Source of the DNA: Escherichia coli | Lineage (GTDB): Bacteria; Pseudomonadota; Gammaproteobacteria; Enterobacterales; Enterobacteriaceae | NCBI RefSeq assembly: GCF_051903065.1 | Contig: NZ_CP178438.1 | Direction: 5' to 3' (one strand) | Length of the DNA: 64,000 bases | Shown: positions 1-64,000 of the stretch, piece after piece | Layout of the letters: each line of letters begins with the position of its first letter | How positions within the stretch are numbered: position 1 is the first letter of the stretch | The notes under the pieces: generated by a model | Told to the model about the DNA's origin: nothing | The model's database searches: none | Seen by the model: the letters and a program-made list of their open reading frames with translations, nothing else | Translations under genes and position numbers: made by a program

Positions 1-9081: not shown

Positions 9082-9906
9082 TCAGGCGGTGAAAGTACCA
9101 ATAAAGGTTTCTACTTTGCTGTCCTTGAATTTCTCAACAAGCAGATCACGAAATTCGTTAGCCATTTCTTCCTGCACCGCCTCCAGCTGAATAATGCGCA
9201 GAACCAGTACAGGACGATCGCCAGTGATAATGCTGAGGCGTAATTTAAACGGACGTTCTTTCAGACCTTCAAACGGAACGCATTTAAATTCAAATGCCAC
9301 TGGCATAATGTCTTTGGTCTTCGCTTCGACAGACTCCATCAGGGAGCGTTTGCCGCTGAAGTCATTGTCTTCAAAATCAGCGGTCTGGTTCGCTTCAATT
9401 GTGATTTTACGGATCGCCGCAGCCGCTTTGGTTGCCTGAATGGCGTCACCATTAGCATCAAAGCCCACAAGGTAGTCTGCCCAGTCTTCAATCCATTCTG
9501 CCAGTGACTTCTGGGAGTTACGCTCGCCATTAACAGACAACAGAGCAGAGAACGGTGCTGTCTTTTTCAGTTTGAGAGTGGCGGTGTTATCTGCGTGACC
9601 TGGTTCATCAATAGTACCCAGGTTAAGCACACTGACGGCTCGCATATTATCGGCATCGATAAAGCAGCGGGTGCCTTCATCTGCAAGATCTTTAGAATAA
9701 CGGGTAAAGTCATCGATGCTGGCAGTGGAAAGTGCACCACGGAAACGGAAACGATTTAAATTAAATTTTTCCAGATCATGAATGCGGAAATTCTCAGGCA
9801 ATGCCACAGCATCGGCACCAATCTTACTGATAATTTCATTAACACCCTGAGCAGAAATAAGGGCATGGATTTGATTAATTGCGGTTGAGTCTAAGTTCTG
9901 AGACAT
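9082..9906 (-). CDS. DUF2303-like phage protein (YfdQ-like)
   Basis: 274 aa [21 protein letters not shown]...; recalled resemblance to CPS-53 yfdQ. Confidence 0.55.
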
Positions 9907-9971
9907 AATAAGTCCTCACTATATTAAGATATTCAGTGATGAGATAAATAATCAGTTAATTAAGAACGATA

Positions 9972-10334
9972 TTAATGACCTGCTGCGCGGAGTTTTCCGT
10001 CAGGTTCACCGGCAAGAGTCAGTAATTGTCCCTGGTCTTCCTGCAGAATAGTCAGGCGACCACCGCGATTGACATACATCGGCGTTTCGGTGGTGTCTTC
10101 TTCGGAAATTTTCCCGCGGTTAGTCGGGCGAACATATGAGAGTTTGTGTTTGATTTTCACACGGTTCTCATCAAATGGTTCGATTTCCAGGTTGAGTGAG
10201 ACCTTACCTTTGGTTTTCGTGTTCATCACACCGGAAGCGACTTCACTGAGAACTGCGCCGATTTTGGTTTCAAATACGCCGCCGTCCAGCTCCCCGATAA
10301 ATTCCTGCACGTTGGTACTGCGTTCGCTAGCCAT
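9972..10334 (-). CDS. hypothetical phage early protein (120 aa, YfdP-like)
   Basis: Real start taken at the internal Met (MASERSTNVQEF...) preceded by GAGGAG; the track ORF was extended upstream across a hairpin region. Confidence 0.55.
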   Translation of the reverse strand: MASERSTNVQEFIGELDGGVFETKIGAVLSEVASGVMNTKTKGKVSLNLEIEPFDENRVKIKHKLSYVRPTNRGKISEEDTTETPMYVNRGGRLTILQEDQGQLLTLAGEPDGKLRAAGH

Positions 10335-10942
10335 TTTGCTGCTCCTCATCATATCGACCCTGCAAGGTCGGTTGGTTTCTCCACAAAACAGAGAAGAACA
10401 CCTGCGGTGGTAGCCGCCCGGATGGATTGGGTTATGAGCCCGTCGTCCGGTGATGCTCTTCTCTGTTTTGTAAAAAGAGCGGTACCAGCCGGAAGCAAGT
10501 GTACAAACTGGTACCGCCAAAGCAGTGGCTGTTGTGGTGGGGTTGTCACTCAGGCGTATGGTCAACCTGACAATCCGGTGTCCTCAACGGGGAAAGAGTA
10601 ACCCCGCCATACTTACCGCCGCGCCATTTCGCGGATTACCACAACGCTGAGAGCACTTAGCCAGTTACGGCACCACACTTTGTCGAGGTTCCATAAATGC
10701 CCTCATCGTTGCACCCTGGTCTCTTCCCAGGCGTCAAACCGAATCGCCACGCTGGTTAGGCGTCTTATCAGCATCCTCATTGACTTGCACATTCCGGCTA
10801 CCTGGTTTGTTTGCCCGAGCAAGGAGTGGATTGTCCCCTTTAACGTCCCCAGACCGCTAACGACGCATGTGCCATACGCCGTGTTACAACCAAATTTTGT
10901 CAGGACCTTGTTTGTTGGTCTGGAAAGAAAGATAAAATGAAA

Positions 10943-10980
10943 TTGCGTAACGTGCAAGTATTTTATTGCGAGATATGCAA
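10943..10980. promoter_or_regulatory. putative OL operators / pL region
   Basis: Two TTGC-N7-GCAA palindromes (TTGCGTAACGTGCAA 10943-10957; TTGCGAGATATGCAA 10966-10980), the same motif as at the cI/cro intergenic region. Confidence 0.5.
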
Positions 10981-10994
10981 TAGTGTGAGTAATG

Positions 10995-11016
10995 AAAAGC
11001 CACCTTCTGGTGGCTA
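10995..11016 (-). terminator. terminator downstream of the repressor gene
   Basis: GCCACC-ttct-GGTGGC hairpin (11000-11015) followed by a U-run on the minus strand. Confidence 0.55.
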
Positions 11017-11036
11017 ATTGATGTTGAGGTAGGGGG

Positions 11037-11729
11037 TTAATTGTGTCGCTTAAGGGTTTGTGACTGACTGATTAAGACCTTTCCAAAGACCATAAACCGG
11101 TGTTCGTTTTCGCTGGTAATTCCCCATTCGCGGTAAATCTGATTATCAGAAATTACCAGCAGTTTATCAGGTATCATTTGCAGTCGTTTGACGTAAATTT
11201 TATCATCAAAACCAAATACATATATACCATCCCCATCAAACTGATTGATACTGATATCAACGAAGATGAGATCTCCTGGCTCAATGGTTGGACACATACT
11301 GTCCCCACGAACGTTGATAACTTTAATGTGATTTGCTGGTCGTCCACCAAACATCGATACAGCATTATCAGTTCTGTATTCAATGGCATGAATCACATCA
11401 ATGACATCACCGCCCTGGATAAGGCCATTTCCCGCACTGGCACTGACATCCAGCATTTCAATACGGAATACATCCTTCACCTGCGCAACATCCTCACTAA
11501 TACTGTTTTTACATACAGTATTACTTTTGAGGTCTGAGGTAAAGAGATCAGCAATATCAACACCTAAGCTCCTGGCAATATTACTCAGGGCTTGTTCAGT
11601 GAATTGTTTCTGCTTACCTGTTTCGAGGCGCGAGATATTCGCCGCATCCACTCCTATTGCTTCAGCGAGATCGGCGATTTTCATGTTCTTCGCCTGGCGA
11701 AGTTGTCTGACTCGATTTCCTATGTTCAT
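11037..11729 (-). CDS. CI-like prophage repressor (HTH_XRE + S24 LexA-like peptidase domain)
   Basis: 230 aa; N-terminal IGNRVRQLRQAKNMKIADLAEAIGVDAANISRLETGK (HTH); C-terminal ..VRGDSMCPTIEPGDLIFVD...KRL (Ser/Lys autocleavage-type motifs). Confidence 0.85.
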   Translation of the reverse strand: MNIGNRVRQLRQAKNMKIADLAEAIGVDAANISRLETGKQKQFTEQALSNIARSLGVDIADLFTSDLKSNTVCKNSISEDVAQVKDVFRIEMLDVSASAGNGLIQGGDVIDVIHAIEYRTDNAVSMFGGRPANHIKVINVRGDSMCPTIEPGDLIFVDISINQFDGDGIYVFGFDDKIYVKRLQMIPDKLLVISDNQIYREWGITSENEHRFMVFGKVLISQSQTLKRHN

Positions 11730-11826
11730 GCGTTTATTACATTTCTTTATTGCGCGTTAAGCAAATCAACTTGCGCAAAATATTTGCGTGAAATAATATG
11801 CTCATCACGCAATATGTGGAGGTTAT
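11730..11826. promoter_or_regulatory. divergent PRM/PR promoter-operator region
   Basis: TTGCGCGTTAAGCAA (11750-11764; TTGC-N7-GCAA), palindromic TTGCGCAA (11771-11778), inverted repeat TTGCGTGA...TCACGCAA (11784-11812); candidate PR -35 TTGCGC / -10 TAATAT with 17-bp spacing. Confidence 0.6.
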
Positions 11827-12087
11827 ATGCAATCACCATTACGGAATGTGCGTAAGGCGCACGGATTTACTTTGCAGCATGTTGCTGCGGGCGTTCAGGT
11901 CAATCCAGCGACGCTGAGTCGTATTGAAAGACTGGAACAAATTCCATCTATCGATCTTGCAGAACGTCTGGCCAATTTTTTTAAGGGTGAAATCAGCGAA
12001 ATGCAGATTCTTTATCCGGCACGTTTTCAATCTAGCCAAAACCAGAATGGGTTTAAACCACAGGAACAGGAGGTAAGCCGTGGGTAA
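11827..12087 (+). CDS. Cro-like HTH regulator
   Basis: 86 aa; GGAGG RBS; ..AHGFTLQHVAAGVQVNPATLSRIER.. HTH; divergent from the repressor gene. Confidence 0.75.
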   Translation: MQSPLRNVRKAHGFTLQHVAAGVQVNPATLSRIERLEQIPSIDLAERLANFFKGEISEMQILYPARFQSSQNQNGFKPQEQEVSRG

Positions 12088-12631
12088 GCATCATTGGAAA
12101 GTGGAAAAACAACCTGAGTGGTACGTGAAAGCTGTCAGAAAAACTATCGCGGCATTGCCAGGGGGTTACGCTGAAGCTGCTGACTGGCTGGATGTAACAG
12201 AGAACGCTTTATTCAACCGCCTTCGTGCAGATGGCGATCAGATTTTCCCGTTGGGATGGGCAATGGTTTTACAGCGTGCTGCTGGCAATCACCACATTGC
12301 GGATGCTGTCGCACAGTCTGCTGGTGGGGTGTTTGTATCACTTCCTGAAATTGAGGAAGTAGAGAACGCCGATATCAACCAGCGCCTGCTGGAGGTCATT
12401 GAACAGATCGGCAGTTATTCCAGACAGATTCGTTCAGCAATTGAAGACGGGGTGGTGGAACCACACGAGCAGGCAGCAATTAACGACGAGCTGTACATGT
12501 CAATTTCGAAGCTGCAGGAGCATGCAGCACTGGTCTACAAAATCTTTTGCGCTCCAGAAAAGAGTGACGCCCGCGAGTGTGCAGCTCCGGGCGCCGTGGC
12601 GTTTTGTGTCTGTGGAGAAACTAACGCATGA
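12080..12631 (+). CDS. hypothetical early protein (position of a CII-like regulator)
   Basis: 183 aa, GTG start with AGGAGG RBS, overlaps the cro stop; family not recognised. Confidence 0.45.
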
Positions 12632-12966
12632 ACAGTTTAACAACACACTACCGTCGCTCGCAACTGATTGCGCTTCCTGTACCGGGTGGAAAAGCGAAGG
12701 TGGAGTATTGCTATGCAGTGAATGTACCAGGTGACAGGGAAATTGTAACCCACAGCTTTGCAGAGTGGGCTGTGGGTGATTTCAACCGGCAGAAGGAGAC
12801 AGTCCTTTGCGACAAGTTAACCGCTGGTTCAAAGATCACTACGGAGTGCCCGTCAGAGTCATTCGTTGGGAGCCGGAAACACAACGGGTTATCTACCTCC
12901 GTGAAGGCTATGAACATGAATGCTTCAGTCCGCTCGAACAGTTTCGTCGTAAATTCAGGGAAATAG
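12628..12966 (+). CDS. hypothetical protein; an overlapping ORF in another frame (12807-13019) may represent a frameshift or second gene
   Basis: ATGA start-stop overlap with the upstream gene; the alternative frame looks more protein-like toward the 3' end. Confidence 0.3.
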
Positions 12967-12975
12967 AGGTCGGTC

Positions 12976-13968
12976 ATGAGCCTGTTAATGACATCCCAGC
13001 CCATTGTGATAAATCGTGATCTTGCATGCCGTATTGGTCTGAATGAGGCAATTGTGTTGCAGCAGCTTCATTACTGGCTGAATGAAACGAATTCAGGCAC
13101 TGAGCATGGCGGAATTCGCTGGGTTTATAACACGACAGAACAGTGGCTGGAGCAGTTTCCGTTCTGGTCAGAGTCCACTCTGAAACGCACATTTGCAAGC
13201 CTGAAATCACTTGGGGTTTTGCGTCGCGAGCAACTCAATAAATCGAAGCGTGACATGACCAACTTCTACACGATCAACTATGAAAGTGAGCTTTTAGAAG
13301 AGGTCAAAGTGAACGAATCGATCAGGTCAAAATGCACTTCTCCATCGGGTCAAAGTGACCTGATGGATGGGCGCAAAATGACACGATCCATTGGTTCAAA
13401 ACGACACGCTGTCATCGGGTCAAAATGGCCCAATGATCTTACAGAGAATACAACAGAGATTACTACAGAGAATAAAACCTCTTCTCGTCCGGACGCTTCG
13501 CAACCGGACACGCAAACGGCTGAACAGGAGTTTTTAACTCGCCATCCTGATGCGGTTGTATTCAGCCCTAAAAAGCGCCAGTGGGGAACGCAGGATGATT
13601 TGACCTGCGCACAGTGGCTCTGGAAAAAAATCATCGCCCTGTACGAGCAGGCCGCCGAATGTGACGGCGAGGTGGTTCGTCCCAAAGAACCGAACTGGAC
13701 AGCCTGGGCAAACGAAATTCGCCTGATGTGTGTGCAGGATGGTCGTACTCACAAACAAATCTGCGAGATGTACAGCCGCGTCAGCCGCGATCCGTTCTGG
13801 TGCCGTAACGTGCTCAGCCCGTCGAAGTTGCGGGAAAAATGGGATGAGCTTTCCCTGCGCTTATCGCCGTCCGTCAGCACGCACACAGAAAAACGTGAAG
13901 ACCCGTACTTCAAAGCCAGTTACGACAACGTGGACTACAGCCAGATCCCGGCAGGATTCAGGGGGTGA
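12976..13968 (+). CDS. replication initiator (lambda O-like / DnaD-like N-terminal domain) containing the origin iterons
   Basis: 330 aa; N-terminal winged-helix-like region; iterons lie within the coding sequence, as in lambda O. Confidence 0.65.
   Translation: MSLLMTSQPIVINRDLACRIGLNEAIVLQQLHYWLNETNSGTEHGGIRWVYNTTEQWLEQFPFWSESTLKRTFASLKSLGVLRREQLNKSKRDMTNFYTINYESELLEEVKVNESIRSKCTSPSGQSDLMDGRKMTRSIGSKRHAVIGSKWPNDLTENTTEITTENKTSSRPDASQPDTQTAEQEFLTRHPDAVVFSPKKRQWGTQDDLTCAQWLWKKIIALYEQAAECDGEVVRPKEPNWTAWANEIRLMCVQDGRTHKQICEMYSRVSRDPFWCRNVLSPSKLREKWDELSLRLSPSVSTHTEKREDPYFKASYDNVDYSQIPAGFRG
13301..13475. repeat. putative phage origin: five GGT(C/T)CAAA(A/G)-type iterons plus AT-rich ACAGAGAATA repeats
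   Basis: GGTCAAAGTG (13303), GGTCAAAATG (13325), GGTCAAAGTG (13348), GGTTCAAAACG (13393), GGTCAAAATG (13418); ACAGAGAATA x2 at 13441-13475. Confidence 0.6.
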
Positions 13969-14459
13969 TCATGAGTCTTTTGAATGAAGTTCAGAAATTC
14001 ATTGAAGCCCATCCGGGGTGTACTTCCGGAGACATTGCGGATGCTTTTGCAGGTTACTCACGGCAGCGCGTTCTGCAGTCAGCAAGCAAGTTACGTCAGA
14101 GTGGGCGTGTGGCTCACCGTTGTGAAGGAGATACACGCAGACATTTCCCACGCCTGACTGAGAGAGCGCAGGAGCCGGAACCACAACCAGTTCGTGAAAC
14201 CAGACCTGTGCGCAATTTCTATGTCGGCACTAACGATCCCCGGGTGATTTTGTGCCTGACCCGCCAGGCGGAAGAACTGGAGTCCAGGGGCCTATACCGT
14301 CGTGCTGCAACGGTGTGGATGGCGGCATTCCGTGAAAGCCACTCCCAGCCAGAACGAAACAATTTTCTGGTGCGTCGTGAGCAGTGTTTACGGAAAAGCA
14401 GCAAGCGCGCTGTATCGGGTGATGAGTGGTATCTGTCAGGGAATTACGTGGGGGCTTAA
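13965..14459 (+). CDS. hypothetical protein (possible DNA-binding/replication accessory)
   Basis: 164 aa; ATGA overlap with the O-like gene; no family recognised. Confidence 0.4.
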   Translation: MIMSLLNEVQKFIEAHPGCTSGDIADAFAGYSRQRVLQSASKLRQSGRVAHRCEGDTRRHFPRLTERAQEPEPQPVRETRPVRNFYVGTNDPRVILCLTRQAEELESRGLYRRAATVWMAAFRESHSQPERNNFLVRREQCLRKSSKRAVSGDEWYLSGNYVGA

Positions 14460-15112
14460 TGAGTAATAAATATTGCCAGGAGCTGGTGGAACTGCGGAAC
14501 AAACCAGCCCATGAACTGAAGGAAGTGGGTGATCAGTGGCGCACGCCGGACAACATTTTCTGGGGAATTAACACCCTGTTTGGCCCGTTTGTTCTGGATC
14601 TGTTCACTGACGGTGATAACGCCAAATGTGCCGCGTATTACACGGCGGAAGACAACGCGCTGGCGCATGACTGGTCAGAACGCCTTGCGGAGCTTAAAGG
14701 TGCTGCCTTTGGTAATCCTCCATACAGCCGCGCCAGTCAGCATGAGGGGCAATACATCACCGGCATGCGTTACATCATGAAACATGCCAGTGCCATGCGT
14801 GATAAGGGCGGGCGCTATGTTTTCCTGATCAAAGCTGCCACCAGCGAAGTGTGGTGGCCGGAAGATGCAGATCATATTGCTTTTATTCGCGGGCGTATTG
14901 GTTTTGAACTGCCTGTCTGGTTTATCCCGAAAGACGAGAAGCAGGTACCGACAGGAGCTTTTTTCGCTGGTGCTATTGCTGTTTTTGACAAGACCTGGAA
15001 GGGACCGGCAATCAGCTACATCGGGCGCGATGAACTTGAGGCATGTGGTGAGGCGTTTCTGGCGCAGGTTCGCCAGCAGGCGGAAAAACTGGTCAGGGAG
15101 ATGGCGGCATGA
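14459..15112 (+). CDS. phage Dam-type N6-adenine DNA methyltransferase
   Basis: Start at the internal ATG overlapping the upstream stop (TAATG); catalytic ..AFGNPPYSRA.. (NPPY) motif. Confidence 0.7.
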   Translation: MSNKYCQELVELRNKPAHELKEVGDQWRTPDNIFWGINTLFGPFVLDLFTDGDNAKCAAYYTAEDNALAHDWSERLAELKGAAFGNPPYSRASQHEGQYITGMRYIMKHASAMRDKGGRYVFLIKAATSEVWWPEDADHIAFIRGRIGFELPVWFIPKDEKQVPTGAFFAGAIAVFDKTWKGPAISYIGRDELEACGEAFLAQVRQQAEKLVREMAA

Positions 15113-15435
15113 CGACATTAACTCAATGCCAGCAGCAGGTGCTGGATATGCTGATTTCTTATCAGAAAGAGCGTGGCTTTCCGCCAACCAATCAGGAGGT
15201 GGCAACCATGCTGGGATACCGTTCAGTGAATGCAGCGGTGGAGCATCTTCGCGCACTGGAGAAAAAAGGCGTCATCACGATAAAGCGTGGCGTGGCCCGG
15301 GGGATAACGCTTCATACCGCGGTGAAGGACGACGACAGCGAGGCGGTCGGGATTATCCGCGCACTGCTTGCCGGTGAGGAAAACGCAAGGCTGCGTGCAA
15401 CCCACTGGTTACATGAGAGGGACCTGAAAGTATGA
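15109..15435 (+). CDS. LexA N-terminal DNA-binding-domain-like protein lacking the peptidase domain
   Basis: 108 aa; MTTLTQCQQQVLDMLISYQKERGFPPTNQEVATMLGYRSVNAAVEHLRALEKKGVITIKRGVARGITL aligns by eye with host LexA residues 1-69 in this same window. Confidence 0.7.
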   Translation: MTTLTQCQQQVLDMLISYQKERGFPPTNQEVATMLGYRSVNAAVEHLRALEKKGVITIKRGVARGITLHTAVKDDDSEAVGIIRALLAGEENARLRATHWLHERDLKV

Positions 15436-15821
15436 AGCTGATCCTGCCTTTTCCGCCCAGCGTGAACACGTACTGGCGACACCCCAACAAAGGGGCATTT
15501 TCTGGTAAGAGCCTGATAAGCGCGGCGGGGCGAAAATTTCAGAGCGCGGCGTGCGCAGCAATAGTTGAGCAGTTACGTCGTCTGCCAAAACCAACGTCGG
15601 CACCTGCTTCAGTGGAGATCGTGTTGTTTCCTCCGGATAACCGGATCCGCGATCTGGACAACTATAACAAGGCGCTGTTTGACGCCCTGACCCACGCGGG
15701 TGTGTGGGAAGACGACAGACAGGTGAAAAGAATGCTGGTGGAGTGGGGACCGGTTATCCCGGAAGGGAAGGTCGAGATCACTATCAGTAAGTACGAGAAA
15801 ACGGCGGGTGCAGCCGCCTGA
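15432..15821 (+). CDS. rusA: RusA Holliday-junction resolvase
   Basis: 129 aa; ..LPFPPSVNTYWRH..RDLDNYNKALFDALTHAGVWEDDRQV.. matches the recalled RusA family pattern. Confidence 0.8.
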   Translation: MKLILPFPPSVNTYWRHPNKGAFSGKSLISAAGRKFQSAACAAIVEQLRRLPKPTSAPASVEIVLFPPDNRIRDLDNYNKALFDALTHAGVWEDDRQVKRMLVEWGPVIPEGKVEITISKYEKTAGAAA

Positions 15822-15840
15822 GCAAAAGGAGAAACGAAGT

Positions 15841-16650
15841 ATGAATAATCTGATGGTCATTGATGGTATTGAAGTTCGTCGTGATGCTTATGGGCGTTAC
15901 AGCCTGAACGATCTGCATCGCGCAGCAGTAGCATCTGGTGCAAATGCCAGAACCAAGGAGCCGGGAAAGTTTCTTTCCAGCCAACAAACTGTTGAGCTTG
16001 TTCATGAATTGACCAACACCCAGAATTTGGGTGTTGACCCGGTGAGTGTGATTCATGGGGGAAATGAAAGGGGAACGTATGTCTGCAAGGAACTGGTGTA
16101 TGCCTATGCAATGTGGATCAGCCCGTCATTCCATCTGAAGGTGATCCGTACTTTCGATATGGTAACCAGCGCACCGGAAAAATTATCCGGACAGGCTGCT
16201 GACAAGATGCAGGCTGGCGTGATCCTGCTGGACTTTATGCGCCGGGAGTTAAACCTGTCTAACTCTTCAGTGCTTGGTGCCTGTCAGAAACTCCAGGAGG
16301 CTGTTGGCTTACCGAATCTGGCACCGCGCTATGCCATTGATGCTCCTGCTGACGCGCCTGATGGCTCAAGCCGCCCCACGCTATCATTGAGTGCACTGCT
16401 GAAGCAGTATGGTATCCGCCTGACAGCTAATCAGGCATATCACCAGATGGCGAAGCTGGGGATCGTTGAACAACGTGAACGATACAGCCGCACTGCGATT
16501 AACAACATCAAAAAATTCTGGTCGCTGACAGCGAAAGGCTGCATGTTCGGCAAGAACATCACCAGTCCCGCAAATCCGCGCGAGACGCAGCCGCATTTCT
16601 TCGAATCCCGATTCCCTGAGCTGTTAAAGCTGCTCGATACCGTTCATTGA
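15841..16650 (+). CDS. KilA-N domain protein (anti-repressor-like)
   Basis: 270 aa; MNNLMVIDGIEVRRDAYGRYSLNDLHRAA.. N-terminus typical of KilA-N; ATG preceded by AAAGGAG. Confidence 0.6.
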   Translation: MNNLMVIDGIEVRRDAYGRYSLNDLHRAAVASGANARTKEPGKFLSSQQTVELVHELTNTQNLGVDPVSVIHGGNERGTYVCKELVYAYAMWISPSFHLKVIRTFDMVTSAPEKLSGQAADKMQAGVILLDFMRRELNLSNSSVLGACQKLQEAVGLPNLAPRYAIDAPADAPDGSSRPTLSLSALLKQYGIRLTANQAYHQMAKLGIVEQRERYSRTAINNIKKFWSLTAKGCMFGKNITSPANPRETQPHFFESRFPELLKLLDTVH

Positions 16651-16651
16651 G

Positions 16652-17647
16652 GTGACCGTGAGAGCACTACTGACTCCTGAAATTGCCCCGCGTATGGGGA
16701 TCGTATTGTTCAGGCCAGGTTCAGAGCTGATGCCCCTGTTTATGCAGGGGCGTGTCCTGTTGGAGCCTGAGCCGGAACGTTATTCATCTTTTGCCAGTGG
16801 TGCCGTTCCGGCGGTATCACAACCGCTGGCGGATGATCCTGCCGTTCGGGGCGTGTTCCGCAATGAGGCAGTGATCCGTCGTGCTGGTGGCGTGGAATGT
16901 CTTGAAAGCTGGTTACTTCGTGAAAAGGGCTGTCAGTGGCCTCATTCCGACTGGCACAGCGAGAACATGACCACAATGCGGCACGCGCCGGGCGCAATCC
17001 GTCTGTGCTGGCACTGCGATAACCAGCTGCGCGATCAGTTCACGGAACGGCTGGAATCAATGGCAACGGATAACTGTGCCCGCTGGGTATTGTCTGTTGT
17101 GCGTCGGGATCTCGGTTTTGATGATAGTCACGTTGTGACAATGCCGGAACTGTGCTGGTGGCTGGTTCGTAATGACCTGGCGGATGCCTTACCGGAAAGT
17201 GCAGCCCGTAAGGCACTGAGATTACCGAAGCCTGTTGTGCCGTCTGTCACCCGGGAAAGTGACCTTGTGCCTTCGGTTCCTGCCACCAGCATCATCCAGG
17301 ATAAGGCGAAAAAGGTGCTGGCGCTGAAAGTGGATCCGGAGTCGCCGGAGTCTTTTATGTTACGCCCAAAACGTCGCCGCTGGGTTAATGAAAAGTACAC
17401 GCGCTGGGTTAAGACACAGCCGTGTGCATGTTGTGGAAAGCCCGCTGATGATCCCCACCACCTGATAGGCCACGGTCAGGGGGGAATGGGTACAAAAGCG
17501 CATGACCTCTTTGTGTTGCCTTTGTGCAGAAAGCATCACGACGAGCTGCATGCGGATACCGTGGCATTTGAAGAGAAGTATGGCTCCCAGTTGGAGCTGA
17601 TATTTCGTTTTATCGATCGTGCGCTGGCAATAGGCGTACTGGCGTAA
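16652..17647 (+). CDS. DUF968-type nin-region protein with C-terminal Cys/His nuclease-like motif
   Basis: C-terminus ..CACCGKPADDPHHLIGHGQGGMGTKAHDLFVLPLCRKHHDELH..; start may be the GTG at 16658. Confidence 0.55.
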   Translation: MTVRALLTPEIAPRMGIVLFRPGSELMPLFMQGRVLLEPEPERYSSFASGAVPAVSQPLADDPAVRGVFRNEAVIRRAGGVECLESWLLREKGCQWPHSDWHSENMTTMRHAPGAIRLCWHCDNQLRDQFTERLESMATDNCARWVLSVVRRDLGFDDSHVVTMPELCWWLVRNDLADALPESAARKALRLPKPVVPSVTRESDLVPSVPATSIIQDKAKKVLALKVDPESPESFMLRPKRRRWVNEKYTRWVKTQPCACCGKPADDPHHLIGHGQGGMGTKAHDLFVLPLCRKHHDELHADTVAFEEKYGSQLELIFRFIDRALAIGVLA

Positions 17648-17660
17648 GTGGAGAACGAGC

Positions 17661-18413
17661 ATGAACCTTGAAGCCTTACCAAAATATTACTCCCCAAAAT
17701 CTCCCAAATTGAGCGATGAGGCACCGGCGACAGGCTCGAGTGGTTTAACGATTACGGATGTGATGGCTGCGCAGGGGATGGTGCAGTCGAAAGCACCGCT
17801 TGGGTTTGCCTTATTTCTGGCAAAAGTTGGTGTTCAGGATCCTCAGTTTGCGATTGAAGGTCTGCTCAATTACGCGATGGCACTGGATAACCCGACATTG
17901 AACAAATTGAGTGAAGAAACCCGGTTACAGATCATCCCTTACCTTGTGAATTTTGCCTTTGCTGATTATTCCAGGTCTGCTGCAAGTAAGGCTCGCTGTG
18001 AGCATTGTGCTGGTACTGGATTTCATAATGTATTGCGCGAAGTGGTGAAACACTCCAGAAGCGGGGAATCTGTTATCAAGGAAGAGTGGGTGAAGGAACT
18101 ATGTCAGCATTGTTATGGTAAGGGAGAGGTCAGCACAGCGTGTAGAGGGTGTAAGGGGAAAGGTATTGTACTGGATGAAAAAAGAACCCGGCTTCATGGT
18201 GCGCCTGTTTATAAGGTTTGTGGGCGTTGCAATGGAAACCGGTTTAGCCGTTTACCAACCACACTGGCGCGGCATCATGTCCAGAAGCTGGTACCGGATC
18301 TGACGGATTATCAGTGGTACAAAGGATATGCAGATGTCATTGATAAACTGGTTACAAAGTGCTGGCAGGAAGAAGCATATGCAGAGACACAATTGAGAAA
18401 AGTGACAAGATAA
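17661..18413 (+). CDS. late-gene antiterminator Q-like protein
   Basis: 250 aa with multiple CxxC pairs; placed immediately upstream of a promoter-terminator pair and the lysis cassette. Confidence 0.55.
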   Translation: MNLEALPKYYSPKSPKLSDEAPATGSSGLTITDVMAAQGMVQSKAPLGFALFLAKVGVQDPQFAIEGLLNYAMALDNPTLNKLSEETRLQIIPYLVNFAFADYSRSAASKARCEHCAGTGFHNVLREVVKHSRSGESVIKEEWVKELCQHCYGKGEVSTACRGCKGKGIVLDEKRTRLHGAPVYKVCGRCNGNRFSRLPTTLARHHVQKLVPDLTDYQWYKGYADVIDKLVTKCWQEEAYAETQLRKVTR

Positions 18414-18444
18414 ATGATTTTCGCCGAAGATGGCGACATGATGC

Positions 18445-18473
18445 TTGCATTTTTCAAAAAATATGGATAAGAT
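18445..18473 (+). promoter_or_regulatory. candidate late promoter (pR'-like)
   Basis: TTGCAT (18445-18450), 17-bp spacer, TAAGAT (18468-18473), about 50 nt upstream of a strong terminator. Confidence 0.4.
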
Positions 18474-18518
18474 TTTCCCAACGATGGGCTTTGTATGTCT
18501 ACCGTTGATAAGATTTAA

Positions 18519-18546
18519 GAACCCGCCACTGAGCGGGTTTTTTGTA
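18519..18546 (+). terminator. tR'-like rho-independent terminator
   Basis: ACCCGC-cactga-GCGGGT followed by TTTTTTG. Confidence 0.75.
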
Positions 18547-18641
18547 CCTGTAAACTTGGTGCAGTACAGTAAACACGCTGGTGGTCGTGAATACTGACTT
18601 TTTATCTTGCTGGATTTTTAGACAAGAGTTATTGGTATGTC

Positions 18642-18869
18642 ATGTTAACCAGAAGGGAAAAAGACATGCTAAAACAGCAAGATATGACAGAAACCGCCGC
18701 CGCAGTCCTTCATTTCTTACCTGCTGACAAGTGGGTAACGCCACGCATGATGACGAGAACTACCGGAGTAAGCGAAGCCCGGTGCCAGTTAATACTGACT
18801 CAGTTAGTTCTGGCGGGTCTGGCGAAGGATAACGGCGGGTACGGGAATAAATTCAGACGCTGCCAGTAA
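18642..18869 (+). CDS. small hypothetical protein (possible winged-helix regulator)
   Basis: 75 aa; first gene after the late terminator; start could be the ATG at 18666. Confidence 0.35.
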   Translation: MLTRREKDMLKQQDMTETAAAVLHFLPADKWVTPRMMTRTTGVSEARCQLILTQLVLAGLAKDNGGYGNKFRRCQ

Positions 18870-19019
18870 TGGCGGTTTCCTGCTGTGAAAATGGGCGGCT
18901 GGTGGGTGTTGGTAGCACCTGCCAGCCATTCGCTCATGCTTACTGGTCACAAGCGAACCACGGCCCACTGCTTTAGCGCAAAAGCAGAGTGAGCCTACCA
19001 GAGTTACGCTTACTGATCC

Positions 19020-20072
19020 ATGAAAAATACTGTAAAAATAAACAGTGTTGATTTAATCAACGCTGATTGCCTGCATTTTATTCAGTCCCTGCCTGATGAT
19101 TCCATTGACCTGATTGTTACCGATCCGCCTTACTTCAAGGTGAAACCTAACGGTTGGGACAATCAGTGGAAAGGGGACGAAGATTACCTTAAGTGGCTGG
19201 ACCACTGTCTGGCCCAGTTCTGGCGGGTGTTGAAACCTGCCGGAAGCCTTTACCTGTTCTGTGGGCATCGCCTGGCATCTGATATTGAGATCATGATGCG
19301 TGAACGTTTCAACGTGCTTAACCATATCATCTGGGCGAAGCCGTCCGGACGTTGGAATGGGTGTAATAAAGAAAGTCTGCGCGCATATTTTCCTGCCACA
19401 GAGCGCGTTCTGTTTGCTGAACATTACCAGGGGCCATATCGCGGCAAAAGTGACGGCTATGCGGCAAAAGAAAGGGAACTCAAACAGCACATAATGGCAC
19501 CGCTGATATCGTATTTCAGGGATGCTCGTGCCGAACTGGGTATAACGGCAAAACAAATTGCCGAAGCCACAGGTAAGAAAAATATGGTTTCCCACTGGTT
19601 TGGTGCCAGTCAGTGGCAGTTGCCGAATGAGGCTGACTATCGGAAGTTACAGGCACTGTTTTCCCGTATAGCGGCAGAGAAGTTTCAGGAACAACAACTG
19701 GAACAACCACACCACCAGCTGGTGGCATCTTATGATTCACTGAATCGCAAATATTCTGAATTGCTGGATGAGTTTAAATCTCTCCGGCGCTATTTCTCCG
19801 TATCAGTCTCCGTGCCTTATACCGATGTCTGGACGCATAAGCCCGTTCAGTTCTACCCGGGTAAACATCCGTGCGAGAAACCGACGGATATGCTCCGGCA
19901 AATAATCAATGCCAGTAGTCGACCTGGTGATCTGGTTGCTGATTTCTTTATGGGATCCGGTTCCACAATAAAAGCAGCAATGGCGCTGGGGCGTCGGGCG
20001 TTAGGTGTTGAACTTGAGTCAGAGCGGTTTAATCAGACGGTGAAAGAGGTAAGTGAACTGGTGGGGAAATAA
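19020..20072 (+). CDS. DNA methyltransferase (beta-class N6-adenine or N4-cytosine; DPPY motif)
   Basis: 350 aa; ..DLIVTDPPYF.. (motif IV) near the N-terminus and ..FFMGSGST.. (motif I) near the C-terminus. Confidence 0.75.
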   Translation: MKNTVKINSVDLINADCLHFIQSLPDDSIDLIVTDPPYFKVKPNGWDNQWKGDEDYLKWLDHCLAQFWRVLKPAGSLYLFCGHRLASDIEIMMRERFNVLNHIIWAKPSGRWNGCNKESLRAYFPATERVLFAEHYQGPYRGKSDGYAAKERELKQHIMAPLISYFRDARAELGITAKQIAEATGKKNMVSHWFGASQWQLPNEADYRKLQALFSRIAAEKFQEQQLEQPHHQLVASYDSLNRKYSELLDEFKSLRRYFSVSVSVPYTDVWTHKPVQFYPGKHPCEKPTDMLRQIINASSRPGDLVADFFMGSGSTIKAAMALGRRALGVELESERFNQTVKEVSELVGK

Positions 20073-20148
20073 TTCTGGTGGCCACGTTGCGTGGCCTTTT
20101 TATTTCCAACACAGCACCCGCAAATATCGCGAGGTGAGAGATGACGAA

Positions 20149-20484
20149 ATGCCTCATAACCCAAATACCTGGCCGGACTGGCTGGAGTTGTTTCAGAGCT
20201 GGTGGCGTGGAGACACACCGCTGGGTGCAGTGATTATGTCGATCGTTATGGCTGGTTTGCGCATCGCCTATTTTGGCGGTGGTGGTGGCTGGAAGCGAAA
20301 AACGCTCGAGATTTTGCTCTGTGGCGCTCTGACGCTGACCTTTGCATCCGCTCTTGAATATGTCGGATGGCCTAAATCGCTTTCTGTTGCCATTGGTGGT
20401 GGCGTGGGGCTGATCGGTGTCGATGCTATTCGTGGGGCTGCAATGCGAGTAATCGGTAACAAATTTGGTAGCTCGAAGGAGTAA
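20149..20484 (+). CDS. holin
   Basis: 111 aa from the internal ATG with RBS; hydrophobic segments and charged C-terminus; immediately upstream of the endolysin. Confidence 0.65.
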   Translation: MPHNPNTWPDWLELFQSWWRGDTPLGAVIMSIVMAGLRIAYFGGGGGWKRKTLEILLCGALTLTFASALEYVGWPKSLSVAIGGGVGLIGVDAIRGAAMRVIGNKFGSSKE

Positions 20485-20487
20485 TTT

Positions 20488-20964
20488 ATGCAGGCACTAA
20501 ATTCCCAGCGTAAAGCTTTCCTGGATATGGTGGCATGGTCAGAAGGAACGGATAACGGGCGACAACCGACACGTAACCACGGTTATGATGTTATTGTTGG
20601 TGGCGAACTGTTCACTGATTACTCCGATCACCCTCGCAAACTTGTCACGCTAAACCCAAAACTCAAATCAACAGCCGCCGGACGTTACCAGCTTCTTTCC
20701 CGTTGGTGGGATGCCTATCGTAAGCAGCTTGGCCTGAAAGACTTCTCTCCGAAAAGCCAGGACGCTGTGGCATTGCAGCAGATTAAGGAGCGTGGCGCTT
20801 TACCGATGATTGATCGCGGTGATATCCGTCAGGCTATCGATCGTTGCAGCAATATCTGGGCGTCGTTACCTGGTGCAGGTTATGGTCAGTATGAACATAA
20901 AATCAGTGATCTGATTTCCCGGTTTAAAGAGGCTGGTGGGGTGGTAAATGAAGTTGAGCTATAA
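20488..20964 (+). CDS. R: endolysin, lambda R-like lytic transglycosylase
   Basis: 158 aa; ..NSQRKAFLDMVAWSEGTDNGRQPTRNHGYDVIVGGELFTDYSDHPRK.. closely matches the recalled lambda R sequence. Confidence 0.9.
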   Translation: MQALNSQRKAFLDMVAWSEGTDNGRQPTRNHGYDVIVGGELFTDYSDHPRKLVTLNPKLKSTAAGRYQLLSRWWDAYRKQLGLKDFSPKSQDAVALQQIKERGALPMIDRGDIRQAIDRCSNIWASLPGAGYGQYEHKISDLISRFKEAGGVVNEVEL

Positions 20965-21340
20965 GCTGGTTATCGCTGCATTCTTCTTTACTGTCATCGG
21001 TTCTTTCATCTGGTCTGCCAACCACTACTACAGCAAATATCAGCACGAAAAGAAACGTGCTGATGAGGCTGTACAAAATGCCAAATCGGCAACTGTCATT
21101 ACCAATAACGTCCTGCAATCACTGCAAATCGTCAATACAGTTCTGGAGGCTAACCAGCATGCAAAACAGCAGATCACACTGGAGTCACAGAGAACCCAGG
21201 AAGATATCAAAGTGGCTGTTGCGGATGATGATTGTGCTTCACGTCCTGTGCCTGCTGCCGCTGCTGACCGGTTGCGGAAGTACGCGAACAGTTTACGTAC
21301 CGATTCCGGCGGTACCGTTGCCAGCAAGCCTGACTACTGA
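20948..21340 (+). CDS. i-spanin (Rz-like)
   Basis: 130 aa with N-terminal TM segment and coiled-coil-like remainder; overlaps the endolysin stop. Confidence 0.7.
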   Translation: MKLSYKLVIAAFFFTVIGSFIWSANHYYSKYQHEKKRADEAVQNAKSATVITNNVLQSLQIVNTVLEANQHAKQQITLESQRTQEDIKVAVADDDCASRPVPAAAADRLRKYANSLRTDSGGTVASKPDY

Positions 21341-21497
21341 AACTCCCCAGCCAGTCATTCCCGAGCCGCTGACCTATGGGGCCAGTCTGGATCTGAATGT
21401 GAGCCTGCTTTCGGCGTTGGGACAATGCAATATTGACAAAGCGGGGATTCGAAGTATCGAGATGCGCCGTAACGCTTTGCTGGCAGCAGGCAAATAG
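21225..21497 (+). CDS. o-spanin (Rz1-like lipoprotein), +1 frame overlapping Rz
   Basis: MMIVLHVLCLLPLLTGCGS.. lipobox (LTGC), Pro-rich mature region; starts inside Rz and extends beyond it. Confidence 0.65.
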   Translation: MMIVLHVLCLLPLLTGCGSTRTVYVPIPAVPLPASLTTETPQPVIPEPLTYGASLDLNVSLLSALGQCNIDKAGIRSIEMRRNALLAAGK

Positions 21498-21523
21498 TCC
21501 GGACAAAGAACAGGAATATATTT

Positions 21524-21874
21524 ATGCCCCCTCGAACTCCAAAAGCCTGCCGCGTTCGCGGCTGCCGTAATACCACGACAGACCCGTCAGGCTACTGCGA
21601 AAGCCACAAAAGCGAAGGCTGGAAGCAATACAAGTCAGGACAATCCCGTCATCAGCGCGGTTATGGTTCTAAGTGGGATGTTATCCGTGTGCGTGTGCTG
21701 CAACGTGACAAAGGCCTGTGTCAGTTATGTCTGCGTGCCGGTGTGGCGCGTGAAGCGAAAACCGTTGACCACATCATCCCTAAAGCACATGGCGGCACTG
21801 ATGCCGACAGTAATCTGCAGAGTCTGTGCTGGCCGTGTCATAAGGCGAAGACGGCCCGTGAACGGCTTAAGTGA
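21524..21874 (+). CDS. HNH endonuclease (terminase-associated)
   Basis: 116 aa; ..CQLCLRAG....VDHIIPKAHGGTDADSNLQSLCWPCHKAKT.. HNH motif; just upstream of terminase. Confidence 0.8.
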   Translation: MPPRTPKACRVRGCRNTTTDPSGYCESHKSEGWKQYKSGQSRHQRGYGSKWDVIRVRVLQRDKGLCQLCLRAGVAREAKTVDHIIPKAHGGTDADSNLQSLCWPCHKAKTARERLK

Positions 21875-21999
21875 TAATAACTCTCAACTGTCTGAGGGGA
21901 GGGGCGGGTCAAATCTCTGTGACCTGACGTCTTCCGGACTGCCCGCCCCATCGTTTTTTTATACCCGCGAAAAATGAAATTTAACCAGGAGTGCCGCAT

Positions 22000-22494
22000 A
22001 TGGCTGGAACGGCGGGGCGTTCCGGGCGTCGCCCCAAGCCAACGGCGCGCAAGGCGCTGGCCGGAAACCCCGGCAAGCGAGCCCTGAACAAAGATGAACC
22101 TGTTTTTACGCCCATCAAAGGGGTTGAGCCACCGGAGTGGTTCGCAGAAGAAGATCTCCCTCTCGCTACGATCATGTGGCAACTGACAACTAAAGAACTC
22201 TGCGGTCAGGGTCTGCTGTGCGTGACTGACCTCGCGGTGCTTGAGCGGTGGTGCGTGGCCTACGAGTTCTGGCGACGTGCCGTGAAAAATATTGCCAGAC
22301 AGGGCAACACCATCACCGGTGCAATGGGCGGTATGGTCAAAAATCCGGAGCTGACCGCCAAAAAAGAACAGGAGTCCGAGATGAGCAGTACGGGGGCAAT
22401 GCTCGGACTCGACCCCAGCAGCCGCCAGCGTCTGATTGGCCTGGCGGGGCAGAAGAAAGCCACTAACCCGTTTCTGAAAATCATCGAATCATGA
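22000..22494 (+). CDS. terminase small subunit
   Basis: ATG at 22000, 9 nt after AGGAG; ~165 aa; directly upstream of and overlapping the terminase large subunit. Confidence 0.7.
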
Positions 22495-24224
22495 GCCGGA
22501 AATCTTACCCCAACGTAAATGCTGCCAATCAGTATGCCCGTGATGTCGTGCGCGGAAAGATTGTGGCCTGCCAGTTTGTGATTCAGGCCTGCCAGCGCCA
22601 TCTTGATGACCTGATGGAGGAAAAAAGTAAGTCGTTTCGTTACCGCTTCGACAAGGACCTGGCTGAACGGGCCGCGAAATTTATTCAGCTGTTGCCGCAC
22701 ACCAAGGGTGAGTGGGCATTTAAACGGATGCCCATCACGCTGGAGCCGTGGCAGCTATTTGTGATCTGCTGTGCGTTTGGCTGGGTCAATAAAGGCACCC
22801 GGTTGCGCCGCTTCCGGGAGGTGTATACCGAAATTCCCCGTAAGAACGGCAAATCGGCAATCTCTGCCGGTGTTGCCCTGTATTGTTTTGCCTGTGATAA
22901 CGAGTTCGGCGCGGAAGTGTATTCCGGTGCCACGACGGAGAAACAGGCATGGGAAGTCTTTCGTCCGGCACGACTGATGTGTAAACGCACACCCATGCTG
23001 ACGGAAGCGTTCGGGATTGAGGTTAACGCCTCAAACATGAACCGTCCGGAGGATGGTGCGCGGTTTGAACCGCTGATCGGTAACCCCGGTGATGGTTCAT
23101 CACCCCACTGTGCCGTGGTGGATGAATATCACGAGCACGCCACAGATGCGCTTTACACCACGATGCTTACCGGGATGGGGGCGCGACGCCAGCCACTGAT
23201 GTGGGCCATTACCACCGCCGGGTACAACATTGAGGGGCCGTGCTACGACAAACGGCGGGAAGTCATCGAGATGCTCAACGGCTCGGTGCCCAACGATGAA
23301 CTGTTCGGGATCATCTATACCGTTGACGAAGGCGACGACTGGACCGACCCGCAGGTACTTGAAAAAGCTAACCCGAATATCGGTGTGTCGGTTTATCGCG
23401 AGTTTTTGTTAAGCCAGCAGCAACGTGCGAAAAATAACGCCCGTCTGGCAAACGTCTTTAAAACAAAACACCTCAATATCTGGGTGTCGGCGCGTTCGGC
23501 GTATTTCAACCTGGTGAGCTGGCAGAGCTGCGAGAATAAATCACTGACCCTTGAGCAGTTTGAGGGGCAGCCGTGCATTCTGGCCTTTGACCTGGCGCGT
23601 AAGCTGGATATGAACAGTATGGCGCGACTTTATACCCGCGAGATTGACGGTAAAACGCATTACTACAGTGTGGCTCCGCGCTTCTGGGTACCGTATGACA
23701 CGGTGTACAGCGTCGAGAAAAATGAAGATCGCCGGACAGCCGAACGCTTTCAGAAATGGGTGGAAATGGGCGTTCTGACCGTTACCGATGGTGCGGAGGT
23801 GGATTATCGCTACATCCTCGAGGAGGCCAAAGCGGCGAACAAAATCAGCCCGGTCAGTGAGTCACCCATCGACCCCTTCGGGGCGACCGGGCTGTCGCAT
23901 GACCTTGCGGATGAAGACCTGAACCCCATCACCATCATTCAGAACTACACCAACATGTCCGACCCGATGAAAGAGCTGGAAGCGGCAATTGAATCGGGGC
24001 GTTTTCATCATGACGGCAATCCCATCATGACCTGGTGTATCGGCAACGTGGTCGGCAAAACCATTCCGGGTAACGATGATGTGGTGAAGCCCGTCAAGGA
24101 GCAGGCGGAAAACAAAATTGATGGTGCAGTTGCGCTGATTATGGCGGTTGGCAGAGCCATGCTGTACGAGAAAGAAGACACGCTGTCTGATCACATTGAG
24201 TCCTACGGGATCCGCTCGCTTTAA
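22491..24224 (+). CDS. terminase large subunit
   Basis: 577 aa; size, position and ATPase/nuclease-like organisation. Confidence 0.8.
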
Positions 24225-24235
24225 CTGAGGTAATT

Positions 24236-24418
24236 ATGATCATGCTGATTCTCGCGCCTCTGGTGGGCGTGCTGGGTGCGCTTTTGCTGGCGTATGGTGC
24301 CTGGCTGATTTATCCCCCGGCTGGGTTTGTTGTTGCCGGGGCGCTGTGCCTGTTCTGGTCGTGGCTGGTGGCGCGATATCTCGACCGTACACAGCCGTCT
24401 GTCGGCGGAGGTAAATAG
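24236..24418 (+). CDS. small membrane protein (hypothetical)
   Basis: 60 aa with two hydrophobic segments, between terminase and portal. Confidence 0.35.
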
Positions 24419-25659
24419 TGTTCTTTTCGGGATTATTTCAACGAAAAAGTGACGCACCGGTGACCACGCCAGCAGAGCTGGCGGATGCTATCGGGCTGTC
24501 ATATGACACCTATACCGGAAAGCAGATCAGCAGCCAGCGGGCCATGCGACTGACGGCGGTTTTTTCCTGCGTCAGGGTGCTGGCGGAGTCGGTCGGGATG
24601 TTGCCCTGCAACCTGTATCACCTGAACGGCAGCCTGAAACAGAGAGCCACCGGCGAACGTCTGCATAAGCTGATCTCCACGCATCCCAATGGCTATATGA
24701 CGCCGCAGGAGTTCTGGGAGCTGGTGGTCACCTGTCTGTGCCTGCGGGGAAACTTTTACGCCTACAAAGTGAAAGCATTTGGCGAAGTGGCTGAACTGCT
24801 GCCCGTCGATCCCGGCTGTGTGGTACCGAAGCTTAACAGTAGCTGGGAGCCGGTCTATCAGGTCACATTCCCGGATGGCTCCACGGATGTACTGAGCCAG
24901 GAGGATATCTGGCATGTGCGCACGCTGACGCTGGACGGATTGGTGGGGCTGAATCCCATCGCCTATGCCCGCGAGGCAATATCGCTGGCGGCAGCGACCG
25001 AAGAGCACGGGGCCAGACTGTTCAGCAATGGCGCGGTGACGTCGGGTGTGTTGCGTACAGAGCAGACGCTGTCGGATCAGGCTTATGAGCGCCTGAAGAA
25101 AGATTTTGAGGAGCGTCACACCGGGCTTGGCAATGCTCACCGCCCGATGATCCTTGAGATGGGGCTGGACTGGAAGTCGATGGCGCTGAACGCCGAGGAC
25201 AGCCAGTTCCTGGAAACCCGCAAGTTTCAGCTTGAAGAAATCTGTCGTCTGTTCCGGGTGCCGTTGCACATGGTGCAGAACACCGATCGCGCCACCTTCA
25301 ACAATATCGAAGAGCTGGGGCTGGGATTTATCAACTATTCACTGGTGCCGTATCTGACCCGCATCGAACAGCGGATCAACACCGGACTGGTACGAAAAAG
25401 TAAGCAGGGCGTTTATTACGCCAAATTTAACGCCGGGGCGTTACTGCGCGGGGATATGAAGTCCCGTTTTGAAGCCTACGCCACCGGGATCAACTGGGGA
25501 ATTTACTCTCCCAATGACTGCCGCGACCTGGAAGATATGAATCCGCGTCCCGGTGGTGATGTCTATCTCACACCGATGAACATGACCACGAAACCCTCCG
25601 ATGGCAGTAAAGCCGGTAAGCAGAAGGATAACGCCAATGCAGACGAAACAACGTCTTGA
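24418..25659 (+). CDS. portal protein (HK97-like)
   Basis: 413 aa, GTG start; position after terminase, before protease. Confidence 0.75.
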   Translation: MFFSGLFQRKSDAPVTTPAELADAIGLSYDTYTGKQISSQRAMRLTAVFSCVRVLAESVGMLPCNLYHLNGSLKQRATGERLHKLISTHPNGYMTPQEFWELVVTCLCLRGNFYAYKVKAFGEVAELLPVDPGCVVPKLNSSWEPVYQVTFPDGSTDVLSQEDIWHVRTLTLDGLVGLNPIAYAREAISLAAATEEHGARLFSNGAVTSGVLRTEQTLSDQAYERLKKDFEERHTGLGNAHRPMILEMGLDWKSMALNAEDSQFLETRKFQLEEICRLFRVPLHMVQNTDRATFNNIEELGLGFINYSLVPYLTRIEQRINTGLVRKSKQGVYYAKFNAGALLRGDMKSRFEAYATGINWGIYSPNDCRDLEDMNPRPGGDVYLTPMNMTTKPSDGSKAGKQKDNANADETTS

Positions 25660-26287
25660 TGTACCGCTGAGTCTGAAATCTGTCAGTGACTCCGGTGAGT
25701 TTGAAGGGTATGGCTCCGTCTTTGGTGTAAAGGACAGCCACGATGATGTGGTGATGTCCGGGGCATTTGCTGCTTCCCTGCGGGCGTGGAGTGACAGAAA
25801 AGCGTTACCTGCGCTGCTCTGGCAGCACCGCATGGATGAACCCATCGGTGTTTACACCGAAATGAAGGAAGACGATGTCGGGCTTTACGTCAGGGGACGG
25901 TTGCTTATTGATGATGATCCCCTCGCAAAACGCGCACATGCACACATGAAGGCCGGTTCGTTAACCGGCCTTTCTATTGGGTACGTCCTGAAAGACTGGG
26001 AATACGACCGGAGCAAAGAAGCCTTTCTGCTGAAAGAAATCGACCTCTGGGAAGTCAGCCTGGTGACGTTCCCGTCTAACGACGAGGCGCGGATCAGCGA
26101 CGTCAAGAACGCACTGGCCCGCGGGGAAATCCCCGAACAGAAAAAAATCGAAAGAGTCCTGCGTGATGTCGGACTCTCCCGTACCCAGGCCAAAGCATTC
26201 ATGGCCGGGGGCTATGGCGCACTGTCCCTGCGCGACGCTGAGGATGTGGGCTCTGCACTGAATGCACTGAAAAATCTGAACTTCTAA
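25637..26287 (+). CDS. prohead protease (HK97-like)
   Basis: Start at the internal ATG (MQTKQRLDVPLSLKSVSDSGEFEGYGSVFGV..); typical N-terminus of caudoviral prohead proteases. Confidence 0.75.
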   Translation: MQTKQRLDVPLSLKSVSDSGEFEGYGSVFGVKDSHDDVVMSGAFAASLRAWSDRKALPALLWQHRMDEPIGVYTEMKEDDVGLYVRGRLLIDDDPLAKRAHAHMKAGSLTGLSIGYVLKDWEYDRSKEAFLLKEIDLWEVSLVTFPSNDEARISDVKNALARGEIPEQKKIERVLRDVGLSRTQAKAFMAGGYGALSLRDAEDVGSALNALKNLNF

Positions 26288-26301
26288 TCAGGAGAAATAC
26301 G

Positions 26302-27507
26302 ATGGCGGTTGATATTAAAGATGTGGAACAGGTCGCGCAGGAGCTGCAGCAGAAGTTTGACGACTTCAAGGCAAAGAACGACAAGCGCGTGGATGCGATT
26401 GAGCAGGAAAAAGGCAAACTTGCCGGACAGGTGGAAACCCTGAACGGGAAACTCAGCGAGCTGGAAAATCTCAAAAGCGACCTTGAAAAAGAGCTGCTTG
26501 AGCTGAAACGTCCGGCAGGTGGTGCGCAAAATAAACTGGCCACGGAGCATAAAGAGGCTTTTGTGGGTTTCCTGCGTAAAGGCCGTGAAGACGGTCTGCG
26601 CGATCTGGAGCGTAAGGCATTGCAGGTGGGTACCGATGAAGACGGTGGCTACGCCGTGCCGGAAGAACTGGATCGCAACATTCTCAACCTGCTGAAAGAT
26701 GAAGTGGTGATGCGTCAGGAAGCCACGGTGATCACCGTTGGCGGTTCCGACTACAAAAAACTGGTGAATCTGGGCGGCACGGCTTCCGGATGGGTGGGGG
26801 AAACTGATACGCGATCCCAGACTGCCACCTCCAGACTGGAGCTGATTGAACCTCTCATGGGGGAAATCTACGGCAACCCGCAGGCCACCCAGAAAATGCT
26901 GGACGATGCCTTCTTCAACGTGGAGGGCTGGATCAACAGCGAGCTGGCAACCGAATTTGCCGAACAGGAAGAAATTGCCTTTACCTCCGGCGATGGCACC
27001 AAGAAGCCGAAAGGGTTCCTGGCGTATGAATCCACGGATGAAACCGACAAGGTCCGGGCGTTTGGCAAACTTCAGCATATTGTATCCGGTGAAGCGACTG
27101 CGGTGACCGCAGACGCCATTATCAAACTGATTTACACGCTGCGTAAGGCACATCGCACCGGTGCGAAGTTCATGATGAACAACAACAGCCTGTTTGCCAT
27201 TCGTCTGCTGAAAGACACCGAGGGTAACTATCTGTGGCGTCCGGGGCTGGAACTGGGGCAGCCGTCCTCTCTGGCGGGTTACGGTATCGCTGAAAACGAG
27301 CAGATGCCGGATATCGCCGCGGATGCGAAAGCCATTGCATTTGGTAACTTCAAACGGGGTTACACCATCGTTGACCGTATCGGCACCCGCATTCTGCGTG
27401 ACCCGTACACCAATAAACCGTTTGTCGGTTTTTATACCACCAAGCGCACCGGCGGGATGCTGGTCGATTCGCAGGCCATCAAACTGCTGAAGATTGCAGC
27501 GGCGTAA
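26302..27507 (+). CDS. major capsid protein (HK97-like)
   Basis: 401 aa with coiled-coil N-terminal delta-like region (MAVDIKDVEQVAQELQQKFDDFKAKNDKRVD..) then capsid body. Confidence 0.8.
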   Translation: MAVDIKDVEQVAQELQQKFDDFKAKNDKRVDAIEQEKGKLAGQVETLNGKLSELENLKSDLEKELLELKRPAGGAQNKLATEHKEAFVGFLRKGREDGLRDLERKALQVGTDEDGGYAVPEELDRNILNLLKDEVVMRQEATVITVGGSDYKKLVNLGGTASGWVGETDTRSQTATSRLELIEPLMGEIYGNPQATQKMLDDAFFNVEGWINSELATEFAEQEEIAFTSGDGTKKPKGFLAYESTDETDKVRAFGKLQHIVSGEATAVTADAIIKLIYTLRKAHRTGAKFMMNNNSLFAIRLLKDTEGNYLWRPGLELGQPSSLAGYGIAENEQMPDIAADAKAIAFGNFKRGYTIVDRIGTRILRDPYTNKPFVGFYTTKRTGGMLVDSQAIKLLKIAAA

Positions 27508-27556
27508 TCATTCAGGGGCGCGGAACCGCGCCCCCTGTTCTGACGGGTGAAGAATC

Positions 27557-27757
27557 ATGATCCTGAAACAAGATCTGAAATGGTCACCGGACGGTATGCG
27601 TGTTGAGGTCATTCGGGCCGGTGAGTATGACGACGGGACGCTTCCTGCCCGGGTGCAGGAGATTGCACTTCAGGCCGGGTTAGCAGAGCGCGGAACCAGT
27701 ACAAAAAGCAGTAAAGCAGCAAAAGAGAAAAAAGCCACGACCAGTAAAGAGGGCTGA
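27557..27757 (+). CDS. small hypothetical head-region protein
   Basis: 66 aa, Lys/Ser-rich C-terminus. Confidence 0.35.
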   Translation: MILKQDLKWSPDGMRVEVIRAGEYDDGTLPARVQEIALQAGLAERGTSTKSSKAAKEKKATTSKEG

Positions 27758-27759
27758 GT

Positions 27760-28083
27760 ATGCTTCTGACAATGGAAGAGATTAAAGCCCAACTCCGGCT
27801 GGATGAGGATTTCGATGCTGATGACCGCCATCTGCAACTGCTGGCCTGTGCGGCGCAAAAGCGGACGGAAACGTATCTGAACCGGAAGCTCTATACACCG
27901 GATGAAACCATTCCGGACAGCGATCCGGACGGGCTGCACCTGCCGGATGATATTCGTCTGGGGATGCTGATGCTTATCAGCCATTTTTACGAAAATCGCT
28001 CGTCGGTTACAGACGTTGAGAAAATGGAGTTGCCAATGAGCTTTAACTGGCTTGTCGGCCCGTACAGGTACTTTCCGCAATGA
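27760..28083 (+). CDS. head-tail connector (gp6-like)
   Basis: 107 aa; position and size. Confidence 0.55.
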   Translation: MLLTMEEIKAQLRLDEDFDADDRHLQLLACAAQKRTETYLNRKLYTPDETIPDSDPDGLHLPDDIRLGMLMLISHFYENRSSVTDVEKMELPMSFNWLVGPYRYFPQ

Positions 28084-37848: not shown

Positions 37849-38893
37849 ATTTCAGCGCCCGACGCTGGCAGAAAATATCAGTATGCTCCGTAACGATTTA
37901 TTCGCCAGGCTGGACGTCAGTGACACGCTCCGGCGCATGGATGAAGACGTGCGGGCAAAGGTGTATGCGGCGGCGCTGCATACGGTTTACGGTTACATCG
38001 ATTATCTGGCAATGAACATGCTGCCTGACCTGTGCGATGAGTCCTGGCTGGCGCGACATGCTGCGATGAAACGGTGTCCGCGCAAGGGGGCGACGGCTGC
38101 CAGCGGGTATATGCGCTGGGAAGGTGTCAGCGATGGCCTGAAGGTGACCGCCGGGAGTGTTATTCAGCGCGATGACCTGGTTCAGTACACGGCAACTGCC
38201 GATGCAACCAGCTCCGGTGGTGTCCTGCGCGTGCCGATCGCCTGCTCAAGTGCAGGTGCGGTCGGTAACGCTGACGACGGTACGGCATTAATCCTGGTCA
38301 CGCCGGTGAATGGTCTGCCGTCTTCCGGTGTGGCTGACACCCTTACAGGCGGATTTGATACTGAAGAGCTGGAAACGTGGCGCGCCCGCGTCATTGAGCG
38401 GTATTACTGGACGCCTCAGGGCGGGGCTGACGGGGACTATGTCGTCTGGGCTAAAGAAGTGCCCGGCATTACCCGCGCATGGACATACCGTCACTGGATG
38501 GGAACGGGAACTGTCGGTGTGATGATTGCCAGCAGTGACCTGATTAATCCCATTCCGGAAGAATCAACGGAAACGGCAGCAAGACAACATATCGTGCCAC
38601 TGGCCCCGGTGGCAGGCTCTGATTTGTATGTATTCAGGCCGGTGGCACATACGGTGGATTTTCATATCCGCGTGACGCCGGACACACCAGAAATACGAGC
38701 CGCCATCACCGCGGAGTTGCGTTCGTTTCTTCTGCGTGATGGTTATCCGCAGGGAGAACTGAAGGTATCGCGTATCAGTGAGGCGATTTCCGGTGCGAAC
38801 GGGGAATATAGCCATCAGTTGCTTGCACCGGCAGACAATATCTCCATTGCGAAAAATGAACTGGCGGTTCTGGGGACGATTTCATGGACGTGA
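37835..38893 (+). CDS. baseplate J-like protein
   Basis: 352 aa; position and size. Confidence 0.65.
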
Positions 38894-39468
38894 CAAACGA
38901 TGATTACATCCGTCTGTTGTCGGCACTGTTGCCACCCGGTCCGGCGTGGTCAGCCAGAGATCCGGCGATTGCCGGTGCGGCACCGTCATTAACCCGCGTT
39001 CATCAGCGTGCGGATGCCCTGATGCGGGAGCTGGATCCGCGCACCACCACTGAACTGATAAACCGCTGGGAGCGTCTGTGCGGTCTGCCGGATGAATGTA
39101 TTCCCGCAGGGACACAGACCCTTCGCCAGCGTCAGCAACGACTGGATGCGAAGGTTAACCTGGCGGGCGGCATCAATGAGGATTTTTACCTTGCACAGCT
39201 TGCTGCCCTGGGCAGACCAGATGCCACCATCACGCGATACGACAAAAGCACCTTCACCTGCTCATCGGCCTGTACTGACGCGGTGAATGCGCCGGAATGG
39301 CGGTATTACTGGCAGGTCAACATGCCAGCTGCCACCAACACTACCTGGATGACATGTGGCGATCCCTGTGATTCCGCACTGCGTATCTGGGGGGACACCG
39401 TTGTCGAGTGTGTGCTTAACAAACTCTGCCCGTCGCATACCTACGTAATTTTTAAATATCCGGAGTAA
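38884..39468 (+). CDS. tail protein (YmfQ / DUF2313-like, Mu gp48-like)
   Basis: 194 aa; recalled resemblance to e14 YmfQ. Confidence 0.6.
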
Positions 39469-39471
39469 TCC

Positions 39472-40512
39472 ATGCATCGTATAGACACGAAAACCGCGCA
39501 GAAGGATAAGTTCGGCGCGGGTAAGAACGGTTTTACCCGTGGTAACCCCCAGACCGGCACACCTGCCACCGATCTGGATGATGACTACTTTGACATGTTG
39601 CAGGAGGAGCTTTGCAGCGTTGTGGAGGCATCAGGTGCCAGCCTGGAGAAGGGGCGGCATGACCAGTTACTTACCGCACTTCGCGCGCTGCTGTTAAGCC
39701 GCAAGAATCCGTTTGGCGATATCAAATCGGATGGCACGGTGAAAACAGCTCTCGAAAACCTTGGTTTGGCTAATTACGCAGACAAAGCAAGTCTGGCGAA
39801 TCAGGAGTTTTCTGGTCCCGTATCATCTAAAGACTGCGTTACCGCAACATCGGCAGATGGGGTAACCCGCAAAGTATCGCTTAATGCCAGTACGGGTTTG
39901 AAGATAGTTATTTATGATGGCGGAACTTACAAGGGGGCAATAAACATCCCGGCAAAAGACGGGACAATGGCACTTGTATCTGATTTGGCTAATTTTGCTG
40001 ATAAATTGAGTGCTTCTGAGCAATATTTTAAAGGACCTGTTTCATCCGGGGATGGGCTCATAGCAAAATATGGCACCGCAAAAATAATTCTGTCAGCCCA
40101 AAACGGTCAGAGAATTGTTGTTTATACAAACGACACTTACCGTGGAGCTATTAATATTCCACTTCGTGACGGAACTATGGCGCTCCTGGATGATGTTACT
40201 AATGTTAGCGCAACGCTGCTGGGTATATCTCAGTCATGGCAGAACGTGAAAGCCAGCCGTAGTGCCGGGGTTACGTATACCAACTCAACAGGCAGGCCCA
40301 TTGCAGTTTCAATCGCCGGAATAATGGCAACACGTCAGAATGGAGTTCAGTTGTCACTTGCCGTTAATGGCACAGAGGCTTCAAGTTTTGCCGTGACTGA
40401 CAGCTCGTTTGACATCAGGGGTAACGTATTTGCGATTGTGCCACCAGGAGCAACTTACAAACTTACAGCAAATAACATTAATTCTATTTTGACCTGGTCG
40501 GAGCTTCGCTAA
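39472..40512 (+). CDS. tail fibre protein
   Basis: 346 aa; conserved tail-fibre N-terminus ([47 protein letters not shown]..) and internal ~60-aa repeats. Confidence 0.75.
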
Positions 40513-40889
40513 TGAATACGGTAATCAAAGAGCAAAAATTCTTTAAGGACTCGGCCGGTGTGATTTTTTGCATCGACATCATGGAAATGAATGCTGAGTC
40601 ATGGGGTGAAGAAGTACAGGCCGGATGGCAGGAAATTAGTGCCGATGAAGCGCTATTAATTGCTAATCCACCGCCTACAGAGGAACAGCTATTTGAACAG
40701 GTTAGGGCGCAGAAACAGGCCCTGATTTCCGAGGCGACTGCAATTATAGATCCACTTAAGGATGCACTGGATGGTGGCTATATCGACGATGCAGACAAAC
40801 CAAGACTGACTGAATGGCAAAAGTACCGCTATGAGGTGACGAAAGTTGATCCGGGAAAACCTGTGTGGCCACCGAAGCCTACAGAATAG
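40512..40889 (+). CDS. tail fibre assembly protein (short)
   Basis: 125 aa directly after the fibre gene with ATGA overlap. Confidence 0.6.
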   Translation: MNTVIKEQKFFKDSAGVIFCIDIMEMNAESWGEEVQAGWQEISADEALLIANPPPTEEQLFEQVRAQKQALISEATAIIDPLKDALDGGYIDDADKPRLTEWQKYRYEVTKVDPGKPVWPPKPTE

Positions 40890-40964
40890 GAACATTTTTT
40901 ATAACCATCAAAAATCTGGTGATATTTCGCCTCTTCTCCTGTTTTTACAACAGGAGAAGCACTC

Positions 40965-41528
40965 ATGATTTACGGGTATGTTCGTGTATCAACAAATCAT
41001 CAGGATACAGAGTTGCAACGTCTTGCACTTGAGTCAGCTGGCTGTGAGCGAATTTATGAAGAATATGCCAGTGGCAGAACAGCTAATCGCCCTGTGTTAA
41101 AGGAATTAATTACGGTGATGAAAAGTGGAGATGAGTTGATTGTCTGGAAGTTAGATCGGATAGGGAGAAATGTGCTGCATGCGCTATTTATGTTTCAAAA
41201 TCTGCACGAAAAAGGTGTTAATTTTCGGAGTATTACAGATGGCGTAGACCTGAAAACAGCAAGTGGTCGCTATAATTTCCGTAATATTCTTTCTGCTGCG
41301 CAGTATGAATCTGATTTGAATAGCGAGCGAACTTTAGCTGGTTTGGCTATTGCCAGATCCAAAGGCCGGATTGGTGGGCGTAGACCGAAGTTTAGCGACG
41401 AGCAGTGGCAACAGATGGGAGCGCTCATAGCGGCAGGGAAATCACGGCGTTATGTTGCACGTATCTATAACGTTGGGCTATCAACCCTATATAAACGATT
41501 TCCTGTTACTGGCATTCAAACGAAATAA
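40965..41528 (+). CDS. Pin/Gin/Hin-family serine DNA invertase
   Basis: 187 aa; MIYGYVRVSTNHQDTELQ.. with catalytic Ser in YVRVST and C-terminal HTH. Confidence 0.9.
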   Translation: MIYGYVRVSTNHQDTELQRLALESAGCERIYEEYASGRTANRPVLKELITVMKSGDELIVWKLDRIGRNVLHALFMFQNLHEKGVNFRSITDGVDLKTASGRYNFRNILSAAQYESDLNSERTLAGLAIARSKGRIGGRRPKFSDEQWQQMGALIAAGKSRRYVARIYNVGLSTLYKRFPVTGIQTK

Positions 41529-41671
41529 TTTAAAAGCAATTTAAAGAGTTATTTGTCTAATGTTGGAAGCCGCAGCCACGTCGTATGCAAGAACGTGCTG
41601 CGGCTGGCTGGCGAACTTTCGATAGTGCGAGTATTGAATGATTTCCAGCCGTTACCGATTTTACGTGTTAA

Positions 41672-41920
41672 TTAGTGAACAAACCACTCGTCAGCAGATT
41701 CCCAGGTATCTTTCAGAGTCTCCTGAACAAAAGTTTTTGCAGAATCCTTATCTGCGGTGCGTGTAACAGAAAGGCCATCGTTGCTGGTGGCTTTTACGAT
41801 CACCTCTACATCGTCATAACGTTTACTGATGCGTCGGGTTAATTCTTCCTTTAACGCATCCACAGCACCGGTTGGCATTTTAGTCATTTTTTCTTTGGCT
41901 ATGCAGATTTCAATACGCAT
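41672..41920 (-). CDS. DinI-family protein
   Basis: 82 aa; [11 protein letters not shown]...[10 protein letters not shown] matches the recalled DinI pattern (MRIEVTIAK...ETWESADDWFV). Confidence 0.85.
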
Positions 41921-41933
41921 AAAAGTCCCTCTA

Positions 41934-41979
41934 TACTGTGTTTGTATACAGTATTATTTTTAACTGTATAGATAAACAG
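41934..41979. promoter_or_regulatory. two LexA (SOS) boxes upstream of the dinI-like gene
   Basis: TACTGTGTTTGTATACAGTA (41934-41953, perfect CTGT-N8-ACAG palindrome) and CTGTATAGATAAACAG (41964-41979). Confidence 0.8.
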
Positions 41980-41981
41980 TG

Positions 41982-43079
41982 TCAAGAGGCCTTATTTCTG
42001 CTCCTTTGGAGCTCTTCAAAACGATTATGTAAAGATTTCGGATACAGTTCGGTATATACCTGCCATAGCACGTTTAATGAACGATGCCCTGTAACCTGGG
42101 CGACTTCCTCAATACTAAAACCAGCCTCAAATAAGCGACTTGCCCCTTCTCTACGCAAATCATGGTATCGCAGATCTTTAATACCTAATTTGCTTCTTAC
42201 CCTCTGGAATCCCGCAGTAACAGAAGTGCTGTTATATGGAAAAATGAATTCTGATTTTTTGGGTTGTCGTTGGACGATATCCCAGGCTTCCCCAAGCAAG
42301 GCTACTTTCATATGGTTGCCTTCCTTTTTACGTGGATCTTTCCTGTCTCTTACGAGTATGGATTTTTGTTCCTGATCGAGATCCTCCCATCGTAATCGGC
42401 ATACTTCACCGATTCGCATACATGACCACACAGAAAATTTGAGGATATCAACGAACGGAATTTTTGAGCATTTATGTGTAGATCGTTGTTGAAGACCTTC
42501 AATGAGCATGTCCAGTTCATCAGATGCCGGTCTACGATTACGACGATTTGATTTACCAATTAAACCAAGTTTAAGTAGATATGGACGAGCGGCTTTTGCT
42601 GGGTTTGATGTGTAATTAATTCCATATACAGGTTTGGCAGCATCCAGAACACTGCCAAGATAACTAACATCGTGGCTAACTGTAGCTGGACCTGCACCAG
42701 CGTTGTTTCTTAGCCTGCAATGTTCAATTACGTCATTTTCTGTCAGTTCAGATAGTTTGAGCGCGGAGACGTCACTATCCATAAGCAGTTCCAGCACATA
42801 TCTTTTAGTACGGCCTGCTTTACCTCCGGCATTTGGGTCATTTAAATATTTGTGTAGTAAGTCACGGACTGTAAGTCCGTCAACTGCATTTGATGATGGA
42901 ATGCCATATAGATCTAATTCCATCACTTTCTGTGTGCCCCATGTTTTGGCATGAGCATGTTTAGGGAATGTTTTACTTTCCCTGTAAGTGATAACACCTT
43001 TTTCTTTGATAATCACATTACAGCGATAGCGTGGTGTGCCATCGGATTTTAGTCGTTTCTCTATGTTATAGTATGCCAT
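41982..43079 (-). CDS. tyrosine integrase (dusA-targeting type)
   Basis: 365 aa; C-terminal ..HDLRREGASRLFEAGFSIEEVAQVTGHRSLNVLWQVYTELY with R..H..R..Y-type catalytic residues; abuts the dusA 5' end. Confidence 0.9.
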   Translation of the reverse strand: MAYYNIEKRLKSDGTPRYRCNVIIKEKGVITYRESKTFPKHAHAKTWGTQKVMELDLYGIPSSNAVDGLTVRDLLHKYLNDPNAGGKAGRTKRYVLELLMDSDVSALKLSELTENDVIEHCRLRNNAGAGPATVSHDVSYLGSVLDAAKPVYGINYTSNPAKAARPYLLKLGLIGKSNRRNRRPASDELDMLIEGLQQRSTHKCSKIPFVDILKFSVWSCMRIGEVCRLRWEDLDQEQKSILVRDRKDPRKKEGNHMKVALLGEAWDIVQRQPKKSEFIFPYNSTSVTAGFQRVRSKLGIKDLRYHDLRREGASRLFEAGFSIEEVAQVTGHRSLNVLWQVYTELYPKSLHNRFEELQRSRNKAS

Positions 43080-43160
43080 TACACGACCTCGTTATTTCGG
43101 GTTCCCATAAAACGTGGGAACCTGTGCGGGAACCTAACGCGAGAAAAATAGCCTGAAATG

Positions 43161-43271
43161 TTCAAAAATGCACGATAATCATGAAACACAAAAAATTAAT
43201 CAAACCAGCGTGATGCCTGAAAAAACTGGTGTTTACTGGAATTCTCGGTTTAGCATTGCTCCTATGCTCGA
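43161..43271. repeat. attR-side dusA 5' sequence (imperfect direct repeat of 4751-4861)
   Basis: Alignment by eye; this copy is fused in frame to the dusA body. Confidence 0.7.
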
Positions 43272-44205
43272 CTGGACGGACAGACATTGCCGCTATTTCT
43301 TGCGTCTGCTTTCCCGCAATACGTTGCTGTATACCGAAATGGTGACTACAGGGGCGATTATTCACGGTAAAGGTGATTATCTGGCGTACAGTGAAGAAGA
43401 ACATCCGGTAGCGTTGCAACTGGGCGGTAGCGATCCGGCGGCGCTGGCGCAGTGTGCGAAGCTGGCAGAAGCGCGCGGATATGATGAGATCAACCTGAAT
43501 GTCGGCTGCCCGTCTGACCGGGTGCAGAACGGCATGTTTGGTGCGTGTCTGATGGGTAATGCGCAGCTGGTTGCCGACTGCGTGAAAGCGATGCGCGATG
43601 TGGTGTCGATTCCGGTGACGGTGAAAACGCGTATTGGCATCGATGATCAGGACAGCTATGAATTTCTCTGCGATTTCATCAACACCGTTTCCGGCAAAGG
43701 CGAGTGTGAGATGTTCATCATCCATGCACGTAAAGCCTGGCTTTCGGGGTTAAGCCCGAAAGAAAACCGTGAAATCCCGCCGCTCGATTATCCGCGTGTG
43801 TATCAACTGAAGCGTGACTTTCCGCATCTGACAATGTCCATTAACGGTGGCATCAAGTCGCTGGAAGAAGCTAAAGCGCATTTGCAACATATGGATGGCG
43901 TGATGGTCGGGCGCGAGGCGTATCAGAATCCGGGTATTCTGGCGGCGGTAGACCGGGAGATCTTTGGTTCCTCGGATACCGATGCCGATCCGGTTGCGGT
44001 AGTGCGCGCCATGTATCCGTACATTGAGCGTGAACTCAGCCAGGGGACGTATCTCGGCCATATTACCCGGCATATGCTGGGCTTGTTCCAGGGTATTCCT
44101 GGCGCGCGGCAGTGGCGGCGTTATTTAAGTGAAAATGCCCATAAAGCGGGTGCAGACATTAATGTGCTGGAACACGCGCTCAAACTGGTGGCGGATAAGC
44201 GTTAA
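43168..44205 (+). CDS. dusA: tRNA-dihydrouridine synthase A
   Basis: 345 aa; TIM-barrel Dus motifs (..[18 protein letters not shown].., ..NLNVGCPS..); conserved position next to pspG. Confidence 0.9.
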
Positions 44206-44338
44206 CTTTTCACCAAAAAGTAGTCAAATTCACCACGCCCTGCGCACCGTCGCGGGGCGTTTTGCTGTTAAATCAATAGATTATTTTTGGCATGATTCTT
44301 GTAATGCCAGCAAGAGATTTCATATTTGGGAGAGCATC

Positions 44339-44581
44339 ATGCTGGAACTACTTTTTGTGATTGGCTTTTTTGTCATGCTGATGGTCACCGGCGTTTCGTT
44401 GCTGGGCATTATCGCCGCGCTGGTTGTGGCGACGGCCATTATGTTCCTCGGCGGTATGCTGGCATTGATGATTAAGTTGCTGCCGTGGTTACTACTGGCG
44501 ATTGCGGTGGTGTGGGTTATTAAGGCGATTAAAGCACCAAAAGTGCCGAAATATCAGCGTTATGACCGCTGGCGTTACTAA
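44339..44581 (+). CDS. pspG: phage shock protein G
   Basis: 80-aa membrane protein MLELLFVIGFFVMLMVTGVS..; track ORF over-extended upstream. Confidence 0.8.
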   Translation: MLELLFVIGFFVMLMVTGVSLLGIIAALVVATAIMFLGGMLALMIKLLPWLLLAIAVVWVIKAIKAPKVPKYQRYDRWRY

Positions 44582-44746
44582 GGGATTGTGCGGATGATCA
44601 CAACCTAAGGTTTTATCCTTAGAACAAAATAGGAATTGATAATCAAATCTGTCACTATTGCGCCTCTAACAGATTCATCGTGCTGTACCCTACATACAGC
44701 CGAACTATAAAAAGAAAGGGCTTCCCAGGTGGAAGCCCTATTTCTT

Positions 44747-45730
44747 TTATGGAATCAACAGGCTGGAACCTTGCGTCGCCCGGCTTTCCAGAATCTCATG
44801 CGCACGCTGCGCATCCTTCAGCGGATATTTCTGCTGTTCGGCGACATCGACCTTAATCACACCGCTGGCAATCAAAGAGAACAGTTCATTACTGGCCTCG
44901 GTTAATTCCTCCCGCGTGGTGATATAGCCTTGCAGGGAAGGGCGTGTCACATACAACGAGCCTTTTTGATTGAGAATGCCTAAGTTCACACCGGTAACCG
45001 CACCTGATGAGTTGCCAAAACTCACCATTAAGCCGCGGCGTTGCAGGCAATCCAGCGACCGTTCCCAGGTGTCTCTGCCCACGGAATCGTACACTACGCG
45101 CACTTTCTTACCGCCGGTGATCTCTTTCAATCGCTCGACCAGATTCTCTTCACGATAGTTAATAACCTGCCACGCGCCCGCTTTTAGCGCGCTCTGCGCT
45201 TTTTGCGCGGTTCCTACGGTGCCGATAAGTTTCGCGCCCAGGGCTTTTGCCCACTGGCAGGCAATCAAGCCAACGCCGCCAGCTGCTGCGTGGAACAGGA
45301 ACTGTTCATCGGGTTTAATTTCATAGGTTTTGCGCAGCAGATAATAAACCGTTAAGCCTTTCAGGAAAGATGCTGCAGCTTGCTCAAAAGAAATTGCCGC
45401 AGGCAGAATCGCCGCTTTATCCGCATTAATGTTATGCACAGAGCTGTAAGCGCCTAACGCCGACTGCGCATAGACTACACGATCGCCAGCCTTAATATGC
45501 TTTACACCACTGCCGACTTTACTCACGATGCCTGCCGCTTCGGTACCTAATCCGCTGGGTAGTGATGGCGGCGGGTAAAGGCCGCTGCGGATATACGTGT
45601 CGATAAAATTGATGCCGATGGCTTTATTTTCGACCTGGATTTCATTCTCCGCCGGATCGGCAGGAGTGAACTCTACGGCTTGAAGTACTTCCGGGCCACC
45701 GTGCTTGTGAAATTCAATTCGTGTTGCCAT
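44747..45730 (-). CDS. qorA: NADPH:quinone oxidoreductase
   Basis: 327 aa from MATRIEFHKHGGPEVLQ..; zinc-free MDR family; track ORF over-extended by 36 codons. Confidence 0.85.
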   Translation of the reverse strand: MATRIEFHKHGGPEVLQAVEFTPADPAENEIQVENKAIGINFIDTYIRSGLYPPPSLPSGLGTEAAGIVSKVGSGVKHIKAGDRVVYAQSALGAYSSVHNINADKAAILPAAISFEQAAASFLKGLTVYYLLRKTYEIKPDEQFLFHAAAGGVGLIACQWAKALGAKLIGTVGTAQKAQSALKAGAWQVINYREENLVERLKEITGGKKVRVVYDSVGRDTWERSLDCLQRRGLMVSFGNSSGAVTGVNLGILNQKGSLYVTRPSLQGYITTREELTEASNELFSLIASGVIKVDVAEQQKYPLKDAQRAHEILESRATQGSSLLIP

Positions 45731-45812
45731 GTGTCCTCCAGAACGTATCGTCAGGGTCTGCTTCATATGGTAAAGTTTCGACCCATTCTTTATCTCGGTA
45801 ACTCCATTCACT

Positions 45813-47228
45813 ATGGCAGGAAATAAACCCTTCAACAAACAGCAGGCTGAACCCCGCGAACGCGATCCACAAGTTGCCGGGCTGAAAGTGCCTCCGCACT
45901 CGATCGAAGCGGAGCAGTCGGTGTTGGGCGGTTTAATGCTGGATAACGAACGCTGGGATGATGTAGCCGAGCGTGTGGTAGCAGACGATTTTTACACCCG
46001 CCCACACCGTCATATCTTTACTGAAATGGCGCGTTTGCAGGAAAGCGGTAGTCCTATCGATCTGATTACCCTTGCGGAATCGCTGGAACGCCAGGGGCAA
46101 CTCGATAGCGTCGGTGGTTTTGCTTATCTGGCAGAGTTGTCAAAAAATACGCCAAGTGCGGCGAACATCAGTGCCTATGCGGACATCGTGCGTGAACGTG
46201 CCGTTGTCCGTGAGATGATCTCGGTTGCGAATGAGATTGCCGAAGCTGGTTTTGATCCGCAGGGGCGTACCAGCGAAGATCTGCTGGATCTGGCTGAATC
46301 CCGCGTCTTTAAAATTGCCGAAAGTCGTGCGAACAAAGACGAAGGGCCGAAGAACATCGCCGATGTGCTCGACGCAACCGTGGCACGTATTGAGCAGTTG
46401 TTTCAGCAGCCACACGATGGCGTTACCGGGGTAAACACCGGTTATGACGATCTCAACAAAAAAACCGCTGGCTTGCAGCCGTCGGATTTGATCATCGTCG
46501 CCGCGCGTCCGTCGATGGGTAAAACAACATTTGCGATGAACCTCGTCGAAAACGCGGCGATGTTGCAGGATAAACCGGTACTTATCTTCTCGCTGGAGAT
46601 GCCATCAGAACAGATCATGATGCGTTCTCTGGCGTCGCTGTCTCGCGTTGACCAGACTAAAATCCGTACCGGGCAGCTCGATGATGAAGACTGGGCGCGC
46701 ATTTCCGGCACCATGGGTATTTTGCTCGAAAAACGCAATATCTATATCGATGACTCCTCCGGCCTGACGCCAACGGAAGTGCGTTCCCGCGCACGCCGTA
46801 TTGCCCGTGAACACGGCGGCATCGGGCTTATCATGATCGACTACCTGCAACTGATGCGCGTACCGGCACTTTCCGATAACCGTACGCTGGAAATTGCAGA
46901 AATCTCCCGCTCGCTGAAAGCACTGGCGAAAGAACTGAACGTGCCAGTGGTGGCGCTGTCCCAGTTGAACCGTTCTCTGGAACAACGTGCCGACAAACGT
47001 CCGGTCAACTCCGACCTGCGTGAATCTGGCTCTATCGAGCAGGATGCGGACTTGATCATGTTTATCTATCGTGATGAGGTGTATCACGAAAACAGTGATT
47101 TAAAAGGCATCGCGGAAATTATTATCGGTAAACAACGTAACGGCCCAATCGGGACGGTACGCCTGACCTTTAACGGTCAATGGTCGCGCTTCGACAACTA
47201 TGCGGGGCCGCAGTACGACGACGAATAA
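45813..47228 (+). CDS. dnaB: replicative DNA helicase DnaB
   Basis: 471 aa; Walker A ..ARPSMGKTTFAMN..; recalled N-terminus MAGNKPFNKQQ.. Confidence 0.95.
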   Translation: MAGNKPFNKQQAEPRERDPQVAGLKVPPHSIEAEQSVLGGLMLDNERWDDVAERVVADDFYTRPHRHIFTEMARLQESGSPIDLITLAESLERQGQLDSVGGFAYLAELSKNTPSAANISAYADIVRERAVVREMISVANEIAEAGFDPQGRTSEDLLDLAESRVFKIAESRANKDEGPKNIADVLDATVARIEQLFQQPHDGVTGVNTGYDDLNKKTAGLQPSDLIIVAARPSMGKTTFAMNLVENAAMLQDKPVLIFSLEMPSEQIMMRSLASLSRVDQTKIRTGQLDDEDWARISGTMGILLEKRNIYIDDSSGLTPTEVRSRARRIAREHGGIGLIMIDYLQLMRVPALSDNRTLEIAEISRSLKALAKELNVPVVALSQLNRSLEQRADKRPVNSDLRESGSIEQDADLIMFIYRDEVYHENSDLKGIAEIIIGKQRNGPIGTVRLTFNGQWSRFDNYAGPQYDDE

Positions 47229-47280
47229 TAATTATTTTATGAATTAGGTAATTAAAGCAAACACTTATCAAGGAACACAA

Positions 47281-48360
47281 ATGCAAGCGGCAACTGTTGT
47301 GATTAACCGCCGCGCTCTGCGACACAACCTGCAACGTCTTCGTGAACTGGCTCCTGCCAGTAAAATGGTTGCGGTGGTGAAAGCGAACGCTTATGGTCAC
47401 GGTCTTCTTGAGACCGCGCGAACGCTCCCCGATGCTGACGCCTTTGGCGTAGCCCGTCTCGAAGAAGCTCTGCGACTGCGTGCGGGGGGAATCACCAAAC
47501 CTGTACTGTTACTCGAAGGCTTTTTTGATGCCAGAGATCTGCCGACGATTTCTGCGCAACATTTTCATACCGCCGTGCATAACGAAGAACAGCTGGCTGC
47601 GCTGGAAGAGGCTAGCCTGGACGAGCCGGTTACCGTCTGGATGAAACTCGATACCGGTATGCACCGTCTGGGCGTAAGGCCGGAACAGGCTGAGGCGTTT
47701 TATCATCGCCTGACCCAGTGCAAAAACGTTCGTCAGCCGGTGAATATCGTCAGCCATTTTGCGCGCGCGGATGAACCAAAATGTGGCGCAACCGAGAAAC
47801 AACTCGCTATCTTTAATACCTTTTGCGAAGGCAAACCTGGTCAACGTTCCATTGCCGCATCGGGTGGCATTCTACTCTGGCCACAGTCGCATTTTGACTG
47901 GGTGCGCCCGGGCATCATTCTTTATGGCGTCTCGCCGCTGGAAGATCGCTCCACCGGTGCCGATTTTGGCTGTCAGCCAGTGATGTCACTAACCTCCAGC
48001 CTGATTGCCGTGCGTGAGCATAAAGTCGGAGAGCCTGTCGGTTATGGTGGAACCTGGATAAGCGAACGTGATACTCGTCTTGGTGTAGTTGCGATGGGCT
48101 ATGGCGATGGTTATCCGCGCGCCGCGCCGTCCGGTACGCCAGTGCTGGTGAACGGTCGCGAAGTGCCGATTGTCGGGCGAGTCGCGATGGATATGATCTG
48201 CGTAGACTTAGGTCCACAGGCACAGGATAAAGCCGGGGACCCGGTCATTTTGTGGGGTGAAGGTTTGCCCGTAGAACGTATCGCTGAAATGACGAAAGTA
48301 AGCGCTTACGAACTTATTACGCGCCTGACTTCAAGGGTCGCGATGAAATACGTGGATTAA
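47281..48360 (+). CDS. alr: alanine racemase (biosynthetic)
   Basis: 359 aa; PLP-lysine motif ..[11 protein letters not shown].. Confidence 0.9.
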
Positions 48361-48386
48361 TCGTTCTGTAATATTTGATTGTCTGT

Positions 48387-48417
48387 GCCGGATGCGGCGT
48401 GAATGCCTTATCCGGCC
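48387..48417. repeat. REP (repetitive extragenic palindromic) element
   Basis: GCCGGATGCGGCGTGAATGCCTTATCCGGCC, the canonical enterobacterial REP form. Confidence 0.8.
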
Positions 48418-48612
48418 AATAAAATCCTACCAATTCAATAAGTTGATATTCTTTCATGCTCTTATAAAGGTCGTGCCTCTGGCGGATGTACGTTTGTCAT
48501 GAGTCTCACTCTGTTGCTAATTGCCGGTCGCCCCTGAACATCCACTCGATCTTCGCCTTCTTCCGGTTTATTGTGTTTTAACCACCTGCCCGTAAACCTG
48601 GAGAACCATCGC

Positions 48613-49806
48613 GTGTTTCAAAAAGTTGACGCCTACGCTGGCGACCCGATTCTTACGCTTATGGAGCGTTTTAAAGAAGACCCTCGCAGCGACAAAGTGA
48701 ATTTAAGTATCGGTCTGTACTACAACGAAGACGGAATTATTCCACAACTGAAAGCCGTGGCGGAGGCGGAAGCGCGCCTGAATGCGGTGCCTCATGGCGC
48801 TTCGCTTTATTTACCGATGGAAGGGCTTAACAGCTATCGCCATGCCATTGCGCCGCTGCTGTTTGGTGCCGACCATCCGGTACTGCAACAACAGCGCGTA
48901 GCAACCATTCAAACCCTTGGCGGCTCAGGGGCATTGAAAGTGGGCGCGGATTTCCTGAAACGCTACTTTCCGGAATCAGGCGTCTGGGTCAGCGATCCTA
49001 CCTGGGAAAACCACGTAGCAATATTCGCCGGGGCTGGATTCGAAGTGAGTACTTACCCCTGGTATGACGAAGCGACTAACGGCGTGCGCTTTAATGACCT
49101 GTTGGCGACGCTGAAAACATTACCTGCCCGCAGTATTGTGTTGCTGCATCCATGTTGCCACAACCCAACGGGTGCCGATCTCACTAATGACCAGTGGGAT
49201 GCGGTGATTGAAATTCTCAAAGCCCGCGAACTTATCCCATTCCTTGATATTGCCTATCAAGGATTTGGTGCCGGTATGGAAGAGGATGCCTACGCCATTC
49301 GCGCCATTGCCAGCGCTGGATTACCCGCTCTGGTGAGCAATTCGTTCTCGAAAATTTTCTCCCTTTACGGCGAGCGCGTTGGCGGACTTTCTGTTCTGTG
49401 TGAAGATGCCGAAGCTGCAGGCCGCGTACTGGGGCAATTGAAAGCAACAGTTCGCCGCAACTACTCCAGCCCGCCGAATTTTGGTGCGCAGGTGGTGGCT
49501 GCGGTGCTGAATGACGAGGCATTGAAAGCCAGCTGGCTGGCGGAAGTAGAAGAGATGCGTACTCGCATTCTGGCAATGCGTCAGGAACTGGTGAAGGTAT
49601 TGAGCACAGAGATGCCAGAACGCAATTTCGATTATCTGCTTAATCAGCGCGGCATGTTCAGTTATACAGGTTTAAGTGCCGCTCAGGTTGACCGACTACG
49701 TGAGGAGTTTGGTGTTTATCTCATCGCCAGCGGTCGCATGTGTGTCGCCGGGTTAAATACGGCAAATGTACAACGTGTGGCAAAGGCGTTTGCTGCGGTG
49801 ATGTAA
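48613..49806 (+). CDS. tyrB: aromatic amino acid aminotransferase
   Basis: GTG start giving [16 protein letters not shown]..; class-I aminotransferase; track began at an upstream TTG. Confidence 0.9.
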
Positions 49807-49807
49807 T

Positions 49808-49842
49808 GCAGGAAAGCAGGCTGGAGTTACCCAGCCTGCAGT
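49808..49842 (+). terminator. rho-independent terminator after tyrB
   Basis: GCAGGCTGG-agttac-CCAGCCTGC hairpin. Confidence 0.6.
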
Positions 49843-50027
49843 GAAATTAAACTGTCGTCGCTTTCACTCTTTCTTTATAGATGATTTTTTTGATGCCATC
49901 GTTCTACGTAAGAGATAATAAACGTTATTAGTTCTTTTATTGTTAAGCTTATCCCAATTATCTGGAATTCCTTATCCTGTTTTTTTGTGTGGAGTAATAA
50001 TTTCTGCACATCTAACCATTATTAAAT

Positions 50028-50570
50028 TTAATAATAAGTGCCGGGTTTGTTACGATAGAATTTTTCTATATCCTCAAGAATATGCTTTGCCTTATTGCCT
50101 GTGACTTTCTGAGATTCAATTATAGTATCGTTAAATTCTAAAGTTAAAGAGAACTCTTTTTTTCCGCTTTGTGTAAGTTTAACCTTATATTGATTACCAA
50201 TATCAAATAAAAAGGTCCTGTAATGAGAATAATCACCTTTAACCTCCTCGGCAAAACAGCAAAGCGTGCAAATATACATAAAATCTTTCTTACCCCTGAT
50301 TTTGTTAACTAAATCAATAAATGCGTGAAAAACTGTACTTGCAATAGAACTTGATGCTTCTTCTCCAGGTCTACAAAAATCTTTTGCAATTTTTAACTGT
50401 GTTTCTATATATAAAAAGAGATCTTTGGCATAAGAGAAATCTTTGGCATAAGAGATATCTTTGTTATTTAGTGTATCTAGCTCTACAGGTAAAGATGTCG
50501 TTTTGTTGCTATTCACATATGATATATTCATGTCATCATCTCCTTCGGGAGTAATAAAATTAGTCACCAT
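50028..50570 (-). CDS. AT-rich hypothetical protein (yjbS locus) with an 18-nt tandem duplication
   Basis: 180-aa ORF in a low-GC island between tyrB and aphA; tandem repeat at 50421-50456 encodes DISYAKDFSYAKD; start codon uncertain. Confidence 0.45.
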   Translation of the reverse strand: MVTNFITPEGDDDMNISYVNSNKTTSLPVELDTLNNKDISYAKDFSYAKDLFLYIETQLKIAKDFCRPGEEASSSIASTVFHAFIDLVNKIRGKKDFMYICTLCCFAEEVKGDYSHYRTFLFDIGNQYKVKLTQSGKKEFSLTLEFNDTIIESQKVTGNKAKHILEDIEKFYRNKPGTYY

Positions 50571-50669
50571 TGTAGGGTAGGGTTCTGGTCAATCAGAAAT
50601 CATCTTTATAAAAATGTTATTTTATAAACTTCGATTGTTTTTGTAATGCTGTATCATTAAGTTCATTAA

Positions 50670-51662
<993 letters not shown>

Positions 51663-51663
51663 C

Positions 51664-51705
51664 AGAGCGGGAGAGCGTGACACTCTCCCGAATGCTGTTT
51701 TTTTA
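51664..51705 (+). terminator. rho-independent terminator after aphA
   Basis: GGGAGAGCGTG-aca-CTCTCCCG hairpin followed by a T-run. Confidence 0.65.
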
Positions 51706-51772
51706 ATCACACCTTTATCCTTTCGCTGTCTTGCTGCAAACTGATTAAGAGAGTTTTATCAAGGAGCAGCAC

Positions 51773-52189
51773 ATGTGGTATCAAAAGACGCTCACGCTTA
51801 GCGCCAAATCTCGTGGGTTTCATCTGGTAACGGATGAAATTCTGAATCAGCTGGCTGATATGCCGCGCGTTAACATCGGCTTACTGCATCTGTTGCTGCA
51901 ACATACCTCCGCCTCTCTGACACTTAATGAGAACTGCGATCCCACCGTACGCCACGACATGGAGCGTTTTTTCCTCCGCACCGTTCCCGATAATGGAAAC
52001 TATGAGCATGACTATGAGGGAGCAGACGATATGCCTTCTCATATCAAATCCTCAATGCTGGGAACATCGCTTGTATTGCCGGTGCATAAAGGGCGTATTC
52101 AGACCGGCACCTGGCAAGGCATTTGGCTGGGGGAACATCGCATCCACGGCGGATCGCGTCGCATCATCGCGACACTACAAGGGGAGTAA
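51773..52189 (+). CDS. yjbQ: UPF0047 protein YjbQ
   Basis: 138 aa; conserved gene order. Confidence 0.8.
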
Positions 52190-52192
52190 AAA

Positions 52193-52549
52193 ATGACCAT
52201 TTCGGAGTTGCTACAATATTGCATGGCAAAACCAGGCGCAGAACAGAGCGTGCATAACGACTGGAAAGCGACGCAGATCAAAGTGGAAGATGTACTGTTT
52301 GCGATGGTGAAAGAAGTAGAAAATCGCCCAGCTGTTTCGCTGAAAACCAGCCCGGAGCTGGCGGAGCTGCTACGTCAGCAGCACAGCGATGTGCGTCCAA
52401 GCCGCCATCTGAATAAAGCGCACTGGAGCACCGTGTATCTCGACGGTTCGCTGCCGGATTCGCAAATCTATTATCTGGTGGATGCGTCTTATCAGCAGGC
52501 GGTGAATTTACTGCCGGAAGAAAAACGTAAATTGCTGGTGCAACTCTGA
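52193..52549 (+). CDS. yjbR: YjbR-family protein
   Basis: 118 aa; conserved gene order. Confidence 0.8.
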   Translation: MTISELLQYCMAKPGAEQSVHNDWKATQIKVEDVLFAMVKEVENRPAVSLKTSPELAELLRQQHSDVRPSRHLNKAHWSTVYLDGSLPDSQIYYLVDASYQQAVNLLPEEKRKLLVQL

Positions 52550-52555
52550 AAGGAA

Positions 52556-52582
52556 AAGGCCGCTCAGAAAGCGGCCTTAACG
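52556..52582. terminator. bidirectional terminator between yjbR and uvrA
   Basis: AAGGCCGCT-cagaa-AGCGGCCTT hairpin. Confidence 0.7.
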
Positions 52583-52583
52583 A

Positions 52584-55406
52584 TTACAGCATCGGCTTAA
52601 GGAAGCGTGCCGTGTGTGATGCTTCGCACTCCGCGACGGTTTCTGGTGTACCGGAGACGAGGATCTCGCCGCCGCCACTGCCGCCTTCCGGACCCAGGTC
52701 GACAATCCAGTCAGCGGTTTTGATCACGTCGAGATTGTGCTCAATCACCACGATGGTATTGCCCTGATCGCGCAGTTTATGCAGTACGTCGAGCAGTTGC
52801 TGAATATCGGCGAAGTGCAAACCGGTGGTCGGCTCGTCGAGAATATACAGCGTCTGCCCGGTGCCGCGTTTTGACAGCTCACGCGCCAGCTTCACGCGCT
52901 GGGCTTCACCACCAGAAAGTGTGGTTGCGGACTGCCCCAGGCGAATGTACGTCAGACCAACGTCCATCAACGTTTGCAGCTTACGCGCCAGAGCTGGCAC
53001 CGCATCAAAGAACTCACGCGCCTCTTCGATGGTCATATCCAGCACTTCGTGGATGGTTTTGCCTTTGTACTTAATCTCCAGCGTTTCACGGTTATAGCGT
53101 TTACCTTTGCACTGGTCGCACGGCACGTAGATATCCGGCAGGAAGTGCATCTCCACTTTGATCACGCCATCGCCCTGACAGGCCTCGCAGCGTCCGCCAC
53201 GGACGTTAAAGCTGAAACGTCCCGGCGTATAGCCACGCGCACGGGATTCCGGTACGCCCGCAAACAGTTCGCGCACAGGAGTAAACACGCCGGTATAGGT
53301 CGCCGGGTTAGAACGCGGAGTACGACCAATTGGGCTTTGGTCGATATCGATCACTTTATCGAAATGCTCCAGTCCCTGAATATCGCGATACGGTGCCGGT
53401 TCGGCGATGGTCGCACCATTCAACTGGCGTTGGGCAATCGGGAACAGTGTGTCGTTAATCAGTGTCGATTTACCGGAACCTGAAACCCCTGTGATGCAGG
53501 TAAACAGACCGACTGGCAGCGTTAGCGTCACGTCTTTCAGGTTATTACCGCGTGCACCAGTCAGCTTCAGCACTTTTTCCGGATTCGCCGGAACGCGTTT
53601 CTTCGGCACTTCAATCTTGCGTTTACCGCTCATGTACTGCCCGGTCAACGACTCCGGCACCGCCATAATCGCTTCCAGCGGACCTTCCGCGACCACTTCA
53701 CCGCCATGTACACCTGCACCAGGACCGATATCGATCACATGATCAGCGGCGCGAATCGCATCTTCGTCGTGCTCCACCACAATCACGGTATTACCGAGAT
53801 CGCGCAGATGGATAAGTGTACCCAACAGGCGCTCGTTATCGCGCTGGTGCAGGCCGATAGACGGCTCGTCCAGCACGTACATAACGCCAACCAGGCCCGC
53901 ACCAATCTGGCTCGCCAGACGGATACGCTGGGCTTCACCGCCGGAAAGCGTTTCTGCCGAGCGGGAAAGCGTCAGGTAATTCAGGCCGACGTTAACGAGG
54001 AATTTCAAACGATCGCCGATCTCTTTAAGAATTTTTTCCGCAATCTTCGCCCGCTGACCTGCGAGTTTGAGATTGTTGAAGAATTCCATCGCATGACCAA
54101 TGCTCATGTCGGAGATGGCGGGCAGCGGCGTATTCTCGACATACACGTGGCGCGCTTCCCGACGCAGACGCGTCCCTTCGCAGCTGGCACACGGACGATT
54201 ACTGATAAACTTGGCTAATTCTTCGCGTACCGCGCTGGACTCCGTCTCTTTATAACGGCGCTCCATATTGTGCAGCACGCCTTCGAACGGATGACGACGA
54301 ATGGAGGTATCGCCACGATCGTTCATGTATTTGAATTCAATGTTTTCTTTGCCAGAACCGTACAACACCACTTTATGCACGTTCGCGCTCAGGCTGCCCC
54401 ACGGCGCTTCGACGTCGAACTTATAGTGATCTGCCAGCGATTTCAGCATCTGGAAATAATAGAAGTTGCGGCGATCCCAGCCACGGATCGCACCACCTGC
54501 CAGCGACAGTTCCGGATTCTGGATCACGCGGTCAGGATCGAAATATTGCTGTACGCCAAGGCCGTCGCAGGTTGGGCAGGCCCCCGCCGGGTTGTTAAAT
54601 GAGAACAGGCGCGGTTCCAGTTCGCGCATACTGTAGCCGCAAATTGGGCAGGCGAAGTTGGCGGAGAACAGCAGCTCTTCTGCTTTCGGGTCGTCCATAT
54701 CCGCCACTACCGCGGTACCACCGGAAAGCTCCAGCGCGGTTTCAAACGACTCGGCCAGACGTTGGGTAAGATCGTCACGCACCTTGAAGCGATCAACCAC
54801 CACTTCAATAGTGTGTTTCTTTTGCAGTTCCAGTTTCGGCGGATCGGAAAGATCGCAGACTTCGCCATCAATACGAGCACGGATGTAACCCTGGCTTGCC
54901 AGGTTCTCCAGCGTTTTGGTGTGTTCGCCTTTGCGCTCTTTAATGATTGGTGCGAGCAGCATCAGACGCTTGCCTTCCGGCTGCGACAGCACGTTATCCA
55001 CCATCTGGCTGACGGTTTGCGCCGCCAGCGGGACGTCGTGGTCCGGACAGCGCGGCTCGCCAACGCGGGCGAACAACAAACGCAAATAGTCGTGGATTTC
55101 GGTGATTGTCCCCACCGTAGAACGCGGGTTATGAGACGTCGATTTCTGCTCAATTGAGATGGCAGGAGAAAGCCCCTCAATATGATCGACGTCCGGCTTT
55201 TCCATCAGTGACAGAAACTGCCGCGCGTAGGCGGAAAGGGATTCAACGTAACGGCGCTGCCCTTCGGCATATAAGGTGTCGAAAGCGAGCGAGGATTTGC
55301 CAGAACCCGAAAGCCCGGTCACGACAATGAGCTTGTCGCGGGGGATAACGAGGTTGATGTTTTTGAGATTATGGGTGCGGGCGCCCCGAACTTCGATCTT
55401 ATCCAT
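52584..55406 (-). CDS. uvrA: excinuclease ABC subunit A
   Basis: 940 aa; two ABC ATPase modules ([10 protein letters not shown].., [10 protein letters not shown]..) and zinc-finger Cys clusters. Confidence 0.97.
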
Positions 55407-55489
55407 TCACCTTTCCCGGATTAAACGCTTTTTTGCCCGGTGGCATGGTGCTACCGGCGATCACAAACGGTTAATTATGACACAAATTG

Positions 55490-55509
55490 ACCTGAATGAA
55501 TATACAGTA
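55490..55509. promoter_or_regulatory. LexA (SOS) box in the divergent uvrA/ssb promoter region
   Basis: On the uvrA strand TACTGTATATTCATTCAGGT (CTGT-N8-TCAG). Confidence 0.8.
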
Positions 55510-55659
55510 TTGGAATGCATTACCCGGAGTGTTGTGTAACAATGTCTGGCCAGGTTTGTTTCCCGGAACCGAGGTCACAACATAGTAAAAGCGCTATTGG
55601 TAATGGTACAATCGCGCGTTTACACTTATTCAGAACGATTTTTTTCAGGAGACACGAAC

Positions 55660-56196
55660 ATGGCCAGCAGAGGCGTAAACAAGGTTATTCTCGTTGGTAA
55701 TCTGGGTCAGGACCCGGAAGTACGCTACATGCCAAATGGTGGCGCAGTTGCCAACATTACGCTGGCTACTTCCGAATCCTGGCGTGATAAAGCGACCGGC
55801 GAGATGAAAGAGCAGACTGAATGGCACCGCGTTGTGCTGTTCGGCAAACTGGCAGAAGTAGCCAGCGAATATCTGCGTAAAGGTTCTCAGGTTTATATCG
55901 AAGGTCAGCTGCGTACCCGCAAATGGACCGATCAATCCGGTCAGGATCGCTACACCACAGAAGTCGTGGTGAACGTTGGCGGCACTATGCAGATGCTGGG
56001 TGGTCGTCAGGGTGGTGGCGCTCCTGCAGGTGGCAATATCGGTGGTGGTCAGCCGCAGGGCGGTTGGGGTCAGCCTCAGCAGCCGCAGGGTGGCAATCAG
56101 TTCAGCGGCGGCGCGCAGTCTCGCCCGCAGCAGTCCGCTCCGGCAGCGCCGTCAAATGAGCCGCCGATGGACTTTGATGACGATATTCCGTTCTGA
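55660..56196 (+). CDS. ssb: single-stranded DNA-binding protein
   Basis: 178 aa from [28 protein letters not shown].. with Gly/Gln-rich tail ending DDDIPF; track ORF over-extended. Confidence 0.95.
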
Positions 56197-56261
56197 TTTG
56201 TCATTAAAACAATAGGTTATATTGTTTTAAGGTGGATGATTAAAGCATCTGCCAGCCATAA

Positions 56262-56292
56262 AAAAGAAGCCTCCGTTATGGAGGCTTCTACG
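56262..56292. terminator. bidirectional terminator between ssb and yjcB
   Basis: AGAAGCCTCC-gttat-GGAGGCTTCT hairpin flanked by A/T runs. Confidence 0.7.
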
Positions 56293-56294
56293 TA

Positions 56295-56576
56295 TCAGGT
56301 CAAAATCATTGGCCATTGTGGCGGTGTCTGATTCATCTCTTCTATCATCACCGACTCGATGTTGTGCCAGATGGCGGTGATATCTGCCATTGTGATGCCA
56401 AGCAACCCCATTGCGAACCAACAGGCGGAAACTACGCCCAGACCGCTGCTGATCACTGCAAGCCCGATATAATCAGACCGACGAAAACGGATGTTGAGTG
56501 TACTGGCCAGAAACATCATTACGGCACTAAGAAGTTGCCAGCGAAGAAGAACCACGCCAGTGGTGAGGGTAGCCAT
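56295..56576 (-). CDS. yjcB: small inner-membrane protein YjcB
   Basis: 93 aa from MATLTTGVVLLRWQLLSAVMMFLAS..; track ORF over-extended upstream. Confidence 0.7.
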   Translation of the reverse strand: MATLTTGVVLLRWQLLSAVMMFLASTLNIRFRRSDYIGLAVISSGLGVVSACWFAMGLLGITMADITAIWHNIESVMIEEMNQTPPQWPMILT

Positions 56577-57004
56577 CAAACAATTCCTCTGAAAAGAGCC
56601 GATGCCCTGGACAGCGCGGCGTTGTTCACGGGAGGCGTGGTACACTCTGGCTATCGCGGGGCTTGCAGAACACAAAAATGAAACACTCTGTTTGTTTCAT
56701 TAATTTTGTGAACTATATCACAATTGATTGTTTGTTAGCCAGATTAGGCCGTGACTTTTATTGCTGTACAGATTATGTGGTTTTTCAGTGGTATTAAGGG
56801 CATATCTTCCCGCCGCCTCTGCATTCCTGTAGAAAATTAATTTTGAATATCAATGAATTATTTTCATCCAGGTGACGATTAGAAAGGTATCAATTTCAAA
56901 TCAGGCAAAAGTGCTATTTATACCGTAAGATTTATCTAAAGACGTCGGTAGCCAGGGTTTCACCTTGCAATGGCCGGGTATAAACAGGCAGGAAATTGAT
57001 AGCA

Positions 57005-58591
57005 ATGAGTCATCGTGCACGACACCAATTACTGGCGTTGCCGGGCATTATCTTTTTAGTTCTCTTTCCCATCATTCTTTCGCTATGGATTGCCTTCCTT
57101 TGGGCAAAATCAGAAGTGAATAATCAGCTACGAACCTTTGCTCAGCTGGCGCTGGATAAATCTGAGCTGGTCATTCGTCAGGCAGATTTAGTGAGCGATG
57201 CAGCAGAACGCTATCAGGGGCAAGTTTGCTCTCCAGCCCATCAAAAGCGAATGTTAAATATTATTCGTGGCTATCTTTATATTAATGAATTGATCTATGC
57301 CCGTGATAACCATTTTTTATGCTCATCGCTGATAGCGCCTGTAAACGGCTATACGATTGCACCGGCCGATTATAAGCGTGACCCTAACGTTTCTATCTAT
57401 TATTACCGCGATACGCCTTTTTTCTCTGGCTATAAAATGACCTATATGCAGCGGGGAAATTATGTGGCGGTTATCAACCCTCTCTTCTGGAGTGAAGTGA
57501 TGTCTGATGACCCGACATTGCAATGGGGTGTGTATGATACGGTGACGAAAACCTTTTTCTCGTTAAGCAACGAGGCCTCGGCAGCAACGTTTTCTCCGCT
57601 GATTCATTTGAAGGATTTAACCGTACAAAGAAATGGCTATTTATATGCGACAGTTTATTCGACAAAACGCCCAATTGCAGCCATTGTTGCGACTTCATAT
57701 CAACGTCTTATAGCCCATTTTTATAATCATCTTATTTTTGCGTTACCCGCCGGTATTTTGGGGAGTCTTGTTCTGCTATTACTCTGGCTACGTATTCGAC
57801 AAAACTATTTGTCTCCCAAACGCAAATTGCAACGCGCCCTAGAAAAACATCAACTTTGTCTTTATTACCAGCCAATAATCGATATCAAAACAGAAAAATG
57901 TATCGGTGCTGAAGCGTTATTACGTTGGCCTGGTGAGCAGGGGCAAGTTATGAATCCGGCAGAGTTTATTCCGTTGGCAGAAAAGGAGGGGATGATCGAA
58001 CAGGTAACTGATTATGTTATTGATAATGTCTTCCGCGATCTGGGTGCGTACCTGGCAACACATGCCGATCGCTATGTTTCTATTAACCTGTCGGCCTCCG
58101 ATTTTCATACGTCACGGTTGATAGCGCGAACCAATCAGAAAACAGAGCAATACGCGGTGCGTCCACAGCAAATTAAATTTGAAGTGACTGAACATGCATT
58201 TCTTGATGTCGACAAAATGACGCCGATTATTCTGGCTTTCCGCCAGGCCGGTTACGAAGTGGCAATTGATGATTTTGGTATTGGCTACTCTAACTTGCAT
58301 AAACTTAAATCATTGAATGTCGATATTTTGAAAATCGACAAATCGTTTGTTGAGACGCTGACCACCCATAAAACCAGTCATTTGATTGCTGAACATATCA
58401 TCGAGCTGGCGCACAGCCTGGGGTTAAAAACGATCGCTGAAGGCGTCGAAACTGAGGAGCAGGTTAACTGGCTGCGCAAACGCGGTGTGCGCTATTGCCA
58501 GGGATGGTTCTTTGCGAAGGCGATGCCGCCGCAGGTGTTTATGCAATGGATGGAGCAATTACCCGCGCGGGAGTTAACGCGCGGGCAATAA
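57005..58591 (+). CDS. pdeC: c-di-GMP phosphodiesterase (CSS-motif sensor + EAL domain)
   Basis: 528 aa from MSHRARHQ..; TM segments flanking a periplasmic domain; C-terminal EAL domain (..[20 protein letters not shown]..). Confidence 0.85.
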
Positions 58592-58593
58592 AA

Positions 58594-58917
58594 CTACAGG
58601 CGGTGGCGATAATCGCTGGGAGTGCGATCAAACTGCCGACGGAAAACGCGGGAGAAGGTCTGCTGCGAGACATAACCCAGGTCCATTGCGATATCAAAAA
58701 TCGGACGCTCGGTGGTGCGCAACTCAACGGCGGCCAGTAACAGGCGGCGTTGGCGAATGTAATCGCCAAGCGTCTGATGCGTCACCGTGCGGAACATCCG
58801 TTGCAAGTACCACTTTGAATAGCCTGATTTTTTTGCGACGACATCAATGTTAAGCGGCTGGTCAATATGTTCGTCAATCCATGCGATAAGATCCTGAATA
58901 ATTTTCTGATGGGACAT
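58594..58917 (-). CDS. soxS: AraC-family superoxide-response activator SoxS
   Basis: 107 aa MSHQKIIQDLIAWIDEHIDQPLNIDVVAKKSGYSKWYLQRMFR.. Confidence 0.95.
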   Translation of the reverse strand: MSHQKIIQDLIAWIDEHIDQPLNIDVVAKKSGYSKWYLQRMFRTVTHQTLGDYIRQRRLLLAAVELRTTERPIFDIAMDLGYVSQQTFSRVFRRQFDRTPSDYRHRL

Positions 58918-58973
58918 AAATCTGCCTCTTTTCAGTGTTCAGTTCGTTAATTCATCTGTTGGGGAGTATAATT

Positions 58974-58991
58974 CCTCAAGTTAACTTGAGG
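58974..58991. promoter_or_regulatory. SoxR-binding palindrome in the soxS promoter
   Basis: CCTCAAGTTAACTTGAGG perfect palindrome between divergent soxS and soxR. Confidence 0.85.
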
Positions 58992-59002
58992 TAAAGCGAT
59001 TT

Positions 59003-59467
59003 ATGGAAAAGAAATTACCCCGCATTAAAGCGCTGCTAACCCCCGGCGAAGTGGCGAAACGCAGCGGTGTGGCGGTATCGGCGCTGCATTTCTATGAAAG
59101 CAAAGGGTTGATTACCAGTGTCCGTAATAGCGGCAATCAGCGCCGATATAAACGTGATGTGTTGCGATATGTCGCAATTATCAAAATTGCTCAGCGTATT
59201 GGCATTCCGCTGGCGACCATTGGTGAAGCGTTTGGCGTGTTGCCCGAAGGGCATACGTTAAGTGCGAAAGAGTGGAAACAGCTTTCGTCCCAATGGCGAG
59301 AAGAGTTGGATCGGCGCATTCATACCTTAGTGGCGCTGCGTGACGAACTGGATGGATGTATTGGTTGTGGCTGCCTTTCGCGCAGTGATTGCCCGTTGCG
59401 TAACCCGGGCGACCGCTTAGGAGAAGAAGGTACCGGCGCACGCTTACTGGAAGATGAACAAAACTAA
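59003..59467 (+). CDS. soxR: MerR-family redox sensor SoxR
   Basis: 154 aa; HTH N-terminus and C-terminal [12 protein letters not shown] [2Fe-2S] motif. Confidence 0.95.
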
Positions 59468-59495
59468 AGCGCCACAAGGGCGCTTTAGTTTGTTT
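59465..59495 (+). terminator. rho-independent terminator after soxR
   Basis: AAAGCGCC-acaag-GGCGCTTT followed by a T-rich run. Confidence 0.65.
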
Positions 59496-60012
59496 TCCGG
59501 TCTTTGTCTTTCTCTCTATCCCGCTGGTACACAGGAGGGTTTCCCCCGACGTCAACACACCTCATTCGAGCACGTGGTGGAGGTTCCGGTTGGTGTTGAT
59601 GCTTTAATTGTATGTCACCGGCGTTTCTTCGCCAGTGTAAAAGTATACTTTTTAGCCGCAATATTTTTGTCATCTCAGACGATTTTTTATCGCAATCCAG
59701 AACGGTGTACGGCTCGATAACGCTGCAATCTTGCGCATCGACGATAACGTTTGCGCATCAATTGCCTGGTTTTTCATCGTCAAGACAATAAAAGAGAAAA
59801 AAGCAGCAAACTTCGGTTGAAAAAGCCGCTATGATCGCCGGATAATCGTTTGCTTTTTTTACCACCCGTTTTGTATGCGCGGAGCTAAACGTTTGCTTTT
59901 TTGCGACGCACCAAATTGTCGCAAACCTGGAGCAGGAAGATAACGTTTCGCTGGCAGGGGATTGTCCGCCACGCATCTTGACGAAAATTAAACTCTCAGG
60001 GGATGTTTTCTT

Positions 60013-61362
60013 ATGTCTACGCCATCAGCGCGTACCGGCGGTTCACTCGACGCCTGGTTTAAAATTTCACAACGTGGAAGCACTGTCCGTCAGGAAGTGG
60101 TTGCCGGGTTAACAACGTTTCTGGCGATGGTCTACTCGGTTATCGTCGTTCCAGGCATGTTGGGTAAAGCGGGCTTCCCGCCTGCGGCAGTTTTCGTTGC
60201 AACCTGTCTGGTTGCCGGACTCGGTTCTATCGTGATGGGTCTGTGGGCTAATCTGCCGTTGGCGATTGGTTGCGCCATCTCCCTGACGGCGTTTACCGCA
60301 TTCAGCCTGGTGCTGGGGCAACATATTAGCGTACCTGTCGCGCTGGGTGCCGTGTTCCTGATGGGTGTGCTGTTTACGGTAATCTCTGCCACGGGTATCC
60401 GTAGCTGGATTTTGCGCAACTTGCCGCACGGTGTGGCGCACGGCACGGGGATCGGTATCGGTCTGTTCCTGCTGCTCATTGCCGCTAACGGTGTCGGTCT
60501 GGTGATTAAAAACCCGCTTGATGGTCTGCCCGTTGCGCTGGGTGATTTCGCGACCTTCCCGGTGATTATGTCACTGGTAGGTCTGGCGGTGATCATCGGC
60601 CTGGAAAAACTGAAAGTCCCTGGTGGCATTCTGCTGACCATTATCGGTATCTCAATTGTCGGTTTGATCTTCGATCCTAACGTCCATTTCTCCGGCGTTT
60701 TCGCCATGCCTTCATTGAGCGATGAAAACGGCAATTCACTGATTGGCAGCCTGGACATTATGGGCGCGCTGAATCCTGTAGTCCTGCCAAGCGTTCTGGC
60801 GCTGGTGATGACGGCAGTATTTGATGCCACCGGAACTATCCGTGCCGTCGCCGGCCAGGCGAACCTGCTGGATAAAGATGGGCAAATTATCGACGGCGGG
60901 AAGGCACTGACCACTGACTCCATGAGCAGCGTTTTCTCTGGCCTGGTGGGTGCGGCTCCGGCAGCGGTATACATCGAGTCTGCGGCGGGTACGGCGGCGG
61001 GCGGTAAAACCGGTTTGACGGCTATCACCGTTGGCGTGCTGTTCCTGCTGATTCTGTTCCTCTCTCCGCTTTCTTACCTCGTTCCGGGGTATGCAACGGC
61101 TCCGGCGCTGATGTACGTTGGCCTGCTGATGCTGAGCAACGTGGCGAAAATCGACTTTGCTGATTTTGTTGATGCGATGGCGGGTCTGGTTACGGCGGTA
61201 TTCATCGTGCTGACCTGTAACATCGTAACAGGCATCATGATCGGCTTCGCGACTCTGGTGATTGGTCGTCTGGTTTCCGGTGAATGGCGCAAGTTGAACA
61301 TCGGTACGGTCGTTATCGCCGTGGCGCTGGTGACCTTCTATGCGGGTGGCTGGGCTATCTAA
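60013..61362 (+). CDS. ghxP: purine (guanine/hypoxanthine) permease, NCS2/AzgA family
   Basis: 449 aa polytopic membrane protein; conserved position after soxR. Confidence 0.85.
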
Positions 61363-61377
61363 TCTTTCATCGGATTC

Positions 61378-61412
61378 TGAAAACGGGTGGCAATGGCTGC
61401 CCGTTTTTATTT
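61378..61412 (+). terminator. rho-independent terminator after ghxP
   Basis: AAAACGGGTGGC-aat-GGCTGCCCGTTTTT. Confidence 0.6.
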
Positions 61413-61512
61413 TCTCCGCACATTGTGTGAGCTTTTGCGATATTCTGAAAAAATGAGAATTCAGGCATAACGTCTTTCTCAGATCATAAAAAACATCGCA
61501 AACAGGGAACGC

Positions 61513-64000: not shown

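What the first reader, a model, noticed from the sequence alone, without database searches (positions are those of the whole stretch)
10335..10942. ~600-nt apparently non-coding, highly structured leader between the putative pL/OL and the first early-left gene
Between the OL-like operators (10943-10980) and the first convincing leftward gene (start 10334) there is no credible ORF. The DNA contains a perfect 15-nt inverted repeat with a 58-nt spacer (ACAAAACAGAGAAGA at 10383-10397 and TCTTCTCTGTTTTGT at 10456-10470) and a second inverted repeat (GGTACCAG...CTGGTACC, 10481-10515). In lambdoid phages this location holds nut sites and an antiterminator gene or, in HK022-like phages, cis-acting put RNAs. 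No arginine-rich N-like ORF is evident, so an RNA-based antitermination element, a processing site or an sRNA is plausible.
Basis: partly seen in the sequence, partly recalled or inferred. Interest (0 to 1): 0.6.

Follow-up and report, generated by a model that had tools for sequence, protein, structure and literature searches.

The report
Stacked structured RNAs after phage pL
The 600-base "empty" gap after this prophage's repressor-controlled early promoter is a string of conserved folded RNAs: an apparently undescribed pseudoknotted RNA present in about a third of complete E. coli genomes, a DicF-like small regulatory RNA with its own terminator, and a long hairpin that copies the initiator-tRNA anticodon loop.

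Summary
Both inverted repeats exist, with one arm off by one base. No reading frame is conserved, and the leftward (minus-strand) RNA folds better than shuffled sequence.

The region is not a nut or put leader. It is a mosaic of four RNA modules transcribed leftward from pL:
- **Module A (about 10901-10693).** A roughly 190-nt RNA with four covarying helices, an H-type pseudoknot and an invariant 19-mer. It has no Rfam match and I found no literature on it. It occurs in more than 120 viral contigs, phage P1, Uetakeviruses and 1832 of 5426 complete E. coli genomes, and is never annotated.
- **A DicF-type sRNA (10647-10473).** Its 5' scaffold is 89% identical to the Qin pre-DicF region and is pseudoknotted. 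It has a different seed and a strong intrinsic terminator. It is a variant of the published sRNA-17.
- **Hairpin C (10471-10383).** Its stem covaries and its apex is an exact 13-mer of the initiator-tRNA anticodon arm.
- **The yfdP ribosome-binding region.**

The published sRNA-17 primers show that module A and the sRNA are co-transcribed, which argues against the claimed internal promoter. Module A's function is unknown. My best guess, about 0.35, is a cis-acting read-through element; a trans-acting stable RNA is the main rival.

The parts
10927..10989 (-). Early-left promoter (pL) with OL operators. One candidate is -35 TTGCAC (10957-10952) with -10 TATCTT (10934-10929). The alternative is -35 CTCACA (10989-10984) with -10 TAAAAT (10965-10960). 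Operator palindromes TTGCG..N..GCAA lie at about 10943-10958 and 10966-10982.
   Evidence: The consensus scan is. The TTGCAC/TATCTT arrangement, with TTGCG..CGCAA operators, recurs directly upstream of module A in other immunity types. Transcription initiation has not been shown experimentally.
10693..10901 (-). Module A, a conserved pseudoknotted RNA of about 190 nt.
- P1: 10881-10875 / 10867-10861, loop UGGCACA.
- P2: 10853-10849 / 10805-10801.
- Invariant 19-mer GGUAGCCGGAAUGUGCAAG: 10802-10784.
- P4: 10763-10760 / 10752-10749.
- Pseudoknot AACC/GGUU: 10757-10754 / 10740-10737.
- P5: 10731-10727 / 10719-10715, loop GAAGAGA.
   Evidence: The covariance model R1 scores 164 bits, E = 3.6e-54. 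On 100 distinct sequences, 92.1% of cells pair against 31-43% for slid controls, and 18 pairs show double changes. The 19-mer is invariant in 18 hits chosen with an independent pattern. There is no Rfam match.
10648..10714 (-). 3' tail of module A and the junction AGUGCUCUCAGC|GUUGUGG. This boundary is conserved, and beyond it the downstream 'cargo' RNA differs between phages.
   Evidence: Alignment A1. At the same junction, Uetakeviruses and a Klebsiella phage carry a tRNA-Arg, and mEp460/RS218 carry sRNA-17.
10473..10647 (-). DicF-type sRNA of about 175 nt, a variant of sRNA-17.
- Closing stem: 10645-10638 / 10538-10531.
- S1: 10634-10630 / 10623-10619.
- S2: 10611-10607 / 10561-10557.
- S3: 10606-10602 / 10592-10588.
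- S4 (pseudoknot): 10575-10568 / 10548-10541.
- Single-stranded seed: about 10530-10519 (AGCCACUGCUUU).
- Terminator hairpin: 10518-10478.
- U-tract: 10477-10473.
   Evidence: The scaffold is 89% identical to the sequence immediately upstream of DicF in Qin. Its structure is supported on 47 sequences: 92.7% paired and 12 pairs with double changes. The 3' end matches the sRNA-17 full-length primer 32/32. The fold is.
10383..10471 (-).
   Evidence: z = -6.6. The lower stem keeps pairing through sequence changes in L101, L012, L100, L122 and L128, and UCAUAACCC is invariant in 25 variants. The tRNA-fMet sequence was verified in 5425 E. coli genomes.
10335..10382 (-). yfdP translation-initiation region: a small hairpin at 10372-10353, the Shine-Dalgarno GAGGAG at 10347-10342, and the AUG at 10334. 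In the minimum-free-energy fold the SD pairs with GCUCUU (10480-10475) at the base of hairpin C.
   Evidence: The gene is annotated yfdP in an identical chromosome. The SD occlusion is a prediction only.

Best explanation
The interval is the untranslated 5' part of the early-left (pL) transcript. It consists of independently conserved RNA modules that phages exchange as cassettes.

**Proposed sequence of events.**
1. Transcription starts at the cI-controlled promoter (about 10922-10953).
2. Module A is made first. It is a compact, pseudoknotted RNA of about 190 nt with an invariant 19-nt segment.
3. A DicF-family sRNA follows. It has a pseudoknotted 5' scaffold closed by an 8-bp stem, a short single-stranded seed, and a strong intrinsic terminator. 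Most transcripts stop at this terminator.
4. By analogy with the 190-nt DicF, the precursor is cut at the closing-stem junction. This releases a trans-acting riboregulator of about 175 nt, whose seed differs from DicF's. This is the window's version of sRNA-17.
5. Transcripts that read through continue into hairpin C. That hairpin is a likely RNase III substrate and carries an initiator-tRNA anticodon-arm mimic. It probably gates yfdP translation, because the SD can pair with the hairpin's base.

**Shown.** The modular homology, the covariation-supported folds and the strand are shown here. In the mEp460/RS218 homologue, the RNA ends, the Northern signal and co-transcription of module A with the sRNA are shown experimentally.

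**Inferred.** RNase III processing, terminator efficiency, the roles of hairpin C and the function of module A are inferences.

**Module A's function.** For module A I commit, at about 0.35, to a cis-acting element that lets RNA polymerase pass the downstream terminator(s) in these N-less phages. That would make it a functional analogue of put/EAR, not a homologue.
For: **Mosaic structure and homology.**
- Searches show the mosaic.
- Qin DicF lies immediately 3' of the homologous scaffold.
- DicF's 190-nt form is made by RNase III from the dicBp transcript, with no internal promoter.

**sRNA-17.**
- It was mapped by RACE and Northern in a mEp460-type prophage.
- All of its primers map to mEp460.
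- In the window its 3' primer matches 32/32, while the Northern probe does not match.
- Its qRT-PCR amplicon spans window 10520-10895, which is module A plus the sRNA.
- Wild-type yfdP reads were about 0.5 while the sRNA was detectable.

**Folds.** Module A is supported, and module B.

**Non-coding.**

**Context of module A.**
- A promoter with operators lies 6-90 nt upstream, usually after a cI-like gene.
- My crude scan finds a terminator-like hairpin within 450 nt downstream in about 97 of 127 loci.
- A same-strand ORF usually follows: it is the nearest downstream ORF in 62 loci, starting at a median of +475.
- In 15 representative loci the downstream ORFs include no N-like ORF.

**Hairpin C.**
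Against: - There are no expression data for this exact element.
- The sRNA interior differs from the experimentally studied sRNA-17.
- The Rfam DicF model does not match.
- RNase III cleavage is inferred only from Qin.

Against the cis read-through guess for module A:
- Qin reads through the DicF terminator without module A.
- Module A has a single copy, with none near pR.
- In P1 it lies 2.3 kb from Pban, right after tRNA-Ile, with no terminator before ban.
- In Uetakeviruses a tRNA follows it directly, which fits an array of separately processed stable RNAs.
Confidence: 0.72

Rival explanations
1. Module A is a self-standing, trans-acting stable RNA. It would be released from a polycistronic non-coding array by the processing that frees its tRNA or sRNA neighbours. 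It would act by binding a conserved host factor or RNA, for example as a decoy or sponge. The invariant 19-mer and the GGA-containing loops are candidate contact sites.
For: - Its neighbours are RNAs that are excised: tRNA-Ile ends 1-2 nt before it in P1, tRNA-Arg starts at its 3' junction in Uetakeviruses and a Klebsiella phage, and sRNAs follow it elsewhere.
- The 19-nt invariance holds across Escherichia, Klebsiella, Citrobacter, Kosakonia and Erwinia, although the phage gene content differs widely. This points to a conserved host partner.
- Some loci show module A followed by a terminator only about 100 nt later, like a stand-alone ncRNA gene.
Against: - No discrete module A RNA species has been observed.
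- It precedes protein-coding genes on the same strand in most loci.
- No target could be identified here.
Confidence: 0.3
2. The DNA at 10646-10895 is an ArcA-regulated promoter region that drives the sRNA, as proposed for sRNA-17 by Sun et al. 2020. On this view the conservation reflects DNA-level regulation, not RNA structure.
For: The paper reports binding of phosphorylated ArcA in EMSA to exactly this fragment, and oxygen-dependent expression. The primers were mapped.
Against: - Helices covary with G-U pairs on the transcribed strand only.
- No sigma-70-like site lies on the minus strand inside 10650-10900.
- The authors' own qRT-PCR amplicon begins at 10895, so the RNA they measured already contains this "promoter".
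- The EMSA used 20-80 uM protein.
- The homologous DicF has no internal promoter.
- The yfdP increase in the deletion strain is what I would expect from read-through out of the retained CmR cassette.
Confidence: 0.08
3. The interval holds a true homologue of HK022 put, or a nut site used with an unrecognised N-like protein.
For: The position downstream of pL in an N-less lambdoid phage is where put and nut sites lie (established knowledge). Terminators follow.
Against: - There is no boxA within 3 mismatches in the interval, and no CGCTCTTA anywhere in the window.
- No Arg-rich ORF follows.
- Model R1 finds nothing in HK022 24000-33000 and no second copy in the window.
- The architecture differs: about 190 nt with a pseudoknot, against two stem-loops of about 70 nt.
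Confidence: 0.03
4. Small proteins are encoded here, as annotated in some phage records (for example mEp460_036/037 and cdtI gp40).
For: Several phage records call hypothetical ORFs on the plus strand. The plus strand is often stop-free over the 196-nt module A segment I tested: 81 of 100 sequences against 52 of 100 shuffles.
Against: - Insertions and deletions between conserved blocks take all lengths mod 3.
- The variation is compensatory in helices.
- PGAP calls nothing.
- The modules recombine at RNA-domain boundaries.
Confidence: 0.03

Closest known systems
DicF and the dicBF operon of the Qin prophage (Rfam RF00039; 190-nt and 53-nt forms)
   Same: - The sRNA is embedded in a repressor-controlled, pL-like early transcript.
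- The roughly 110-nt domain upstream of the seed is 89% identical.
- The 5' arm of the terminator hairpin is shared (UUUGGCGGUAYCAGUUU).
- The long form starts at the same GUUGUGG junction.
- A U-tract terminator is followed by downstream genes.
   Different: - The seed differs, with no UUUCUGGUGAC, so ftsZ-type targets are not expected.
- The 3' arm of the terminator differs.
- The Rfam DicF model gives no hit.
- Upstream lies module A rather than the ydfABC ORFs.
sRNA-17 of E. coli K1 RS218 / phage mEp460 (Sun et al. 2020, PMC7719688)
   Same: - Same locus, between cI/pL and yfdP.
- Same module A upstream.
- Same 5' junction.
- Identical last 65 nt or so, covering the seed and terminator.
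- That paper lists copies of the window's type as 'degenerative sRNA-17'.
   Different: The roughly 110-nt interior is replaced by the Qin-type scaffold, so the Northern probe mismatches at 22 of 50 positions. The published promoter assignment and the yfdP 'target' are probably artefacts, as argued in the full report.
HK022 put RNAs (and Bacillus EAR): RNA-only processive antiterminators
   Same: The element sits in the 5' leader of an early operon, in phages without N, upstream of intrinsic terminators, and in sense orientation only.
   Different: There is no detectable sequence or structure similarity. The element is about 190 nt and pseudoknotted, against two stem-loops. It has one copy rather than one per early operon. 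Activity is untested.
Lambda N-leader RNase III hairpin and T7 early RNase III sites
   Same: A long, nearly perfect hairpin lies between upstream leader RNA and the ribosome-binding site of the first early gene. Pairing that can occlude the SD is predicted.
   Different: There is no sequence relation. Hairpin C has a three-way junction with an initiator-tRNA anticodon-arm mimic. Cleavage has not been shown.
Phage P1 ban operon leader (annotated 'dicF-like region', tRNA genes)
   Same: P1 carries both module B (with its own seed and terminator, right after C1-controlled Pban) and module A (right after tRNA-Ile and before ban).
   Different: In P1 the two modules are 2.2 kb apart and in the opposite order, and no terminator lies between module A and ban.

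Membership tests
DicF (Rfam RF00039) | Match to the DicF covariance model at or above its gathering score of 48 bits | tested here: not met
   No DicF hit at E <= 10 in 10300-11000. The Qin control scores 76.7 bits.
DicF (Rfam RF00039) | 5' seed UUUCUGGUGAC that pairs with ftsZ and other targets | tested here: not met
   The window has AGCCACUGCUUU at the equivalent position.
DicF long form / dicBF-type locus | Lies on the early transcript of a repressor-controlled pL-like promoter and is preceded by the conserved precursor domain of the 190-nt form | tested here: met
   89% identity over 123 nt to the sequence directly 5' of Qin DicF. The domain's fold is supported by covariation.
DicF long form / dicBF-type locus | Rho-independent terminator forming the 3' end | tested here: met
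   13-bp G+C-rich stem at 10518-10478 followed by U5. The 5' arm is shared with DicF.
DicF long form / dicBF-type locus | RNase III- and RNase E-dependent processing | not testable with these tools
   Known only for Qin.
sRNA-17 (Sun et al. 2020) | Same 3' end and terminator, and same locus upstream of yfdP | tested here: met
   The full-length forward primer matches 32/32 at 10473-10504, and the flanking primers match exactly.
sRNA-17 (Sun et al. 2020) | The 193-nt sequence, including the interior detected by the Northern probe | tested here: not met
   The Northern probe mismatches at 22 of 50 positions and the 5' primer at 12 of 33 in the window. Both match exactly in mEp460.
HK022 put RNA | Sequence or structure similarity to putL/putR | tested here: not met
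   Model R1 finds nothing in HK022 24000-33000. This is a one-way test, since no put model was available.
HK022 put RNA | One copy in each early operon (pL and pR) | tested here: not met
   A single R1 hit in the 64-kb window.
HK022 put RNA | Cis-acting suppression of termination | not testable with these tools
   Needs reporter assays or in vitro transcription.
Lambda-type nut site | boxA plus boxB, with an Arg-rich N protein encoded downstream | tested here: not met
   No boxA. The first downstream ORFs are YfdP-, ParB-, HD- or Tad2-like, not N-like.
tRNA (for hairpin C) | Cloverleaf recognised by tRNA finders | tested here: not met
   ARAGORN finds no tRNA near the window copy and Rfam gives no tRNA hit. 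Only the 13-nt anticodon stem-loop is shared.
Any Rfam 15 family (for module A) | Covariance-model match | tested here: not met
   Only chance-level hits.

The most novel reading that the evidence does not exclude
Module A is a new class of phage RNA, used by many N-less temperate phages of Enterobacterales and also by P1 and Uetakeviruses. In this reading it acts through a conserved host machine. It could reprogram RNA polymerase to read through the terminators that follow it, which would make it a third RNA-only processive antitermination system after put and EAR. Alternatively it could capture a global host factor as soon as the early promoter fires. Together with exchangeable DicF-type sRNA or tRNA cargo, it would form a mobile 'early non-coding cassette'.
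Probability: 0.3. Interest if true: 0.85.

Novelty: new variant of a known kind. Interest (0 to 1): 0.7.

Why it matters
**The sRNA.**
- DicF is one of the few prophage sRNAs with known host effects. This locus shows it belongs to a larger family that shares a pseudoknotted 5' scaffold and swaps seeds.
- The seed swapping suggests that phages diversify riboregulators by exchanging cassettes.
- The analysis also re-reads a published virulence-linked sRNA (sRNA-17) as a processed product of the prophage early transcript.

**Module A.**
- It is a strongly covarying RNA with a 19-nt invariant segment.
- It sits in a third of complete E. coli genomes, in P1-like plasmids and in several phage lineages.
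- It is unannotated and absent from Rfam.
- If it controls read-through, it would answer how the many N-less lambdoid phages express early-left genes. If it titrates a host factor, it is a new immediate-early phage weapon.

**Hairpin C.** An initiator-tRNA anticodon-arm mimic in front of the first early gene is an unexplained and directly testable oddity.

Tried and rejected
- **Rfam.** Scans at permissive E-values gave only chance hits: mir-9412 and the hairpin ribozyme.
- **Put-like homology.** No R1 hit in the HK022 immunity region.
- **boxA.** Nothing in the interval.
- **Second copy.** No second module A near pR or in Qin.
- **Coding.** Rejected by stop codons in homologues and by indel lengths that are not multiples of three.
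- **In-window target for the seed.** Only the locus itself and one chance-level match.
- **Literature.** A full-text search for the 15-nt core of module A's invariant 19-mer (DNA, RNA and reverse complement) returned no paper. A P1/ban/dicF search returned none. The P1 genome paper is not held.
- **RS218.** The chromosome is not in the collection, so mEp460 was used as its proxy.
- **First covariation screen.** It was swamped by clade-correlated columns and was replaced by explicit helix tests with slide controls.
- **P6.** The helix after P5 was not supported (56.6% paired) and is not claimed.
- **RNAalifold alternative.** Pairing between the P1 loop and the 19-mer cannot be tested, because both segments are invariant.

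Full report
**Setting.** The interval lies between a cI-like, S24-type repressor gene (11037-11729, minus strand) and the first early-left gene. The repressor gene ends in an intrinsic terminator at 11015-10998. The first early-left gene is annotated yfdP in a 100% identical E. coli chromosome and is followed by yfdQ, yfdR, an exonuclease and a PrtN-type gene. The prophage belongs to the SfV/mEp460/cdtI group. PGAP annotates nothing in the interval.

**Checking the observation.**
- Both inverted repeats are present.
- The first repeat extends to 25-nt arms and the second to a perfect 10 bp.
- G+C is 53-55% here, against 37-48% in the flanks.
- The minus-strand RNA folds at -232.7 kcal/mol (z = -3.6). 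The plus strand folds at -215.4 kcal/mol (z = -2.7).
- Promoter-like hexamers and TTGCG..GCAA palindromes lie at 10927-10989.

**The region is a mosaic.** BLAST against phages and E. coli genomes breaks it into pieces that occur separately elsewhere. Three leads came out of this.
1. Window 10523-10645 is 89% identical to the sequence immediately upstream of DicF in the Qin prophage.
2. Window 10718-10895 is 78% identical to a stretch of the phage P1 ban operon that begins right after tRNA-Ile. P1 also carries an annotated "dicF-like region" right after the C1-controlled Pban promoter, and this matches window 10539-10634.
3. The literature search found sRNA-17, a 193-nt RNA mapped by RACE and Northern blot in a mEp460-type prophage of E. 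coli K1 RS218.

**The sRNA (10647-10473).**
- All sRNA-17 primers map exactly to mEp460 (L001 3139-3332, minus strand).
- In the window, the 3' primer matches 32/32 at 10473-10504. The Northern probe (22/50 mismatches) and the 5' primer (12/33 mismatches) do not match.
- The window therefore has the same 3' seed-and-terminator unit and the same 5' junction (GCGUUGUGG). Its interior is replaced by the Qin-type domain, which I call module B.
- On 47 distinct sequences, module B's fold is supported. The fold consists of an 8-bp closing stem, three helices and a crossing helix that makes a pseudoknot. 92.7% of cells pair, against 32-58% for slid controls, and 12 pairs changed on both sides, against 0-6.
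- After the closing stem, different phages carry different single-stranded seeds. Each seed is followed by a terminator hairpin and a U-tract.
- The window's terminator has a 13-bp stem followed by U5. Its 5' arm (UUUGGCGGUACCAGUUU) is nearly identical to DicF's, but the seed is not.
- The Rfam DicF model does not match the window, although it scores 76.7 bits on Qin.
- For Qin, Ragunathan et al. showed three things. DicF comes from the dicBp polycistron, the 190-nt form has an RNase III-made 5' end, and there is no internal promoter.
- The 190-nt form corresponds to module B plus DicF, and its 5' end falls at the same GUUGUGG junction as the RACE 5' end of sRNA-17.

**Re-reading the sRNA-17 paper.**
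- The fragment called the "sRNA-17 promoter" is window 10646-10895, which is module A.
- The qRT-PCR primers used to quantify "sRNA-17" lie at 10874-10895 and 10520-10539. The measured RNA therefore spans module A and the sRNA, which shows co-transcription.
- The consensus scan finds no sigma-70-like site on the minus strand inside module A.
- The deletion strain retained a CmR cassette. In my reading, the 95-fold rise of yfdP is most simply cassette read-through.
- In wild type, yfdP had about 0.5 reads while the sRNA was visible on a Northern blot. This fits an efficient terminator, or an unstable mRNA next to a stable sRNA.

**Module A (10901-10693): structure.**
- A nine-sequence alignment showed very conserved blocks separated by variable stretches with compensatory changes.
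They gave 111 unique cores with identity to the window as low as about 51%.
- On 100 distinct sequences I tested P1, P2, P4, P5 and a pseudoknot in which the P4 loop CACC pairs with a downstream GGUG (AACC/GGUU in the window).
- The result: 92.1% of cells pair, against 31-43% for slid controls. Eighteen pairs changed on both sides, against 3-9. The covariation score is 0.297, against 0.03-0.07.
- Examples of the swaps are G-C to A-U at 60:37, C-G to U-A at 62:37, and C-G to A-U in the pseudoknot at 84:15.
- G-U pairs place the RNA on the leftward strand.
- A covariance model (R1) finds one copy in the window at 164 bits. It finds none near pR, none in Qin and none in the HK022 immunity region.

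**Module A: distribution.**
- A scan of 100,044 species genomes with an independent pattern, filtered with R1, gave 20 strong hits, all above 135 bits.
- Eighteen of them are in Enterobacterales: Citrobacter, Klebsiella, Kosakonia, Phytobacter, Pseudescherichia, Superficieibacter, Pseudocitrobacter, Erwinia dacicola and E. whittamii. The other two are short MAG contigs labelled Bacillota and Lachnospiraceae.
- I checked 18 of the 20, counting the three identical-scoring Phytobacter hits once. All 18 carry the exact 19-mer, so its invariance is not an artefact of the first search.
- In complete E. coli genomes, module A occurs in 1832 of 5426. It has 554 places on plasmids and no annotation under it in any listed record.
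- It has no Rfam match, and no paper contains its core sequence.
- It is not coding.

**Module A: context.** Most loci repeat the window's layout:
1. a cI-like gene of 218-239 aa ends about 175-235 nt upstream of the 19-mer;
2. a promoter with operator palindromes of several immunity types lies 6-90 nt upstream of P1;
3. module A follows;
4. a variable cargo comes next, which can be module B plus seed, the sRNA-17 interior, or something unrecognised;
5. a strong terminator-like hairpin follows in about 97 of 127 loci, by my crude scan of the first 450 nt;
6. diverse early genes follow, with no Arg-rich N-like ORF among those I inspected.

Other contexts:
- In Uetakeviruses (phiV10, SPN1S, Tyrion) and a Klebsiella phage, the unit sits between terL and portal, on the opposite strand to the structural genes. 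There a tRNA-Arg starts at the conserved 3' junction, followed by terminator-like hairpins and a small accessory gene.
- In P1-like plasmids it lies between tRNA-Ile and a Tad2 anti-Thoeris gene.

**Hairpin C (10471-10383).**
With the yfdP leader it folds at -63.7 kcal/mol, z = -6.6.
- More distant copies keep the long stem through sequence changes, for example CAGAGAAGA/UCUUCUCUG against CACAAGAG/CUCUUCUGUG. They also keep the interior.
- The apical hairpin GGGCUCAUAACCC is an exact 13-mer of the anticodon stem-loop of E. coli initiator tRNA-fMet. I verified that tRNA sequence against 5425 genomes. I estimate chance identity at about 1e-4.
- The element is not a tRNA.
- It travels with the yfdP leader and yfdP.
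- In the minimum-free-energy fold, the base of the hairpin pairs GCUCUU with the yfdP Shine-Dalgarno sequence.
- By analogy with the lambda N leader (established knowledge), I infer RNase III cleavage and translational gating. Neither is shown.

**How it most likely works.** See the best explanation above. The firm parts are the modular RNA architecture, the strand, the folds and the family relationships. In the homologue, the RNA ends and co-transcription are also firm. The function of module A is open.
- For a cis read-through role:
  - its position is constant, after a promoter and before terminators and genes;
  - these phages lack N.
- For a trans-acting stable RNA:
  - its neighbours are tRNAs and sRNAs that are processed out;
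  - the 19-nt invariance holds across genera.
- The DNA-promoter, put/nut-homologue and coding readings are disfavoured by direct tests.

**Novelty.** The sRNA is a new variant of a known family (DicF/sRNA-17). Copies of the window's type were already listed as "degenerative sRNA-17". Module A and the tRNA-fMet mimic appear to be undescribed in Rfam 15 and in the searchable literature. Subscription-only papers could not be checked.

Noticed in passing
L006 (phage P1 NC_005856) 1235-1385 and 3505-3722: P1's annotated 'dicF-like region' is a full module-B scaffold with its own seed and a strong terminator (GCCCAUCUUCGGGUGGGC followed by U6), directly after C1-controlled Pban. Transcripts heading for the tRNAs and ban must read through it. 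Just after P1's module A there is a DicF-seed-like UUUUCUGGUGA.
   Followed up: partly
L003 (Qin prophage) 2717-2926, minus strand: The region between DicF and dicB gives a sub-threshold match to Rfam STnc100 (34.4 bits against a gathering score of 47, E = 1.7e-5). This suggests another conserved RNA element downstream of DicF. The window has hairpin C at the equivalent place.
   Followed up: no
L004 / L005 (P1-like plasmids of E. coli AR_0128 and O111:H8) about 2085-3190: The order is tRNA-Ile, then module A, then a gene annotated as the Thoeris anti-defence protein Tad2 (DUF2829). A DUF2829 gene also follows the module A and tRNA-Arg unit in Klebsiella phage ST512-KPC3phi13.3 (L010). Module A may be linked to accessory or anti-defence cargo.
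   Followed up: partly
L007-L010 (phiV10, SPN1S, Tyrion, Klebsiella phage), terL-portal gap: In the terL-portal gap of phiV10, SPN1S and the Klebsiella phage, a leftward unit reads module A, then tRNA-Arg, then two terminator-like hairpins, then a small gene. Tyrion carries module A and the junction motif there, but ARAGORN found no tRNA. Short ORFs are annotated across part of this non-coding stretch in phiV10 (PhiV10p04) and Tyrion (BI095_gp54), and they look spurious.
   Followed up: partly
window 10429-10441 (minus-strand RNA GGGCUCAUAACCC): This is an exact copy of the initiator tRNA-fMet anticodon stem-loop (three G-C pairs plus CUCAUAA), at the tip of hairpin C and about 95 nt upstream of the yfdP start. 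It could be a mimic for a factor that reads the initiator anticodon arm, such as the 30S P site with IF3, MetRS, or VapC-type nucleases. That is my speculation.
   Followed up: partly
PMC7719688 (Sun et al. 2020), mapped to window 10520-10895 and L001 3139-3581: The published "promoter of sRNA-17" is the module A RNA sequence. The qRT-PCR amplicon spans module A plus the sRNA. The deletion strain kept a CmR cassette upstream of yfdP, so I think the reported yfdP/yfdR "targets" are probably polar effects.
   Followed up: yes
L240 and L284 (MAG contigs labelled Bacillota and Lachnospiraceae, 1.7 and 3.1 kb): Full-score module A hits (181 and 166 bits) sit on very short contigs binned to Firmicutes MAGs. 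These are most likely mis-binned enterobacterial phage fragments.
   Followed up: no
window 10475-10487 (minus strand CCGCUCUUUUUACAA): The terminator tail resembles the rrn boxA sequence (GCUCUUUAACAA) with a 2-nt insertion. It was not found by the ungapped boxA search and is not conserved in the Qin or P1 counterparts, so it is probably a coincidence.
   Followed up: partly

What the first reader, a model, noticed from the sequence alone, without database searches (positions are those of the whole stretch)
10943..11826. Immunity region uses TTGC-N7-GCAA operators on both sides of the repressor gene
The same 15-bp dyad (TTGCGTAACGTGCAA, TTGCGAGATATGCAA, TTGCGCGTTAAGCAA) occurs twice left of the CI-like gene and once in the cI/cro intergenic region, alongside a palindromic TTGCGCAA and a longer TTGCGTGA/TCACGCAA inverted repeat. 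This defines the probable immunity specificity of the prophage.
Basis: seen in the sequence. Interest (0 to 1): 0.4.

Follow-up and report, generated by a model that had tools for sequence, protein, structure and literature searches.

The report
Operator sites of a prophage repressor
The repeated TTGC...GCAA dyads are almost certainly the DNA sites where this E. coli prophage's CI and Cro repressors bind: an ordinary lambda-style immunity switch of the mEp460/SfII type, for which I found no published operator sequence.

Summary
Exact TTGC-N7-GCAA dyads lie at 10943-57, 10966-80 and 11750-64. All three fall in the 198 nt of non-coding DNA flanking a CI-like gene (P about 8e-8).

The window is an E. 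coli lambdoid prophage integrated in dusA. Its immunity module matches mEp460, PhiR47_1, phi1720a-02 and SfII.

Evidence that the dyads are operators:
- Relatives with 96-68% identical CI keep the dyad arms at the same places while the central 5 bp vary.
- More distant repressors have different dyads of the same 15-bp geometry: ATGCG-N5-CGCAT in ENT47670 and ATGT-N7-ACAT in Fels-1.
- Heteroimmune phage cdtI replaces exactly 10901-12051 (dyads, cI, cro) with an unrelated cassette.

- A fourth site, ATGC-N7-GCAA at 11798-11812, overlaps the pR -10/+1. It is the real unit behind the "long inverted repeat", whose left arm is not conserved.
- TTGCGCAA is the pR -35.
- A fifth conserved dyad lies inside cro codons 8-12 (11848-62).

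Binding is inferred, not shown. Verdict: an ordinary lambda-type switch whose operator motif I found in no paper; low interest.

More intriguing is a side finding. An unannotated structured RNA at 10369-10520 (minus strand) carries a look-alike of the initiator-tRNA anticodon arm.

The parts
10901..12051 (.). Immunity cassette: pL, OL, cI terminator, cI, OR, pRM/pR and cro
   Evidence: Phage cdtI is 99% identical to the window at 10400-10900 and 93% identical at 12052-12641. Between these blocks it has no similarity and carries a different cI/cro with different dyads.
10943..10957 (.). OL1 operator, TTGCGTAACGTGCAA. It covers the predicted pL -35 and spacer.
   Evidence: Top weight-matrix score in the window, 19.0. 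Arms conserved and centre variable in relatives and across 26 haplotypes.
10966..10980 (.). OL2 operator, TTGCGAGATATGCAA, centred 23 bp from OL1
   Evidence: (score 18.6). The spacer to OL1 is 7-9 bp in relatives.
10929..10957 (-). Predicted pL: -35 TTGCAC (10957-10952), 17-nt spacer, -10 TATCTT (10934-10929)
   Evidence: Read from the sequence. AAGATA and TTGCxx are conserved in alignment A4. The consensus scan did not report it, so it is an inference.
10998..11015 (-). Intrinsic terminator after cI: GCCACC-AGAA-GGTGGC followed by a T run
   Evidence: SfII annotates the equivalent hairpin as a terminator.
11037..11729 (-). cI-like repressor, 230 aa, with an N-terminal HTH and a C-terminal S24 peptidase domain. 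Ala99-Gly100, Ser144 and Lys181 match the LexA pattern.
   Evidence: 100% identical to the cI of PhiR40_1, PhiR47_1 and phiSTEC1575-Stx2k, and 99.6% identical to that of mEp460.
11736..11764 (-). Predicted pRM: -35 TTGCTT (11764-11759), 17-nt spacer, -10 TGTAAT (11741-11736). The cI ATG lies 7 nt after the -10 with no Shine-Dalgarno sequence, so the mRNA is probably leaderless.
   Evidence: Read from the sequence. ATTACA and the distance to the ATG are conserved in 6 of 7 relatives. Inference.
11750..11764 (.). OR-left operator, TTGCGCGTTAAGCAA. It overlaps the pRM -35, in the manner of lambda OR3.
   Evidence: (score 16.7).
11764..11778 (.). Candidate weak middle site, AATCAACTTGCGCAA, centred at -42 of the predicted pRM. 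Only its right half resembles an operator arm.
   Evidence: Weight-matrix score 0.1, rank 199. Relatives have AAGC-N7-GCAA, and ENT47670 has AAGC-N7-GCAT, matching its own GCAT arms. Weak evidence.
11771..11799 (+).
   Evidence: Read from the sequence. CTTGCGCA is invariant and TAAYAT is conserved in alignment A3. The consensus scan did not report it. Inference.
11798..11812 (.). OR-right operator, ATGCTCATCACGCAA, covering the end of the pR -10 and the start site, in the manner of lambda OR1. Its first two bases are the last two of the -10.
   Evidence: one mismatch to the dyad; score 15.0, rank 5. ATGC-N7-GCAA sits at this place in all six relatives.
11827..12087 (+). cro-like gene, 86 aa, HTH_3 domain
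11848..11862 (.). Candidate fifth operator, GTGCGTAAGGCGCAC, inside cro codons 8-12 and starting 50 bp to the right of the start of OR-right
   Evidence: Weight-matrix rank 9 of about 64,000. Relatives have TTGCGRAAATCGCAW at the same place, so every one of six loci has a dyad there. Conservation of the encoded residues (L/V)RK(S/A)(H/Q) may account for part of this.

Best explanation
This is the immunity region of a lambdoid prophage, built like the lambda cI/cro switch. The 15-bp dyads, consensus (T/A)TGCG-N5-(C/T)GCAA, are the operators of the 230-aa CI repressor and probably also of the 86-aa Cro.

Left side. Two dyads lie just beyond the cI terminator. OL1 covers the -35 and spacer of the leftward early promoter pL, and OL2 is centred 23 bp further upstream of it. 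A pair of CI dimers there would shut off pL.

Right side. In the 97-nt cI/cro gap, one dyad covers the -35 of the cI maintenance promoter, whose transcript is probably leaderless. A second dyad (ATGC-N7-GCAA) covers the -10 and start of pR. CI bound there would block cro and the rightward early genes, and at high concentration CI would limit its own synthesis. A fifth conserved dyad inside cro codons 8-12 may add a downstream binding site.

Induction would follow RecA-stimulated self-cleavage of CI at Ala99-Gly100.

Shown here: the sites, their conservation, their co-variation with the repressor, and the exchange of the cassette as a block. Inferred: which protein binds which site, the promoter positions, and the order of occupancy.
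For: Gene content
- The cI-like protein has HTH and Peptidase_S24 domains. A divergent HTH_3 cro and a CII (CP76/YmfL) gene follow.

Clustering
- Three exact dyads fall in 198 nt of non-coding DNA where 0.008 are expected. Five relaxed dyads fall in 920 bp where 0.27 are expected.

Independent test
- A weight matrix from other phages' sites ranks the four window sites 1, 2, 3 and 5 of 64 kb.

Conservation across relatives
- SfII (CI 96%), ST64B-like (84%), Klebsiella Kp4874-4 (71%), and Flotzy and phiNP (68%) each carry the relaxed dyad at the same five positions. Five of these six loci, counting the window, have no other match; SfII has one extra in 5.7 kb. The arms are invariant and the centres differ.

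Variation among prophages with the same repressor
- In 26 OL haplotypes from prophages with 99-100% identical CI, 3 of 20 arm columns are polymorphic against 9 of 10 centre columns (P = 1.3e-4).

Co-variation with the repressor
- ENT47670 (CI 50%) has ATGCG-N5-CGCAT and Fels-1 (52%) has ATGT-N7-ACAT, at equivalent places.

Block exchange
- Heteroimmune phage cdtI replaces exactly 10901-12051.

Induction
- phi1720a-02, whose CI is 98.3% identical, needs RecA for induction.
Against: - There is no binding or footprint data for this repressor. I found none in the literature and no close solved structure.
- Over the whole window the exact dyad is not enriched, and one equally good match lies in host dinF.
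- No convincing middle operator exists between the two right-hand sites. They are centred 48 bp apart, so lambda-style OR1-OR2 cooperativity and activation of pRM cannot be assumed.
- The consensus scan did not report the promoters proposed here. It offered other weak candidates instead.
- CI and Cro show no detectable sequence similarity in their HTH regions, so shared site use is an assumption.
- phiNP has the same arms, yet its host could still be lysogenized by phi1720a-02. This argues that the arms alone do not set specificity.
Confidence: 0.85

Rival explanations
1. The right-hand region is a true lambda-like three-operator array. A weak OR2 at 11764-11778 would be filled cooperatively and would activate pRM from position -42.
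For: The right half, CGCAA, is invariant. The last base changes to T in ENT47670, whose operators end in GCAT, and Klebsiella, Flotzy and phiNP have AAGC-N7-GCAA. The centre lies at -42 of the predicted pRM start, which is where lambda OR2 sits (established knowledge of lambda).
Against: The weight-matrix score is 0.1, rank 199. The site overlaps OR-left by one base, with centres 14 bp apart. The conserved bases are also explained by the pR -35 hexamer. The co-variation rests on a single lineage.
Confidence: 0.3
2. The functional unit next to cro is the long inverted repeat TTGCGTGA-N13-TCACGCAA (11784-11812), acting as one large operator or as a hairpin in the pR leader or the DNA.
For: The 8-nt arms are perfectly complementary in the window and in nearly all prophages with the same CI.
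Against: In SfII the right arm is ACGCGCAA. In the ST64B-like, Klebsiella, Flotzy, phiNP and ENT47670 relatives the left arm is absent, while ATGC-N7-GCAA is kept. Most of the repeat lies upstream of the predicted pR start, so it would not be in the transcript.
Confidence: 0.05
3. The dyads are bound by a protein other than CI: Cro only, the CII/YmfL-like activator, or a host factor that recognises GCAA/TTGC-type sites.
For: No binding data assign the sites to CI. Host operators containing TTGC/GCAA exist, for example the PurR box (recalled from memory). CGCAAAATATTTGCG at 11774-11788 looks superficially similar to it.
Against: The dyads travel with the cI/cro cassette and are replaced together with it in cdtI, whereas the cII-like gene stays. 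They change when the CI HTH changes. The everted dyad 11774-11788 is not conserved in relatives and has different spacing from a PurR box.
Confidence: 0.07
4. The repeats are a by-product of three promoters whose -35 hexamers all happen to be TTGCxx in AT-rich DNA. They are not protein-binding dyads.
For: The predicted -35 elements of pL, pRM and pR are TTGCAC, TTGCTT and TTGCGC.
Against: This does not explain three things: the conserved partner arm exactly 7 nt away, the existence of OL2, OR-right and the cro-internal dyad, or the switch to ATGCG/CGCAT and ATGT/ACAT in relatives.
Confidence: 0.03

Closest known systems
Phage lambda immunity region (cI-OR-cro with OL, pL, pR, pRM)
   Same: Both have divergent cI and cro genes, and a CI with an HTH domain and a self-cleaving S24 domain. 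In both, dyad operators overlap pL, pR and pRM, and the cI message from the maintenance promoter is probably leaderless. The cassette is exchangeable as an immunity block.
   Different: Here the operators are 15 bp with TTGC/GCAA arms, against lambda's 17-bp sites (established knowledge). Each side has two clear sites rather than three, and the right-hand sites are centred 48 bp apart. An extra dyad lies inside cro. OL sits immediately after the cI terminator, with no rex genes. No N gene is evident; a roughly 600-nt untranslated leader follows pL.
434 and P22 c2 repressor/operator systems (HTH_3-type repressors)
   Same: All have short conserved outer arms contacted by the recognition helix and a variable centre. 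In 434 and P22 the centre tunes affinity by indirect readout (established knowledge). The CI N-terminal domain here gives a weak match to a 434-derived domain, dh434.
   Different: The arm sequences and spacing differ: ACAA-N6-TTGT for 434 (from memory) against TTGC-N7-GCAA here. Protein similarity is marginal (E = 2e-4).
Immunity group of mEp460, PhiR40_1/PhiR47_1/PhiR55_1, phiSTEC1575-Stx2k, phi1720a-02, Stx2a_1447/WGPS2 and SfII, with ST64B Sb38 as the Salmonella relative
   Same: The window's CI is 100-96% identical to the E. coli and Shigella members and 84% identical to ST64B Sb38. The same dyads sit at the same places.
   Different: There is no difference in kind; the window is simply another member. 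I found no paper that writes down these operators.
Stx phages 933W and H-19B
   Same: These are lambdoid switches that depart from the three-plus-three operator rule. 933W has three OR and two OL sites, and H-19B has four OR sites (review PMC8065619). The two OL sites and the extra right-hand site seen here therefore have precedents.
   Different: The repressors and operator sequences are unrelated, and those sites were mapped experimentally.
Repressors of Fels-1 and Cronobacter phage ENT47670
   Same: Their CI proteins are 52% and 50% identical to the window's. They use the same 15-bp 4-N7-4 geometry and the same placement around cI and cro.
   Different: The arms differ: ATGT/ACAT in Fels-1 and ATGCG/CGCAT in ENT47670. 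Site numbers and spacers also differ, for example abutting OL sites in ENT47670 and three OR sites in Fels-1.

Membership tests
Lambdoid CI/Cro immunity switch | Divergently transcribed repressor and cro genes separated by a short control region | tested here: met
   cI lies at 11037-11729 on the minus strand and cro at 11827-12087 on the plus strand, with a 97-nt gap.
Lambdoid CI/Cro immunity switch | Repressor with an N-terminal HTH and a C-terminal LexA-like (S24) self-cleaving domain, including the Ala-Gly site and the Ser/Lys dyad | tested here: met
   Pfam assigns HTH_3/HTH_26 and Peptidase_S24, E = 6e-19. Ala99-Gly100, Ser144 (in GDSM) and Lys181 (in VKRL) were read from the translation. 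Ser and Lys are 37 residues apart, as in LexA (from memory).
Lambdoid CI/Cro immunity switch | Repeated dyad-symmetric operators overlapping pR/pRM and, on the far side of cI, pL | tested here: met
   There are four strong dyads plus one candidate. Their overlap with the predicted promoter hexamers is conserved in relatives. The promoters are predicted, not mapped.
Lambdoid CI/Cro immunity switch | Repressor and Cro physically bind the operators, with ordered affinities | not testable with these tools
   This needs gel-shift or footprint experiments. None were found in the literature searched.
Lambdoid CI/Cro immunity switch | The immunity determinant behaves as an exchangeable cassette between otherwise homologous phages | tested here: met
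   cdtI shares both flanks (99% and 93% identity) but replaces 10901-12051.
Lambda paradigm in the strict sense (three adjacent operators at OR and at OL) | Three operators per side at spacings of about 23-24 bp, allowing pairwise cooperativity | tested here: not met
   OL has two sites centred 23 bp apart. OR has two strong sites centred 48 bp apart, and the middle candidate scores 0.1. Departures of this kind are known from 933W and H-19B.
mEp460/SfII/phi1720a-02 immunity type | Near-identical CI, Cro and control DNA | tested here: met
   DNA identity is 97-98% over 10400-12641 to PhiR47_1 and mEp460, and CI identity is 99.6-100%. Cross-immunity itself was not tested.

The most novel reading that the evidence does not exclude
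The right-hand control region may not be a compressed lambda-type OR. It may instead be a stretched array of three operators about five helical turns apart: 11750, 11798, and 11848 inside cro codons 8-12. This array is conserved in six diverged phages. It would work through short DNA loops or a downstream roadblock.

On this reading, immunity specificity would lie not in the shared TTGC/GCAA arms but in the hypervariable 'uncontacted' centre and in positions 5 and 11. That would explain how phages with the same arms, such as phi1720a-02 and phiNP, can coexist in one host.
Probability: 0.2. Interest if true: 0.45.

Novelty: new member of a known kind. Interest (0 to 1): 0.2.

Why it matters
This immunity type is common. 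About 995 of 5,426 complete E. coli genomes carry at least 80% of the 10400-12700 stretch. It also occurs in Stx2-converting phages, in Shigella serotype-converting phage SfII and, in diverged form, in Salmonella ST64B.

Knowing the operator motif and the promoter layout has practical uses:
- predicting which prophages exclude one another
- designing reporters for induction of Stx phages
- annotating a region that current records leave blank or fill with doubtful small ORFs

Conceptually it adds nothing new to the lambda paradigm.

Tried and rejected
- Window-wide enrichment of the exact dyad is not significant. Only the clustering is.
- One-mismatch searches are uninformative window-wide: 31 matches against 28 expected.
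- The everted dyad CGCAAAATATTTGCG (11774-11788) has attractive 24/24-bp spacing, but relatives do not conserve it.
- The half-site at 11784 (TTGCGTGA) and the long inverted repeat are conserved only in the closest kin.
- The pRM-like hit of the promoter scan (TCCACA-16-TATTAT, 11820-11793) looks like a by-product of the AT-rich pR -10. A leaderless pRM with a conserved TGTAAT fits better.
- Rfam searches of 9800-12200 and 10300-10940 found nothing relevant.
- ARAGORN found no tRNA in 9800-11100.
- Literature searches found no description of operators. I searched for the operator sequences, motif notations, mEp460, ST64B/Sb38 and e14/ymfK.
- A PDB sequence search gave only remote HTH and UmuD matches.
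- I suspected that K-12 pawZ was the leader RNA. It is a 15-bp pseudogene elsewhere in CPS-53.
- The 2004 paper on the 933W operators could not be opened, so I used a review instead.

Full report
**What is there**

- TTGCGTAACGTGCAA at 10943-10957
- TTGCGAGATATGCAA at 10966-10980
- TTGCGCGTTAAGCAA at 11750-11764
- TTGCGCAA at 11771-11778
- TTGCGTGA at 11784-11791, facing TCACGCAA at 11805-11812

The gene between the two groups (11037-11729, minus strand) encodes a 230-aa protein with an N-terminal Cro/C1-type HTH and a C-terminal Peptidase_S24 domain. To its right lie a divergent 86-aa HTH_3 protein (11827-12087) and a CII/CP76 (YmfL) protein (12080-12631). The translation shows Ala99-Gly100, Ser144 in GDSM and Lys181 in VKRL. 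This is the LexA/lambda CI self-cleavage pattern (established knowledge).

**Is it more than chance?**

Over 64 kb the exact dyad TTGC-N7-GCAA occurs 6 times against 2.55 expected, and 7 of 100 shuffles do as well. The motif as such is therefore not enriched. One equally good copy lies in the host gene dinF, at 1433.

The clustering is the signal. Three copies fall in the 198 non-coding nucleotides that flank cI, where 0.008 are expected (P = 8e-8). Five copies of the relaxed form DTGC-N7-GCAH fall in 10943-11862, where 0.27 are expected (P = 1e-5).

As a test free of circularity, I built a weight matrix from the sites of five other phages only. In the window it ranks 10943, 10966, 11750 and 11798 as numbers 1, 2, 3 and 5 of about 64,000 positions.

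**Where the window comes from**

The stretch 10400-12700 is 100% identical to the chromosome of E. coli MB53. About 995 complete E. coli genomes carry at least 80% of it. The prophage sits in dusA, next to host lexA-dinF-zur.

Among phages the stretch is:
- 97-98% identical to PhiR47_1, PhiR40_1, PhiR55_1, phiSTEC1575-Stx2k and mEp460
- 95% identical to phi1720a-02 and Stx2a_1447
- 91% identical to Shigella phage SfII

The CI protein is 100-96% identical in these phages. It is 84% identical in Salmonella ST64B (Sb38), 71% in a group of Klebsiella phages, 68% in Flotzy and Citrobacter phiNP, and 52% and 50% in Fels-1 and Cronobacter ENT47670.

**Comparative evidence for operators**

SfII, an ST64B-like phage, Kp4874-4, Flotzy and phiNP each carry the relaxed dyad at the same five places as the window. 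Four of these five loci have no other match; SfII has one extra in 5.7 kb. The five places are two beyond the cI terminator, two in the cI/cro gap and one inside cro. Alignments A3 and A4 show invariant TGC(G) and (C)GCA islands separated by five variable bases.

Prophages with 99-100% identical CI show the same pattern:
- The OL side has 26 haplotypes. Only 3 of 20 arm columns vary, against 9 of 10 centre columns (Fisher P = 1.3e-4). The centres even vary more than the flanks (P = 0.004).
- The OR side is almost invariant.

With more distant repressors the motif changes but the geometry stays: ATGCG-N5-CGCAT in ENT47670 and ATGT-N7-ACAT in Fels-1.

The heteroimmune phage cdtI is 99% identical to the window at 10400-10900 and 93% identical at 12052-12641. 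It replaces 10901-12051 with an unrelated cI/cro pair that has dyads of the type GTAY-N7-RTAC. The dyads thus belong to an exchangeable immunity cassette, as in classical lambda/434/21 hybrids.

1. The right-hand region has a second strong operator, ATGCTCATCACGCAA (11798-11812). All relatives have ATGC-N7-GCAA there. The initial A-T doubles as the end of a conserved -10 hexamer (TAATAT or TAACAT).
2. The 'longer inverted repeat' is not a unit. Its left arm is missing in the 84-68% relatives, and its right arm is altered in SfII.
3. TTGCGCAA contains the invariant hexamer TTGCGC, placed 17 nt upstream of that -10. It is best read as the pR -35.
4. GTGCGTAAGGCGCAC (11848-11862, cro codons 8-12) is a conserved fifth dyad, TTGCGRAAATCGCAW in relatives. 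It ranks 9th in the window. Conservation of the encoded residues may contribute, so I call it a candidate.

**Proposed mechanism (inferred)**

| Promoter | -35 | Spacer | -10 | Relation to operators |
|---|---|---|---|---|
| pL | TTGCAC, 10957-10952 | 17 nt | TATCTT, 10934-10929 | OL1 covers the -35 and spacer; OL2 lies 23 bp upstream |
| pRM | TTGCTT, 11764-11759 | 17 nt | TGTAAT, 11741-11736 | Overlapped by OR-left |
| pR | TTGCGC, 11771-11776 | 17 nt | TAATAT, 11794-11799 | OR-right covers the end of the -10 and the start site |

- The cI ATG lies 7 nt downstream of the pRM -10, and there is no Shine-Dalgarno sequence. This suggests a leaderless message, as for lambda cI.
- CI would repress pL and pR, and would limit its own synthesis at OR-left.
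- Cro presumably uses the same sites, although its HTH shows no detectable sequence similarity to that of CI.
- RecA-dependent induction is documented for phi1720a-02, whose CI is 98% identical.
- A lambda-like OR2 is not evident. The candidate at 11764-11778 scores 0.1, though its right half co-varies with the operator type in ENT47670.
- The two strong right-hand sites are centred 48 bp apart, and the cro-internal dyad lies 50 bp further on.

**A caveat on 'defines the immunity specificity'**

Repressors down to 68% identity share the arms. phiNP resides in C. rodentium DBS100, and phi1720a-02 was able to lysogenize that strain. This hints that the two phages are heteroimmune despite having the same arms. 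If so, positions 5 and 11, the centre, or the site arrangement must contribute to specificity.

**Comparison with what is known**

This is a member of the lambdoid CI/Cro switch class.
- The operators resemble those of 434 and P22 in logic: short conserved arms and a variable centre.
- Departures from three-plus-three operators are documented for 933W (three OR, two OL) and H-19B (four OR).
- I found no paper containing these operator sequences or the motif, no operator description in papers on SfIV/SfII, mEp460 or phi1720a-02, and no close solved structure.

The finding is therefore a new, as yet undescribed member of a well-known kind. It is useful for annotation and for predicting immunity, but it is not surprising.

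**Side finding**

Between pL and the first leftward gene (yfdP, start 10334) lie about 600 nt without a credible ORF.

The part at 10369-10520, read on the minus strand, folds far better than shuffles (z = -5.8). It is conserved in phages whose immunity regions differ. An alignment of 27 sequences below 95% identity supports a structure with three parts:
- a long stem (17 predicted pairs; inverted-repeat arms of 25 nt)
- two apical branches
- a closing helix

In this alignment 97% of cells are paired, against 45-56% when the pairing partners are slid. There are 53 compensatory cells against 4-11 in the slid controls. The G-U pairs fit only the minus strand.

One branch contains CGGGCUCAUAACCC. 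This is identical over 14 nt to the anticodon stem-loop of E. coli tRNA-fMet, with its three G-C pairs and the loop CUCAUAA (sequence in PMC8887418). The stretch is nearly invariant in 222 instances that I collected through the neighbouring segment alone.

Other observations on the element:
- A hairpin followed by a U-run precedes it (10479-10517).
- Different genes follow it in different phages.
- It occurs in 2,491 of 5,426 complete E. coli genomes and none of the 30 records listed annotates it as RNA.
- It is absent from Rfam.
- No paper I could search contains its core sequence.
- SfII annotates it as a protein. tblastn matches that protein on both strands, which is an artefact of the palindrome.

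Its function is unknown. Possibilities include an RNase III or translational control site for the early-left operon, or a mimic of the initiator-tRNA anticodon arm.

Noticed in passing
window 10369-10520, minus strand (core GACGGGCTCATAACCCAATCC at 10424-10444): An unannotated, conserved, structured RNA element lies in the pL leader just upstream of yfdP. It has a long stem (17 predicted pairs; 25-nt inverted-repeat arms) with two apical branches, and it folds far better than shuffles (z = -5.8). In 27 diverged sequences 97% of cells are paired, against 45-56% in slid controls, and there are 53 compensatory cells. One branch matches the anticodon stem-loop of E. coli initiator tRNA-fMet over 14 nt (CGGGCUCAUAACCC). 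The element is absent from Rfam, and no paper I could search holds its core sequence. It occurs in 2,491 of 5,426 complete E. coli genomes. Different first genes follow it in different phages..
   Followed up: partly
window 10479-10517, minus strand: A GC-rich hairpin (GGCGGUACCAG...CUGGUACCGC) followed by CUUUUU lies about 410 nt downstream of the predicted pL and directly before the structured element. It looks like an intrinsic terminator in the early-left leader. Other phages keep a hairpin plus U-run there with different stem sequences. In the consensus fold the U-run pairs with GGAGAAA at the 3' end of the structured element..
   Followed up: partly
window 10335-10935: About 600 nt between pL and the first leftward gene have no credible ORF, and no N-like gene is evident. 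RefSeq leaves the stretch unannotated. mEp460, SfII and cdtI records place small hypothetical ORFs in it, which are probably spurious. The upstream 410 nt are not significantly structured (z = -1.5)..
   Followed up: partly
window 10948-10952 and 10971-10975 (centres of OL1 and OL2): Among prophages with 99-100% identical CI, the five central bases of the OL operators are more polymorphic (9 of 10 columns) than the neighbouring non-operator DNA (12 of 33 columns; P = 0.004). The OR region is almost invariant. This may reflect tuning of operator affinity or recombination between alleles..
   Followed up: partly
window 4759-4863 and 1-4700: The prophage is inserted in dusA: a truncated tRNA-dihydrouridine synthase fragment lies at its left end. 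This matches the dusA integration reported for phi1720a-02. Host genes dgkA, lexA (166-774), dinF, yjbJ, zur and a frameshifted DUF2713 gene fill the first 4.7 kb of the window..
   Followed up: no
window 5117-5689 and 5719-6105: At the left end of the prophage, RefSeq annotates a Panacea domain-containing protein followed by a small hypothetical protein. Panacea domains are known from toxin-antitoxin pairs (from memory), so this may be an accessory defence or addiction module..
   Followed up: no
window 15109-15435: The prophage encodes a second, short 'LexA family protein' (S24-like) in the rightward early operon, between an N-6-adenine methyltransferase and RusA. I did not examine its role..
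   Followed up: no
window 1433-1447: TTGCGGAATATGCAA, inside the host gene dinF, scores as well as the true operators (16.5). It lies outside the prophage and is consistent with the chance expectation of about 3 hits scoring 12 or more per 64 kb..
   Followed up: yes

What the first reader, a model, noticed from the sequence alone, without database searches (positions are those of the whole stretch)
12628..13019. Two overlapping reading frames upstream of the replication gene
ORF 12628-12966 starts by ATGA coupling to the previous gene, but the frame 12807-13019 reads more protein-like (..[40 protein letters not shown]..). This could be a sequencing or natural frameshift, a programmed shift, or two nested genes.
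Basis: seen in the sequence. Interest (0 to 1): 0.3.

Follow-up and report, generated by a model that had tools for sequence, protein, structure and literature searches.

The report
ymfM overlapping a nested DUF4222 gene
The two reading frames are two real overlapping prophage genes, the cell-division inhibitor gene ymfM and a conserved small DUF4222 gene nested in its second half, so published ymfM experiments cannot say which product blocks division.

Summary
Both ORFs exist exactly as described. 12628-12966 is ymfM of e14-like lambdoid prophages (112 aa, ATGA-coupled to the cII-like ymfL). 12807-13019 is a DUF4222 gene (Pfam PF13973, 66.5 bits) with its own AAGGAG-N8-TTG start.

It is not a sequencing error. 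The arrangement recurs in about 1,900 complete E. coli genomes and in Klebsiella, Citrobacter, Salmonella and Pantoea prophages. It is not a programmed frameshift. There is no slippery site, the DUF4222 frame always has its own SD and start codon, and both modules occur apart in other phages.

Substitution patterns switch frame at 12807. Upstream of it, changes fall on ymfM third positions. Inside the overlap they fall on DUF4222 third positions (56 versus 15 and 5). So the N-terminal ~59 aa of YmfM and the DUF4222 protein are conserved proteins. The YmfM tail is not conserved as a protein and is predicted disordered.

Yet the tail frame stays stop-free wherever the YmfM N-domain directly precedes DUF4222 (79 of 80 unique sequences, against 3 of 22 elsewhere). 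It always ends within about 15 nt of the replication-gene start. My inference is a translational relay into that gene.

RefSeq/PGAP annotates only DUF4222, and K-12 annotates only ymfM. Published ymfM clones and deletions include both genes.

The parts
12080..12631 (+). ymfL, cII-like regulator. Its TGA stop overlaps the ymfM ATG.
   Evidence: NCBIfam phage_reg_YmfL 169 bits; Pfam Phage_CP76; PGAP annotation of identical DNA.
12628..12966 (+). ymfM (Y), 112 aa: the annotated 'cell division inhibitor YmfM' of e14-type prophages.
   Evidence: Same length as K-12 b1148 with few differences; phrog_1170; annotated as YmfM in phage SKA5.
12628..12804 (+). Y-N: the conserved N-terminal domain of YmfM (~59 aa), which does not overlap DUF4222.
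   Evidence: Within-clade changes concentrate on ymfM third codon positions (54 of 75). Stand-alone 59-65 aa homologues occur in Hafnia yong2 and Citrobacter phiNP. HMM search finds 116 cluster representatives. AF2 pLDDT is 73-87 for residues 11-60.
12805..12966 (+). T: the YmfM tail (codons 60-112), read in the +1 frame of the DUF4222 gene. It is stop-free but not conserved as a protein.
   Evidence: Overlap changes by DUF4222 codon position are 15/5/56, and the third DUF4222 position is the second ymfM position. ymfM-frame pN is 0.24-0.25 against pS 0.04-0.10. pLDDT is below 50 for residues 71-112. It is stop-free in 79 of 80 unique sequences with Y-N upstream.
12793..12798 (+). AAGGAG Shine-Dalgarno for the DUF4222 gene, 8 nt before its TTG.
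   Evidence: Read from the sequence. A GGAG-type motif before the start is conserved in diverged lineages.
12807..13019 (+). DUF4222 gene (D), 70 aa, TTG start. The Pfam domain spans residues 2-53.
   Evidence: PF13973 66.5 bits. PGAP annotates exactly this ORF, WP_001250270.1. dN is 0.04-0.07 with pS 0.72-0.81 between clades. The predicted fold is a small beta-barrel, pLDDT 87.8.
12966..12969 (+). GAGG, SD-like, 6 nt before the replication-gene ATG. It abuts the ymfM TAG stop (12964-12966).
   Evidence: Read from the sequence.
12976..13968 (+). Replication initiation (O-like / DnaD-like) gene. Its start lies 9 nt after the ymfM stop and 44 nt before the DUF4222 stop.
   Evidence: phrog_391 'replication initiation O-like' 341 bits; PGAP CDS.
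12981..12981 (.). Mosaic junction. Homology with K-12 e14, SfII and SKA5 ends here, just after ATGAGC of the replication gene. The DUF4222 C-terminus is therefore 59 aa or 70 aa depending on the replication module.
   Evidence: Megablast hits end at query position 482; alignment A1 diverges after column 382; D is 59 or 70 aa.

Best explanation
This is an overlapping (overprinted) gene pair in the early rightward operon of an e14-like lambdoid prophage. Gene order is cro, ymfL (cII-like), ymfM with the DUF4222 gene nested in its 3' half, then the replication gene.

Shown:
- ymfM starts by ATGA overlap with ymfL. Its first ~59 codons encode a conserved small domain (Y-N).
- From 12807 a DUF4222 gene (D) with its own strong SD and TTG start is read one base behind the ymfM frame, under strong purifying selection.
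- The last 52 ymfM codons (T) are the +1 frame of D. They are not conserved as a protein and are predicted disordered.
- T is kept free of stop codons wherever Y-N directly precedes D, and it ends within about 15 nt of the replication-gene start.

Inferred: T is kept open mainly as a translational relay. Ribosomes coming from ymfL and Y-N read across D without dropping off and terminate at the SD/ATG of the replication gene, which couples its translation to upstream translation. D is made in parallel by independent initiation. On this view YmfM is Y-N plus a sequence-indifferent tail. The published division-inhibition phenotype could come from Y-N, from full-length YmfM, or from the nested DUF4222 protein.
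For: 1. Both ORFs and their start signals are in the sequence.
2. D is a Pfam DUF4222 member. RgdR, a characterised EHEC regulator, belongs to the same family (82 bits, hhalign 97.7%).
3. The frame switch in substitution periodicity. Y-N region changes fall on ymfM position 3 (12/17, 5/7, 19/23 and 18/28 within clades). Overlap changes by DUF4222 position are 15/5/56. D has dN 0.04-0.07 with saturated pS 0.72-0.81.
4. The modules are separable. In phiNP, Y-N (65 aa) and D (59 aa) are separated by rha. In yong2, Y-N is annotated as a 59-aa stand-alone gene.
5. Stop avoidance. The +1 frame of D is stop-free in 79 of 80 unique D cores with Y-N directly upstream, against 3 of 22 without. The +2 frame is never stop-free, 0 of 102. 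The chance of an open +1 frame given the D protein is 0.02-0.04 or 0.04-0.17 per lineage. The product over 12 lineages below 85% nt identity is about 1e-12, or 1e-3.8 with a conservative within-gene codon shuffle. At-risk dicodons use only T/C-ending codons, whereas non-risk Val, Leu and Ile codons also use G/A.
6. Lengths of Y-N family representatives (50% identity clusters) are bimodal: 37 at 55-69 aa, 29 at 100-124 aa (25 of them 105-119) and 6 at 70-94 aa.
7. In L181-L183 T is a separate 55-59-codon ORF. Its ATG overlaps the Y-N stop (GTGAATGA holds the D start, T start and Y stop). In L181 and L183 D and T both end at the replication ATG, as CCATGAGCGTTAA.
8. The ymfM or T stop lies from 11 nt inside to 15 nt before the replication start in every lineage examined.
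Against: - There is no direct evidence here that either frame is translated. No ribosome profiling or proteomics for this locus was found in the held literature.
- The lineages are not strictly independent.
- The control set without Y-N upstream is mostly one DUF4222 subfamily (phiNP-like), and some of its proteins force +1 stops by amino-acid sequence alone.
- Exceptions exist. In L116/L176, Y-N stops at the D start and the +1 frame has 4 stops. In L180, ymfM stops 9 codons into D.
- In several lineages D itself ends in an ATGA overlap with the replication gene, so a second relay lane is not obviously needed.
- The relay idea does not exclude selection on tail length or composition.
Confidence: 0.6

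Rival explanations
1. The YmfM tail is a functional part of the protein. It would be a disordered Ser/Thr/Gly/Ala-rich C-terminal region whose length or composition, not its sequence, is needed for YmfM activity, stability or turnover. The open frame would be kept for the protein's sake rather than for ribosome traffic.
For: The tail is kept open and has a tight length of 50-57 aa across 25 or more clusters below 50% identity. It is predicted disordered. The phenotype was obtained with the full 112-aa ORF.
Against: Y-N exists without any tail in yong2 (59 aa), phiNP (65 aa) and L116/L176 (60 aa), and with unrelated short tails in P0056 and P0070. In L181-L183 the tail frame is a separate ORF, not part of the Y-N protein. 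Second codon positions of the tail vary freely.
Confidence: 0.2
2. Only the DUF4222 gene is real within the overlap. On this view ymfM is effectively a ~59-aa gene whose stop codon happens to be missing, and the 52-codon read-through is an accident of the DUF4222 sequence with no selection.
For: The tail shows no amino-acid conservation. PGAP does not call ymfM in RefSeq genomes other than K-12. The in-phase antisense ORF 12711-13004 shows that long accidental ORFs do occur over this gene.
Against: The chance of an open +1 frame is 2-17% per lineage, yet it is open in 12 diverged lineages with saturated synonymous sites. It is closed in 19 of 22 D genes that lack Y-N upstream. The length distribution is bimodal rather than geometric.
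Confidence: 0.12
3. A programmed -1 ribosomal frameshift joins the YmfM N-domain to the DUF4222 domain to give a ~118-aa fusion protein.
For: The DUF4222 frame is -1 relative to ymfM. An SD-like AAGGAG lies just upstream of the junction, as in dnaX-type shifts. In-frame Y-N::D fusions of 102-119 aa exist in public assemblies (P0031, P0052, P0059, P0065).
Against: There is no slippery heptamer at the junction in any lineage. The junction reads GTCCTTTGCGAC in the window, and the 16 nt before the D start differ between lineages (AGGTCGA ATG, AGAAAGT ATG, CTTTCGC GTG, CTGATCT GTG). A D-frame stop lies 18-72 nt upstream of the D start in most loci. D always begins with a valid start codon after an SD. 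D and Y-N occur as separate genes elsewhere. The database fusions each have a different junction and are rare, as expected of indels or assembly errors.
Confidence: 0.03
4. A sequencing error or a recent natural frameshift split one ancestral gene into two frames.
For: None beyond the appearance of two overlapping frames.
Against: Identical DNA occurs in 10 complete genomes from different hosts and countries, and the arrangement is present in 1,925 genomes. It is conserved at DUF4222 protein identities of about 33-47% in lineages such as L089, L090 and L092.
Confidence: 0.01

Closest known systems
ymfM (b1148) of cryptic prophage e14, E. coli K-12: 'cell division inhibitor YmfM' / SfiC (Ansari et al., bioRxiv 10.1101/2020.11.19.390815)
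   Same: Same gene: 112 aa, same position between ymfL and the replication gene, same ATGA start, near-identical sequence.
   Different: Nothing differs structurally. What is added here is that only the first ~59 aa are conserved as a protein and that the rest overlaps an unannotated (in K-12) DUF4222 gene. The published clone (ORF in pBAD24) and deletions include the DUF4222 SD, its TTG start and codons 1-53, so they do not assign the phenotype to a frame.
DUF4222 (Pfam PF13973), whose characterised member is RgdR (ECs1581) of EHEC O157:H7 prophage Sp7/CP-933C (Flockhart et al. 2012, PMC3378721)
   Same: Both score above the Pfam threshold (66.5 and 82 bits). Both are small prophage proteins encoded immediately upstream of the element's replication gene. 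RgdR overlaps the primase gene by ATGA at L175:4016.
   Different: RgdR is 99 aa with an N-terminal extension carrying the RGD motif, and it sits in a P4-like element. It has about 35% identity to the alignment consensus over 51 columns. Its reported roles (LEE1 activation, motility repression, weak non-specific DNA binding) have not been tested for the protein here.
Lambda Rz/Rz1 (own knowledge): a gene wholly embedded in the +1 frame of another phage gene
   Same: Two phage genes in overlapping frames on the same strand, offset by one base, each with its own start.
   Different: In Rz/Rz1 both products are conserved functional proteins, and Rz1 lies entirely inside Rz. Here the overlap is a 3' extension of the upstream gene. 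The overlapped part of one frame is constrained only to lack stops.
Translational coupling by stop/start overlap (ATGA, termination-reinitiation) in phage and bacterial operons (own knowledge)
   Same: ymfL/ymfM ATGA overlap. The ymfM stop lies 9 nt before the replication ATG, next to its SD. In relatives the junctions are GTGAATGA and CCATGAGCGTTAA.
   Different: The proposed relay runs through 52-59 codons of another gene's +1 frame. That is much longer than the usual 1-4 nt overlaps. Dependence of replication-gene translation on it is untested.
Programmed -1 frameshifting (dnaX; lambda G/GT) (own knowledge)
   Same: A -1 frame relation, and an SD-like element upstream of the frame junction.
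   Different: There is no slippery site. The downstream frame has its own conserved start, and the two parts occur as separate genes.

Membership tests
YmfM (e14 b1148) | Full-length sequence similarity to K-12 YmfM. | tested here: met
   112 aa in both. The DNA alignment shows few differences over the ORF. phrog_1170 matches positions 1-112.
YmfM (e14 b1148) | Synteny: directly after the cII-like ymfL and before the replication gene of a lambdoid early operon. | tested here: met
YmfM (e14 b1148) | Inhibits FtsZ-ring formation when expressed. | not testable with these tools
   Reported for the K-12 ORF clone only. That clone also carries the nested DUF4222 gene.
DUF4222 (PF13973) | Score above Pfam's gathering threshold. 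| tested here: met
   66.5 bits against 27, covering residues 2-53.
DUF4222 (PF13973) | Evolves as a protein (purifying selection in this frame). | tested here: met
   Changes by codon position are 15/5/56. dN is 0.04-0.07 with pS 0.72-0.81.
DUF4222 (PF13973) | RgdR-like regulatory activity. | not testable with these tools
Programmed -1 ribosomal frameshift site | Slippery heptamer X XXY YYZ at the frame junction, conserved among relatives. | tested here: not met
   Junction sequences differ between lineages and none is slippery.
Programmed -1 ribosomal frameshift site | The downstream frame has no initiation signals of its own. | tested here: not met
   TTG, ATG or GTG lies 5-9 nt after a GGAG-type SD in all lineages. 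D is a stand-alone gene in phiNP-type phages.
Overprinted (out-of-frame overlapping) gene pair | Both frames stay open across diverged relatives more often than chance. | tested here: met
   79 of 80 against 3 of 22; the +2 frame control is 0 of 102. Per-lineage chance is 0.02-0.17.
Overprinted (out-of-frame overlapping) gene pair | Amino-acid-level purifying selection in both frames within the overlap. | tested here: not met
   Only the DUF4222 frame shows it. The ymfM frame has pN 0.24-0.25 against pS 0.04-0.10.
Translationally coupled operon (termination-reinitiation) | The upstream stop lies within a few nt of the downstream start. | tested here: met
   ymfL/ymfM ATGA. The ymfM stop is 9 nt before the replication ATG in the window, and from -11 to +15 nt in relatives.
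Translationally coupled operon (termination-reinitiation) | Downstream translation depends on upstream translation. | not testable with these tools
   Needs reporter fusions with frame-specific stop mutations.

The most novel reading that the evidence does not exclude
The C-terminal half of the annotated cell-division inhibitor YmfM would not be a protein domain at all. It would be a stop-free 'relay lane' read through the +1 frame of a conserved DUF4222 gene, kept open only so that ribosomes from the cII-like gene and the YmfM N-domain reach the replication-gene start. The SfiC/YmfM filamentation phenotype would then belong either to the 59-aa N-domain or to the nested DUF4222 protein, which is unannotated in K-12 and related to the EHEC regulator RgdR.
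Probability: 0.35. Interest if true: 0.65.

Novelty: new member of a known kind. Interest (0 to 1): 0.5.

Why it matters
ymfM is cited as the long-sought sfiC gene, an SOS-induced, SulA-independent division inhibitor. It is also used as a tool to make filamentous E. coli. If half of that ORF is an unconstrained read-through of another, strongly conserved gene, the molecular identity of the inhibitor is open. Four single-base changes could settle it.

The locus also exposes an annotation conflict. K-12 and phage records call ymfM, while RefSeq/PGAP calls only DUF4222. The conflict affects thousands of Enterobacterales genomes.

More generally, this is a clean natural example of an overlap in which one frame is selected only to lack stop codons. 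Gene finders and dN/dS screens for overlapping genes would miss it.

Tried and rejected
- **Sequencing error or pseudogene:** rejected by recurrence in genomes.
- **Programmed -1 frameshift:** rejected, as set out in the rival explanations. The rare in-frame Y-N::D fusions in public assemblies (P0031, P0052, P0059, P0065) each have a different junction and look like indels.
- **Antisense ORF 12711-13004 (97 aa):** it is exactly in phase with DUF4222 codons. Stops there can arise only from sense codons TTA, CTA and TCA, so a long ORF is expected by chance. It is not treated as a gene.
- **Structured RNA:** no Rfam match in 11000-14000 at E up to 1.
- **Internal promoter or terminator:** the consensus scan of 11600-13300 found no more than in shuffled sequence.
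- **Defence-system role:** no PADLOC match for YmfL, YmfM or DUF4222.
- **Pairwise dN/dS on the Y-N region:** the window-versus-L017 comparison did not discriminate between frames (omega 0.46 against 0.57 and 1.56). The within-clade periodicity is the evidence used instead.
- **Locus search with the Y-N alignment:** The search for related loci failed because no stretch was conserved enough.
- **Literature:** the e14 analysis paper of Mehta et al. 2004 is not in the held library. No paper was found linking ymfM to ribosome profiling or to an overlapping gene.
Full report
**What is in the window.**

The region lies in the early rightward operon of a lambdoid prophage.
- A CI-type repressor is at 11037-11729 (-).
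- A Cro-like HTH protein is at 11827-12087.
- A cII-like gene, ymfL, is at 12080-12631.
- The two ORFs of the finding follow, and then a replication-initiation gene at 12976-13968.

ORF 12628-12966 (112 aa) starts with an ATG that overlaps the ymfL TGA. ORF 12807-13019 (70 aa) starts with TTG, 8 nt after AAGGAG (12793-12798). The overlap is 160 nt, and ymfM codons start one base after DUF4222 codons.

**Identity of the two ORFs.**

The first ORF is ymfM. K-12 e14 carries the same 112-aa ORF in the same place, annotated 'cell division inhibitor YmfM'.

The second ORF matches Pfam DUF4222 at 66.5 bits against a cut-off of 27.

Annotation sources disagree.
- PGAP, on DNA identical to the window, calls ymfL, the DUF4222 ORF and the replication gene, and does not call ymfM.
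- Phage records (SKA5, mEp460_4F5) and the curated K-12 record call the 112-aa ORF and not DUF4222.
- The 59-aa DUF4222 ORF is intact in K-12 at L004:3502-3681.

**It is not an error.**

The 601-bp query around the finding is 100% identical in 10 complete E. coli genomes. It is covered at 80% or more in 1,925 of 5,426 genomes. The same two-frame layout occurs in IMG/VR prophages at roughly 80% DUF4222 protein identity, whose protein-database relatives come from Klebsiella, Citrobacter, Salmonella and Enterobacter. It also occurs in Pantoea phage AH07, and in lineages whose DUF4222 protein is only about 33-47% identical.

**Which frame is selected.**

Across 45 unique overlap sequences, the minimum number of changes by DUF4222 codon position is 15, 5 and 56. 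Between the three main clades the DUF4222 frame has dN 0.04-0.07, with synonymous sites saturated at pS 0.72-0.81. The ymfM frame over the same bases has pN 0.24-0.25 and pS 0.04-0.10. So within the overlap only the DUF4222 protein is conserved. The YmfM tail changes freely, because its second codon positions are the DUF4222 third positions.

Upstream of 12807 the pattern reverses. Within clades, 54 of 75 changes fall on ymfM third positions. The N-terminal ~59 aa (Y-N) have recognisable homologues down to 37-41% identity. AlphaFold agrees: residues 11-60 of YmfM have pLDDT 73-87, and residues 71-112 are below 50.

**Y-N and DUF4222 (D) are separable modules.**

- In Citrobacter phage phiNP, a 65-aa Y-N ORF follows ymfL. 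A rha gene is inserted after it, and a 59-aa D ORF sits just before the replication gene.
- In Hafnia phage yong2, Y-N is an annotated 59-aa gene and D lies about 850 nt further on.
- In L116/L176, Y-N (60 aa) stops exactly on the D start (ATGA), and D stops on the replication start.
- D always begins with TTG, ATG or GTG after a GGAG-type SD.

No junction carries a slippery heptamer. Rare in-frame Y-N::D fusions in public assemblies each have a different junction. A programmed frameshift is therefore rejected.

**The unexpected part: the tail frame is kept open.**

Given the D protein sequence and local codon usage, the +1 frame should be stop-free over 52 codons only 2-4% of the time. With codon usage taken from control D genes, the figure is 4-17% per lineage. 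The observed counts are far from that.
- Among 102 unique D cores, the +1 frame is stop-free in 79 of 80 that have Y-N directly upstream.
- It is stop-free in only 3 of 22 that do not. Those 22 carry up to 6 stops, about 3 on average.
- The +2 frame is never stop-free.

The Y-N-linked set spans 12 lineages below 85% nucleotide identity. The combined chance is about 1e-12 if the lineages are independent, or 1e-3.8 under a deliberately conservative within-gene codon shuffle.

The five dicodons that could create a stop (Val/Leu4-Asn, Val16-Arg, Val18-Ile, Val28-Ile, Leu43-Glu) use only T- or C-ending codons in all 47 overlap sequences tallied. Val14, Leu31 and Ile19, which carry no risk, also use G- or A-ending codons.

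An exhaustive HMM search with the Y-N profile gives cluster representatives whose lengths are bimodal. There are 37 at 55-69 aa, 29 at 100-124 aa (25 of them at 105-119 aa) and 6 at 70-94 aa. Several of these intermediate-length representatives look like chimeras or truncations. Random stops would give a geometric spread instead.

**Where the open frame ends.**

In the window the ymfM TAG (12964-12966) abuts a GAGG and lies 9 nt before the replication ATG at 12976. The D stop lies 44 nt inside the replication gene. In every relative examined, the ymfM stop lies from 11 nt inside to 15 nt before the replication start.

L181-L183 are the most telling loci.
- Y-N there sits in a different frame and stops within GTGAATGA. 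That octamer holds the D start (GTG), an ATG that opens a separate 55-59-codon ORF in the +1 frame of D, and the Y-N stop (TGA).
- In L181 and L183 both lanes end at CCATGAGCGTTAA, which holds the replication ATG, the D TGA and the +1 ORF TAA.

In SfV and yong2, the +1 frame over D runs straight into an Ash-family gene.

**Mechanism.**

I infer that the +1 frame over D serves as a translational relay. It lets ribosomes coming from ymfL and Y-N reach the next long gene instead of terminating inside D. D itself is made by independent initiation.

This fits three facts: the tail has no sequence constraint, tail-less Y-N genes exist, and the stop position is tightly placed.

It is not shown. A tail needed for its length or composition is the main rival. 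Exceptions exist (L116/L176 and L180).

**What the products may do.**

Expression of the K-12 ymfM ORF from pBAD24 blocks Z-ring formation independently of SulA, SlmA and MinC. Deleting ymfM reduces SOS filamentation in a sulA background. The earlier library clone carried ymfL(142-185), ymfM and ymfN(1-92).

I found no frame-specific control in the text. A clone of the ORF carries the DUF4222 SD, its TTG start and codons 1-53, which is the whole Pfam domain. Deletions of the ymfM ORF would remove most of the DUF4222 gene as well. The phenotype therefore cannot yet be assigned to Y-N, to full-length YmfM or to D.

The one characterised DUF4222 protein is RgdR of EHEC. It activates LEE1, represses motility and binds DNA weakly. 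It too is encoded immediately upstream of its element's replication gene. Y-N has no structural neighbour.

**Novelty and score.**

Both ORFs are already in public annotation, and overlapping phage genes are a known kind. New here, as far as the held literature shows, are four points.
- ymfM and a DUF4222 gene form a conserved overlapping pair.
- Only half of YmfM is a conserved protein.
- The other half is selected merely to stay open.
- The sfiC assignment is therefore ambiguous.

I rate this a new member of a known kind, with interest 0.5.

Noticed in passing
window 12555-12690, - strand (hairpin 12566-12595 followed by UCACUCUUUUCU): Shinhara et al. 2011 (PMC3175480) detected a cis-antisense sRNA, ECS003 (116 nt by reads, ~70 nt on Northern blot), opposite the ymfL/ymfM junction of e14 and covering the ymfM RBS. 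On the minus strand the window has a GC-rich hairpin plus a U-rich tract inside the ymfL 3' end (-22.3 kcal/mol, z -1.7). The position recalls lambda OOP. The module 12500-12641 is ~98% identical in SfV, cdtI and Stx2c phages, although the downstream DNA differs.
   Followed up: partly
L004:3502-3681 (E. coli K-12 MG1655, 1204001-1204180): An intact 59-aa DUF4222 ORF with the same SD and TTG start is nested in ymfM of e14. It is not annotated in the K-12 record, which lists only ymfM and ymfN.
   Followed up: partly
window 12711-13004, - strand: A 97-aa antisense ORF lies exactly in phase with DUF4222 codons. Similar ORFs occur in K-12, AH07, SfV and yong2. This is expected by chance, because only sense codons TTA, CTA and TCA give stops in that frame.
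   Followed up: yes
window 12981: A mosaic junction lies 5 nt into the replication gene, just after ATGAGC. Relatives with a different replication module (K-12 e14, SfII, SKA5) diverge here. As a result the DUF4222 protein ends ...VGHEH (59 aa) in those, and ...VGHEPVNDIPAHCDKS (70 aa) in this window.
   Followed up: yes
L088:1352-2188 (SfV orf37) and L087:1984-2667 (Hafnia yong2 'Ash family protein'): In these phages the +1 frame over the DUF4222 gene is continuous with an Ash-family domain (Pfam Phage_ASH from aa 117 of orf37). The annotated Ash ORFs therefore carry an N-terminal extension that overlaps DUF4222 out of frame. The true Ash start is unclear.
   Followed up: partly
L175:3720-4019 (E. 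coli O157:H7 Sakai, ECs_1581 = rgdR): The characterised DUF4222 regulator RgdR sits directly upstream of, and overlaps by ATGA, the primase gene of prophage Sp7/CP-933C. The position 'just before the replication gene' is thus shared between lambdoid phages and this P4-like element.
   Followed up: partly
L181:1679-1686 and 1852-1862: A compact branch point and merge point. GTGAATGA holds the DUF4222 GTG start, the ATG of a separate +1-frame ORF and the TGA stop of the Y-N gene. CCATGAGCGTTAA holds the replication ATG, the DUF4222 TGA and the +1 ORF TAA.
   Followed up: yes
proteins P0031, P0052, P0059, P0065 (Logan/ENA assemblies): Sporadic in-frame fusions of the YmfM N-domain to the DUF4222 domain (102-119 aa), each with a different junction. 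They are most likely indels or assembly errors, but they could serve as natural test cases.
   Followed up: partly
window 15109-15435 (+) and 13965-14459 (+): Downstream genes are annotated by PGAP on identical DNA as a 108-aa 'LexA repressor' (too short to be a full-length LexA) and a PerC-family regulator. They are followed by Dam methylase, RusA and a KilA-N protein. The operon is a typical mosaic early region. I did not examine it further.
   Followed up: no

Follow-up and report, generated by a model that had tools for sequence, protein, structure and literature searches.

The stretch of DNA analysed here (the window, 64,000 nucleotides) is a chromosomal piece of Escherichia coli that contains a lambdoid prophage of the CPS-53/SfII type adjoining a dusA fragment. 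In the early region of this prophage a cI-like repressor gene lies on the minus strand (11037-11729). The early-right operon comprises a cro-like gene, a CII-like gene (12080-12631) and a small ORF, followed on the plus strand by a 330-aa ORF (12976-13968) that encodes an O-like replication initiator. The genes located 3' of the initiator are, in order, PerC/YfdN, Dam, LexA-like, RusA, KilA-N, DUF968 and Q, the phage Dam methylase gene (14426-15112) being 1 kb downstream of the proposed origin described below. When positions 12976-13480 (505 nt) were used as a query, a match of 100% identity was found in strain CT29, where a complete set of lysis, terminase, portal and capsid genes is present.

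The initiator matches PHROG 391, 'replication initiation O-like', over its entire length (E 1.3e-101; residues 1-330 against profile positions 1-298 of 298), and gave no match with the Pfam and NCBIfam profiles or in a PDB sequence search. PF04492 (Phage_rep_O) does not match it at E 0.01 or better, whereas lambda O, used as a positive control, matches this profile with an E of 5.7e-36. As PF04492 recognizes lambda O and not the window protein, the N-terminal domain of the latter belongs to a different family. Pfam Phage_rep_org_N does not match either, and when the members of the N-domain alignment were scanned one by one against Pfam, all that appeared were winged-helix matches below threshold. 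In an AlphaFold2 model built on a 27-sequence alignment, the N-terminal domain (residues 6-109, encoded on the plus strand at 12991-13302), presumed to bind the repeats, has a pLDDT of about 78-91 and the topology H-H-E-E-H-H-E-E. The top Foldseek matches to this domain are winged-helix DNA-binding domains, with E values of 0.04 or worse and none at 0.001; the list includes 4pql, 4pt7 and 5kbj (E 0.09-0.13), among them staphylococcal RepA_N initiators. Taken together this is suggestive of a winged-helix fold. Residues 110-180 are unstructured in the model (pLDDT about 30, and below 50 up to residue 180); they correspond to window positions 13303-13515, i.e. to the iterons, the AT-rich block and a conserved flank. 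The C-terminal helical domain (residues 181-299; 13516-13872, plus strand) is a homologue of the lambda O C-domain. BLASTP with lambda O gives 33% over 148 aa (E 1e-26) in the C-terminal half only, without N-terminal similarity, and the alignment begins at the last iteron and the AT-rich block; by tblastn, homology with lambda O residues ~135-270 amounts to 38% over 112 aa.

Repeat search, TRF and consensus scan delimit six tandem 23-nt iteron units on the plus strand of this gene (13297-13435), located at 13297-13319, 13320-13342, 13343-13365, 13366-13388, 13389-13411 and 13413-13435, thus with spacings of 23, 23, 23, 23 and 24. TRF itself reports 13302-13427 with a period of 23 and 5.4 copies. 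The core of the unit is GGTCAAARTG, and its consensus sATCrGGTCAAArTGAC. The original prediction had rightly placed the repeats at this position inside an O-like ORF, but had counted five of them, having overlooked the degenerate unit 4 (GGCGCAAAATG). The repeats are far above chance. Exact GGTCAAARTG occurs four times in the 64 kb, always within the array, for an expectation of 0.40, and none of 100 shuffles reached four. With up to three mismatches, the 16-mer consensus detects all six units in phase as well as the reverse strand of unit 3. Outside the array the same scan of the 64 kb yields two lone matches, at 56294 and 63965 (1.55 expected), and no second iteron cluster elsewhere in the window. 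Unit 3 (CATCGGGTCA-AAG-TGACCTGATG) is a near-perfect palindrome with 10-nt arms, of which 9 of 10 positions match, and the left half-site is kept in the remaining units. A 9-nt perfect inverted repeat that surrounds the array (13296-13304 and 13477-13485) is not conserved in the aligned homologues and was treated as a chance occurrence.

The array corresponds to nt 322-460 of the gene and encodes residues 108-154, mostly within the disordered linker formed by residues 110-180. In the translation (EEVKVNESIRSKCTSPSGQSDLMDGRKMTRSIGSKRHAVIGSKWP) the iteron core is read in all three frames, giving EVK/RKM in units 1 and 4, R/G-S-K in units 2, 5 and 6, and GQS in unit 3. A reiterated peptide had also been announced: IGSK...IGSK does exist, but its sole source is units 5 and 6, whose 24-nt spacing keeps them in frame, the peptide of unit 2 being IRSK. 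Because a 23-nt period cannot stay in frame and most copies do not share a peptide, the repetition is one of DNA and not of protein.

An A-skewed AT-rich block (13438-13478, plus strand; 32% GC), the presumed unwinding element, comes next, as predicted. It consists of three 12-nt repeats (ACAGAGAATACA, ACAGAGATTACT and ACAGAGAATAAA, starting at 13441, 13453 and 13465, with ACAGAGAWTAC in common), where only two, the exact copies, had been counted originally and the middle 12-mer had been overlooked. The repeat search places these units at 13440-13478. ACAGAGAWTA is found three times in the window against 0.17 expected, and TRF gives a period of 12 with 3.2 copies for the block. Of all 40-mers in the ORF, 13438-13477 is the least stable (-44.6 kcal/mol, versus -56.0 +/- 3.8 for 11000-18000), and it ranks in the top 1.7% of the window for duplex instability. 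The top strand of the block contains 22 A versus 9 T, its A-rich strand matching that of the lambda AT tract. The block is nearly invariant across homologues, and the GATC at 13435, which joins the last iteron to it, is invariant in all of them. GATC is also present at 13320 and 13385, i.e. three sites in the 184-nt origin versus a window mean of 4.1 per kb. These sites, together with the phage Dam gene, give hints of a control of the origin by methylation or SeqA.

Inside the disordered linker lies a GC-rich conserved flank (CTCTTCTCGTCCGGACGCTTCGCAACCGGACACGCAA; 13479-13515, plus strand), with 89-90% nucleotide identity versus ~70% for the rest of the gene; synonymous sites are changed at 1 of 21 positions over residues 155-180. 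SfII has this flank as well, and the conservation of its synonymous sites equals that of the origin. It may be part of the origin and the counterpart of the right-hand element of ori-lambda. Directly to the right of the AT-rich block, the flank contains CCGGAC twice as a direct repeat (CGTCCGGAC and CAACCGGAC). No DnaA box was found within the origin. Neither was a sigma-70-like promoter found inside the initiator gene, be it in the array, adjoining it or elsewhere. Terminator-like matches are weak (6, versus 3.3 +/- 1.9 in the shuffled region), and an Rfam scan of 10500-15500 revealed no RNA family.

Selection on this DNA was assessed by comparing the gene with its homologues in E. coli phage HannyBb, a Rac-like prophage, a Klebsiella phage and a Providencia phage, the synonymous-change fraction being counted among codons whose amino acid is unchanged. 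This fraction is 0.10-0.25 for residues 108-180, versus 0.46-0.58 for the N-domain and 0.44-0.51 for the C-domain (the latter in the two comparisons with an alignable C-domain). In the three closest comparisons the linker shows 3-5 times less synonymous change than the flanking domains; Fisher p values for the four comparisons are 2.7e-5, 1.8e-5, 1.2e-5 and 3.7e-3. Amino-acid change is, in contrast, higher in residues 108-180 (0.25-0.54) than in the N-domain (0.20-0.42). Nucleotide identity peaks at 89-93% over 13396-13515, versus ~70% elsewhere in the gene. Low synonymous change combined with high amino-acid change is the signature of a putative cis-acting DNA element that overlaps a tolerant coding region. 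Recent recombination could be partly behind the local nucleotide conservation, an explanation that fits poorly with the increased divergence of the amino acids there.

Of 5426 complete E. coli genomes, 1975 contain the N-terminal half with its array (N-domain, repeats and AT-rich block). This module is hosted by prophages of CPS-53, Rac and Qin type and by Klebsiella and Providencia phages, and Escherichia virus mEp460_4F5 carries it at 99.6% identity. In IMG/VR, the best 80 loci comprise 75 distinct complete genes, all of which have 4-6 cores at 23/46/24 phasing and 2-5 12-mers each. The partner C-domain in these 75 genes is Phg_2220_C in 52 cases and of the lambda-O-C type in 23. These best 80 loci held only relatives at 78% identity or more, and no new distant cases of covariation. 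The module and its exchangeable C-domains meet at a recurrent mosaic joint at the right edge of the AT-rich block (13466-13475): homology with SfII and SfIV begins at nt 491-497 of the gene, and that with the Klebsiella phage stops at nt 499. More remote relatives of the N-domain, at 39-50% identity, occur in other phages, and those at ~50% identity are labelled Staphylococcus and Brevibacillus in the protein database. One metagenomic relative (42% identity) has three GTGCAAATTGCAC units with a spacing of 23 nt and an AT-rich block after them. SfII has an unrelated N-half and its own GTCAnAATCTGAC repeats, spaced by 15 nt, at the same position in the gene, and the O gene of Stx2_EH2201 likewise has an unrelated N-half, with GGGAAAACCnATTTCG repeats in 23-nt phasing and then the ACAGAGAATAC block. 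That the half-site varies with the N-domain, with period and CAAAWTG centre remaining constant, is what would be expected if the N-domain reads the repeats.

The AT-rich block at 13435-13474 (GATCTTACAGAGAATACAACAGAGATTAC...) is 97.5% identical in many O genes of Stx-converting phages (positions 1501-1552 of locus L012), the N-halves and iterons of these O genes being unrelated to those of the window; Stx2_EH2201 is one such phage. The block of 12-nt repeats resembles a portable cassette or, alternatively, a hot spot of recombination. A distant 188-aa relative of the N-domain, with GGACAAAATGACCA repeats, is encoded on the metagenomic contig SRR30681705_21600 (locus L015, 306-3067), where it directly follows ParA-like and ParB-like genes. 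This type of initiator may also serve plasmid-like or phage-plasmid elements.

Ori-lambda offers the closest layout for comparison. There too the initiator gene has the origin in its middle part, with tandem dyad sites that have a TCAAAA centre, an A-rich block downstream and then the region encoding the C-domain; its iterons are spaced by 20, 24 and 23 and start at nt 349 of the gene (322 here). In contrast, ori-lambda has four sites instead of six, with the half-site ATCCCTC instead of GGTCA; the N-domain described here is not PF04492, the AT-rich block consists of three 12-nt repeats, and no P gene follows. The lambdoid origin layout, including that of six-iteron origins, has been described (PMC7466680). 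In the Stx phages 933W and P27, six iterons and an AT-rich tract lie inside O, and the extra iterons are weakly bound yet needed for replication (PMC7466680). These phages have a true lambda-type O, lambda-type iterons and a P gene, whereas the N-domain and iterons considered here are of another class. With SfII, SfIV and CPS-53 (yfdO) the prophage shares a C-terminal domain at 97-98% nucleotide identity, the downstream PerC/YfdN, Dam, LexA-like and RusA genes, and the lack of a loader; the N-domain of SfII differs in being HTH_36/GntR-like. Replisome organisers of Firmicute phages (SPP1 G38P/oriL, lactococcal TP901-1 rep) also bind repeats inside their own gene, but in other hosts and with other partner proteins, and, as said, without a Phage_rep_org_N match on our side. 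The Rac oriJ region (ydaU-ydaV) resembles the locus in being a prophage origin with an adjacent initiator, and this very N-module and array are found, with ydaV after them, in some Rac-like prophages. Identity with Rac oriJ was nevertheless rejected: the N-domain of K-12 YdaU is DUF1376, another module, so the papers on oriJ do not apply to the element of the window.

We conclude that positions 13297-13478 are very probably the vegetative replication origin, of lambda type, of this CPS-53/SfII-like lambdoid prophage, and that the origin possibly extends to 13515. The lambda-ori-like arrangement inside the initiator gene that had originally been proposed is supported at the sequence level. All features of the lambda layout are present: an origin between the regions coding for the N- and C-domains, dyad repeats, and then a meltable AT tract. 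As judged from its letters, the element is ordinary in kind; it is its specificity class (N-domain family, GGTCA-N3-TGACC iterons, AT-rich block of 12-nt repeats) that is new. None of the records retrieved bears a rep_origin annotation at the module, and neither the iteron nor the 12-mer strings led to anything relevant in a full-text search of the open-access literature.

Replication could be initiated as follows. Dimers of the putative winged-helix N-domain would bind the six 23-bp iterons, whose phasing and dyad symmetry are apparent, and an O-some-like nucleoprotein complex would form that stresses the adjacent DNA. The A-rich block at 13438-13478, the least stable DNA of the gene, would then melt. 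The C-terminal part of the initiator would bring the host DnaB helicase, which would be loaded via host factors, possibly through the DnaT-like tail described below. Rightward early transcription from the cro side would cross the origin, as at ori-lambda. In temperate phages, GC skew tracks the direction of transcription.

Alternatively, the repeats could be bound by the initiator, or by some other protein of the phage, purely for regulation (autorepression, copy control or handcuffing, for example), with replication starting elsewhere in the prophage. Plasmid iterons function in copy control as well, and a prophage without a loader gene would fit such a role. We consider this improbable nonetheless: a least stable, strand-asymmetric AT-rich block always follows the repeats and would be superfluous for mere regulation, the array neither contains nor adjoins a promoter-like site, the 16-mer scan gave no second cluster in the window, and the layout is that of the experimentally proven lambda and Stx origins. 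Just as improbable, in our opinion, is that the architecture is that of a true origin but the copy a relic, in a prophage that is defective or has ceased to use it. Cryptic prophages of the Rac and Qin types do harbour related modules, and the CPS-53 relative of K-12 is defective. However, the initiator ORF is intact, the array is identical in many genomes and closely matches that of mEp460_4F5, strain CT29 combines it with full lysis, terminase, portal and capsid functions, and purifying selection on the DNA is strong. Finally, that the segment is a low-complexity peptide repeat of the linker, or DNA kept as a recombination joint, without any protein-binding role in cis, is very improbable, for although it encodes a disordered linker, yields a repeated IGSK from units 5 and 6 and has mosaic joints at its right edge, its 23-nt units run through three frames mostly without a common peptide, amino acids diverge faster than synonymous sites, the palindrome of unit 3 and the left half-site of the other units are features of DNA, and different N-domains go with different repeats.

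If the segment is the replication origin, as we favour, the provenance of the helicase loader has to be considered. The early region (4760-18500) has neither a lambda P nor a DnaC-like loader nor a phage helicase gene. In the window, tblastn gave no match for lambda P, for either of two YdaV proteins or for the Stx2_EH2201 protein that is annotated 'DNA helicase', and PHROG scans of ten other early-region genes and of the two immediate neighbours of the initiator gave no loader or helicase. Both are likewise absent from the retrieved regions of SfII and mEp460_4F5. Without these genes, loading must use host factors, and the lambda mechanism is not transferable step for step. The loader is missing although the C-domain of the initiator and the P-binding half of lambda O are homologues. 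A 471-aa ORF (45813-47228) occupies what we take to be the position of dnaB, given the K-12 order dusA-pspG-qorA-dnaB. If this ORF is dnaB, the prophage would be inserted at dusA, within a few kb of the helicase gene to be borrowed, which is probably a coincidence.

The initiator ends with the tail SQIPAGFRG (residues 322-330; 13939-13965, plus strand), which is identical at 8 of 9 positions to the end of E. coli DnaT; the extreme C-terminus of the host protein is SQIPPGFRG. IPxGFRG is essentially invariant in 105 DnaT orthologues. Among the IMG/VR initiators with this N-module (best 80 loci), 74 of 75 have the tail, whichever of the two C-domains they carry. The motif [IV]PxGFR[GS] is found on initiators with a lambda-O-C or a Phg_2220_C type domain and on DUF1376/YdaU initiators, YdaU of K-12 Rac included, although the N- and C-domains of these proteins are unrelated. 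A tblastn search of all phage records with the DnaT tail returned several records without annotation; the annotated matches were mostly replication, O or DNA-binding genes. Lambda O, which is accompanied by P, lacks the tail, and so does the O protein of Stx2_EH2201, whose gene is followed by a helicase gene. The tail is, however, also present where the DnaC-like YdaV follows, in Rac-like prophages, and is therefore not simply a substitute for a loader. The peptide IPPGFRG gave no match in a full-text search of the open-access literature. A role for DnaT residues 154-179 is not described in PMC4132743, and the mode of recruitment of DnaB/DnaC by DnaT is given as unknown in PMC13377028. We can speculate that the tail may be a short docking motif for DnaB-DnaC or PriA, that is, a mimicry of DnaT, through which these phages would exploit the helicase-loading apparatus of the host. 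Since the ACAGAGAATAC block is common to origins with unrelated iterons, it could be a portable unwinding cassette. A tentative extension of these ideas, which we advance with some reserve, is that of a P-independent lambdoid replicon assembled from portable parts, with the tail as host-docking motif and the ACAGAGAATAC block as unwinding cassette.

The module of N-domain and iterons is annotated in E. coli genomes as 'hypothetical protein' or, wrongly, as 'Primosomal protein I', a RAST label that results from the DnaT-like tail. It is present in about one third of complete E. coli genomes with its origin unmarked. Now that it is defined, prophage origins and classes of replication specificity (incompatibility) can be called from sequence. 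The module also constitutes a clean case of origin specificity being exchanged as one cassette, with a fixed joint at which the host-interaction domain is replaced. The observation of the DnaT-like tail could outweigh the origin class in potential importance. Initiators that have this tail and no loader provide a handle on how such phages, and the restart primosome, recruit the helicase, and if the tail is indeed a docking motif, it would point to how DnaT recruits DnaB/DnaC.

Follow-up and report, generated by a model that had tools for sequence, protein, structure and literature searches.

The window, meaning the whole stretch of 64,000 nucleotides analysed here, comes from an Escherichia coli genome (assembly GCF_051903065.1, contig NZ_CP178438.1) and carries an SfV/mEp460-like prophage integrated at dusA. 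Two DNA methyltransferase genes, hereafter MTase1 and MTase2, lie on the + strand of this element at the coordinates and in the positions given by an earlier note on the same DNA, the former between the replication genes and the antiterminator gene Q and the latter between Q (17661-18413) and the holin gene (20149-20484). The relevant features are the following.

14459..15112, + strand: MTase1, phage Dam-type N6-adenine DNA methyltransferase, ortholog of SfV dam/orf41 (PF05869, TIGR01712)
17661..18413, + strand: antiterminator Q (PF03589, E 2.1e-53; phrog_127; RefSeq 'antitermination protein Q')
18445..18473, + strand: candidate late promoter pR', read from the sequence as TTGCAT, 17 nt, TAAGAT
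18517..18548, + strand: intrinsic terminator tR', AAGAACCCGC/GCGGGUUUUU stem followed by a U run (fold; SfV annotation)
18666..18869, + strand: small ORF, 67 aa from a conserved Met, SfV orf47, phrog_331, a stand-alone winged-helix protein
18889..19019, + strand: structured leader RNA of ~130 nt (conserved fold and covariation)
18892-96 with 18963-67, + strand: leader helix P1, closing a three-way junction with P2 and P3
18897-18927, + strand: leader helix P2
18929-34 with 18952-57, + strand: leader helix P3
18968-74 with 18981-87, + strand: leader hairpin P4
18988-94 with 19008-14, + strand: leader helix P5
18991-97, + strand: conserved GAGCCUA box of the leader, ~23 nt before the start codon (19020)
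19020..20072, + strand: MTase2, beta-class adenine methyltransferase of the M.EcoGII family, ortholog of SfV orf48 (PF01555, homolog identity)
20080..20104, + strand: intrinsic terminator between MTase2 and the holin gene, GGCCACG/CGUGGCC followed by a U run (terminator scan)
20149..20484, + strand: lambda-family holin, first lysis gene downstream of the cassette (PF05106, E 5.9e-27; RefSeq)

MTase1 is a protein of 217 aa whose only Pfam/NCBIfam matches are PF05869 'Dam' (E 9.7e-46) and the equivalog TIGR01712 phage_N6A_met (256.5 bits against a cut-off of 97), and its NPPY motif occupies residues 86-89 (nt 14714-14725), unchanged in an alignment with the enzymes of VT2-Sa, T1 and PY54; the earlier description as a Dam-type N6-adenine methyltransferase is thus borne out. 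The protein is identical to SfV Dam (AAL89443) at 215 of 217 positions. In their 2002 study of SfV, Allison et al. reportedly showed that orf41 works as a Dam methylase and remarked on the presence of several methylases in the phage; the target of SfV Dam, reportedly GATC, is the basis on which GATC would be expected as the target of MTase1. The 'mini' Dams of VT2-Sa, T1 and HP1 belong to the same Pfam/TIGRFAM family and have the motifs D-x-W-x-T-P, L-D and NPPYS in common with MTase1, but the identity is just 31% to VT2-Sa Dam, cited as GATC-specific (PMC6602927), and 25% to T1 Dam, whereas the host E. coli Dam falls in a separate Pfam family that MTase1 does not match, with no family-level homology between the two. 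The gene has start/stop overlaps with its flanking genes (TAATG, ATGA) and, since it sits inside this translationally coupled early-right operon, its product would be expected while phage DNA replicates. The SfV annotation gives dam its own -35/-10 signals.

MTase2 (350 aa) matches PF01555 N6_N4_Mtase (E 1.6e-42) and shows the motif order of the beta class, with DPPY at residues 35-38 (nt 19122-19133) ahead of FMGSG at residues 310-314 (nt 19947-19961), in agreement with the earlier reading of DPPY followed by FxGxG. It is identical to SfV orf48 at 346 of 350 positions, and the near-identity in sequence of both methyltransferases to long-annotated SfV genes had been missed by the earlier note. 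Full-length identity to M.EcoGII, central recognition domain included, is ~81%, an approximate figure because the reference sequence carries visible reading errors, and reaches 89% with Anc291 and 70% with Anc284/SUPREM (reference sequences from the supplement of PMC11551740). M.EcoGII, Anc291 and Anc284 are all active and non-site-specific (PMC5778455; PMC11551740), and we infer that MTase2 would likewise methylate adenine whatever the sequence context. M.EcoGII and M.EcoGI, from prophages of E. coli O104:H4 C227-11 (Murray et al. 2018, PMC5778455), also resemble it in length (349-350 aa), in their beta-class order and in their prophage location; ~19% of residues differ between M.EcoGII and MTase2.

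Judged by sequence, neither enzyme is of a novel kind: phage DNA adenine methylases of the GATC 'Dam' and of the non-specific M.EcoGII type have both been characterised before. As the earlier note had it, the two are unrelated, being assigned to different Pfam families with no detectable sequence similarity (BLASTP E 0.22). That MTase2 might be sequence-specific in spite of its likeness to M.EcoGII, or that MTase1 might be chiefly an RNA methyltransferase, seems to us very improbable: small changes in the target-recognition domain can shift specificity in other families, and the Stx-phage enzyme M.EcoPA8orf6770P, annotated as a GATC DNA methylase, turned out to prefer 16S rRNA, but MTase2 sits within a clade in which the living enzyme and the ancestral reconstructions, at identities as low as 70%, all lack site specificity, and M.EcoPA8orf6770P is an MT-A70 protein with DPPW whereas MTase1 is a PF05869/TIGR01712 protein with NPPY and 99% identity to SfV Dam.

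The earlier note had also regarded both genes as orphans, and this holds at three levels. No restriction gene was found when the gene families of the ORFs flanking either methyltransferase were checked, these neighbours being PerC-like, LexA-DNA-binding-domain-like, RusA, KilA-N, DUF968/HNH, Q, the small ORF and the holin; apart from the two methyltransferases, PADLOC returned just weak HNH matches for a terminase-associated HNH protein (21524-21874); and in strain D53-1, whose prophage is 98.9% identical, the RefSeq annotation of the whole element is free of restriction enzymes.

MTase2 does not stand by itself but closes a conserved cassette of small ORF, structured RNA and methylase, bracketed by terminators, which forms the head of the late operon together with candidate pR' and tR'. 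The hexamers of pR' are weak and its -35 fails a consensus scan; its position agrees with that of the late promoters which the N15 and phiKO2 annotations place ahead of this cassette. The tR' terminator folds as a 10-bp hairpin inside a -25 kcal/mol structure (z -3.5), and the SfV annotation has a terminator at this site too, while the terminator after MTase2 (-12.5 kcal/mol, z -3.0) is annotated in SfV, N15 and phiKO2. SfV (GenBank U82619) shares the gene order as well as the terminators after Q and after orf48, but the present prophage differs in its dusA-specific integrase and in its early-left region, matching SfV only from ~13.9 kb onward. In Stx phages the slot between tR' and holin is that of stx/stx2, and phage Stx2a_WGPS2 has the cassette immediately before its tRNA genes and stx2AB; the cargo here differs in that it is an enzyme that modifies DNA and comes with a leader RNA and a downstream terminator of its own. 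In related phages pR' is constitutive and its transcript is terminated at tR' in lysogens (PMC7547250). Lying downstream of Q, candidate pR' and tR', MTase2 should need antitermination by Q for its transcription.

This arrangement bears on the function suggested earlier, anti-restriction self-protection or epigenetic regulation. M.EcoGII is presumed to be an anti-restriction device (PMC5778455), and enzymes of its type are viewed as phage functions that stay silent in the lysogen and come on at induction to protect exported DNA (PMC5778455; PMC12707154); the anti-restriction part of the suggestion agrees with this published role, while epigenetic regulation in the lysogen finds no support for MTase2. 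That one or both enzymes regulate host or prophage genes there, leaving a new methylated motif, is in our judgement quite unlikely. Orphan methyltransferases can regulate genes, the -35/-10 annotated for SfV dam makes some expression of MTase1 in the lysogen conceivable, and a GATC that lies right next to the MTase2 start codon has been kept in several types of leader; against this, methylation by M.EcoGI and M.EcoGII is undetectable in their native lysogen and their expression is deleterious or toxic (PMC5778455; review PMC12707154), MTase2 sits behind tR', and host Dam already methylates the expected target of MTase1, with GATC neither depleted nor enriched in the prophage (161 observed, ~150 expected). 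For the same reasons a comparison of lysogen and cured strain for new motifs would give a false negative, MTase2 being expected to be silent and host Dam masking GATC, and the assignment of a target motif does not apply to MTase2, a close relative of an enzyme characterised as lacking sequence specificity.

What is new with respect to the known enzymes is the conserved folded RNA leader ahead of the second methylase. It has no match in Rfam 15, no RefSeq feature and no tRNA in its region, although it may have been described under another name, and the published work on M.EcoGII, which dealt with the gene alone (PMC5778455), mentions neither the leader nor the winged-helix ORF. The architecture is identical in the minimum-free-energy folds of five divergent homologs. 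In a structure-blind MAFFT alignment (A6) 73.9% of cells are paired, compared with at most 47.7% in slid controls; in a model-fitted alignment (A7) the value is 83.3%, 26 of 32 pairs show compensatory changes, and the covariation score is 0.413 against at most 0.129. In P1, for example, C-G is replaced by G-C and U-A by C-G, and a pair has been inserted on both strands. P5 is present in all 17 folded representatives, with modest support (mean z -1.5), and duplexes between box and tail are better for cognate than for non-cognate combinations in 28 of 36.

For an alternative helix, Pb, pairing amounts to 86%, with slid controls no higher than 48%, and none of 500 shuffles reaches its 19 compensated cells; the covariation of helix Pa, which would complete the alternative conformation, is no better than that of shuffles. 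The leader may switch between P1 plus P5 and Pb. We think it improbable that a small molecule bound at the three-way junction drives this switch, which would make the leader a true riboswitch. SAM or SAH would be a logical ligand given the SAM use of a non-specific methylase, the junction strands together with UGGGC, GCCCA and GAGCCUA are (near-)invariant, P1 and Pb are mutually exclusive and both have compensatory support, the distance to the start codon is fixed, and the RNA is present in groups in which no winged-helix ORF and no com-like gene could be detected; yet Rfam riboswitches give no similarity, Pa does not covary, and the link to a single gene family suits a protein-binding or autoregulatory site equally well.

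The leader is exclusively linked to the methylase family of MTase2. It is found in 2635 of 5426 complete E. coli genomes, and a covariance model (R1) matches once in the window (130.7 bits, E 5e-42). In a pattern scan blind to the methylase, 116 of 120 matches had a methylase 19-161 nt downstream, exactly 23 nt in 112, and the other four are not model hits; neither scan nor model ever placed the RNA apart from a methylase. Unseeded model matches (E 1e-8 to 1e-13) lie upstream of com-like and methylase genes in Vibrio and Aeromonas phages, the 3' end of the model falling on the com start codon in the com-bearing phages. All late-operon members of the methylase family found with an intergenic leader or a com-like gene in front have the RNA; the exception is phiO18P, where the methylase lies between holin and endolysin genes and has no leader.

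Given these linkage data, it is unlikely that the RNA merely travels with the cassette, as a small RNA in its own right or as an element for processing or stability, and does not regulate the methylase: in 112 of 116 loci the box stands exactly 23 nt from the ATG, the model ends on the com start codon, and the RNA is never seen without the methylase. On the other side, a terminator-like U run lies directly 5' of the RNA in Stx-type, N15 and PY54 loci, in Stx phages the adjoining pR'-tR' transcript acts in trans as a small RNA (PMC7547250), and no obvious Shine-Dalgarno is occluded. In the leader representatives inspected no Shine-Dalgarno is evident before the methylase start codon and P5 ends 8-12 nt short of it in most, so that these folds do not demonstrate sequestration of a ribosome-binding site.

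The AlphaFold model of the small ORF product (pLDDT 86) has a helix-helix-helix-strand-strand topology and resembles Z-alpha domains (TM 0.82-0.84), with matches also to the RNA-binding winged helix of SelB and to IclR/MarR domains; homologs are N15 gp51, phiKO2 gp51 and PY54 ORF59. A possible, if doubtful, reading is that the leader is a binding site for this protein, for the methylase itself or for a host factor, in a gate like that of Com on mom mRNA. In 76 of 78 IMG/VR loci the ORF is located 344-354 nt before the methylase start, and it is kept in the N15, PY54 and phiKO2 groups; its fold resembles nucleic-acid-binding winged helices, Vibrio and Aeromonas relatives carry a Com-like zinc-finger gene between RNA and methylase, and M.EcoGII, pertinent to autoregulation by the methylase, binds and methylates RNA. 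However, the ORF is absent there in 2 of the 78 loci and lies upstream of the late promoter in N15-type phages, and several groups with the RNA gave no sign of it upstream, which excludes it as an obligatory partner.

The leader RNA probably helps to keep the toxic MTase2 off until lysis, and we infer that it gates expression in cis after transcription, most likely at translation initiation, and would damp leaky expression from the constitutively active pR'. Such a gate would be functionally analogous to the Com/stem-loop control of Mu mom, also late, host-toxic, adenine-modifying and anti-restriction, where an RNA structure just before the start restrains expression after transcription; in the Vibrio and Aeromonas relatives of MTase2 the Com-like gene even overlaps the methylase start. 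There are differences too: Mom falls outside this family of SAM methyltransferases, com is missing from the window, and the mom translation-inhibition stem is far smaller than the ~130-nt five-helix leader. Lying upstream of com in com-bearing phages, it is an additional element and not a com replacement.

Overall, we consider it likely that the prophage carries two independent orphan adenine methyltransferases of known kinds, acting at different lytic stages, with the leader RNA as a second control on MTase2. The latter would be made late only, when damage to the host chromosome no longer counts, and would coat progeny DNA with m6A before packaging, so that in the next host many restriction systems of types I, II and III would be blunted.

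Prophage-borne orphan methylases are commonplace, and the two found here, a phage Dam-type enzyme (MTase1) and an M.EcoGII-family beta-class enzyme (MTase2), are not new, both corresponding to enzymes of phage SfV, its Dam and its M.EcoGII-family methylase; as enzymes, they add little. What is new is the regulatory anatomy around MTase2, above all a leader RNA with covariation support that neither Rfam nor the RefSeq annotation lists, and the interest of the region rests on this RNA, not on the methylases. The genes and signals concerned are the following.

1-4822: left flank, with a dusA 5' fragment (~4.7 kb) at the left end of the prophage
14459-15112, + strand: MTase1
17661-18413: Q antiterminator gene, 5' of MTase2
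18445-18473: candidate promoter pR' (TTGCAT-17 nt-TAAGAT), too weak to pass the threshold of a consensus scan
18517-18548: tR', a strong intrinsic terminator, annotated as a terminator in SfV too
18666-18869: ORF of 67 aa (SfV orf47; phrog_331, function unknown)
18889-19019: leader RNA, directly before MTase2
19020-20072, + strand: MTase2
20080-20104: second terminator, directly 3' of MTase2
20149-20484: holin gene, 3' of MTase2
~42100-44400: tyrosine integrase and intact dusA, at the right end of the prophage

The window is chromosomal and contains, in this order, lexA-dinF-yjbJ-zur, the dusA fragment, a prophage of ~38.5 kb, the integrase and the intact dusA, beyond which the right flank continues with pspG-qorA-dnaB; the prophage, integrated at dusA, is of the SfV/mEp460 type, with HK97-like head genes and a Mu-like tail. 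That the window is the APEC plasmid pEND_Eco 18005 is ruled out because its flanks are chromosomal (lexA-dinF-zur; dusA) and the match is partial, covering only 13466-31571 (98.7%). The segment 14300-20500 occurs with 100% identity on this 204.8-kb plasmid (NZ_CP126947.1) of the APEC O78:H51 strain E18005, where a prophage copy is inserted in the leading region, flanked by psiA/hok and by a truncated parB-ssb-antirestriction block; a small orphan methyltransferase of the plasmid is encoded in this block too. E18005 has a second, chromosomal prophage copy. At the left end of the prophage (~5080-6100), the RefSeq annotation of the prophage of strain D53-1, 98.9% identical to that of the window, shows a Panacea-domain protein and a hypothetical protein, possibly a toxin-antitoxin or defence moron. 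Low-GC islands (0.32-0.38) are present at 3001-5000 and 50001-51000, outside the region studied.

The early-right operon encodes, in order, a replication protein, a PerC-like protein, MTase1, a protein like the LexA DNA-binding domain, RusA, KilA-N, a DUF968/HNH protein and Q, with stop and start codons overlapping at 14457-61 (TAATG), at 15109-12 (ATGA) and near 15432 (ATGA, between the LexA-like gene and rusA). The LexA-like protein (15109-15435, 108 aa), whose start overlaps the MTase1 stop, consists of a LexA-type DNA-binding domain only, and the version of the operon in Hafnia phage yong2 is without it. MTase1 should be a delayed-early gene.

The earlier note had read MTase1 as a Dam-type N6-adenine methyltransferase, and the ORF bears this out in its family profiles, matching PF05869 'Dam' with 156 bits (cut-off 28.1; E 9.7e-46) over profile positions 3-167 of 169 and the NCBIfam equivalog TIGR01712 'phage N-6-adenine-methyltransferase' with 256.5 bits (cut-off 97.05). 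The NPPY motif occupies residues 86-89, N-terminal W-x-T-P and L-D motifs are present, and N86, P87, P88, S90, W27, T29 and D47 are invariant in an alignment with the enzymes of VT2-Sa, T1 and PY54; the 'mini-Dam' enzymes of T1 and VT2-Sa share only 25-31% identity with MTase1, the motifs being common to all, and the VT2-Sa enzyme is cited as GATC-specific (PMC6602927). No relative of MTase1 with a solved structure was found by sequence search. SfV Dam is identical to MTase1 at 215 of 217 residues. Work by Allison and colleagues in 2002 reportedly established that orf41 of SfV encodes an active Dam (GATC) methylase, and SfV is said to encode several methylases. Given this activity and the 99% identity, GATC is the presumed target of MTase1; the prophage has no GATC bias (161 sites observed, about 150 expected). 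A different reading would place MTase1, with the PA8 phage enzyme, among the MT-A70 rRNA methyltransferases. Enzymes of the M.EcoPA8orf6770P/M.EcoGV type have an MT-A70 domain, a DPPW motif and an adjacent PNB-2 partner gene (PMC10810198), and a phage MT-A70 methylase has recently been shown to prefer 16S rRNA; MTase1 belongs to another family and has another motif, NPPY and not DPPW, and neither MTase1 nor MTase2 matches MT-A70 in Pfam, which rules this reading out.

MTase2, as had been recognized from sequence alone, is a beta-class methyltransferase: DPPY (residues 35-38) precedes FMGSG (310-314), and residues 29-341 match PF01555 N6_N4_Mtase (E 1.6e-42). M.EcoGII has the same architecture, with an N-terminal DPPY, a central recognition domain and a C-terminal FxGxG; it methylates adenine in any context, produces no methylation in the lysogen that naturally carries it, and does harm if it is expressed (PMC5778455). 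MTase2 is identical to SfV orf48 at 346 of 350 residues and to M.EcoGII at 282 of 349 (81%, 2 gaps), over the full length and including the recognition domain, and, among reconstructed ancestors, shares 89% identity with Anc291 and 70% with Anc284/SUPREM, the M.EcoGII and ancestral sequences being taken from a machine-read supplement with some reading errors (PMC11551740). The reconstructed ancestors of this clade retain non-site-specific activity (PMC11551740). On these identities and the known non-specificity of the enzymes compared, MTase2 falls within a clade that is non-specific by experiment. Homologs are found in SfV, mEp460, cdtI, phiP27, many Stx2a/2c/2d phages, N15, PY54, phiKO2, VHML and Aeromonas phages; a sequence search for relatives with solved structures found distant beta-class enzymes only.

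The two methylases are indeed unrelated, with no similarity in a pairwise comparison (E 0.22), and the absence of an adjacent restriction endonuclease was confirmed: no restriction-enzyme match occurs among the neighbours of either gene, none is annotated anywhere in the D53-1 prophage, and the adjacent cognate endonuclease that defines a type II restriction-modification system is thus missing from both. At 21524-21874, adjoining a P27-family small terminase gene, an HNH endonuclease gives weak PADLOC matches to restriction-enzyme models; cos phages commonly carry this protein as a packaging accessory, and it is not a restriction partner. The methylases do not form a linked pair, since of the 61 IMG/VR loci whose sequence extends at least 6.5 kb upstream of the MTase2 homolog, only 15 have an MTase1 homolog in the 7 kb before it; they are independent modules. 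The observation made in the earlier note is therefore correct, and its interpretation, anti-restriction self-protection or epigenetic regulation, is right in part.

The position of MTase2 between a Q-like gene and the holin, also proposed earlier, holds, and the signals in this interval bear on its timing. The candidate pR' and tR' (18445-18548) would yield a short terminated transcript of ~70 nt, corresponding to 6S RNA in lambda and to the small RNA StxS in Stx phages, and in N15 and phiKO2 a late promoter and a terminator are annotated at the equivalent place. In related Stx phages, in which stx occupies the slot that holds the MTase2 cassette (67-aa ORF, leader RNA and methylase) here, pR' is constitutive and its transcription ends at tR' in lysogeny (PMC7547250). 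MTase2 should accordingly be a Q-dependent late gene, in agreement with the reported silence of M.EcoGII in lysogens. A comparison of the methylomes of a lysogen and a cured strain, as had been suggested, would reveal neither activity, because MTase2 should be Q-dependent and late and MTase1 delayed-early; the function of both is to be sought in virion DNA after induction. Leakage through tR' from a constitutively firing pR' would, absent a further gate, supply a harmful enzyme.

Directly before MTase2 lies the leader RNA, whose elements are as follows.

18892-96 with 18963-67: helix P1 (UGGGC/GCCCA), closing a three-way junction with P2 and P3
18897-18927: helix P2, 14 bp
18929-34 with 18952-57: helix P3
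18968-74 with 18981-87: hairpin P4
18991-97: GAGCCUA box
18988-94 with 19008-14: helix P5, box region paired with the segment before the AUG

At every homolog locus, distant ones and two without the small ORF among them, these ~130 nt before the methylase start are conserved. RNAalifold on plain MAFFT alignments recovered the structure only in part, owing to misaligned arms of the hairpins. Leaders from the window, Hafnia, N15, PY54 and phiKO2 were therefore folded one by one; these folds independently agree on the architecture, which was adopted and then tested by pair counts. In a structure-blind MAFFT alignment of 22 representatives (A6), 73.9% of cells are paired (best slid control 47.7%), 19 pairs are changed on both sides and the covariation score is 0.233 (best slid control 0.125). 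An alignment of 36 distinct sequences fitted to the model (A7), whose counts for that reason lean towards the structure, gives 83.3% of cells paired (46.8%), 26 of 32 pairs changed on both sides and a score of 0.413 (0.129). In each alignment, none of 500 shuffles matched the observed percentage paired and covariation score. P1, otherwise invariant, changes from C-G to G-C in two of the compared phage loci (L115/L118), and in Aeromonas phages from U-A to C-G with an extra pair inserted on both strands; the G-U pairs are compatible with the + strand alone. The leader thus shows the compensated structure, fixed orientation and fixed position generally expected of a structured cis-regulatory RNA.

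The covariance model of the leader matches the window once, with 130.7 bits (E 5e-42). When IMG/VR was scanned for the leader pattern without regard to the methylase, 120 stretches were returned, 116 of which have a methylase of the MTase2 family 19-161 nt downstream on the same strand, at exactly 23 nt in 112 of these; the other four are not covariance-model matches, so that the true instances lie upstream of the methylase in 116 of 116. The leader is present in 2635 of 5426 complete E. coli genomes, about half, with up to 8 copies per genome, and is spread through Stx, N15-like, PY54-like, VHML-like and Aeromonas phages; no RefSeq feature underlies it in the E. coli genomes. Rfam 15 has no match to it in the window or in six divergent loci, giving in the window only sub-threshold matches driven by terminators (E up to 1), and ARAGORN finds no tRNA or tmRNA there. 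No description was found in the literature searched on candidate structured RNAs and on Stx-phage small RNAs; it may have an earlier name elsewhere. In phiO18P, where the methylase lies between holin and lysin, there is no leader RNA.

In some Stx2 phages, as in Stx2a_WGPS2 (L010, 3153-6183), the cassette of small ORF, RNA and methylase stands directly 5' of ileZ-argN-argO and stx2AB in one late transcription unit; tRNA genes directly follow the methylase in 29 of the 57 IMG/VR loci with enough downstream sequence (L013-L092). One base 5' of the MTase2 start codon there is a GATC (19015-19018), and 'GATC[C/T]ATG' is kept in the leaders of the E. coli and Providencia types and of the phage loci L113 and L128; leaders of the N15 and PY54 types do not have it. 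The site may link the cassette to Dam methylation or merely be part of the ribosome-binding region.

The 67-aa ORF lies 344-354 nt 5' of the methylase start in 76 of 78 IMG/VR loci, a spacing kept even where Q, holin and MTase1 differ. Its AlphaFold model (pLDDT 86) is a minimal winged helix with TM scores of 0.82-0.84 to Z-alpha domains and likeness also to SelB RNA-binding and IclR/MarR domains; a homolog stands 5' of the methylase in Hafnia, Providencia, Stx2a, N15 (gp51), phiKO2 (gp51, annotated as winged helix) and PY54 phages. It was not detected upstream in Aeromonas phages, VHML and several other groups bearing the RNA, which rules out an obligatory partner of the RNA; it is often the companion of the leader.

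Another device known for such genes is that of Mu mom, a likewise late and toxic anti-restriction gene whose control by Com takes place at a stem of the mRNA (PMC12707154). The window has no com-like ORF between 18869 and 19020, and the overlapping Com gene with inhibitory stem that characterizes com-mom control is not found there. The covariance model also has unseeded matches, of 33-47 bits (E 1e-8 to 1e-13), in phages of Vibrio and Aeromonas, where the leader runs up to the start codon of a gene for a Mu Com-like zinc-finger protein, and this gene in turn overlaps that of the methylase; the leader is thus found 5' of com too, and the two are not alternative devices. The Com-like zinc-finger ORF lies between leader and methylase in the phage loci L096 (1060-1200), L099 (1062-1277) and L102, with a short hairpin resembling Mu com-mom at the methylase start after it.

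As to how the leader may act, the stretch that includes the 3' strand of P1 (A-R-G-C-C-C-A-Y) can alternatively pair with the box region in a helix, Pb, that is 86% paired (at most 48% in slid controls), with compensatory changes at two positions (G-C to A-U and C-G to U-A) and 19 compensated cells, a number reached by none of 500 shuffles. P5 forms in 17 of 17 representatives folded, and the cognate duplex of box and tail exceeds non-cognate ones in stability in 28 of 36 cases (mean z -1.5 against shuffled tails). A further helix, Pa (AUGGG with CUCAU), is not claimed, being 89% paired yet without covariation beyond shuffles. These data suggest a leader with two states, P1 plus P5 and Pb, P1 and Pb being mutually exclusive, much like the expression platform of a riboswitch; the trigger might be a metabolite, a host factor, the winged-helix protein or the methylase. 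No Shine-Dalgarno sequence is evident before the MTase2 start. We infer that the leader is a cis-acting post-transcriptional gate on the first gene that follows it in the cassette, acting most likely on translation initiation. That it regulates expression at all we consider probable; that it is a genuine two-state switch is a tentative proposal, on balance doubtful; and it is only a speculative reading that it represents an undescribed class of ligand- or protein-operated RNA licensing translation of the methylase, or of the Com-like activator, in late lytic growth only.

Overall, our verdict is of a late phage DNA-modification module, probably gated post-transcriptionally. M.EcoGII is a widely used chromatin-footprinting reagent and a presumed broad anti-restriction device, and enzymes of its type appear to be under a dedicated, conserved, RNA-based control uncatalogued so far. 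If the leader is a switch, it would offer a compact off-switch for expressing toxic nucleic-acid-modifying enzymes; it would also be an RNA class new to very well-studied genomes, including the stx2 transcription unit of some Stx phages, and would account for the tolerance of phages for a harmful, leaky gene despite a constitutive pR'.

Follow-up and report, generated by a model that had tools for sequence, protein, structure and literature searches.

What might a phage gene that encodes the DNA-binding part of LexA, but not its self-cleaving part, do for the prophage that carries it? The question is raised by a 108-residue LexA-like protein encoded in the window, a stretch of 64,000 nucleotides of Escherichia coli DNA (contig NZ_CP178438.1 of assembly GCF_051903065.1). 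The window starts in the lexA-dinF-zur region of E. coli, and its last genes are dnaB, alr, uvrA and their host neighbours. Its prophage has a length of about 38 kb (from ~4.8 to ~43.2 kb) and has integrated into dusA at the 5′ end of the gene; two copies of the dusA 5′ region, about 82% identical, lie at 4760-4870 and 43170-43280. Host lexA lies about 14.3 kb from the LexA-like gene. The positions of these and the other relevant features are given in Table 1.

Table 1. The LexA-like gene, its domains, neighbouring genes and SOS boxes in the window
Feature	Position	Strand	Evidence or remark
LexA-like gene, 108 aa, ATG start	15109-15435	+	ORF, PF01726, phrog_362, PGAP
LexA-type winged helix-turn-helix, residues 1-68	15109-15312	+	Pfam, BLASTP, AlphaFold2, dN/dS
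Predicted helical hairpin, residues 75-103 (helices 75-88 and 93-103)	15331-15417	+	AlphaFold2, conservation, dN/dS
Host lexA, 202 aa, dinF next	166-774	+	own SOS boxes at 121-136 and 142-157
CI-like repressor gene	11037-11729	-	HTH_3 (XRE-type) DNA-binding domain and S24 autoprotease
Consensus-grade SOS box TACTGTTTTTACATACAGTAT inside the CI-like gene, candidate target	11501-11521	.	motif search
Phage Dam-like N6-adenine methyltransferase gene	14426-15112	+	stop overlaps the LexA-like start, ATGA 15109-15112
RusA Holliday-junction resolvase gene	15432-15821	+	start overlaps the LexA-like stop, ATGA 15432-15435
DUF968 (HNH-type) protein gene, phrog_96	16652-17647	+	the family's most constant downstream neighbour
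Q-type antiterminator gene	17661-18413	+	marks the end of the nin-like delayed-early region
SOS box TACTGTAAAAATAAACAGTGT, codons 4-9 of the N6/N4 methyltransferase gene downstream of Q, candidate target	19028-19048	.	
Prophage dinI-like gene, candidate target	41672-41920	-	ORF and SOS boxes upstream
Two tandem SOS boxes upstream of dinI-like, TACTGTGTTTGTATACAGTA and AACTGTATAGATAAACAGTG	41934-41981	.	motif search
Integrase gene	41982-43079	-	

The relationship of the protein to LexA is evident at every level of comparison. The product is identical to WP_000210155.1, which is named a LexA family transcriptional regulator by PGAP. Its residues 1-65 cover the full PF01726 (LexA_DNA_bind) model (E=3.8e-19), and BLASTP aligns it with host LexA over 90 aa at 43% identity (E=1e-21). 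The LexA entries 1LEA, 1JHH and 3JSO are its top sequence matches in the PDB, and its AlphaFold2 model (pLDDT 84) superimposes in Foldseek on the LexA N-terminal domain of 3JSO with an rmsd of 1.0 Å over 68 residues. By contrast, searches of Pfam, NCBIfam and PDB sequences agree in detecting no S24 peptidase/dimerisation domain in the protein. The NCBIfam and PDB alignments end at residues 90-91 of 108, and the score against TIGR00498, the LexA repressor equivalog, is 70.6 bits, which is below the curated cutoff of 110.95. In the absence of an S24 domain, RecA-stimulated self-cleavage in cis is impossible. [quoted passage not shown] In the BLASTP alignment, residues A88-G89-E90 stand opposite A84-G85-E86 of LexA, in the cleavage-site region, with no protease domain present. 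The idea that host LexA or CI cleaves the protein in trans at the pair A88-G89 was rejected as a conserved feature, because relatives have other residue pairs at this place (AN, VG, RK and others).

The first-pass annotation also held that the protein consists of the DNA-binding domain only. This description has to be corrected, as a conserved helical tail of 40 residues is found in addition. Residues 69-108 are predicted to form a linker and a two-helix hairpin, with a block-mean pLDDT of about 86-88 in the AlphaFold2 model. The pattern EAxxLLRxLLAxxxxARxRAxxxLxxxG in this tail is retained in Cronobacter, Klebsiella and Enterobacter/Cedecea prophage relatives at 38-50% identity, and the length of the family is steady at about 105-111 aa, with the tail conserved across genera. 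The gene encodes a phage-borne LexA derivative in which a winged helix is combined with a family-specific helical hairpin that replaces the S24 domain. The 40-aa tail is an obvious candidate substitute for the lost dimerisation surface. When two copies linked by (GGGGS)6 were modelled with AlphaFold2 from a paired 17-sequence alignment, no confident dimer was obtained (pTM 0.34), and the linkers were disordered. When LexA is bound to DNA, its two N-terminal domains contact each other extensively without help from the rest of the protein (Butala 2011, PMC3159453), so a domain without the C-terminal half could still bind cooperatively, and one that carries a further dimerising element could plausibly occupy a CTGT-N8-ACAG site.

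This protein is by no means restricted to the prophage of the window. The phrog_362 profile matches residues 1-108 with all of its positions (1-106 of 106, E=3.8e-59), tail included, and PHROG labels this family "transcriptional repressor". The same gene is known as orf42 in phage SfV, and copies that are 95-100% identical occur in about 50 phage records, such as those of SfV, SfII, SfIV, mEp460 and the cdtI phage. Among Stx phages, copies within this range of identity are carried by 15 Stx2c phages, Stx2a_1447 and WGPS2. In complete E. coli genomes, the gene is present in 2221 of 5426 (about 40%), mostly intact and in up to four copies per genome. In a tblastn search of 50,697 phage records (E<=1e-5), matches came from enterobacterial phages alone. 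Names used in phage records include "LexA DNA binding domain protein" and "LexA-like protein", while some records bear the wrong labels "SOS-response repressor and protease LexA" or "RecA-mediated autopeptidases". The gene is therefore already known as a sequence, as an annotation and as a family; it belongs to an annotated, uncharacterised family and is not a discovery. No functional study of the family, whether of binding or of expression, was found in the literature searched. Nevertheless, the kind to which it belongs, the phage-encoded truncated LexA homologue, already has a characterised member in gp6 of phage GIL01 (PMC6182141). Two further implications of the first-pass annotation are thus lost: what it termed a paralogue is no recent copy of host lexA but a member of PHROG 362, a phage family that is old, spans several genera and has 43% identity to LexA, and the novelty that it implied is absent, as dozens of phage records and thousands of genomes already carry an annotation of the gene.

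The pattern of selection in the gene provides a first indication of what matters for its function. Across E. coli-type loci, 52 alleles that differ in nucleotide sequence give a dN/dS of 0.08 for the whole gene, 0.006 for the DNA-binding domain (codons 1-68), which is nearly invariant, and 0.19 for the tail (codons 69-108). The corresponding values of the neighbouring genes are 0.10 for RusA and 0.04 for Dam, and no other part of the dam-rusA module is as constrained as the DNA-binding domain. The gene is clearly functional and under strong purifying selection. Moreover, the phages that carry this near-invariant domain in the E. coli clade vary in their immunity, Q and late regions. The preservation of the domain across such mosaic backgrounds argues for a target that is common to all of them, for instance, a site in the host.

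The recognition helix of the LexA-like protein comprises residues 39-52 (SVNAAVEHLRALEK) and shares S39, N41, A42, E45 and H46 with LexA; according to the LexA-operator structure and genetics, these are base-contacting positions. It differs from LexA by P40V, E44V and K48R within residues 39-48 and by A51E and R52K beyond them. As the helix is nearly LexA-like, occupation of SOS boxes by the protein is plausible, and SOS-box-like sites are probably its target, judging from these residues. In the phage family as a whole, position 44 is never Glu, while position 45 may be E, D, L or I, depending on the subfamily. Other subfamilies show altered helix positions, reading NAATDML in Cronobacter, NAVALHL in Klebsiella, and NTVFIHL or KAVLLHL in others. 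These changes at positions 44 and 45 indicate that specificity has drifted in at least some clades, including the Klebsiella-type clade, whose members are preceded by an SOS box (see below).

The position of the gene suggests when the protein would be made. As the first-pass annotation had it, the gene is located in a nin-like region beside RusA and a Dam-like methyltransferase, and it overlaps both of these neighbours by ATGA. The late genes of this prophage follow downstream of the Q antiterminator. No sigma-70-like promoter was found upstream of the LexA-like gene. Because the gene overlaps Dam and RusA and no promoter-like site precedes it, delayed-early expression is most likely.

A similar arrangement is observed in relatives. 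Of 168 relatives' loci that were fetched, 166 contain the LexA-like gene, always in the nin-like region, where the usual order is LexA-like, RusA, an optional KilA-N/Ant gene, DUF968 and Q. RusA is kept next to the LexA-like gene in relatives at 38-49% identity, mostly with overlapping stop and start codons, and DUF968-like ORFs are present in nearly all of the 166 gene-carrying loci, at most ~2 kb downstream among the loci listed. There are exceptions to this order, such as SfIV, where PerC is found upstream, and some loci that have no RusA directly downstream. In the Klebsiella/Enterobacter/Cedecea clade, the LexA-like gene is preceded by a terminator and, after it, a sigma-70-like promoter that a consensus SOS box (for instance, TACTGTTTATTTATACAGTAT) overlaps. 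In one Klebsiella-type locus (L102), the order is SOS box, dinI, an ORF of phrog_1813, the LexA-like gene, a 67-aa ORF, DUF968 and Q, and in two other loci (L003 and L010) a small phrog_1813-like ORF alone lies between the SOS box and the LexA-like gene. The location of the Klebsiella-type gene behind a host-type SOS-box promoter ties the LexA-like family to SOS control and physiology. Since members of this clade carry E45L, the SOS box in front of them is best read as a site for host LexA. The small ORF that separates the LexA-like gene from dinI was also considered as an antirepressor of the GftA type; it shows no similarity to one and belongs to phrog_1813, to which PHROG assigns no function.

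Potential targets for a LexA-like protein are available within the prophage of the window. It contains four consensus-grade SOS boxes, two of them at dinI, one inside cI and one at the beginning of a methyltransferase gene; the dinI-like boxes had been named in the first-pass annotation and are indeed there. Within the dam-rusA module, no CTGT-N8-ACAG site was found at up to one mismatch, and the single inverted repeat inside it is a 7-bp GC-rich one that lacks an SOS-like motif, as do the short repeats nearby. An operator inside the module was rejected on these grounds. Among E. coli loci, the box inside cI is present in about 29 of 71 and the methyltransferase box in about 24 of 66. SOS boxes are, thus, frequent in these loci but not universal, and the idea of one universal box tied to the LexA-like gene was discarded. 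Taken together, an invariant DNA-binding domain and a mobile dam-rusA module devoid of SOS-type sites favour a shared target, such as SOS boxes.

How might these properties be combined in a function? Our preferred reading, which we hold tentatively, is that the protein may be a RecA-insensitive delayed-early DNA-binding regulator. It would dimerise via its tail, upon contact with DNA or in both ways, and by recognising SOS-box-like sites it would bring LexA-regulated promoters back under control when host LexA has been cleaved. Its expression would come from the PR-type rightward operon, in lytic growth or upon induction, as the overlapping genes suggest, and this timing would coincide with the destruction of host LexA by RecA*. 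Without a protease domain, the LexA-like protein has no means of cleaving itself. It may bind DNA in dimeric form, held together by the tail or by N-terminal contacts in the style of LexA, and, since S39, N41, A42 and E45 are kept, it may recognise the CTGT-type half-sites of SOS-box-like operators. Repression could in this way be re-imposed or reshaped at SOS-box promoters once host LexA is gone. Host SOS genes would be candidate targets, and so would the prophage's own dinI, cI-internal and methyltransferase boxes. The homology, the fold, the missing S24 domain, the conservation, the selection and the synteny are shown, and the timing of expression, the dimerisation, the DNA target and the effect are inferred from them. 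This reading is weakened by the drift at positions 44 and 45 in other subfamilies, by the patchy occurrence of SOS boxes in E. coli loci, by the failure to obtain a confident dimer model and by the behaviour of gp6, the only characterised truncated LexA homologue of a phage, which activates transcription from a non-LexA site. In a more specific and rather unlikely version, the protein would be a RecA-proof LexA surrogate, made once host LexA has been cleaved, that re-silences SOS-box promoters in lytic growth, among them those of host SOS genes and of the LexA-controlled dinI/antirepressor operons of co-resident prophages, and that closes a negative-feedback loop in Klebsiella-type phages, whose gene lies within an operon of this kind.

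Alternatively, the protein could be a phage-specific regulator comparable to gp6, in which the LexA fold recognises an operator of the phage itself instead of host SOS boxes and, by switching a phage promoter on or off, times the expression of phage genes; this is possible, if somewhat unlikely. There is a precedent for it in gp6 (PMC6182141), and the variation of helix positions 42-46 between subfamilies resembles the divergence of immunity-type regulators. The Klebsiella-type members with E45L also agree with such a role, as the SOS box in front of them is best explained as a site for host LexA. [quoted passage not shown] In addition, late genes are under the Q antiterminator in this prophage, so a late activator like gp6 is not obviously needed.

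An improbable alternative is a role outside transcriptional control, as a DNA-binding accessory of the adjacent recombination/replication genes, RusA and DUF968, whose products it might, for example, target to phage DNA or modulate there. The order of LexA-like gene and RusA and/or DUF968 is kept at 38-60% identity in phages of Escherichia, Cronobacter, Klebsiella and Enterobacter/Cedecea, and the stop and start codons usually overlap. Both neighbours are also linked to recombination; members of DUF968, for instance, have been described as combining an Orf-like N-terminal domain with an HNH motif (PMC4118853). However, nin regions are gene-dense, and adjacency within them may reflect shared timing alone. 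The neighbours are replaced in some phages (by PerC in SfIV and by the 67-aa ORF in the Klebsiella type), and the fold is that of a classical sequence-specific repressor with an intact recognition helix. Finally, a decaying, functionless remnant of a captured lexA would fit the fact that the alignment with LexA runs through the linker and the cleavage-site region (AGE 88-90), which is consistent with an origin by truncation, but this explanation is effectively refuted by the constant length of about 105-111 aa with a tail conserved across genera, by the dN/dS of 0.08 and by the prevalence of mostly intact copies in E. coli (2221/5426 genomes).

The preferred reading, control of LexA-regulated promoters by a RecA-insensitive regulator, would have consequences beyond this prophage, as few prophage accessory genes are commoner in E. 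coli and Shigella than the LexA-like gene. If SOS boxes are bound, these phages would supply an uncleavable LexA while host LexA is absent, which may affect SOS mutagenesis, cross-induction and the induction of toxin phages. As roughly 40% of E. coli genomes carry the gene, and Stx2c and Stx2a phages do so too, a RecA-proof surrogate of LexA would then give phages a widely distributed means of modulating the SOS response, prophage cross-induction and possibly the amount of Shiga toxin produced. [quoted passage not shown] The function of this enterobacterial family matters most in Stx phages, which are induced through the SOS response.

Several known systems resemble this protein in part. One of them is host LexA (TIGR00498; 1JHH, 3JSO), with which it shares a homologous winged helix, a near-identical recognition helix and an alignment that extends into the hinge and cleavage-site region. 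In contrast to LexA, the LexA-like protein lacks the S24 domain, Ser119/Lys156 and self-cleavage, has a 40-aa helical hairpin instead and carries Val in place of E44. It also differs in being encoded by a phage and, probably, in being expressed only in lytic growth.

With respect to gene order, the Gifsy prophages offer a parallel, as they carry a LexA-regulated dinI-antirepressor-irsA operon (Lemire et al. 2011, PMC3121763). Similarly, in the L102 locus the LexA-like gene comes third after the SOS box, following dinI and a small ORF, whereas in the prophage of the window it is outside any dinI operon. The product of irsA was considered as a LexA-like protein and rejected, as Gifsy-2 STM1020 (200 aa) shows no sequence similarity.

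The nearest characterised counterpart is gp6 of GIL01, a tectivirus of Bacillus thuringiensis. This LexA homologue, truncated as well, is about 44% identical to the LexA of its own host (Fornelos et al. 2018, PMC6182141). It does not bind a LexA site but its own palindrome, GaCACAnnTGTGaC, at about -43.5 of the late promoter P3, which it activates (PMC6182141). Both proteins are phage-encoded LexA DNA-binding domains without a protease domain, and gp6 is made early in the lytic programme. They differ in host phylum and phage type, and the C-terminus of gp6 consists of the wing only, while the LexA-like family adds a helical hairpin. Searching phage records by tblastn recovered no tectivirus kin of the LexA-like protein, and gp6 itself was compared by description. 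The two systems also differ in that the late genes of the prophage in the window depend on the Q antiterminator.

A functional parallel is found in an artificial system. In bacterial two-hybrid assays, LexA(1-87) is fused to foreign dimerisation domains, and such fusions repress SOS operators and are insensitive to RecA. As in the LexA-like protein, a LexA DNA-binding domain is joined to a heterologous dimerisation element, although in the natural protein the dimerising role of the tail is only predicted. Finally, the phage repressors of the CI/LexA type with an S24 domain, to which the CI-like repressor of this same prophage belongs, are likewise phage DNA-binding regulators that are linked to the SOS response. 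In these repressors, however, an XRE-type DNA-binding domain is joined to an autoprotease and the protein is cleaved on induction, and the LexA-like protein is the converse of this arrangement.

A consensus-grade SOS box, TACTGTTTTTACATACAGTAT, lies within the linker-coding part of the gene for the CI-like S24 repressor of the prophage (see the table below, in which L numbers denote loci of relatives). A box of this cI-internal type is found in about 29 of 71 E. coli loci. Other loci carry consensus-grade boxes with differing 8-bp spacers at comparable upstream distances, as in L122 and L132, where they are found at about -3.4 and -3.8 kb, respectively, and the box of L002 (838-853) is also within a CI-like gene. 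These boxes suggest that LexA binding within cI is under selection. Perhaps the cI-internal box belongs to an SOS-controlled internal or antisense promoter.

A second box, TACTGTAAAAATAAACAGTGT, overlaps the start of a methyltransferase gene, in the leader region of the late operon. In L010, L092-L094, and L119, the same box recurs at the corresponding position, and among 66 E. coli loci about 24 have it. The box may be bound by LexA, or it may simply reflect conservation of the coding sequence.

Features of the window prophage and of related loci
Feature	Location	Strand	Remarks
PrtN-family activator gene	window 6366-6674	-	near Panacea-domain/139-aa ORF pair
SOS box TACTGTTTTTACATACAGTAT	window 11501-11521		inside CI-like repressor gene 11037-11729 (-)
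SOS box TACTGTAAAAATAAACAGTGT	window 19028-19048		codons 4-9 of N6/N4 DNA methyltransferase 19020-20072, downstream of Q
Prophage dinI-like gene (82 aa) and two tandem upstream SOS boxes	window 41672-41981	-	
Terminator-promoter-SOS box arrangement	L102 6200-7530		
Same arrangement	L003/L004 5562-6408		
Same arrangement	L010 5563-6357		

The prophage extends from about 4.8 to 43.2 kb of the window and is integrated at the 5′ end of dusA. At its right end, the dinI-like gene is the immediate 3′ neighbor of the integrase gene. The left end (5117-6105) has the gene for a 190-aa Panacea-domain protein and, after it, an ORF of 139 aa; these two genes are a possible PanA-type toxin-antitoxin pair.

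In several public phage records, for instance AB285204 (cdtI phage), KF030445, and LR595868, the protease-less LexA-like protein is labeled "RecA-mediated autopeptidase" or "SOS-response repressor and protease LexA". Such labels are unsupported by the sequence. Separately, a search of representative proteins returned many with a tandem pair of LexA_DNA_bind stretches, such as P0130 (222 aa), P0148 (352 aa), P0150, P0153, and P0187.

The element supplies its own version of the 5′ part of dusA to replace the original, to which it is 82% identical (window 4760-4870 versus 43170-43280); dusA-specific integrases typically show this feature. In the Klebsiella, Enterobacter, and Cedecea prophages, the LexA-like gene is preceded by a terminator, a promoter, and an SOS box. 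The gene order in L102 is dinI, a phrog_1813 ORF (101 aa, unknown), the LexA-like gene, a phrog_1212 ORF (67 aa), and DUF968, while in L003 and L010 only a small phrog_1813-like ORF (75-82 aa) separates the box from the LexA-like gene. The position that the antirepressor occupies in the LexA-regulated operons of Gifsy prophages is held in these Klebsiella-type loci by the phrog_1813 protein, which is unrelated to the Gifsy antirepressor GftA.

What the first reader, a model, noticed from the sequence alone, without database searches (positions are those of the whole stretch)
20948..21497. Spanin pair in overlapped (not embedded) architecture
The lipoprotein ORF with lipobox LTGC starts in the +1 frame inside the Rz-like gene (21225) but extends 157 nt beyond its stop, unlike the fully embedded lambda Rz1.
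Basis: partly seen in the sequence, partly recalled or inferred. Interest (0 to 1): 0.25.

Follow-up and report, generated by a model that had tools for sequence, protein, structure and literature searches.

The report
Ordinary overlapped phage spanin gene pair
This is the standard two-gene "spanin" module that an SfV-like prophage of E. coli uses to break the outer membrane at lysis; its partly overlapping gene layout is real but is the commonest known layout and is already catalogued for this phage family.

Summary
An i-spanin gene (20948-21340, 130 aa) is overlapped in the +1 frame by a lipoprotein ORF (lipobox LLTG|C, Cys codon 21273-21275) that ends at 21497, 157 nt past the i-spanin stop. 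The interpretation also holds. The pair sits after a lambda-type holin and endolysin in the late operon of an SfV-like prophage at dusA. It is about 96% identical to phage SfV, where Rz and Rz1 are annotated. Kongari et al. 2018 list SfV and SfIV as "overlapped", the commonest spanin architecture (228 of 528 two-component systems). The o-spanin belongs to the Mu gp23.1 family (PF23793), whose spanin function was shown experimentally in Mu.

One correction: the o-spanin most likely starts at ATG 21159, not 21225. That gives a 112-aa precursor and a 182-nt overlap. The evidence is a conserved Shine-Dalgarno 9 nt upstream, loss of i-frame wobble variation between the two ATGs, and APSE-7, where this is the only possible start. 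The mature 74-aa lipoprotein is the same either way.

Verdict: already known and ordinary, low interest.

The parts
20080..20106 (+). Terminator-like hairpin (GGCCACG-TTG-CGTGGCC plus a T-run) between the DNA methylase and the holin. The late transcript from the Q-type antiterminator gene (17661-18413) must read through it.
   Evidence: The same site is annotated as a putative rho-independent terminator in SfV. Read-through is inferred by analogy with lambda tR'.
20149..20484 (+). Holin, lambda S family (111 aa).
   Evidence: PF05106 at 3e-27; TIGR01594 holin_lambda at 125.9 bits against a cut-off of 55; phrog_126.
20488..20964 (+). Endolysin, lambda R type (158 aa). It overlaps the i-spanin start by 17 nt.
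   Evidence: 89% identical to lambda R over 158 aa; phrog_90 at 3e-64.
20948..21340 (+). i-spanin (Rz-like, 130 aa). It has K2/K6, then an N-terminal TMD (about residues 3-25), a long periplasmic helix, the conserved Cys96-x4-PVPA-x-A-x3-L motif, a second helix at 103-119 and a disordered tail.
   Evidence: phrog_214 at 4e-47. 89% identical to SfV Rz. KD hydropathy maximum 1.92 at residues 3-21. AF2 gives helix 2-92, a break at 93-102 and helix 103-119, mean pLDDT 74. C96 is invariant across SfV, Mulock, Yersinia, APSE, D108 and Providencia relatives.
21145..21149 (+). Shine-Dalgarno GGAGG, 9 nt upstream of ATG 21159.
   Evidence: 57 of 58 unique related copies keep at least 4 nt of the SD core 8-9 nt upstream of this ATG. 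The exception is a truncated remnant. APSE-7 (GGGAG) and YenM_29.18 (AAGG) keep it in different i-frame amino-acid contexts. It is annotated as an RBS in phage Mulock.
21159..21497 (+). o-spanin precursor, best-supported extent (112 aa), in the +1 frame relative to the i-spanin. It overlaps the i-spanin by 182 nt and extends 157 nt beyond it. The 38-residue lipoprotein signal has n-region 1-22 (net +5), h-region 23-35 and lipobox LLTG|C.
   Evidence: PF23793 LysC at 9.4e-18. The same extent is annotated in SfV, by PGAP in the 100%-identical E. coli genome, in Kongari 2018 suppl. file 5 and in Mulock.
21225..21230 (+). It is conserved but has no Shine-Dalgarno. It is an alternative or secondary initiation site.
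   Evidence: 57 of 58 copies have no SD-core match of 4 nt or more within 22 nt upstream. It is GTG-ATG in one copy and GTG-ACG in another, and absent in APSE-7 and YenM_29.18.
21273..21494 (+). Mature o-spanin (74 aa), the same whichever start is used. It has an N-terminal lipidated Cys with Gly at +2 (outer-membrane sorting), an extended Pro-rich linker, and a C-terminal helix carrying the invariant C-N-x-D-K-x3-R motif (second Cys codon 21426-21428).
   Evidence: In 119 homologues the mature protein has exactly two Cys, at positions 1 and 52. Residue +2 is G in 110 of 119 and never D. AF2 gives an extended stretch at precursor residues 37-72 and helix 73-111 with pLDDT 83-93. It is 47-51% identical to the Mu/D108/APSE o-spanins.

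Best explanation
This is the outer-membrane-disruption module (a two-component spanin) of the lysis cassette of an SfV-like prophage integrated at dusA in E. coli.

At late times the Q-antiterminated transcript expresses holin, endolysin, i-spanin and o-spanin in turn. The i-spanin (20948-21340) inserts in the inner membrane by its N-terminal TMD (N-in, C-out) and projects a long helical stalk into the periplasm. The o-spanin is translated in the +1 frame, most likely from ATG 21159. It is exported by Sec, lipidated and cleaved at Cys39 by the lipoprotein pathway, and sorted by Lol to the inner leaflet of the outer membrane (Gly at +2).

The periplasmic C-terminal regions of the two proteins bind each other, and each probably forms a disulfide-linked homodimer through its single conserved periplasmic Cys. 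The complex spans the periplasm through the peptidoglycan mesh. When the holin triggers and the lambda-R-type endolysin degrades the wall, the complexes are freed to collapse and fuse inner and outer membranes, completing lysis.

Shown here: gene anatomy, family membership, conservation of the arrangement, dual-frame selection and start-site evidence. Inferred from lambda and Mu work: complex formation, disulfide dimers and membrane fusion.
For: Context:
- The pair lies directly after a lambda-family holin and an 89%-lambda-R endolysin, and before HNH and terminase.
- The cassette is about 96% identical to SfV, where Rz/Rz1 are annotated. SfIV and SfII annotate the same pair as i-/o-spanin.

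Families:
- i-spanin: phrog_214 at 4e-47.
- o-spanin: PF23793 at 64.3 bits (cut-off 27) and phrog_456 at 3e-27.
- 396 and 739 homologues across Enterobacteriaceae.

Architecture:
- In every related copy examined the Cys codon starts 68 nt before the end of the i-spanin gene, and the o-spanin extends 133-166 nt beyond it.
- More distant relatives (D108, APSE-7, YenM_29.18, Providencia phage, Klebsiella 3LV2017) are also overlapped.

Selection:
- i-only segment: pS 0.456, pN/pS 0.41.
- +1 frame over that same segment (control): 0.98.
- Overlap coding the mature o-spanin: o-frame 0.40 against i-frame 1.20.
- o-only segment: 0.20.

Start at 21159:
- SD core 8-9 nt upstream in 57 of 58 copies; none before 21225.
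- i-frame third positions are variable in 66 of 70 codons upstream but only 10 of 22 between the two ATGs (Fisher p = 2e-6). i-frame pS falls to 0.041 there, and o-frame pN/pS is 0.36.
- In APSE-7 it is the only available start.
- The expert CPT annotation of Mulock uses it, with an RBS.

Anatomy:
- One TMD in the i-spanin, lipobox in the o-spanin, no Asp at +2, one conserved periplasmic Cys in each partner.
- AF2 secondary structure fits.

Function in the family:
- Mu gp23/gp23.1 amber mutants give the spanin-defect spherical-cell phenotype and are complemented by lambda RzRz1 (PMC9239132).
- Kongari 2018 places the SfV/SfIV o-spanins in the Mu family and classes them 'ovl'.
Against: - No experiment has been done on this allele or on SfV itself. 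Function is transferred from Mu (o-spanin 47-50% identical, i-spanin about 29%) and from lambda (no significant similarity beyond the TMD and signal regions).
- With the 21159 start the lipobox Cys is at position 39, outside the 15-35 range of the PROSITE PS51257-style rule as I recall and applied it. A 22-residue n-region is unusually long.
- The segment between the two ATGs is only 22 codons with few substitutions, so its pN/pS values are noisy. The number of variable columns per codon position there is flat (8, 9, 10).
- The related loci were retrieved using o-spanin peptides, which may depress diversity near the signal-peptide region.
- The i-spanin scores just below the Pfam DUF2570 cut-off (23.9 against 26.6), and NCBIfam has no model hit for either spanin.
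- Whether this prophage is inducible was not assessed.
Confidence: 0.93

Rival explanations
1. It is the same spanin pair, but the o-spanin is translated from the proximal ATG 21225 (or TTG 21219 / ATG 21228). That gives a conventional 16-18-residue lipoprotein signal and a 116-122-nt overlap. The distal ATG is an accident of the i-spanin His-Ala codons.
For: - The ATG-ATG is conserved in 56 of 58 copies.
- Cys at 17-19 fits the 15-35 rule. The TTG 21219 start also supplies an Arg in the n-region.
- Many database entries (P0001, P0003 and others) and PGAP in some genomes use it.
- Kongari file 4 lists SfIV's o-spanin as 93 aa.
Against: - There is no SD before it in 57 of 58 copies, while the distal ATG has one in 57 of 58.
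- i-frame wobble variation is suppressed between the two ATGs.
- APSE-7 and YenM_29.18 have no Met, GTG or TTG at that position but keep the distal ATG at exactly Cys-38.
- One copy has GTG-ACG there.
- With ATG 21225 the n-region has no positive charge.
Confidence: 0.18
2. Both starts are used, giving two precursor forms with different n-regions (as in the lambda S105/S107 dual-start logic). This would tune the rate or timing of o-spanin export.
For: Both initiation codons are conserved across the E. coli, Citrobacter, Enterobacter and Klebsiella copies. The 22-residue n-region looks constrained in the +1 frame (pN/pS 0.36).
Against: - The mature product would be identical, so any effect could only be kinetic.
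- The proximal start is absent in APSE and Yersinia relatives and lacks an SD.
- No precedent for this was found in the spanin literature read here.
Confidence: 0.1
3. The +1 ORF is a chance open frame and only the Rz-like protein is real.
For: Given the i-spanin protein sequence, the +1 frame stays open in 71% of synonymous recodings. Lipobox-like strings occur by chance about 1.4 times per window.
Against: - PF23793 at 64 bits.
- The 157-nt o-only extension has pN/pS 0.20, and within the overlap the o-frame is the better conserved.
- The lipobox and C-N-x-D-K-x3-R motif are invariant out to Mu and APSE.
- There is experimental proof for the Mu homologue.
Confidence: 0.01

Closest known systems
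Shigella/E. coli phage SfV Rz/Rz1 (and SfIV, SfII)
   Same: - About 96% nucleotide identity over the whole cassette.
- i-spanin 89% and o-spanin 97% identical.
- Identical geometry: 130-aa i-spanin, Cys 68 nt before the i-spanin end, 157 nt of o-only sequence.
- Listed as 'ovl' in Kongari 2018.
   Different: Only point substitutions. Here the prophage sits at dusA in an E. coli chromosome.
Phage Mu gp23/gp23.1 (and D108), experimentally validated overlapped spanins
   Same: - Overlapped +1 arrangement directly after the endolysin.
- o-spanin 47-50% identical, with the same LLTGC lipobox and C-N-x-D-K-x3-R C-terminal motif.
- The i-spanin shares the C-x4-PVPA-x-A-x3-L motif, which is encoded in the overlap.
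   Different: - The i-spanins are only about 29% identical, and Kongari places them in separate families.
- In D108 the Cys lies 56 nt (not 68) before the i-spanin end, and the signal is shorter (Cys at about 28).
- Mu uses a SAR endolysin plus a releasin; here there is a lambda-type holin and soluble R-type endolysin.
Phage P2 LysB/LysC, the textbook 'overlapped' prototype and namesake of Pfam PF23793
   Same: - Same architecture class.
- The o-spanin passes the PF23793 LysC model.
- PGAP names it 'Rz1-like lysis system protein LysC'.
- A P2-like Klebsiella phage (3LV2017) carries a closer relative in the same layout.
   Different: No pairwise BLASTP similarity to P2 LysB or LysC (E = 5.9 and 0.88).
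Phage lambda Rz/Rz1, the embedded prototype
   Same: - Same position after S and R. The R here is 89% identical to lambda R.
- Same +1 frame relationship.
- Same topology: a type II inner-membrane protein plus an outer-membrane lipoprotein.
- Conserved periplasmic Cys residues.
   Different: - Rz1 is fully embedded in Rz; here the o-spanin runs 157 nt past the i-spanin stop.
- There is no significant homology beyond the TMD and signal regions and no hit to the lambda Rz or Rz1 Pfam families.
- The mature o-spanin is longer and has a confident C-terminal helix. From my own knowledge, lambda Rz1 is about 40 aa, Pro-rich and unstructured.

Membership tests
Two-component spanin (functional class; Summer 2007, from my own knowledge, and Kongari 2018) | The i-spanin has a single N-terminal TMD (type II, N-in/C-out) and a largely helical periplasmic domain. 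| tested here: met
   KD-19 maximum 1.92 at residues 3-21, with K2/K6 on the N-side. AF2 gives helix 2-92 and helix 103-119. Kongari file 4 lists a coiled coil at 30-61 for the 89%-identical SfV protein.
Two-component spanin | The o-spanin has a lipoprotein signal with a lipobox Cys and no inner-membrane retention signal (Asp at +2). | tested here: met
   LLTG|C with a hydrophobic h-region. Residue +2 is Gly here and is G/A/T/E, never D, in 119 homologues. LipoP and SignalP were not available; a PROSITE-style rule was applied instead.
Two-component spanin | The genes lie adjacent to or overlapping each other in the lysis cassette next to the endolysin, with the o-spanin in the +1 frame when overlapping. 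| tested here: met
   The order is holin, endolysin, i-spanin and o-spanin.
Two-component spanin | The two subunits form a periplasm-spanning complex required for outer-membrane disruption (spherical-cell phenotype in Mg2+ when defective). | not testable with these tools
   Shown for the homologous Mu gp23/gp23.1 (PMC9239132). Not tested for this allele.
'Overlapped' architecture class (Kongari 2018) | The o-spanin gene starts inside the i-spanin gene and extends beyond its stop. | tested here: met
   The start is at 21159 or 21225, both before 21340. The stop at 21497 is after 21340. SfV and SfIV are listed as 'ovl'.
Pfam PF23793 LysC (Rz1-like lysis system protein) | Score at or above the gathering threshold (27 bits). 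| tested here: met
   64.3 bits, E = 9.4e-18, profile positions 2-66 of 69.
Pfam PF10828 DUF2570 (the i-spanin family used by PGAP) | Score at or above the gathering threshold (26.6 bits). | tested here: inconclusive
   23.9 bits, just below the cut-off. All 120 listed homologues carry precomputed PF10828.15 hits, and PGAP names close relatives DUF2570.
Kongari 'Mu' o-spanin family (Mu, D108, ENT47670, SfIV, SfV, APSE-1/2) | Sequence homology of the mature o-spanin to family members. | tested here: met
   tblastn gives 47-51% identity over about 91-93% of the mature protein to Mu, D108 and APSE.
Lambda Rz / Rz1 sequence families (embedded class) | Homology to lambda Rz and Rz1, and the o-spanin gene wholly inside the i-spanin gene. 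| tested here: not met
   No Pfam hit to the lambda Rz or Rz1 families at E <= 0.01. BLASTP similarity is confined to the TMD (20 aa) and the signal region. The gene is not embedded.

The most novel reading that the evidence does not exclude
The unusually long (38-residue) o-spanin signal peptide may be a functional element in its own right. Its positively charged 22-residue n-region is conserved from E. coli prophages to APSE of aphid symbionts and looks constrained in the +1 frame. It could act, for example, as a kinetic brake or regulator of o-spanin export, possibly through two alternative starts (21159 and 21225). The alternative is that it is only a by-product of where a usable ATG and SD could evolve inside the i-spanin gene.
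Probability: 0.1. Interest if true: 0.3.

Novelty: already known. Interest (0 to 1): 0.05.

Why it matters
It matters little for discovery. The module, its family and its architecture are all catalogued, and the function has been shown for the Mu homologue.

The practical value is for annotation:
- The RefSeq annotation of the genome whose spanin region is 100% identical calls the o-spanin (lysC) but omits the i-spanin gene altogether.
- Public records disagree on the o-spanin start (82 to 144 aa).
- The comparative evidence here favours ATG 21159 and shows that both genes should be annotated.

Tried and rejected
- P2 LysB/LysC as direct homologues: rejected. BLASTP found nothing, although the Pfam LysC profile matches.
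- Lambda Rz/Rz1 homology: only the TMD and signal regions align.
- NCBIfam: no model for either spanin.
- Rz::Rz1 frame-fusion proteins. phrog_214 matched the i-spanin at profile positions 7-131 and the o-spanin C-terminus at 133-175, which suggested fusions.
  - The 172-aa homologue P0234 has an unrelated tail.
  - Klebsiella phage 3LV2017, where the o-spanin match lies under a single annotated 'Rz-like spanin', simply has an unannotated overlapped o-spanin.
  - No fusion was found, and the PHROG double match stays unexplained.
- In-frame stop codons between the two candidate starts as a discriminator: none in any copy, so this test was uninformative.
- ORF length and lipobox occurrence as statistical evidence: not significant on their own.
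- The window's own genome was not found. The best match over the first 25 kb is 98.8%, and the genome with the 100%-identical spanin region drifts by 8 nt downstream.
- tRNA scan: none in the window.

Full report

Yes. The sequence and the ORF table show the following:
- An ORF at 20948-21340 (130 aa).
- An ORF in its +1 frame, open from 21057 to 21497.
- ATG-ATG at 21225/21228, where (21225-20948) mod 3 = 1.
- The string MMIVLHVLCLLPLLTGC, with the Cys codon at 21273-21275.
- The second ORF ends 157 nt after the stop of the first, as stated.

The bare observation is not statistically impressive. Given the i-spanin protein, 71% of synonymous recodings keep the +1 frame open over the last 182 nt. 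A PROSITE-like lipobox pattern with a plausible start occurs 7 times in the window, against 1.4 in shuffles. The case rests on family matches, context and conservation.

**2. What is it?**

The window is E. coli chromosome (lexA-dinF-zur side) carrying a prophage of about 38 kb integrated at dusA. The integrase is at 41982-43079 on the minus strand and dusA is at 43168-44205.

The finding sits in the prophage late operon. The gene order is:
1. Q-type antiterminator (17661-18413).
2. DNA methylase (19020-20072).
3. A terminator-like hairpin (20080-20106, annotated in SfV).
4. Lambda-family holin (20149-20484; TIGR01594 at 126 bits).
5. An endolysin 89% identical to lambda R (20488-20964).
6. 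The two ORFs of the finding.
7. HNH endonuclease and terminase.

Family and database evidence:
- The first ORF hits phrog_214 'Rz-like spanin' at 4e-47.
- The second hits Pfam PF23793 'Rz1-like lysis system protein LysC' at 64.3 bits (cut-off 27) and phrog_456.
- The cassette is about 96% identical to Shigella phage SfV, whose record annotates S, R, Rz and Rz1 in exactly this layout. SfIV and SfII annotate 'i-spanin' and 'o-spanin'.
- The 550 bases of the finding are 100% identical to E. coli CP8-3_Sichuan and are present in 716 of 5426 complete E. coli genomes.
- Protein searches find 396 o-spanin and 739 i-spanin relatives across Escherichia, Salmonella, Citrobacter, Enterobacter, Kluyvera, Leclercia and Edwardsiella.

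**3. Is the arrangement conserved and selected?**

Related copies were analysed from 80 IMG/VR loci, the reference phages and the E. coli genomes. In every copy where both genes are present:
- The lipobox Cys codon begins exactly 68 nt before the end of the i-spanin gene.
- The o-spanin continues 133-166 nt beyond it.

Nucleotide diversity by codon position shows the expected pattern (i-frame positions 1/2/3):

| Segment | Diversity |
|---|---|
| i-only | 0.21 / 0.14 / 0.32 |
| Overlap coding the mature o-spanin | 0.20 / 0.12 / 0.09 |

In the overlap, variation peaks at the o-frame third position.

Nei-Gojobori estimates agree:

| Segment and frame | pN/pS |
|---|---|
| i-only, i-frame | 0.41 |
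| Same DNA, +1 frame (control) | 0.98 |
| Overlap, mature o-spanin, o-frame | 0.40 |
| Overlap, mature o-spanin, i-frame | 1.20 |
| o-only, o-frame | 0.20 |

So the +1 gene is under purifying selection, and it dominates the constraint where the genes overlap. This matches Kongari et al.'s remark that i-spanins diverge in the part encoded by the overlap.

**4. Where does the o-spanin start?**

Public records disagree:
- SfV, PGAP for this sequence, Kongari file 5 for SfV, and the expert-curated Klebsiella phage Mulock use the upstream ATG (window 21159; 112 aa, 182-nt overlap).
- Other records use the proximal ATG, a TTG, or the longest ORF.

The evidence favours 21159:
- **Ribosome-binding site.** GGAGG lies at 21145-21149, 9 nt upstream. 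57 of 58 unique copies keep at least 4 nt of the SD core at 8-9 nt, although the flanks diverge. The proximal ATG-ATG has no such match in 57 of 58.
- **Wobble suppression.** i-frame third positions are variable in 66 of 70 codons upstream of 21159 but in only 10 of 22 between the two ATGs (Fisher p = 2e-6). i-frame pS falls from 0.456 to 0.041 there. The +1 frame shows pN/pS 0.36 against 1.24 for the i-frame.
- **Distant relatives.** In APSE-7 the only ATG, GTG or TTG upstream of the lipobox is the equivalent ATG (Cys at 39, overlap 182, GGGAG 9 nt upstream). Yersinia phage YenM_29.18 keeps it too. Neither has the proximal Met.

Caveats:
- The 22-codon segment has few substitutions.
- The variable-column counts per codon position there are flat (8, 9, 10).
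- Cys at position 39 lies outside the classical 15-35 range.

I put about 0.75 on 21159 as the main start. The mature 74-aa lipoprotein is identical whichever start is used.

**5. Anatomy and mechanism**

The i-spanin:
- K2/K6, then one TMD at about residues 3-25.
- AF2 predicts a continuous helix 2-92, a break at 93-102 around the invariant Cys96 and PVPA motif, a second helix at 103-119, and a disordered tail (pLDDT 74).

The o-spanin:
- A signal helix.
- An extended Pro-rich stretch at mature residues 1-34.
- A confident C-terminal helix (pLDDT 83-93) carrying the invariant C-N-x-D-K-x3-R motif.
- The mature protein always has exactly two Cys, the lipidated one and Cys52. Residue +2 is never Asp, so outer-membrane sorting is expected.

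By analogy with lambda Rz/Rz1 (my own knowledge of the Young-lab work, and the model summarised in PMC6139136), the two proteins form a complex across the periplasm. Once the endolysin has removed the peptidoglycan, the complex fuses the inner and outer membranes.

For the homologous Mu pair gp23/gp23.1, this role has been shown. The 23.1 amber mutant gives spherical cells in Mg2+ and is complemented by lambda RzRz1 (PMC9239132). Complex formation, disulfide dimers and fusion are inferred here, not shown.

**6. Comparison with the known**

Kongari et al. 2018 surveyed 677 phage genomes. They found 528 two-component spanins: 182 embedded, 228 overlapped and 118 separated. Overlapped is the commonest class, with P2 LysB/LysC as its prototype.

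Their tables list SfV and SfIV as 'ovl'. They place the SfV/SfIV i-spanins in a two-member group, and the o-spanins in the 'Mu' family with Mu, D108, ENT47670 and APSE-1/2. I confirmed these points:
- The mature o-spanin is 47-51% identical to Mu, D108 and APSE, and 72% to Mulock.
- The i-spanins of D108 and APSE share the C-terminal motif that is encoded in the overlap.
- There is no pairwise similarity to P2 LysB/LysC.
- Similarity to lambda Rz/Rz1 is limited to the TMD and signal regions.

The cassette is a mosaic: lambda-type S and R joined to SfV/Mu-type spanins.

**7. Verdict**

The finding is correct and ordinary. It is a known spanin pair in the commonest known architecture, in a known phage family. 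The only refinements are the likely start at 21159 and the inconsistency of public annotation.

Interest is 0.05 and novelty is 'already known'. The most novel reading left open is a specific role for the long conserved n-region, or for dual starts, of the o-spanin signal peptide. I give that a probability of about 0.1, and it would be of modest interest even if true.

Noticed in passing
window 20948-21340 (RefSeq NZ_CP053736.1 4705351-4705743): In the RefSeq (PGAP) annotation of the genome whose spanin region is 100% identical, the o-spanin is called (lysC, 21159-21497) but the i-spanin gene is not annotated at all. In genomes where PGAP starts lysC at the proximal ATG, the i-spanin is annotated as 'DUF2570 domain-containing protein'. 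The o-spanin start varies between records, giving 82 to 144 aa.
   Followed up: partly
window 20948-21497; PHROG profile phrog_214: phrog_214 (profile length 176) matches the i-spanin at profile positions 7-131 and the C-terminal part of the o-spanin (residues 38-80) at 133-175. This looks as if some family members were Rz::Rz1 frame fusions. The two candidates checked (P0234 and Klebsiella phage 3LV2017) are not fusions, so the double match is unexplained.
   Followed up: partly
window about 21032-21064: Many lambdoid phage records (HK633, HK106, several vB_Eco phages) match holin, endolysin and only the first 85-117 nt of the i-spanin gene (its TMD), then diverge. This suggests a recombination joint just after the TMD-coding part of the i-spanin. 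The endolysin is 89% identical to lambda R, while the spanins are SfV/Mu-type.
   Followed up: partly
L098 (Klebsiella phage 3LV2017, NC_047817.1) about locus 700-975: This P2-like phage has an unannotated o-spanin (…LLVLCALLSLTAC|TSAP…CNADKAGIR…) in the +1 frame. It overlaps and extends past the annotated 'Rz-like spanin', another case of a missed overlapped o-spanin.
   Followed up: yes
window 41982-44205 and about 4.5 kb: The prophage is integrated at dusA. A tyrosine integrase (41982-43079, minus strand) abuts dusA (43168-44205). In the related genome a short dusA fragment is annotated at the other prophage end.
   Followed up: partly
window 39472-41528: A resolvase/Gin-type serine invertase (40965-41528) lies next to tail-fibre and oppositely oriented tail-fibre-assembly genes. 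This suggests an invertible host-range segment like Mu G or P1 C.
   Followed up: no
window 5117-5689 and neighbours: A SocA/Panacea-domain antitoxin-like protein (PF13274, 2e-19) lies near the left prophage end. In the related genome a YafO-family toxin gene is annotated beside the corresponding position, so this is a likely toxin-antitoxin cargo.
   Followed up: no
window 21524-24224: An HNH endonuclease lies immediately upstream of the P27-family small terminase and the large terminase. From my own knowledge this arrangement is typical of HK97-like cos packaging modules.
   Followed up: no
window 59460-59600 (minus strand): The sraL Hfq-binding sRNA (Rfam RF01408, 153 bits) lies in the chromosomal flank. 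No tRNA genes occur anywhere in the window.
   Followed up: no
window 14426-15112 and 19020-20072: The prophage encodes two DNA methyltransferases: an N6-adenine methylase in the early region, and a PF01555 N6/N4 methylase between the Q gene and the holin.
   Followed up: no
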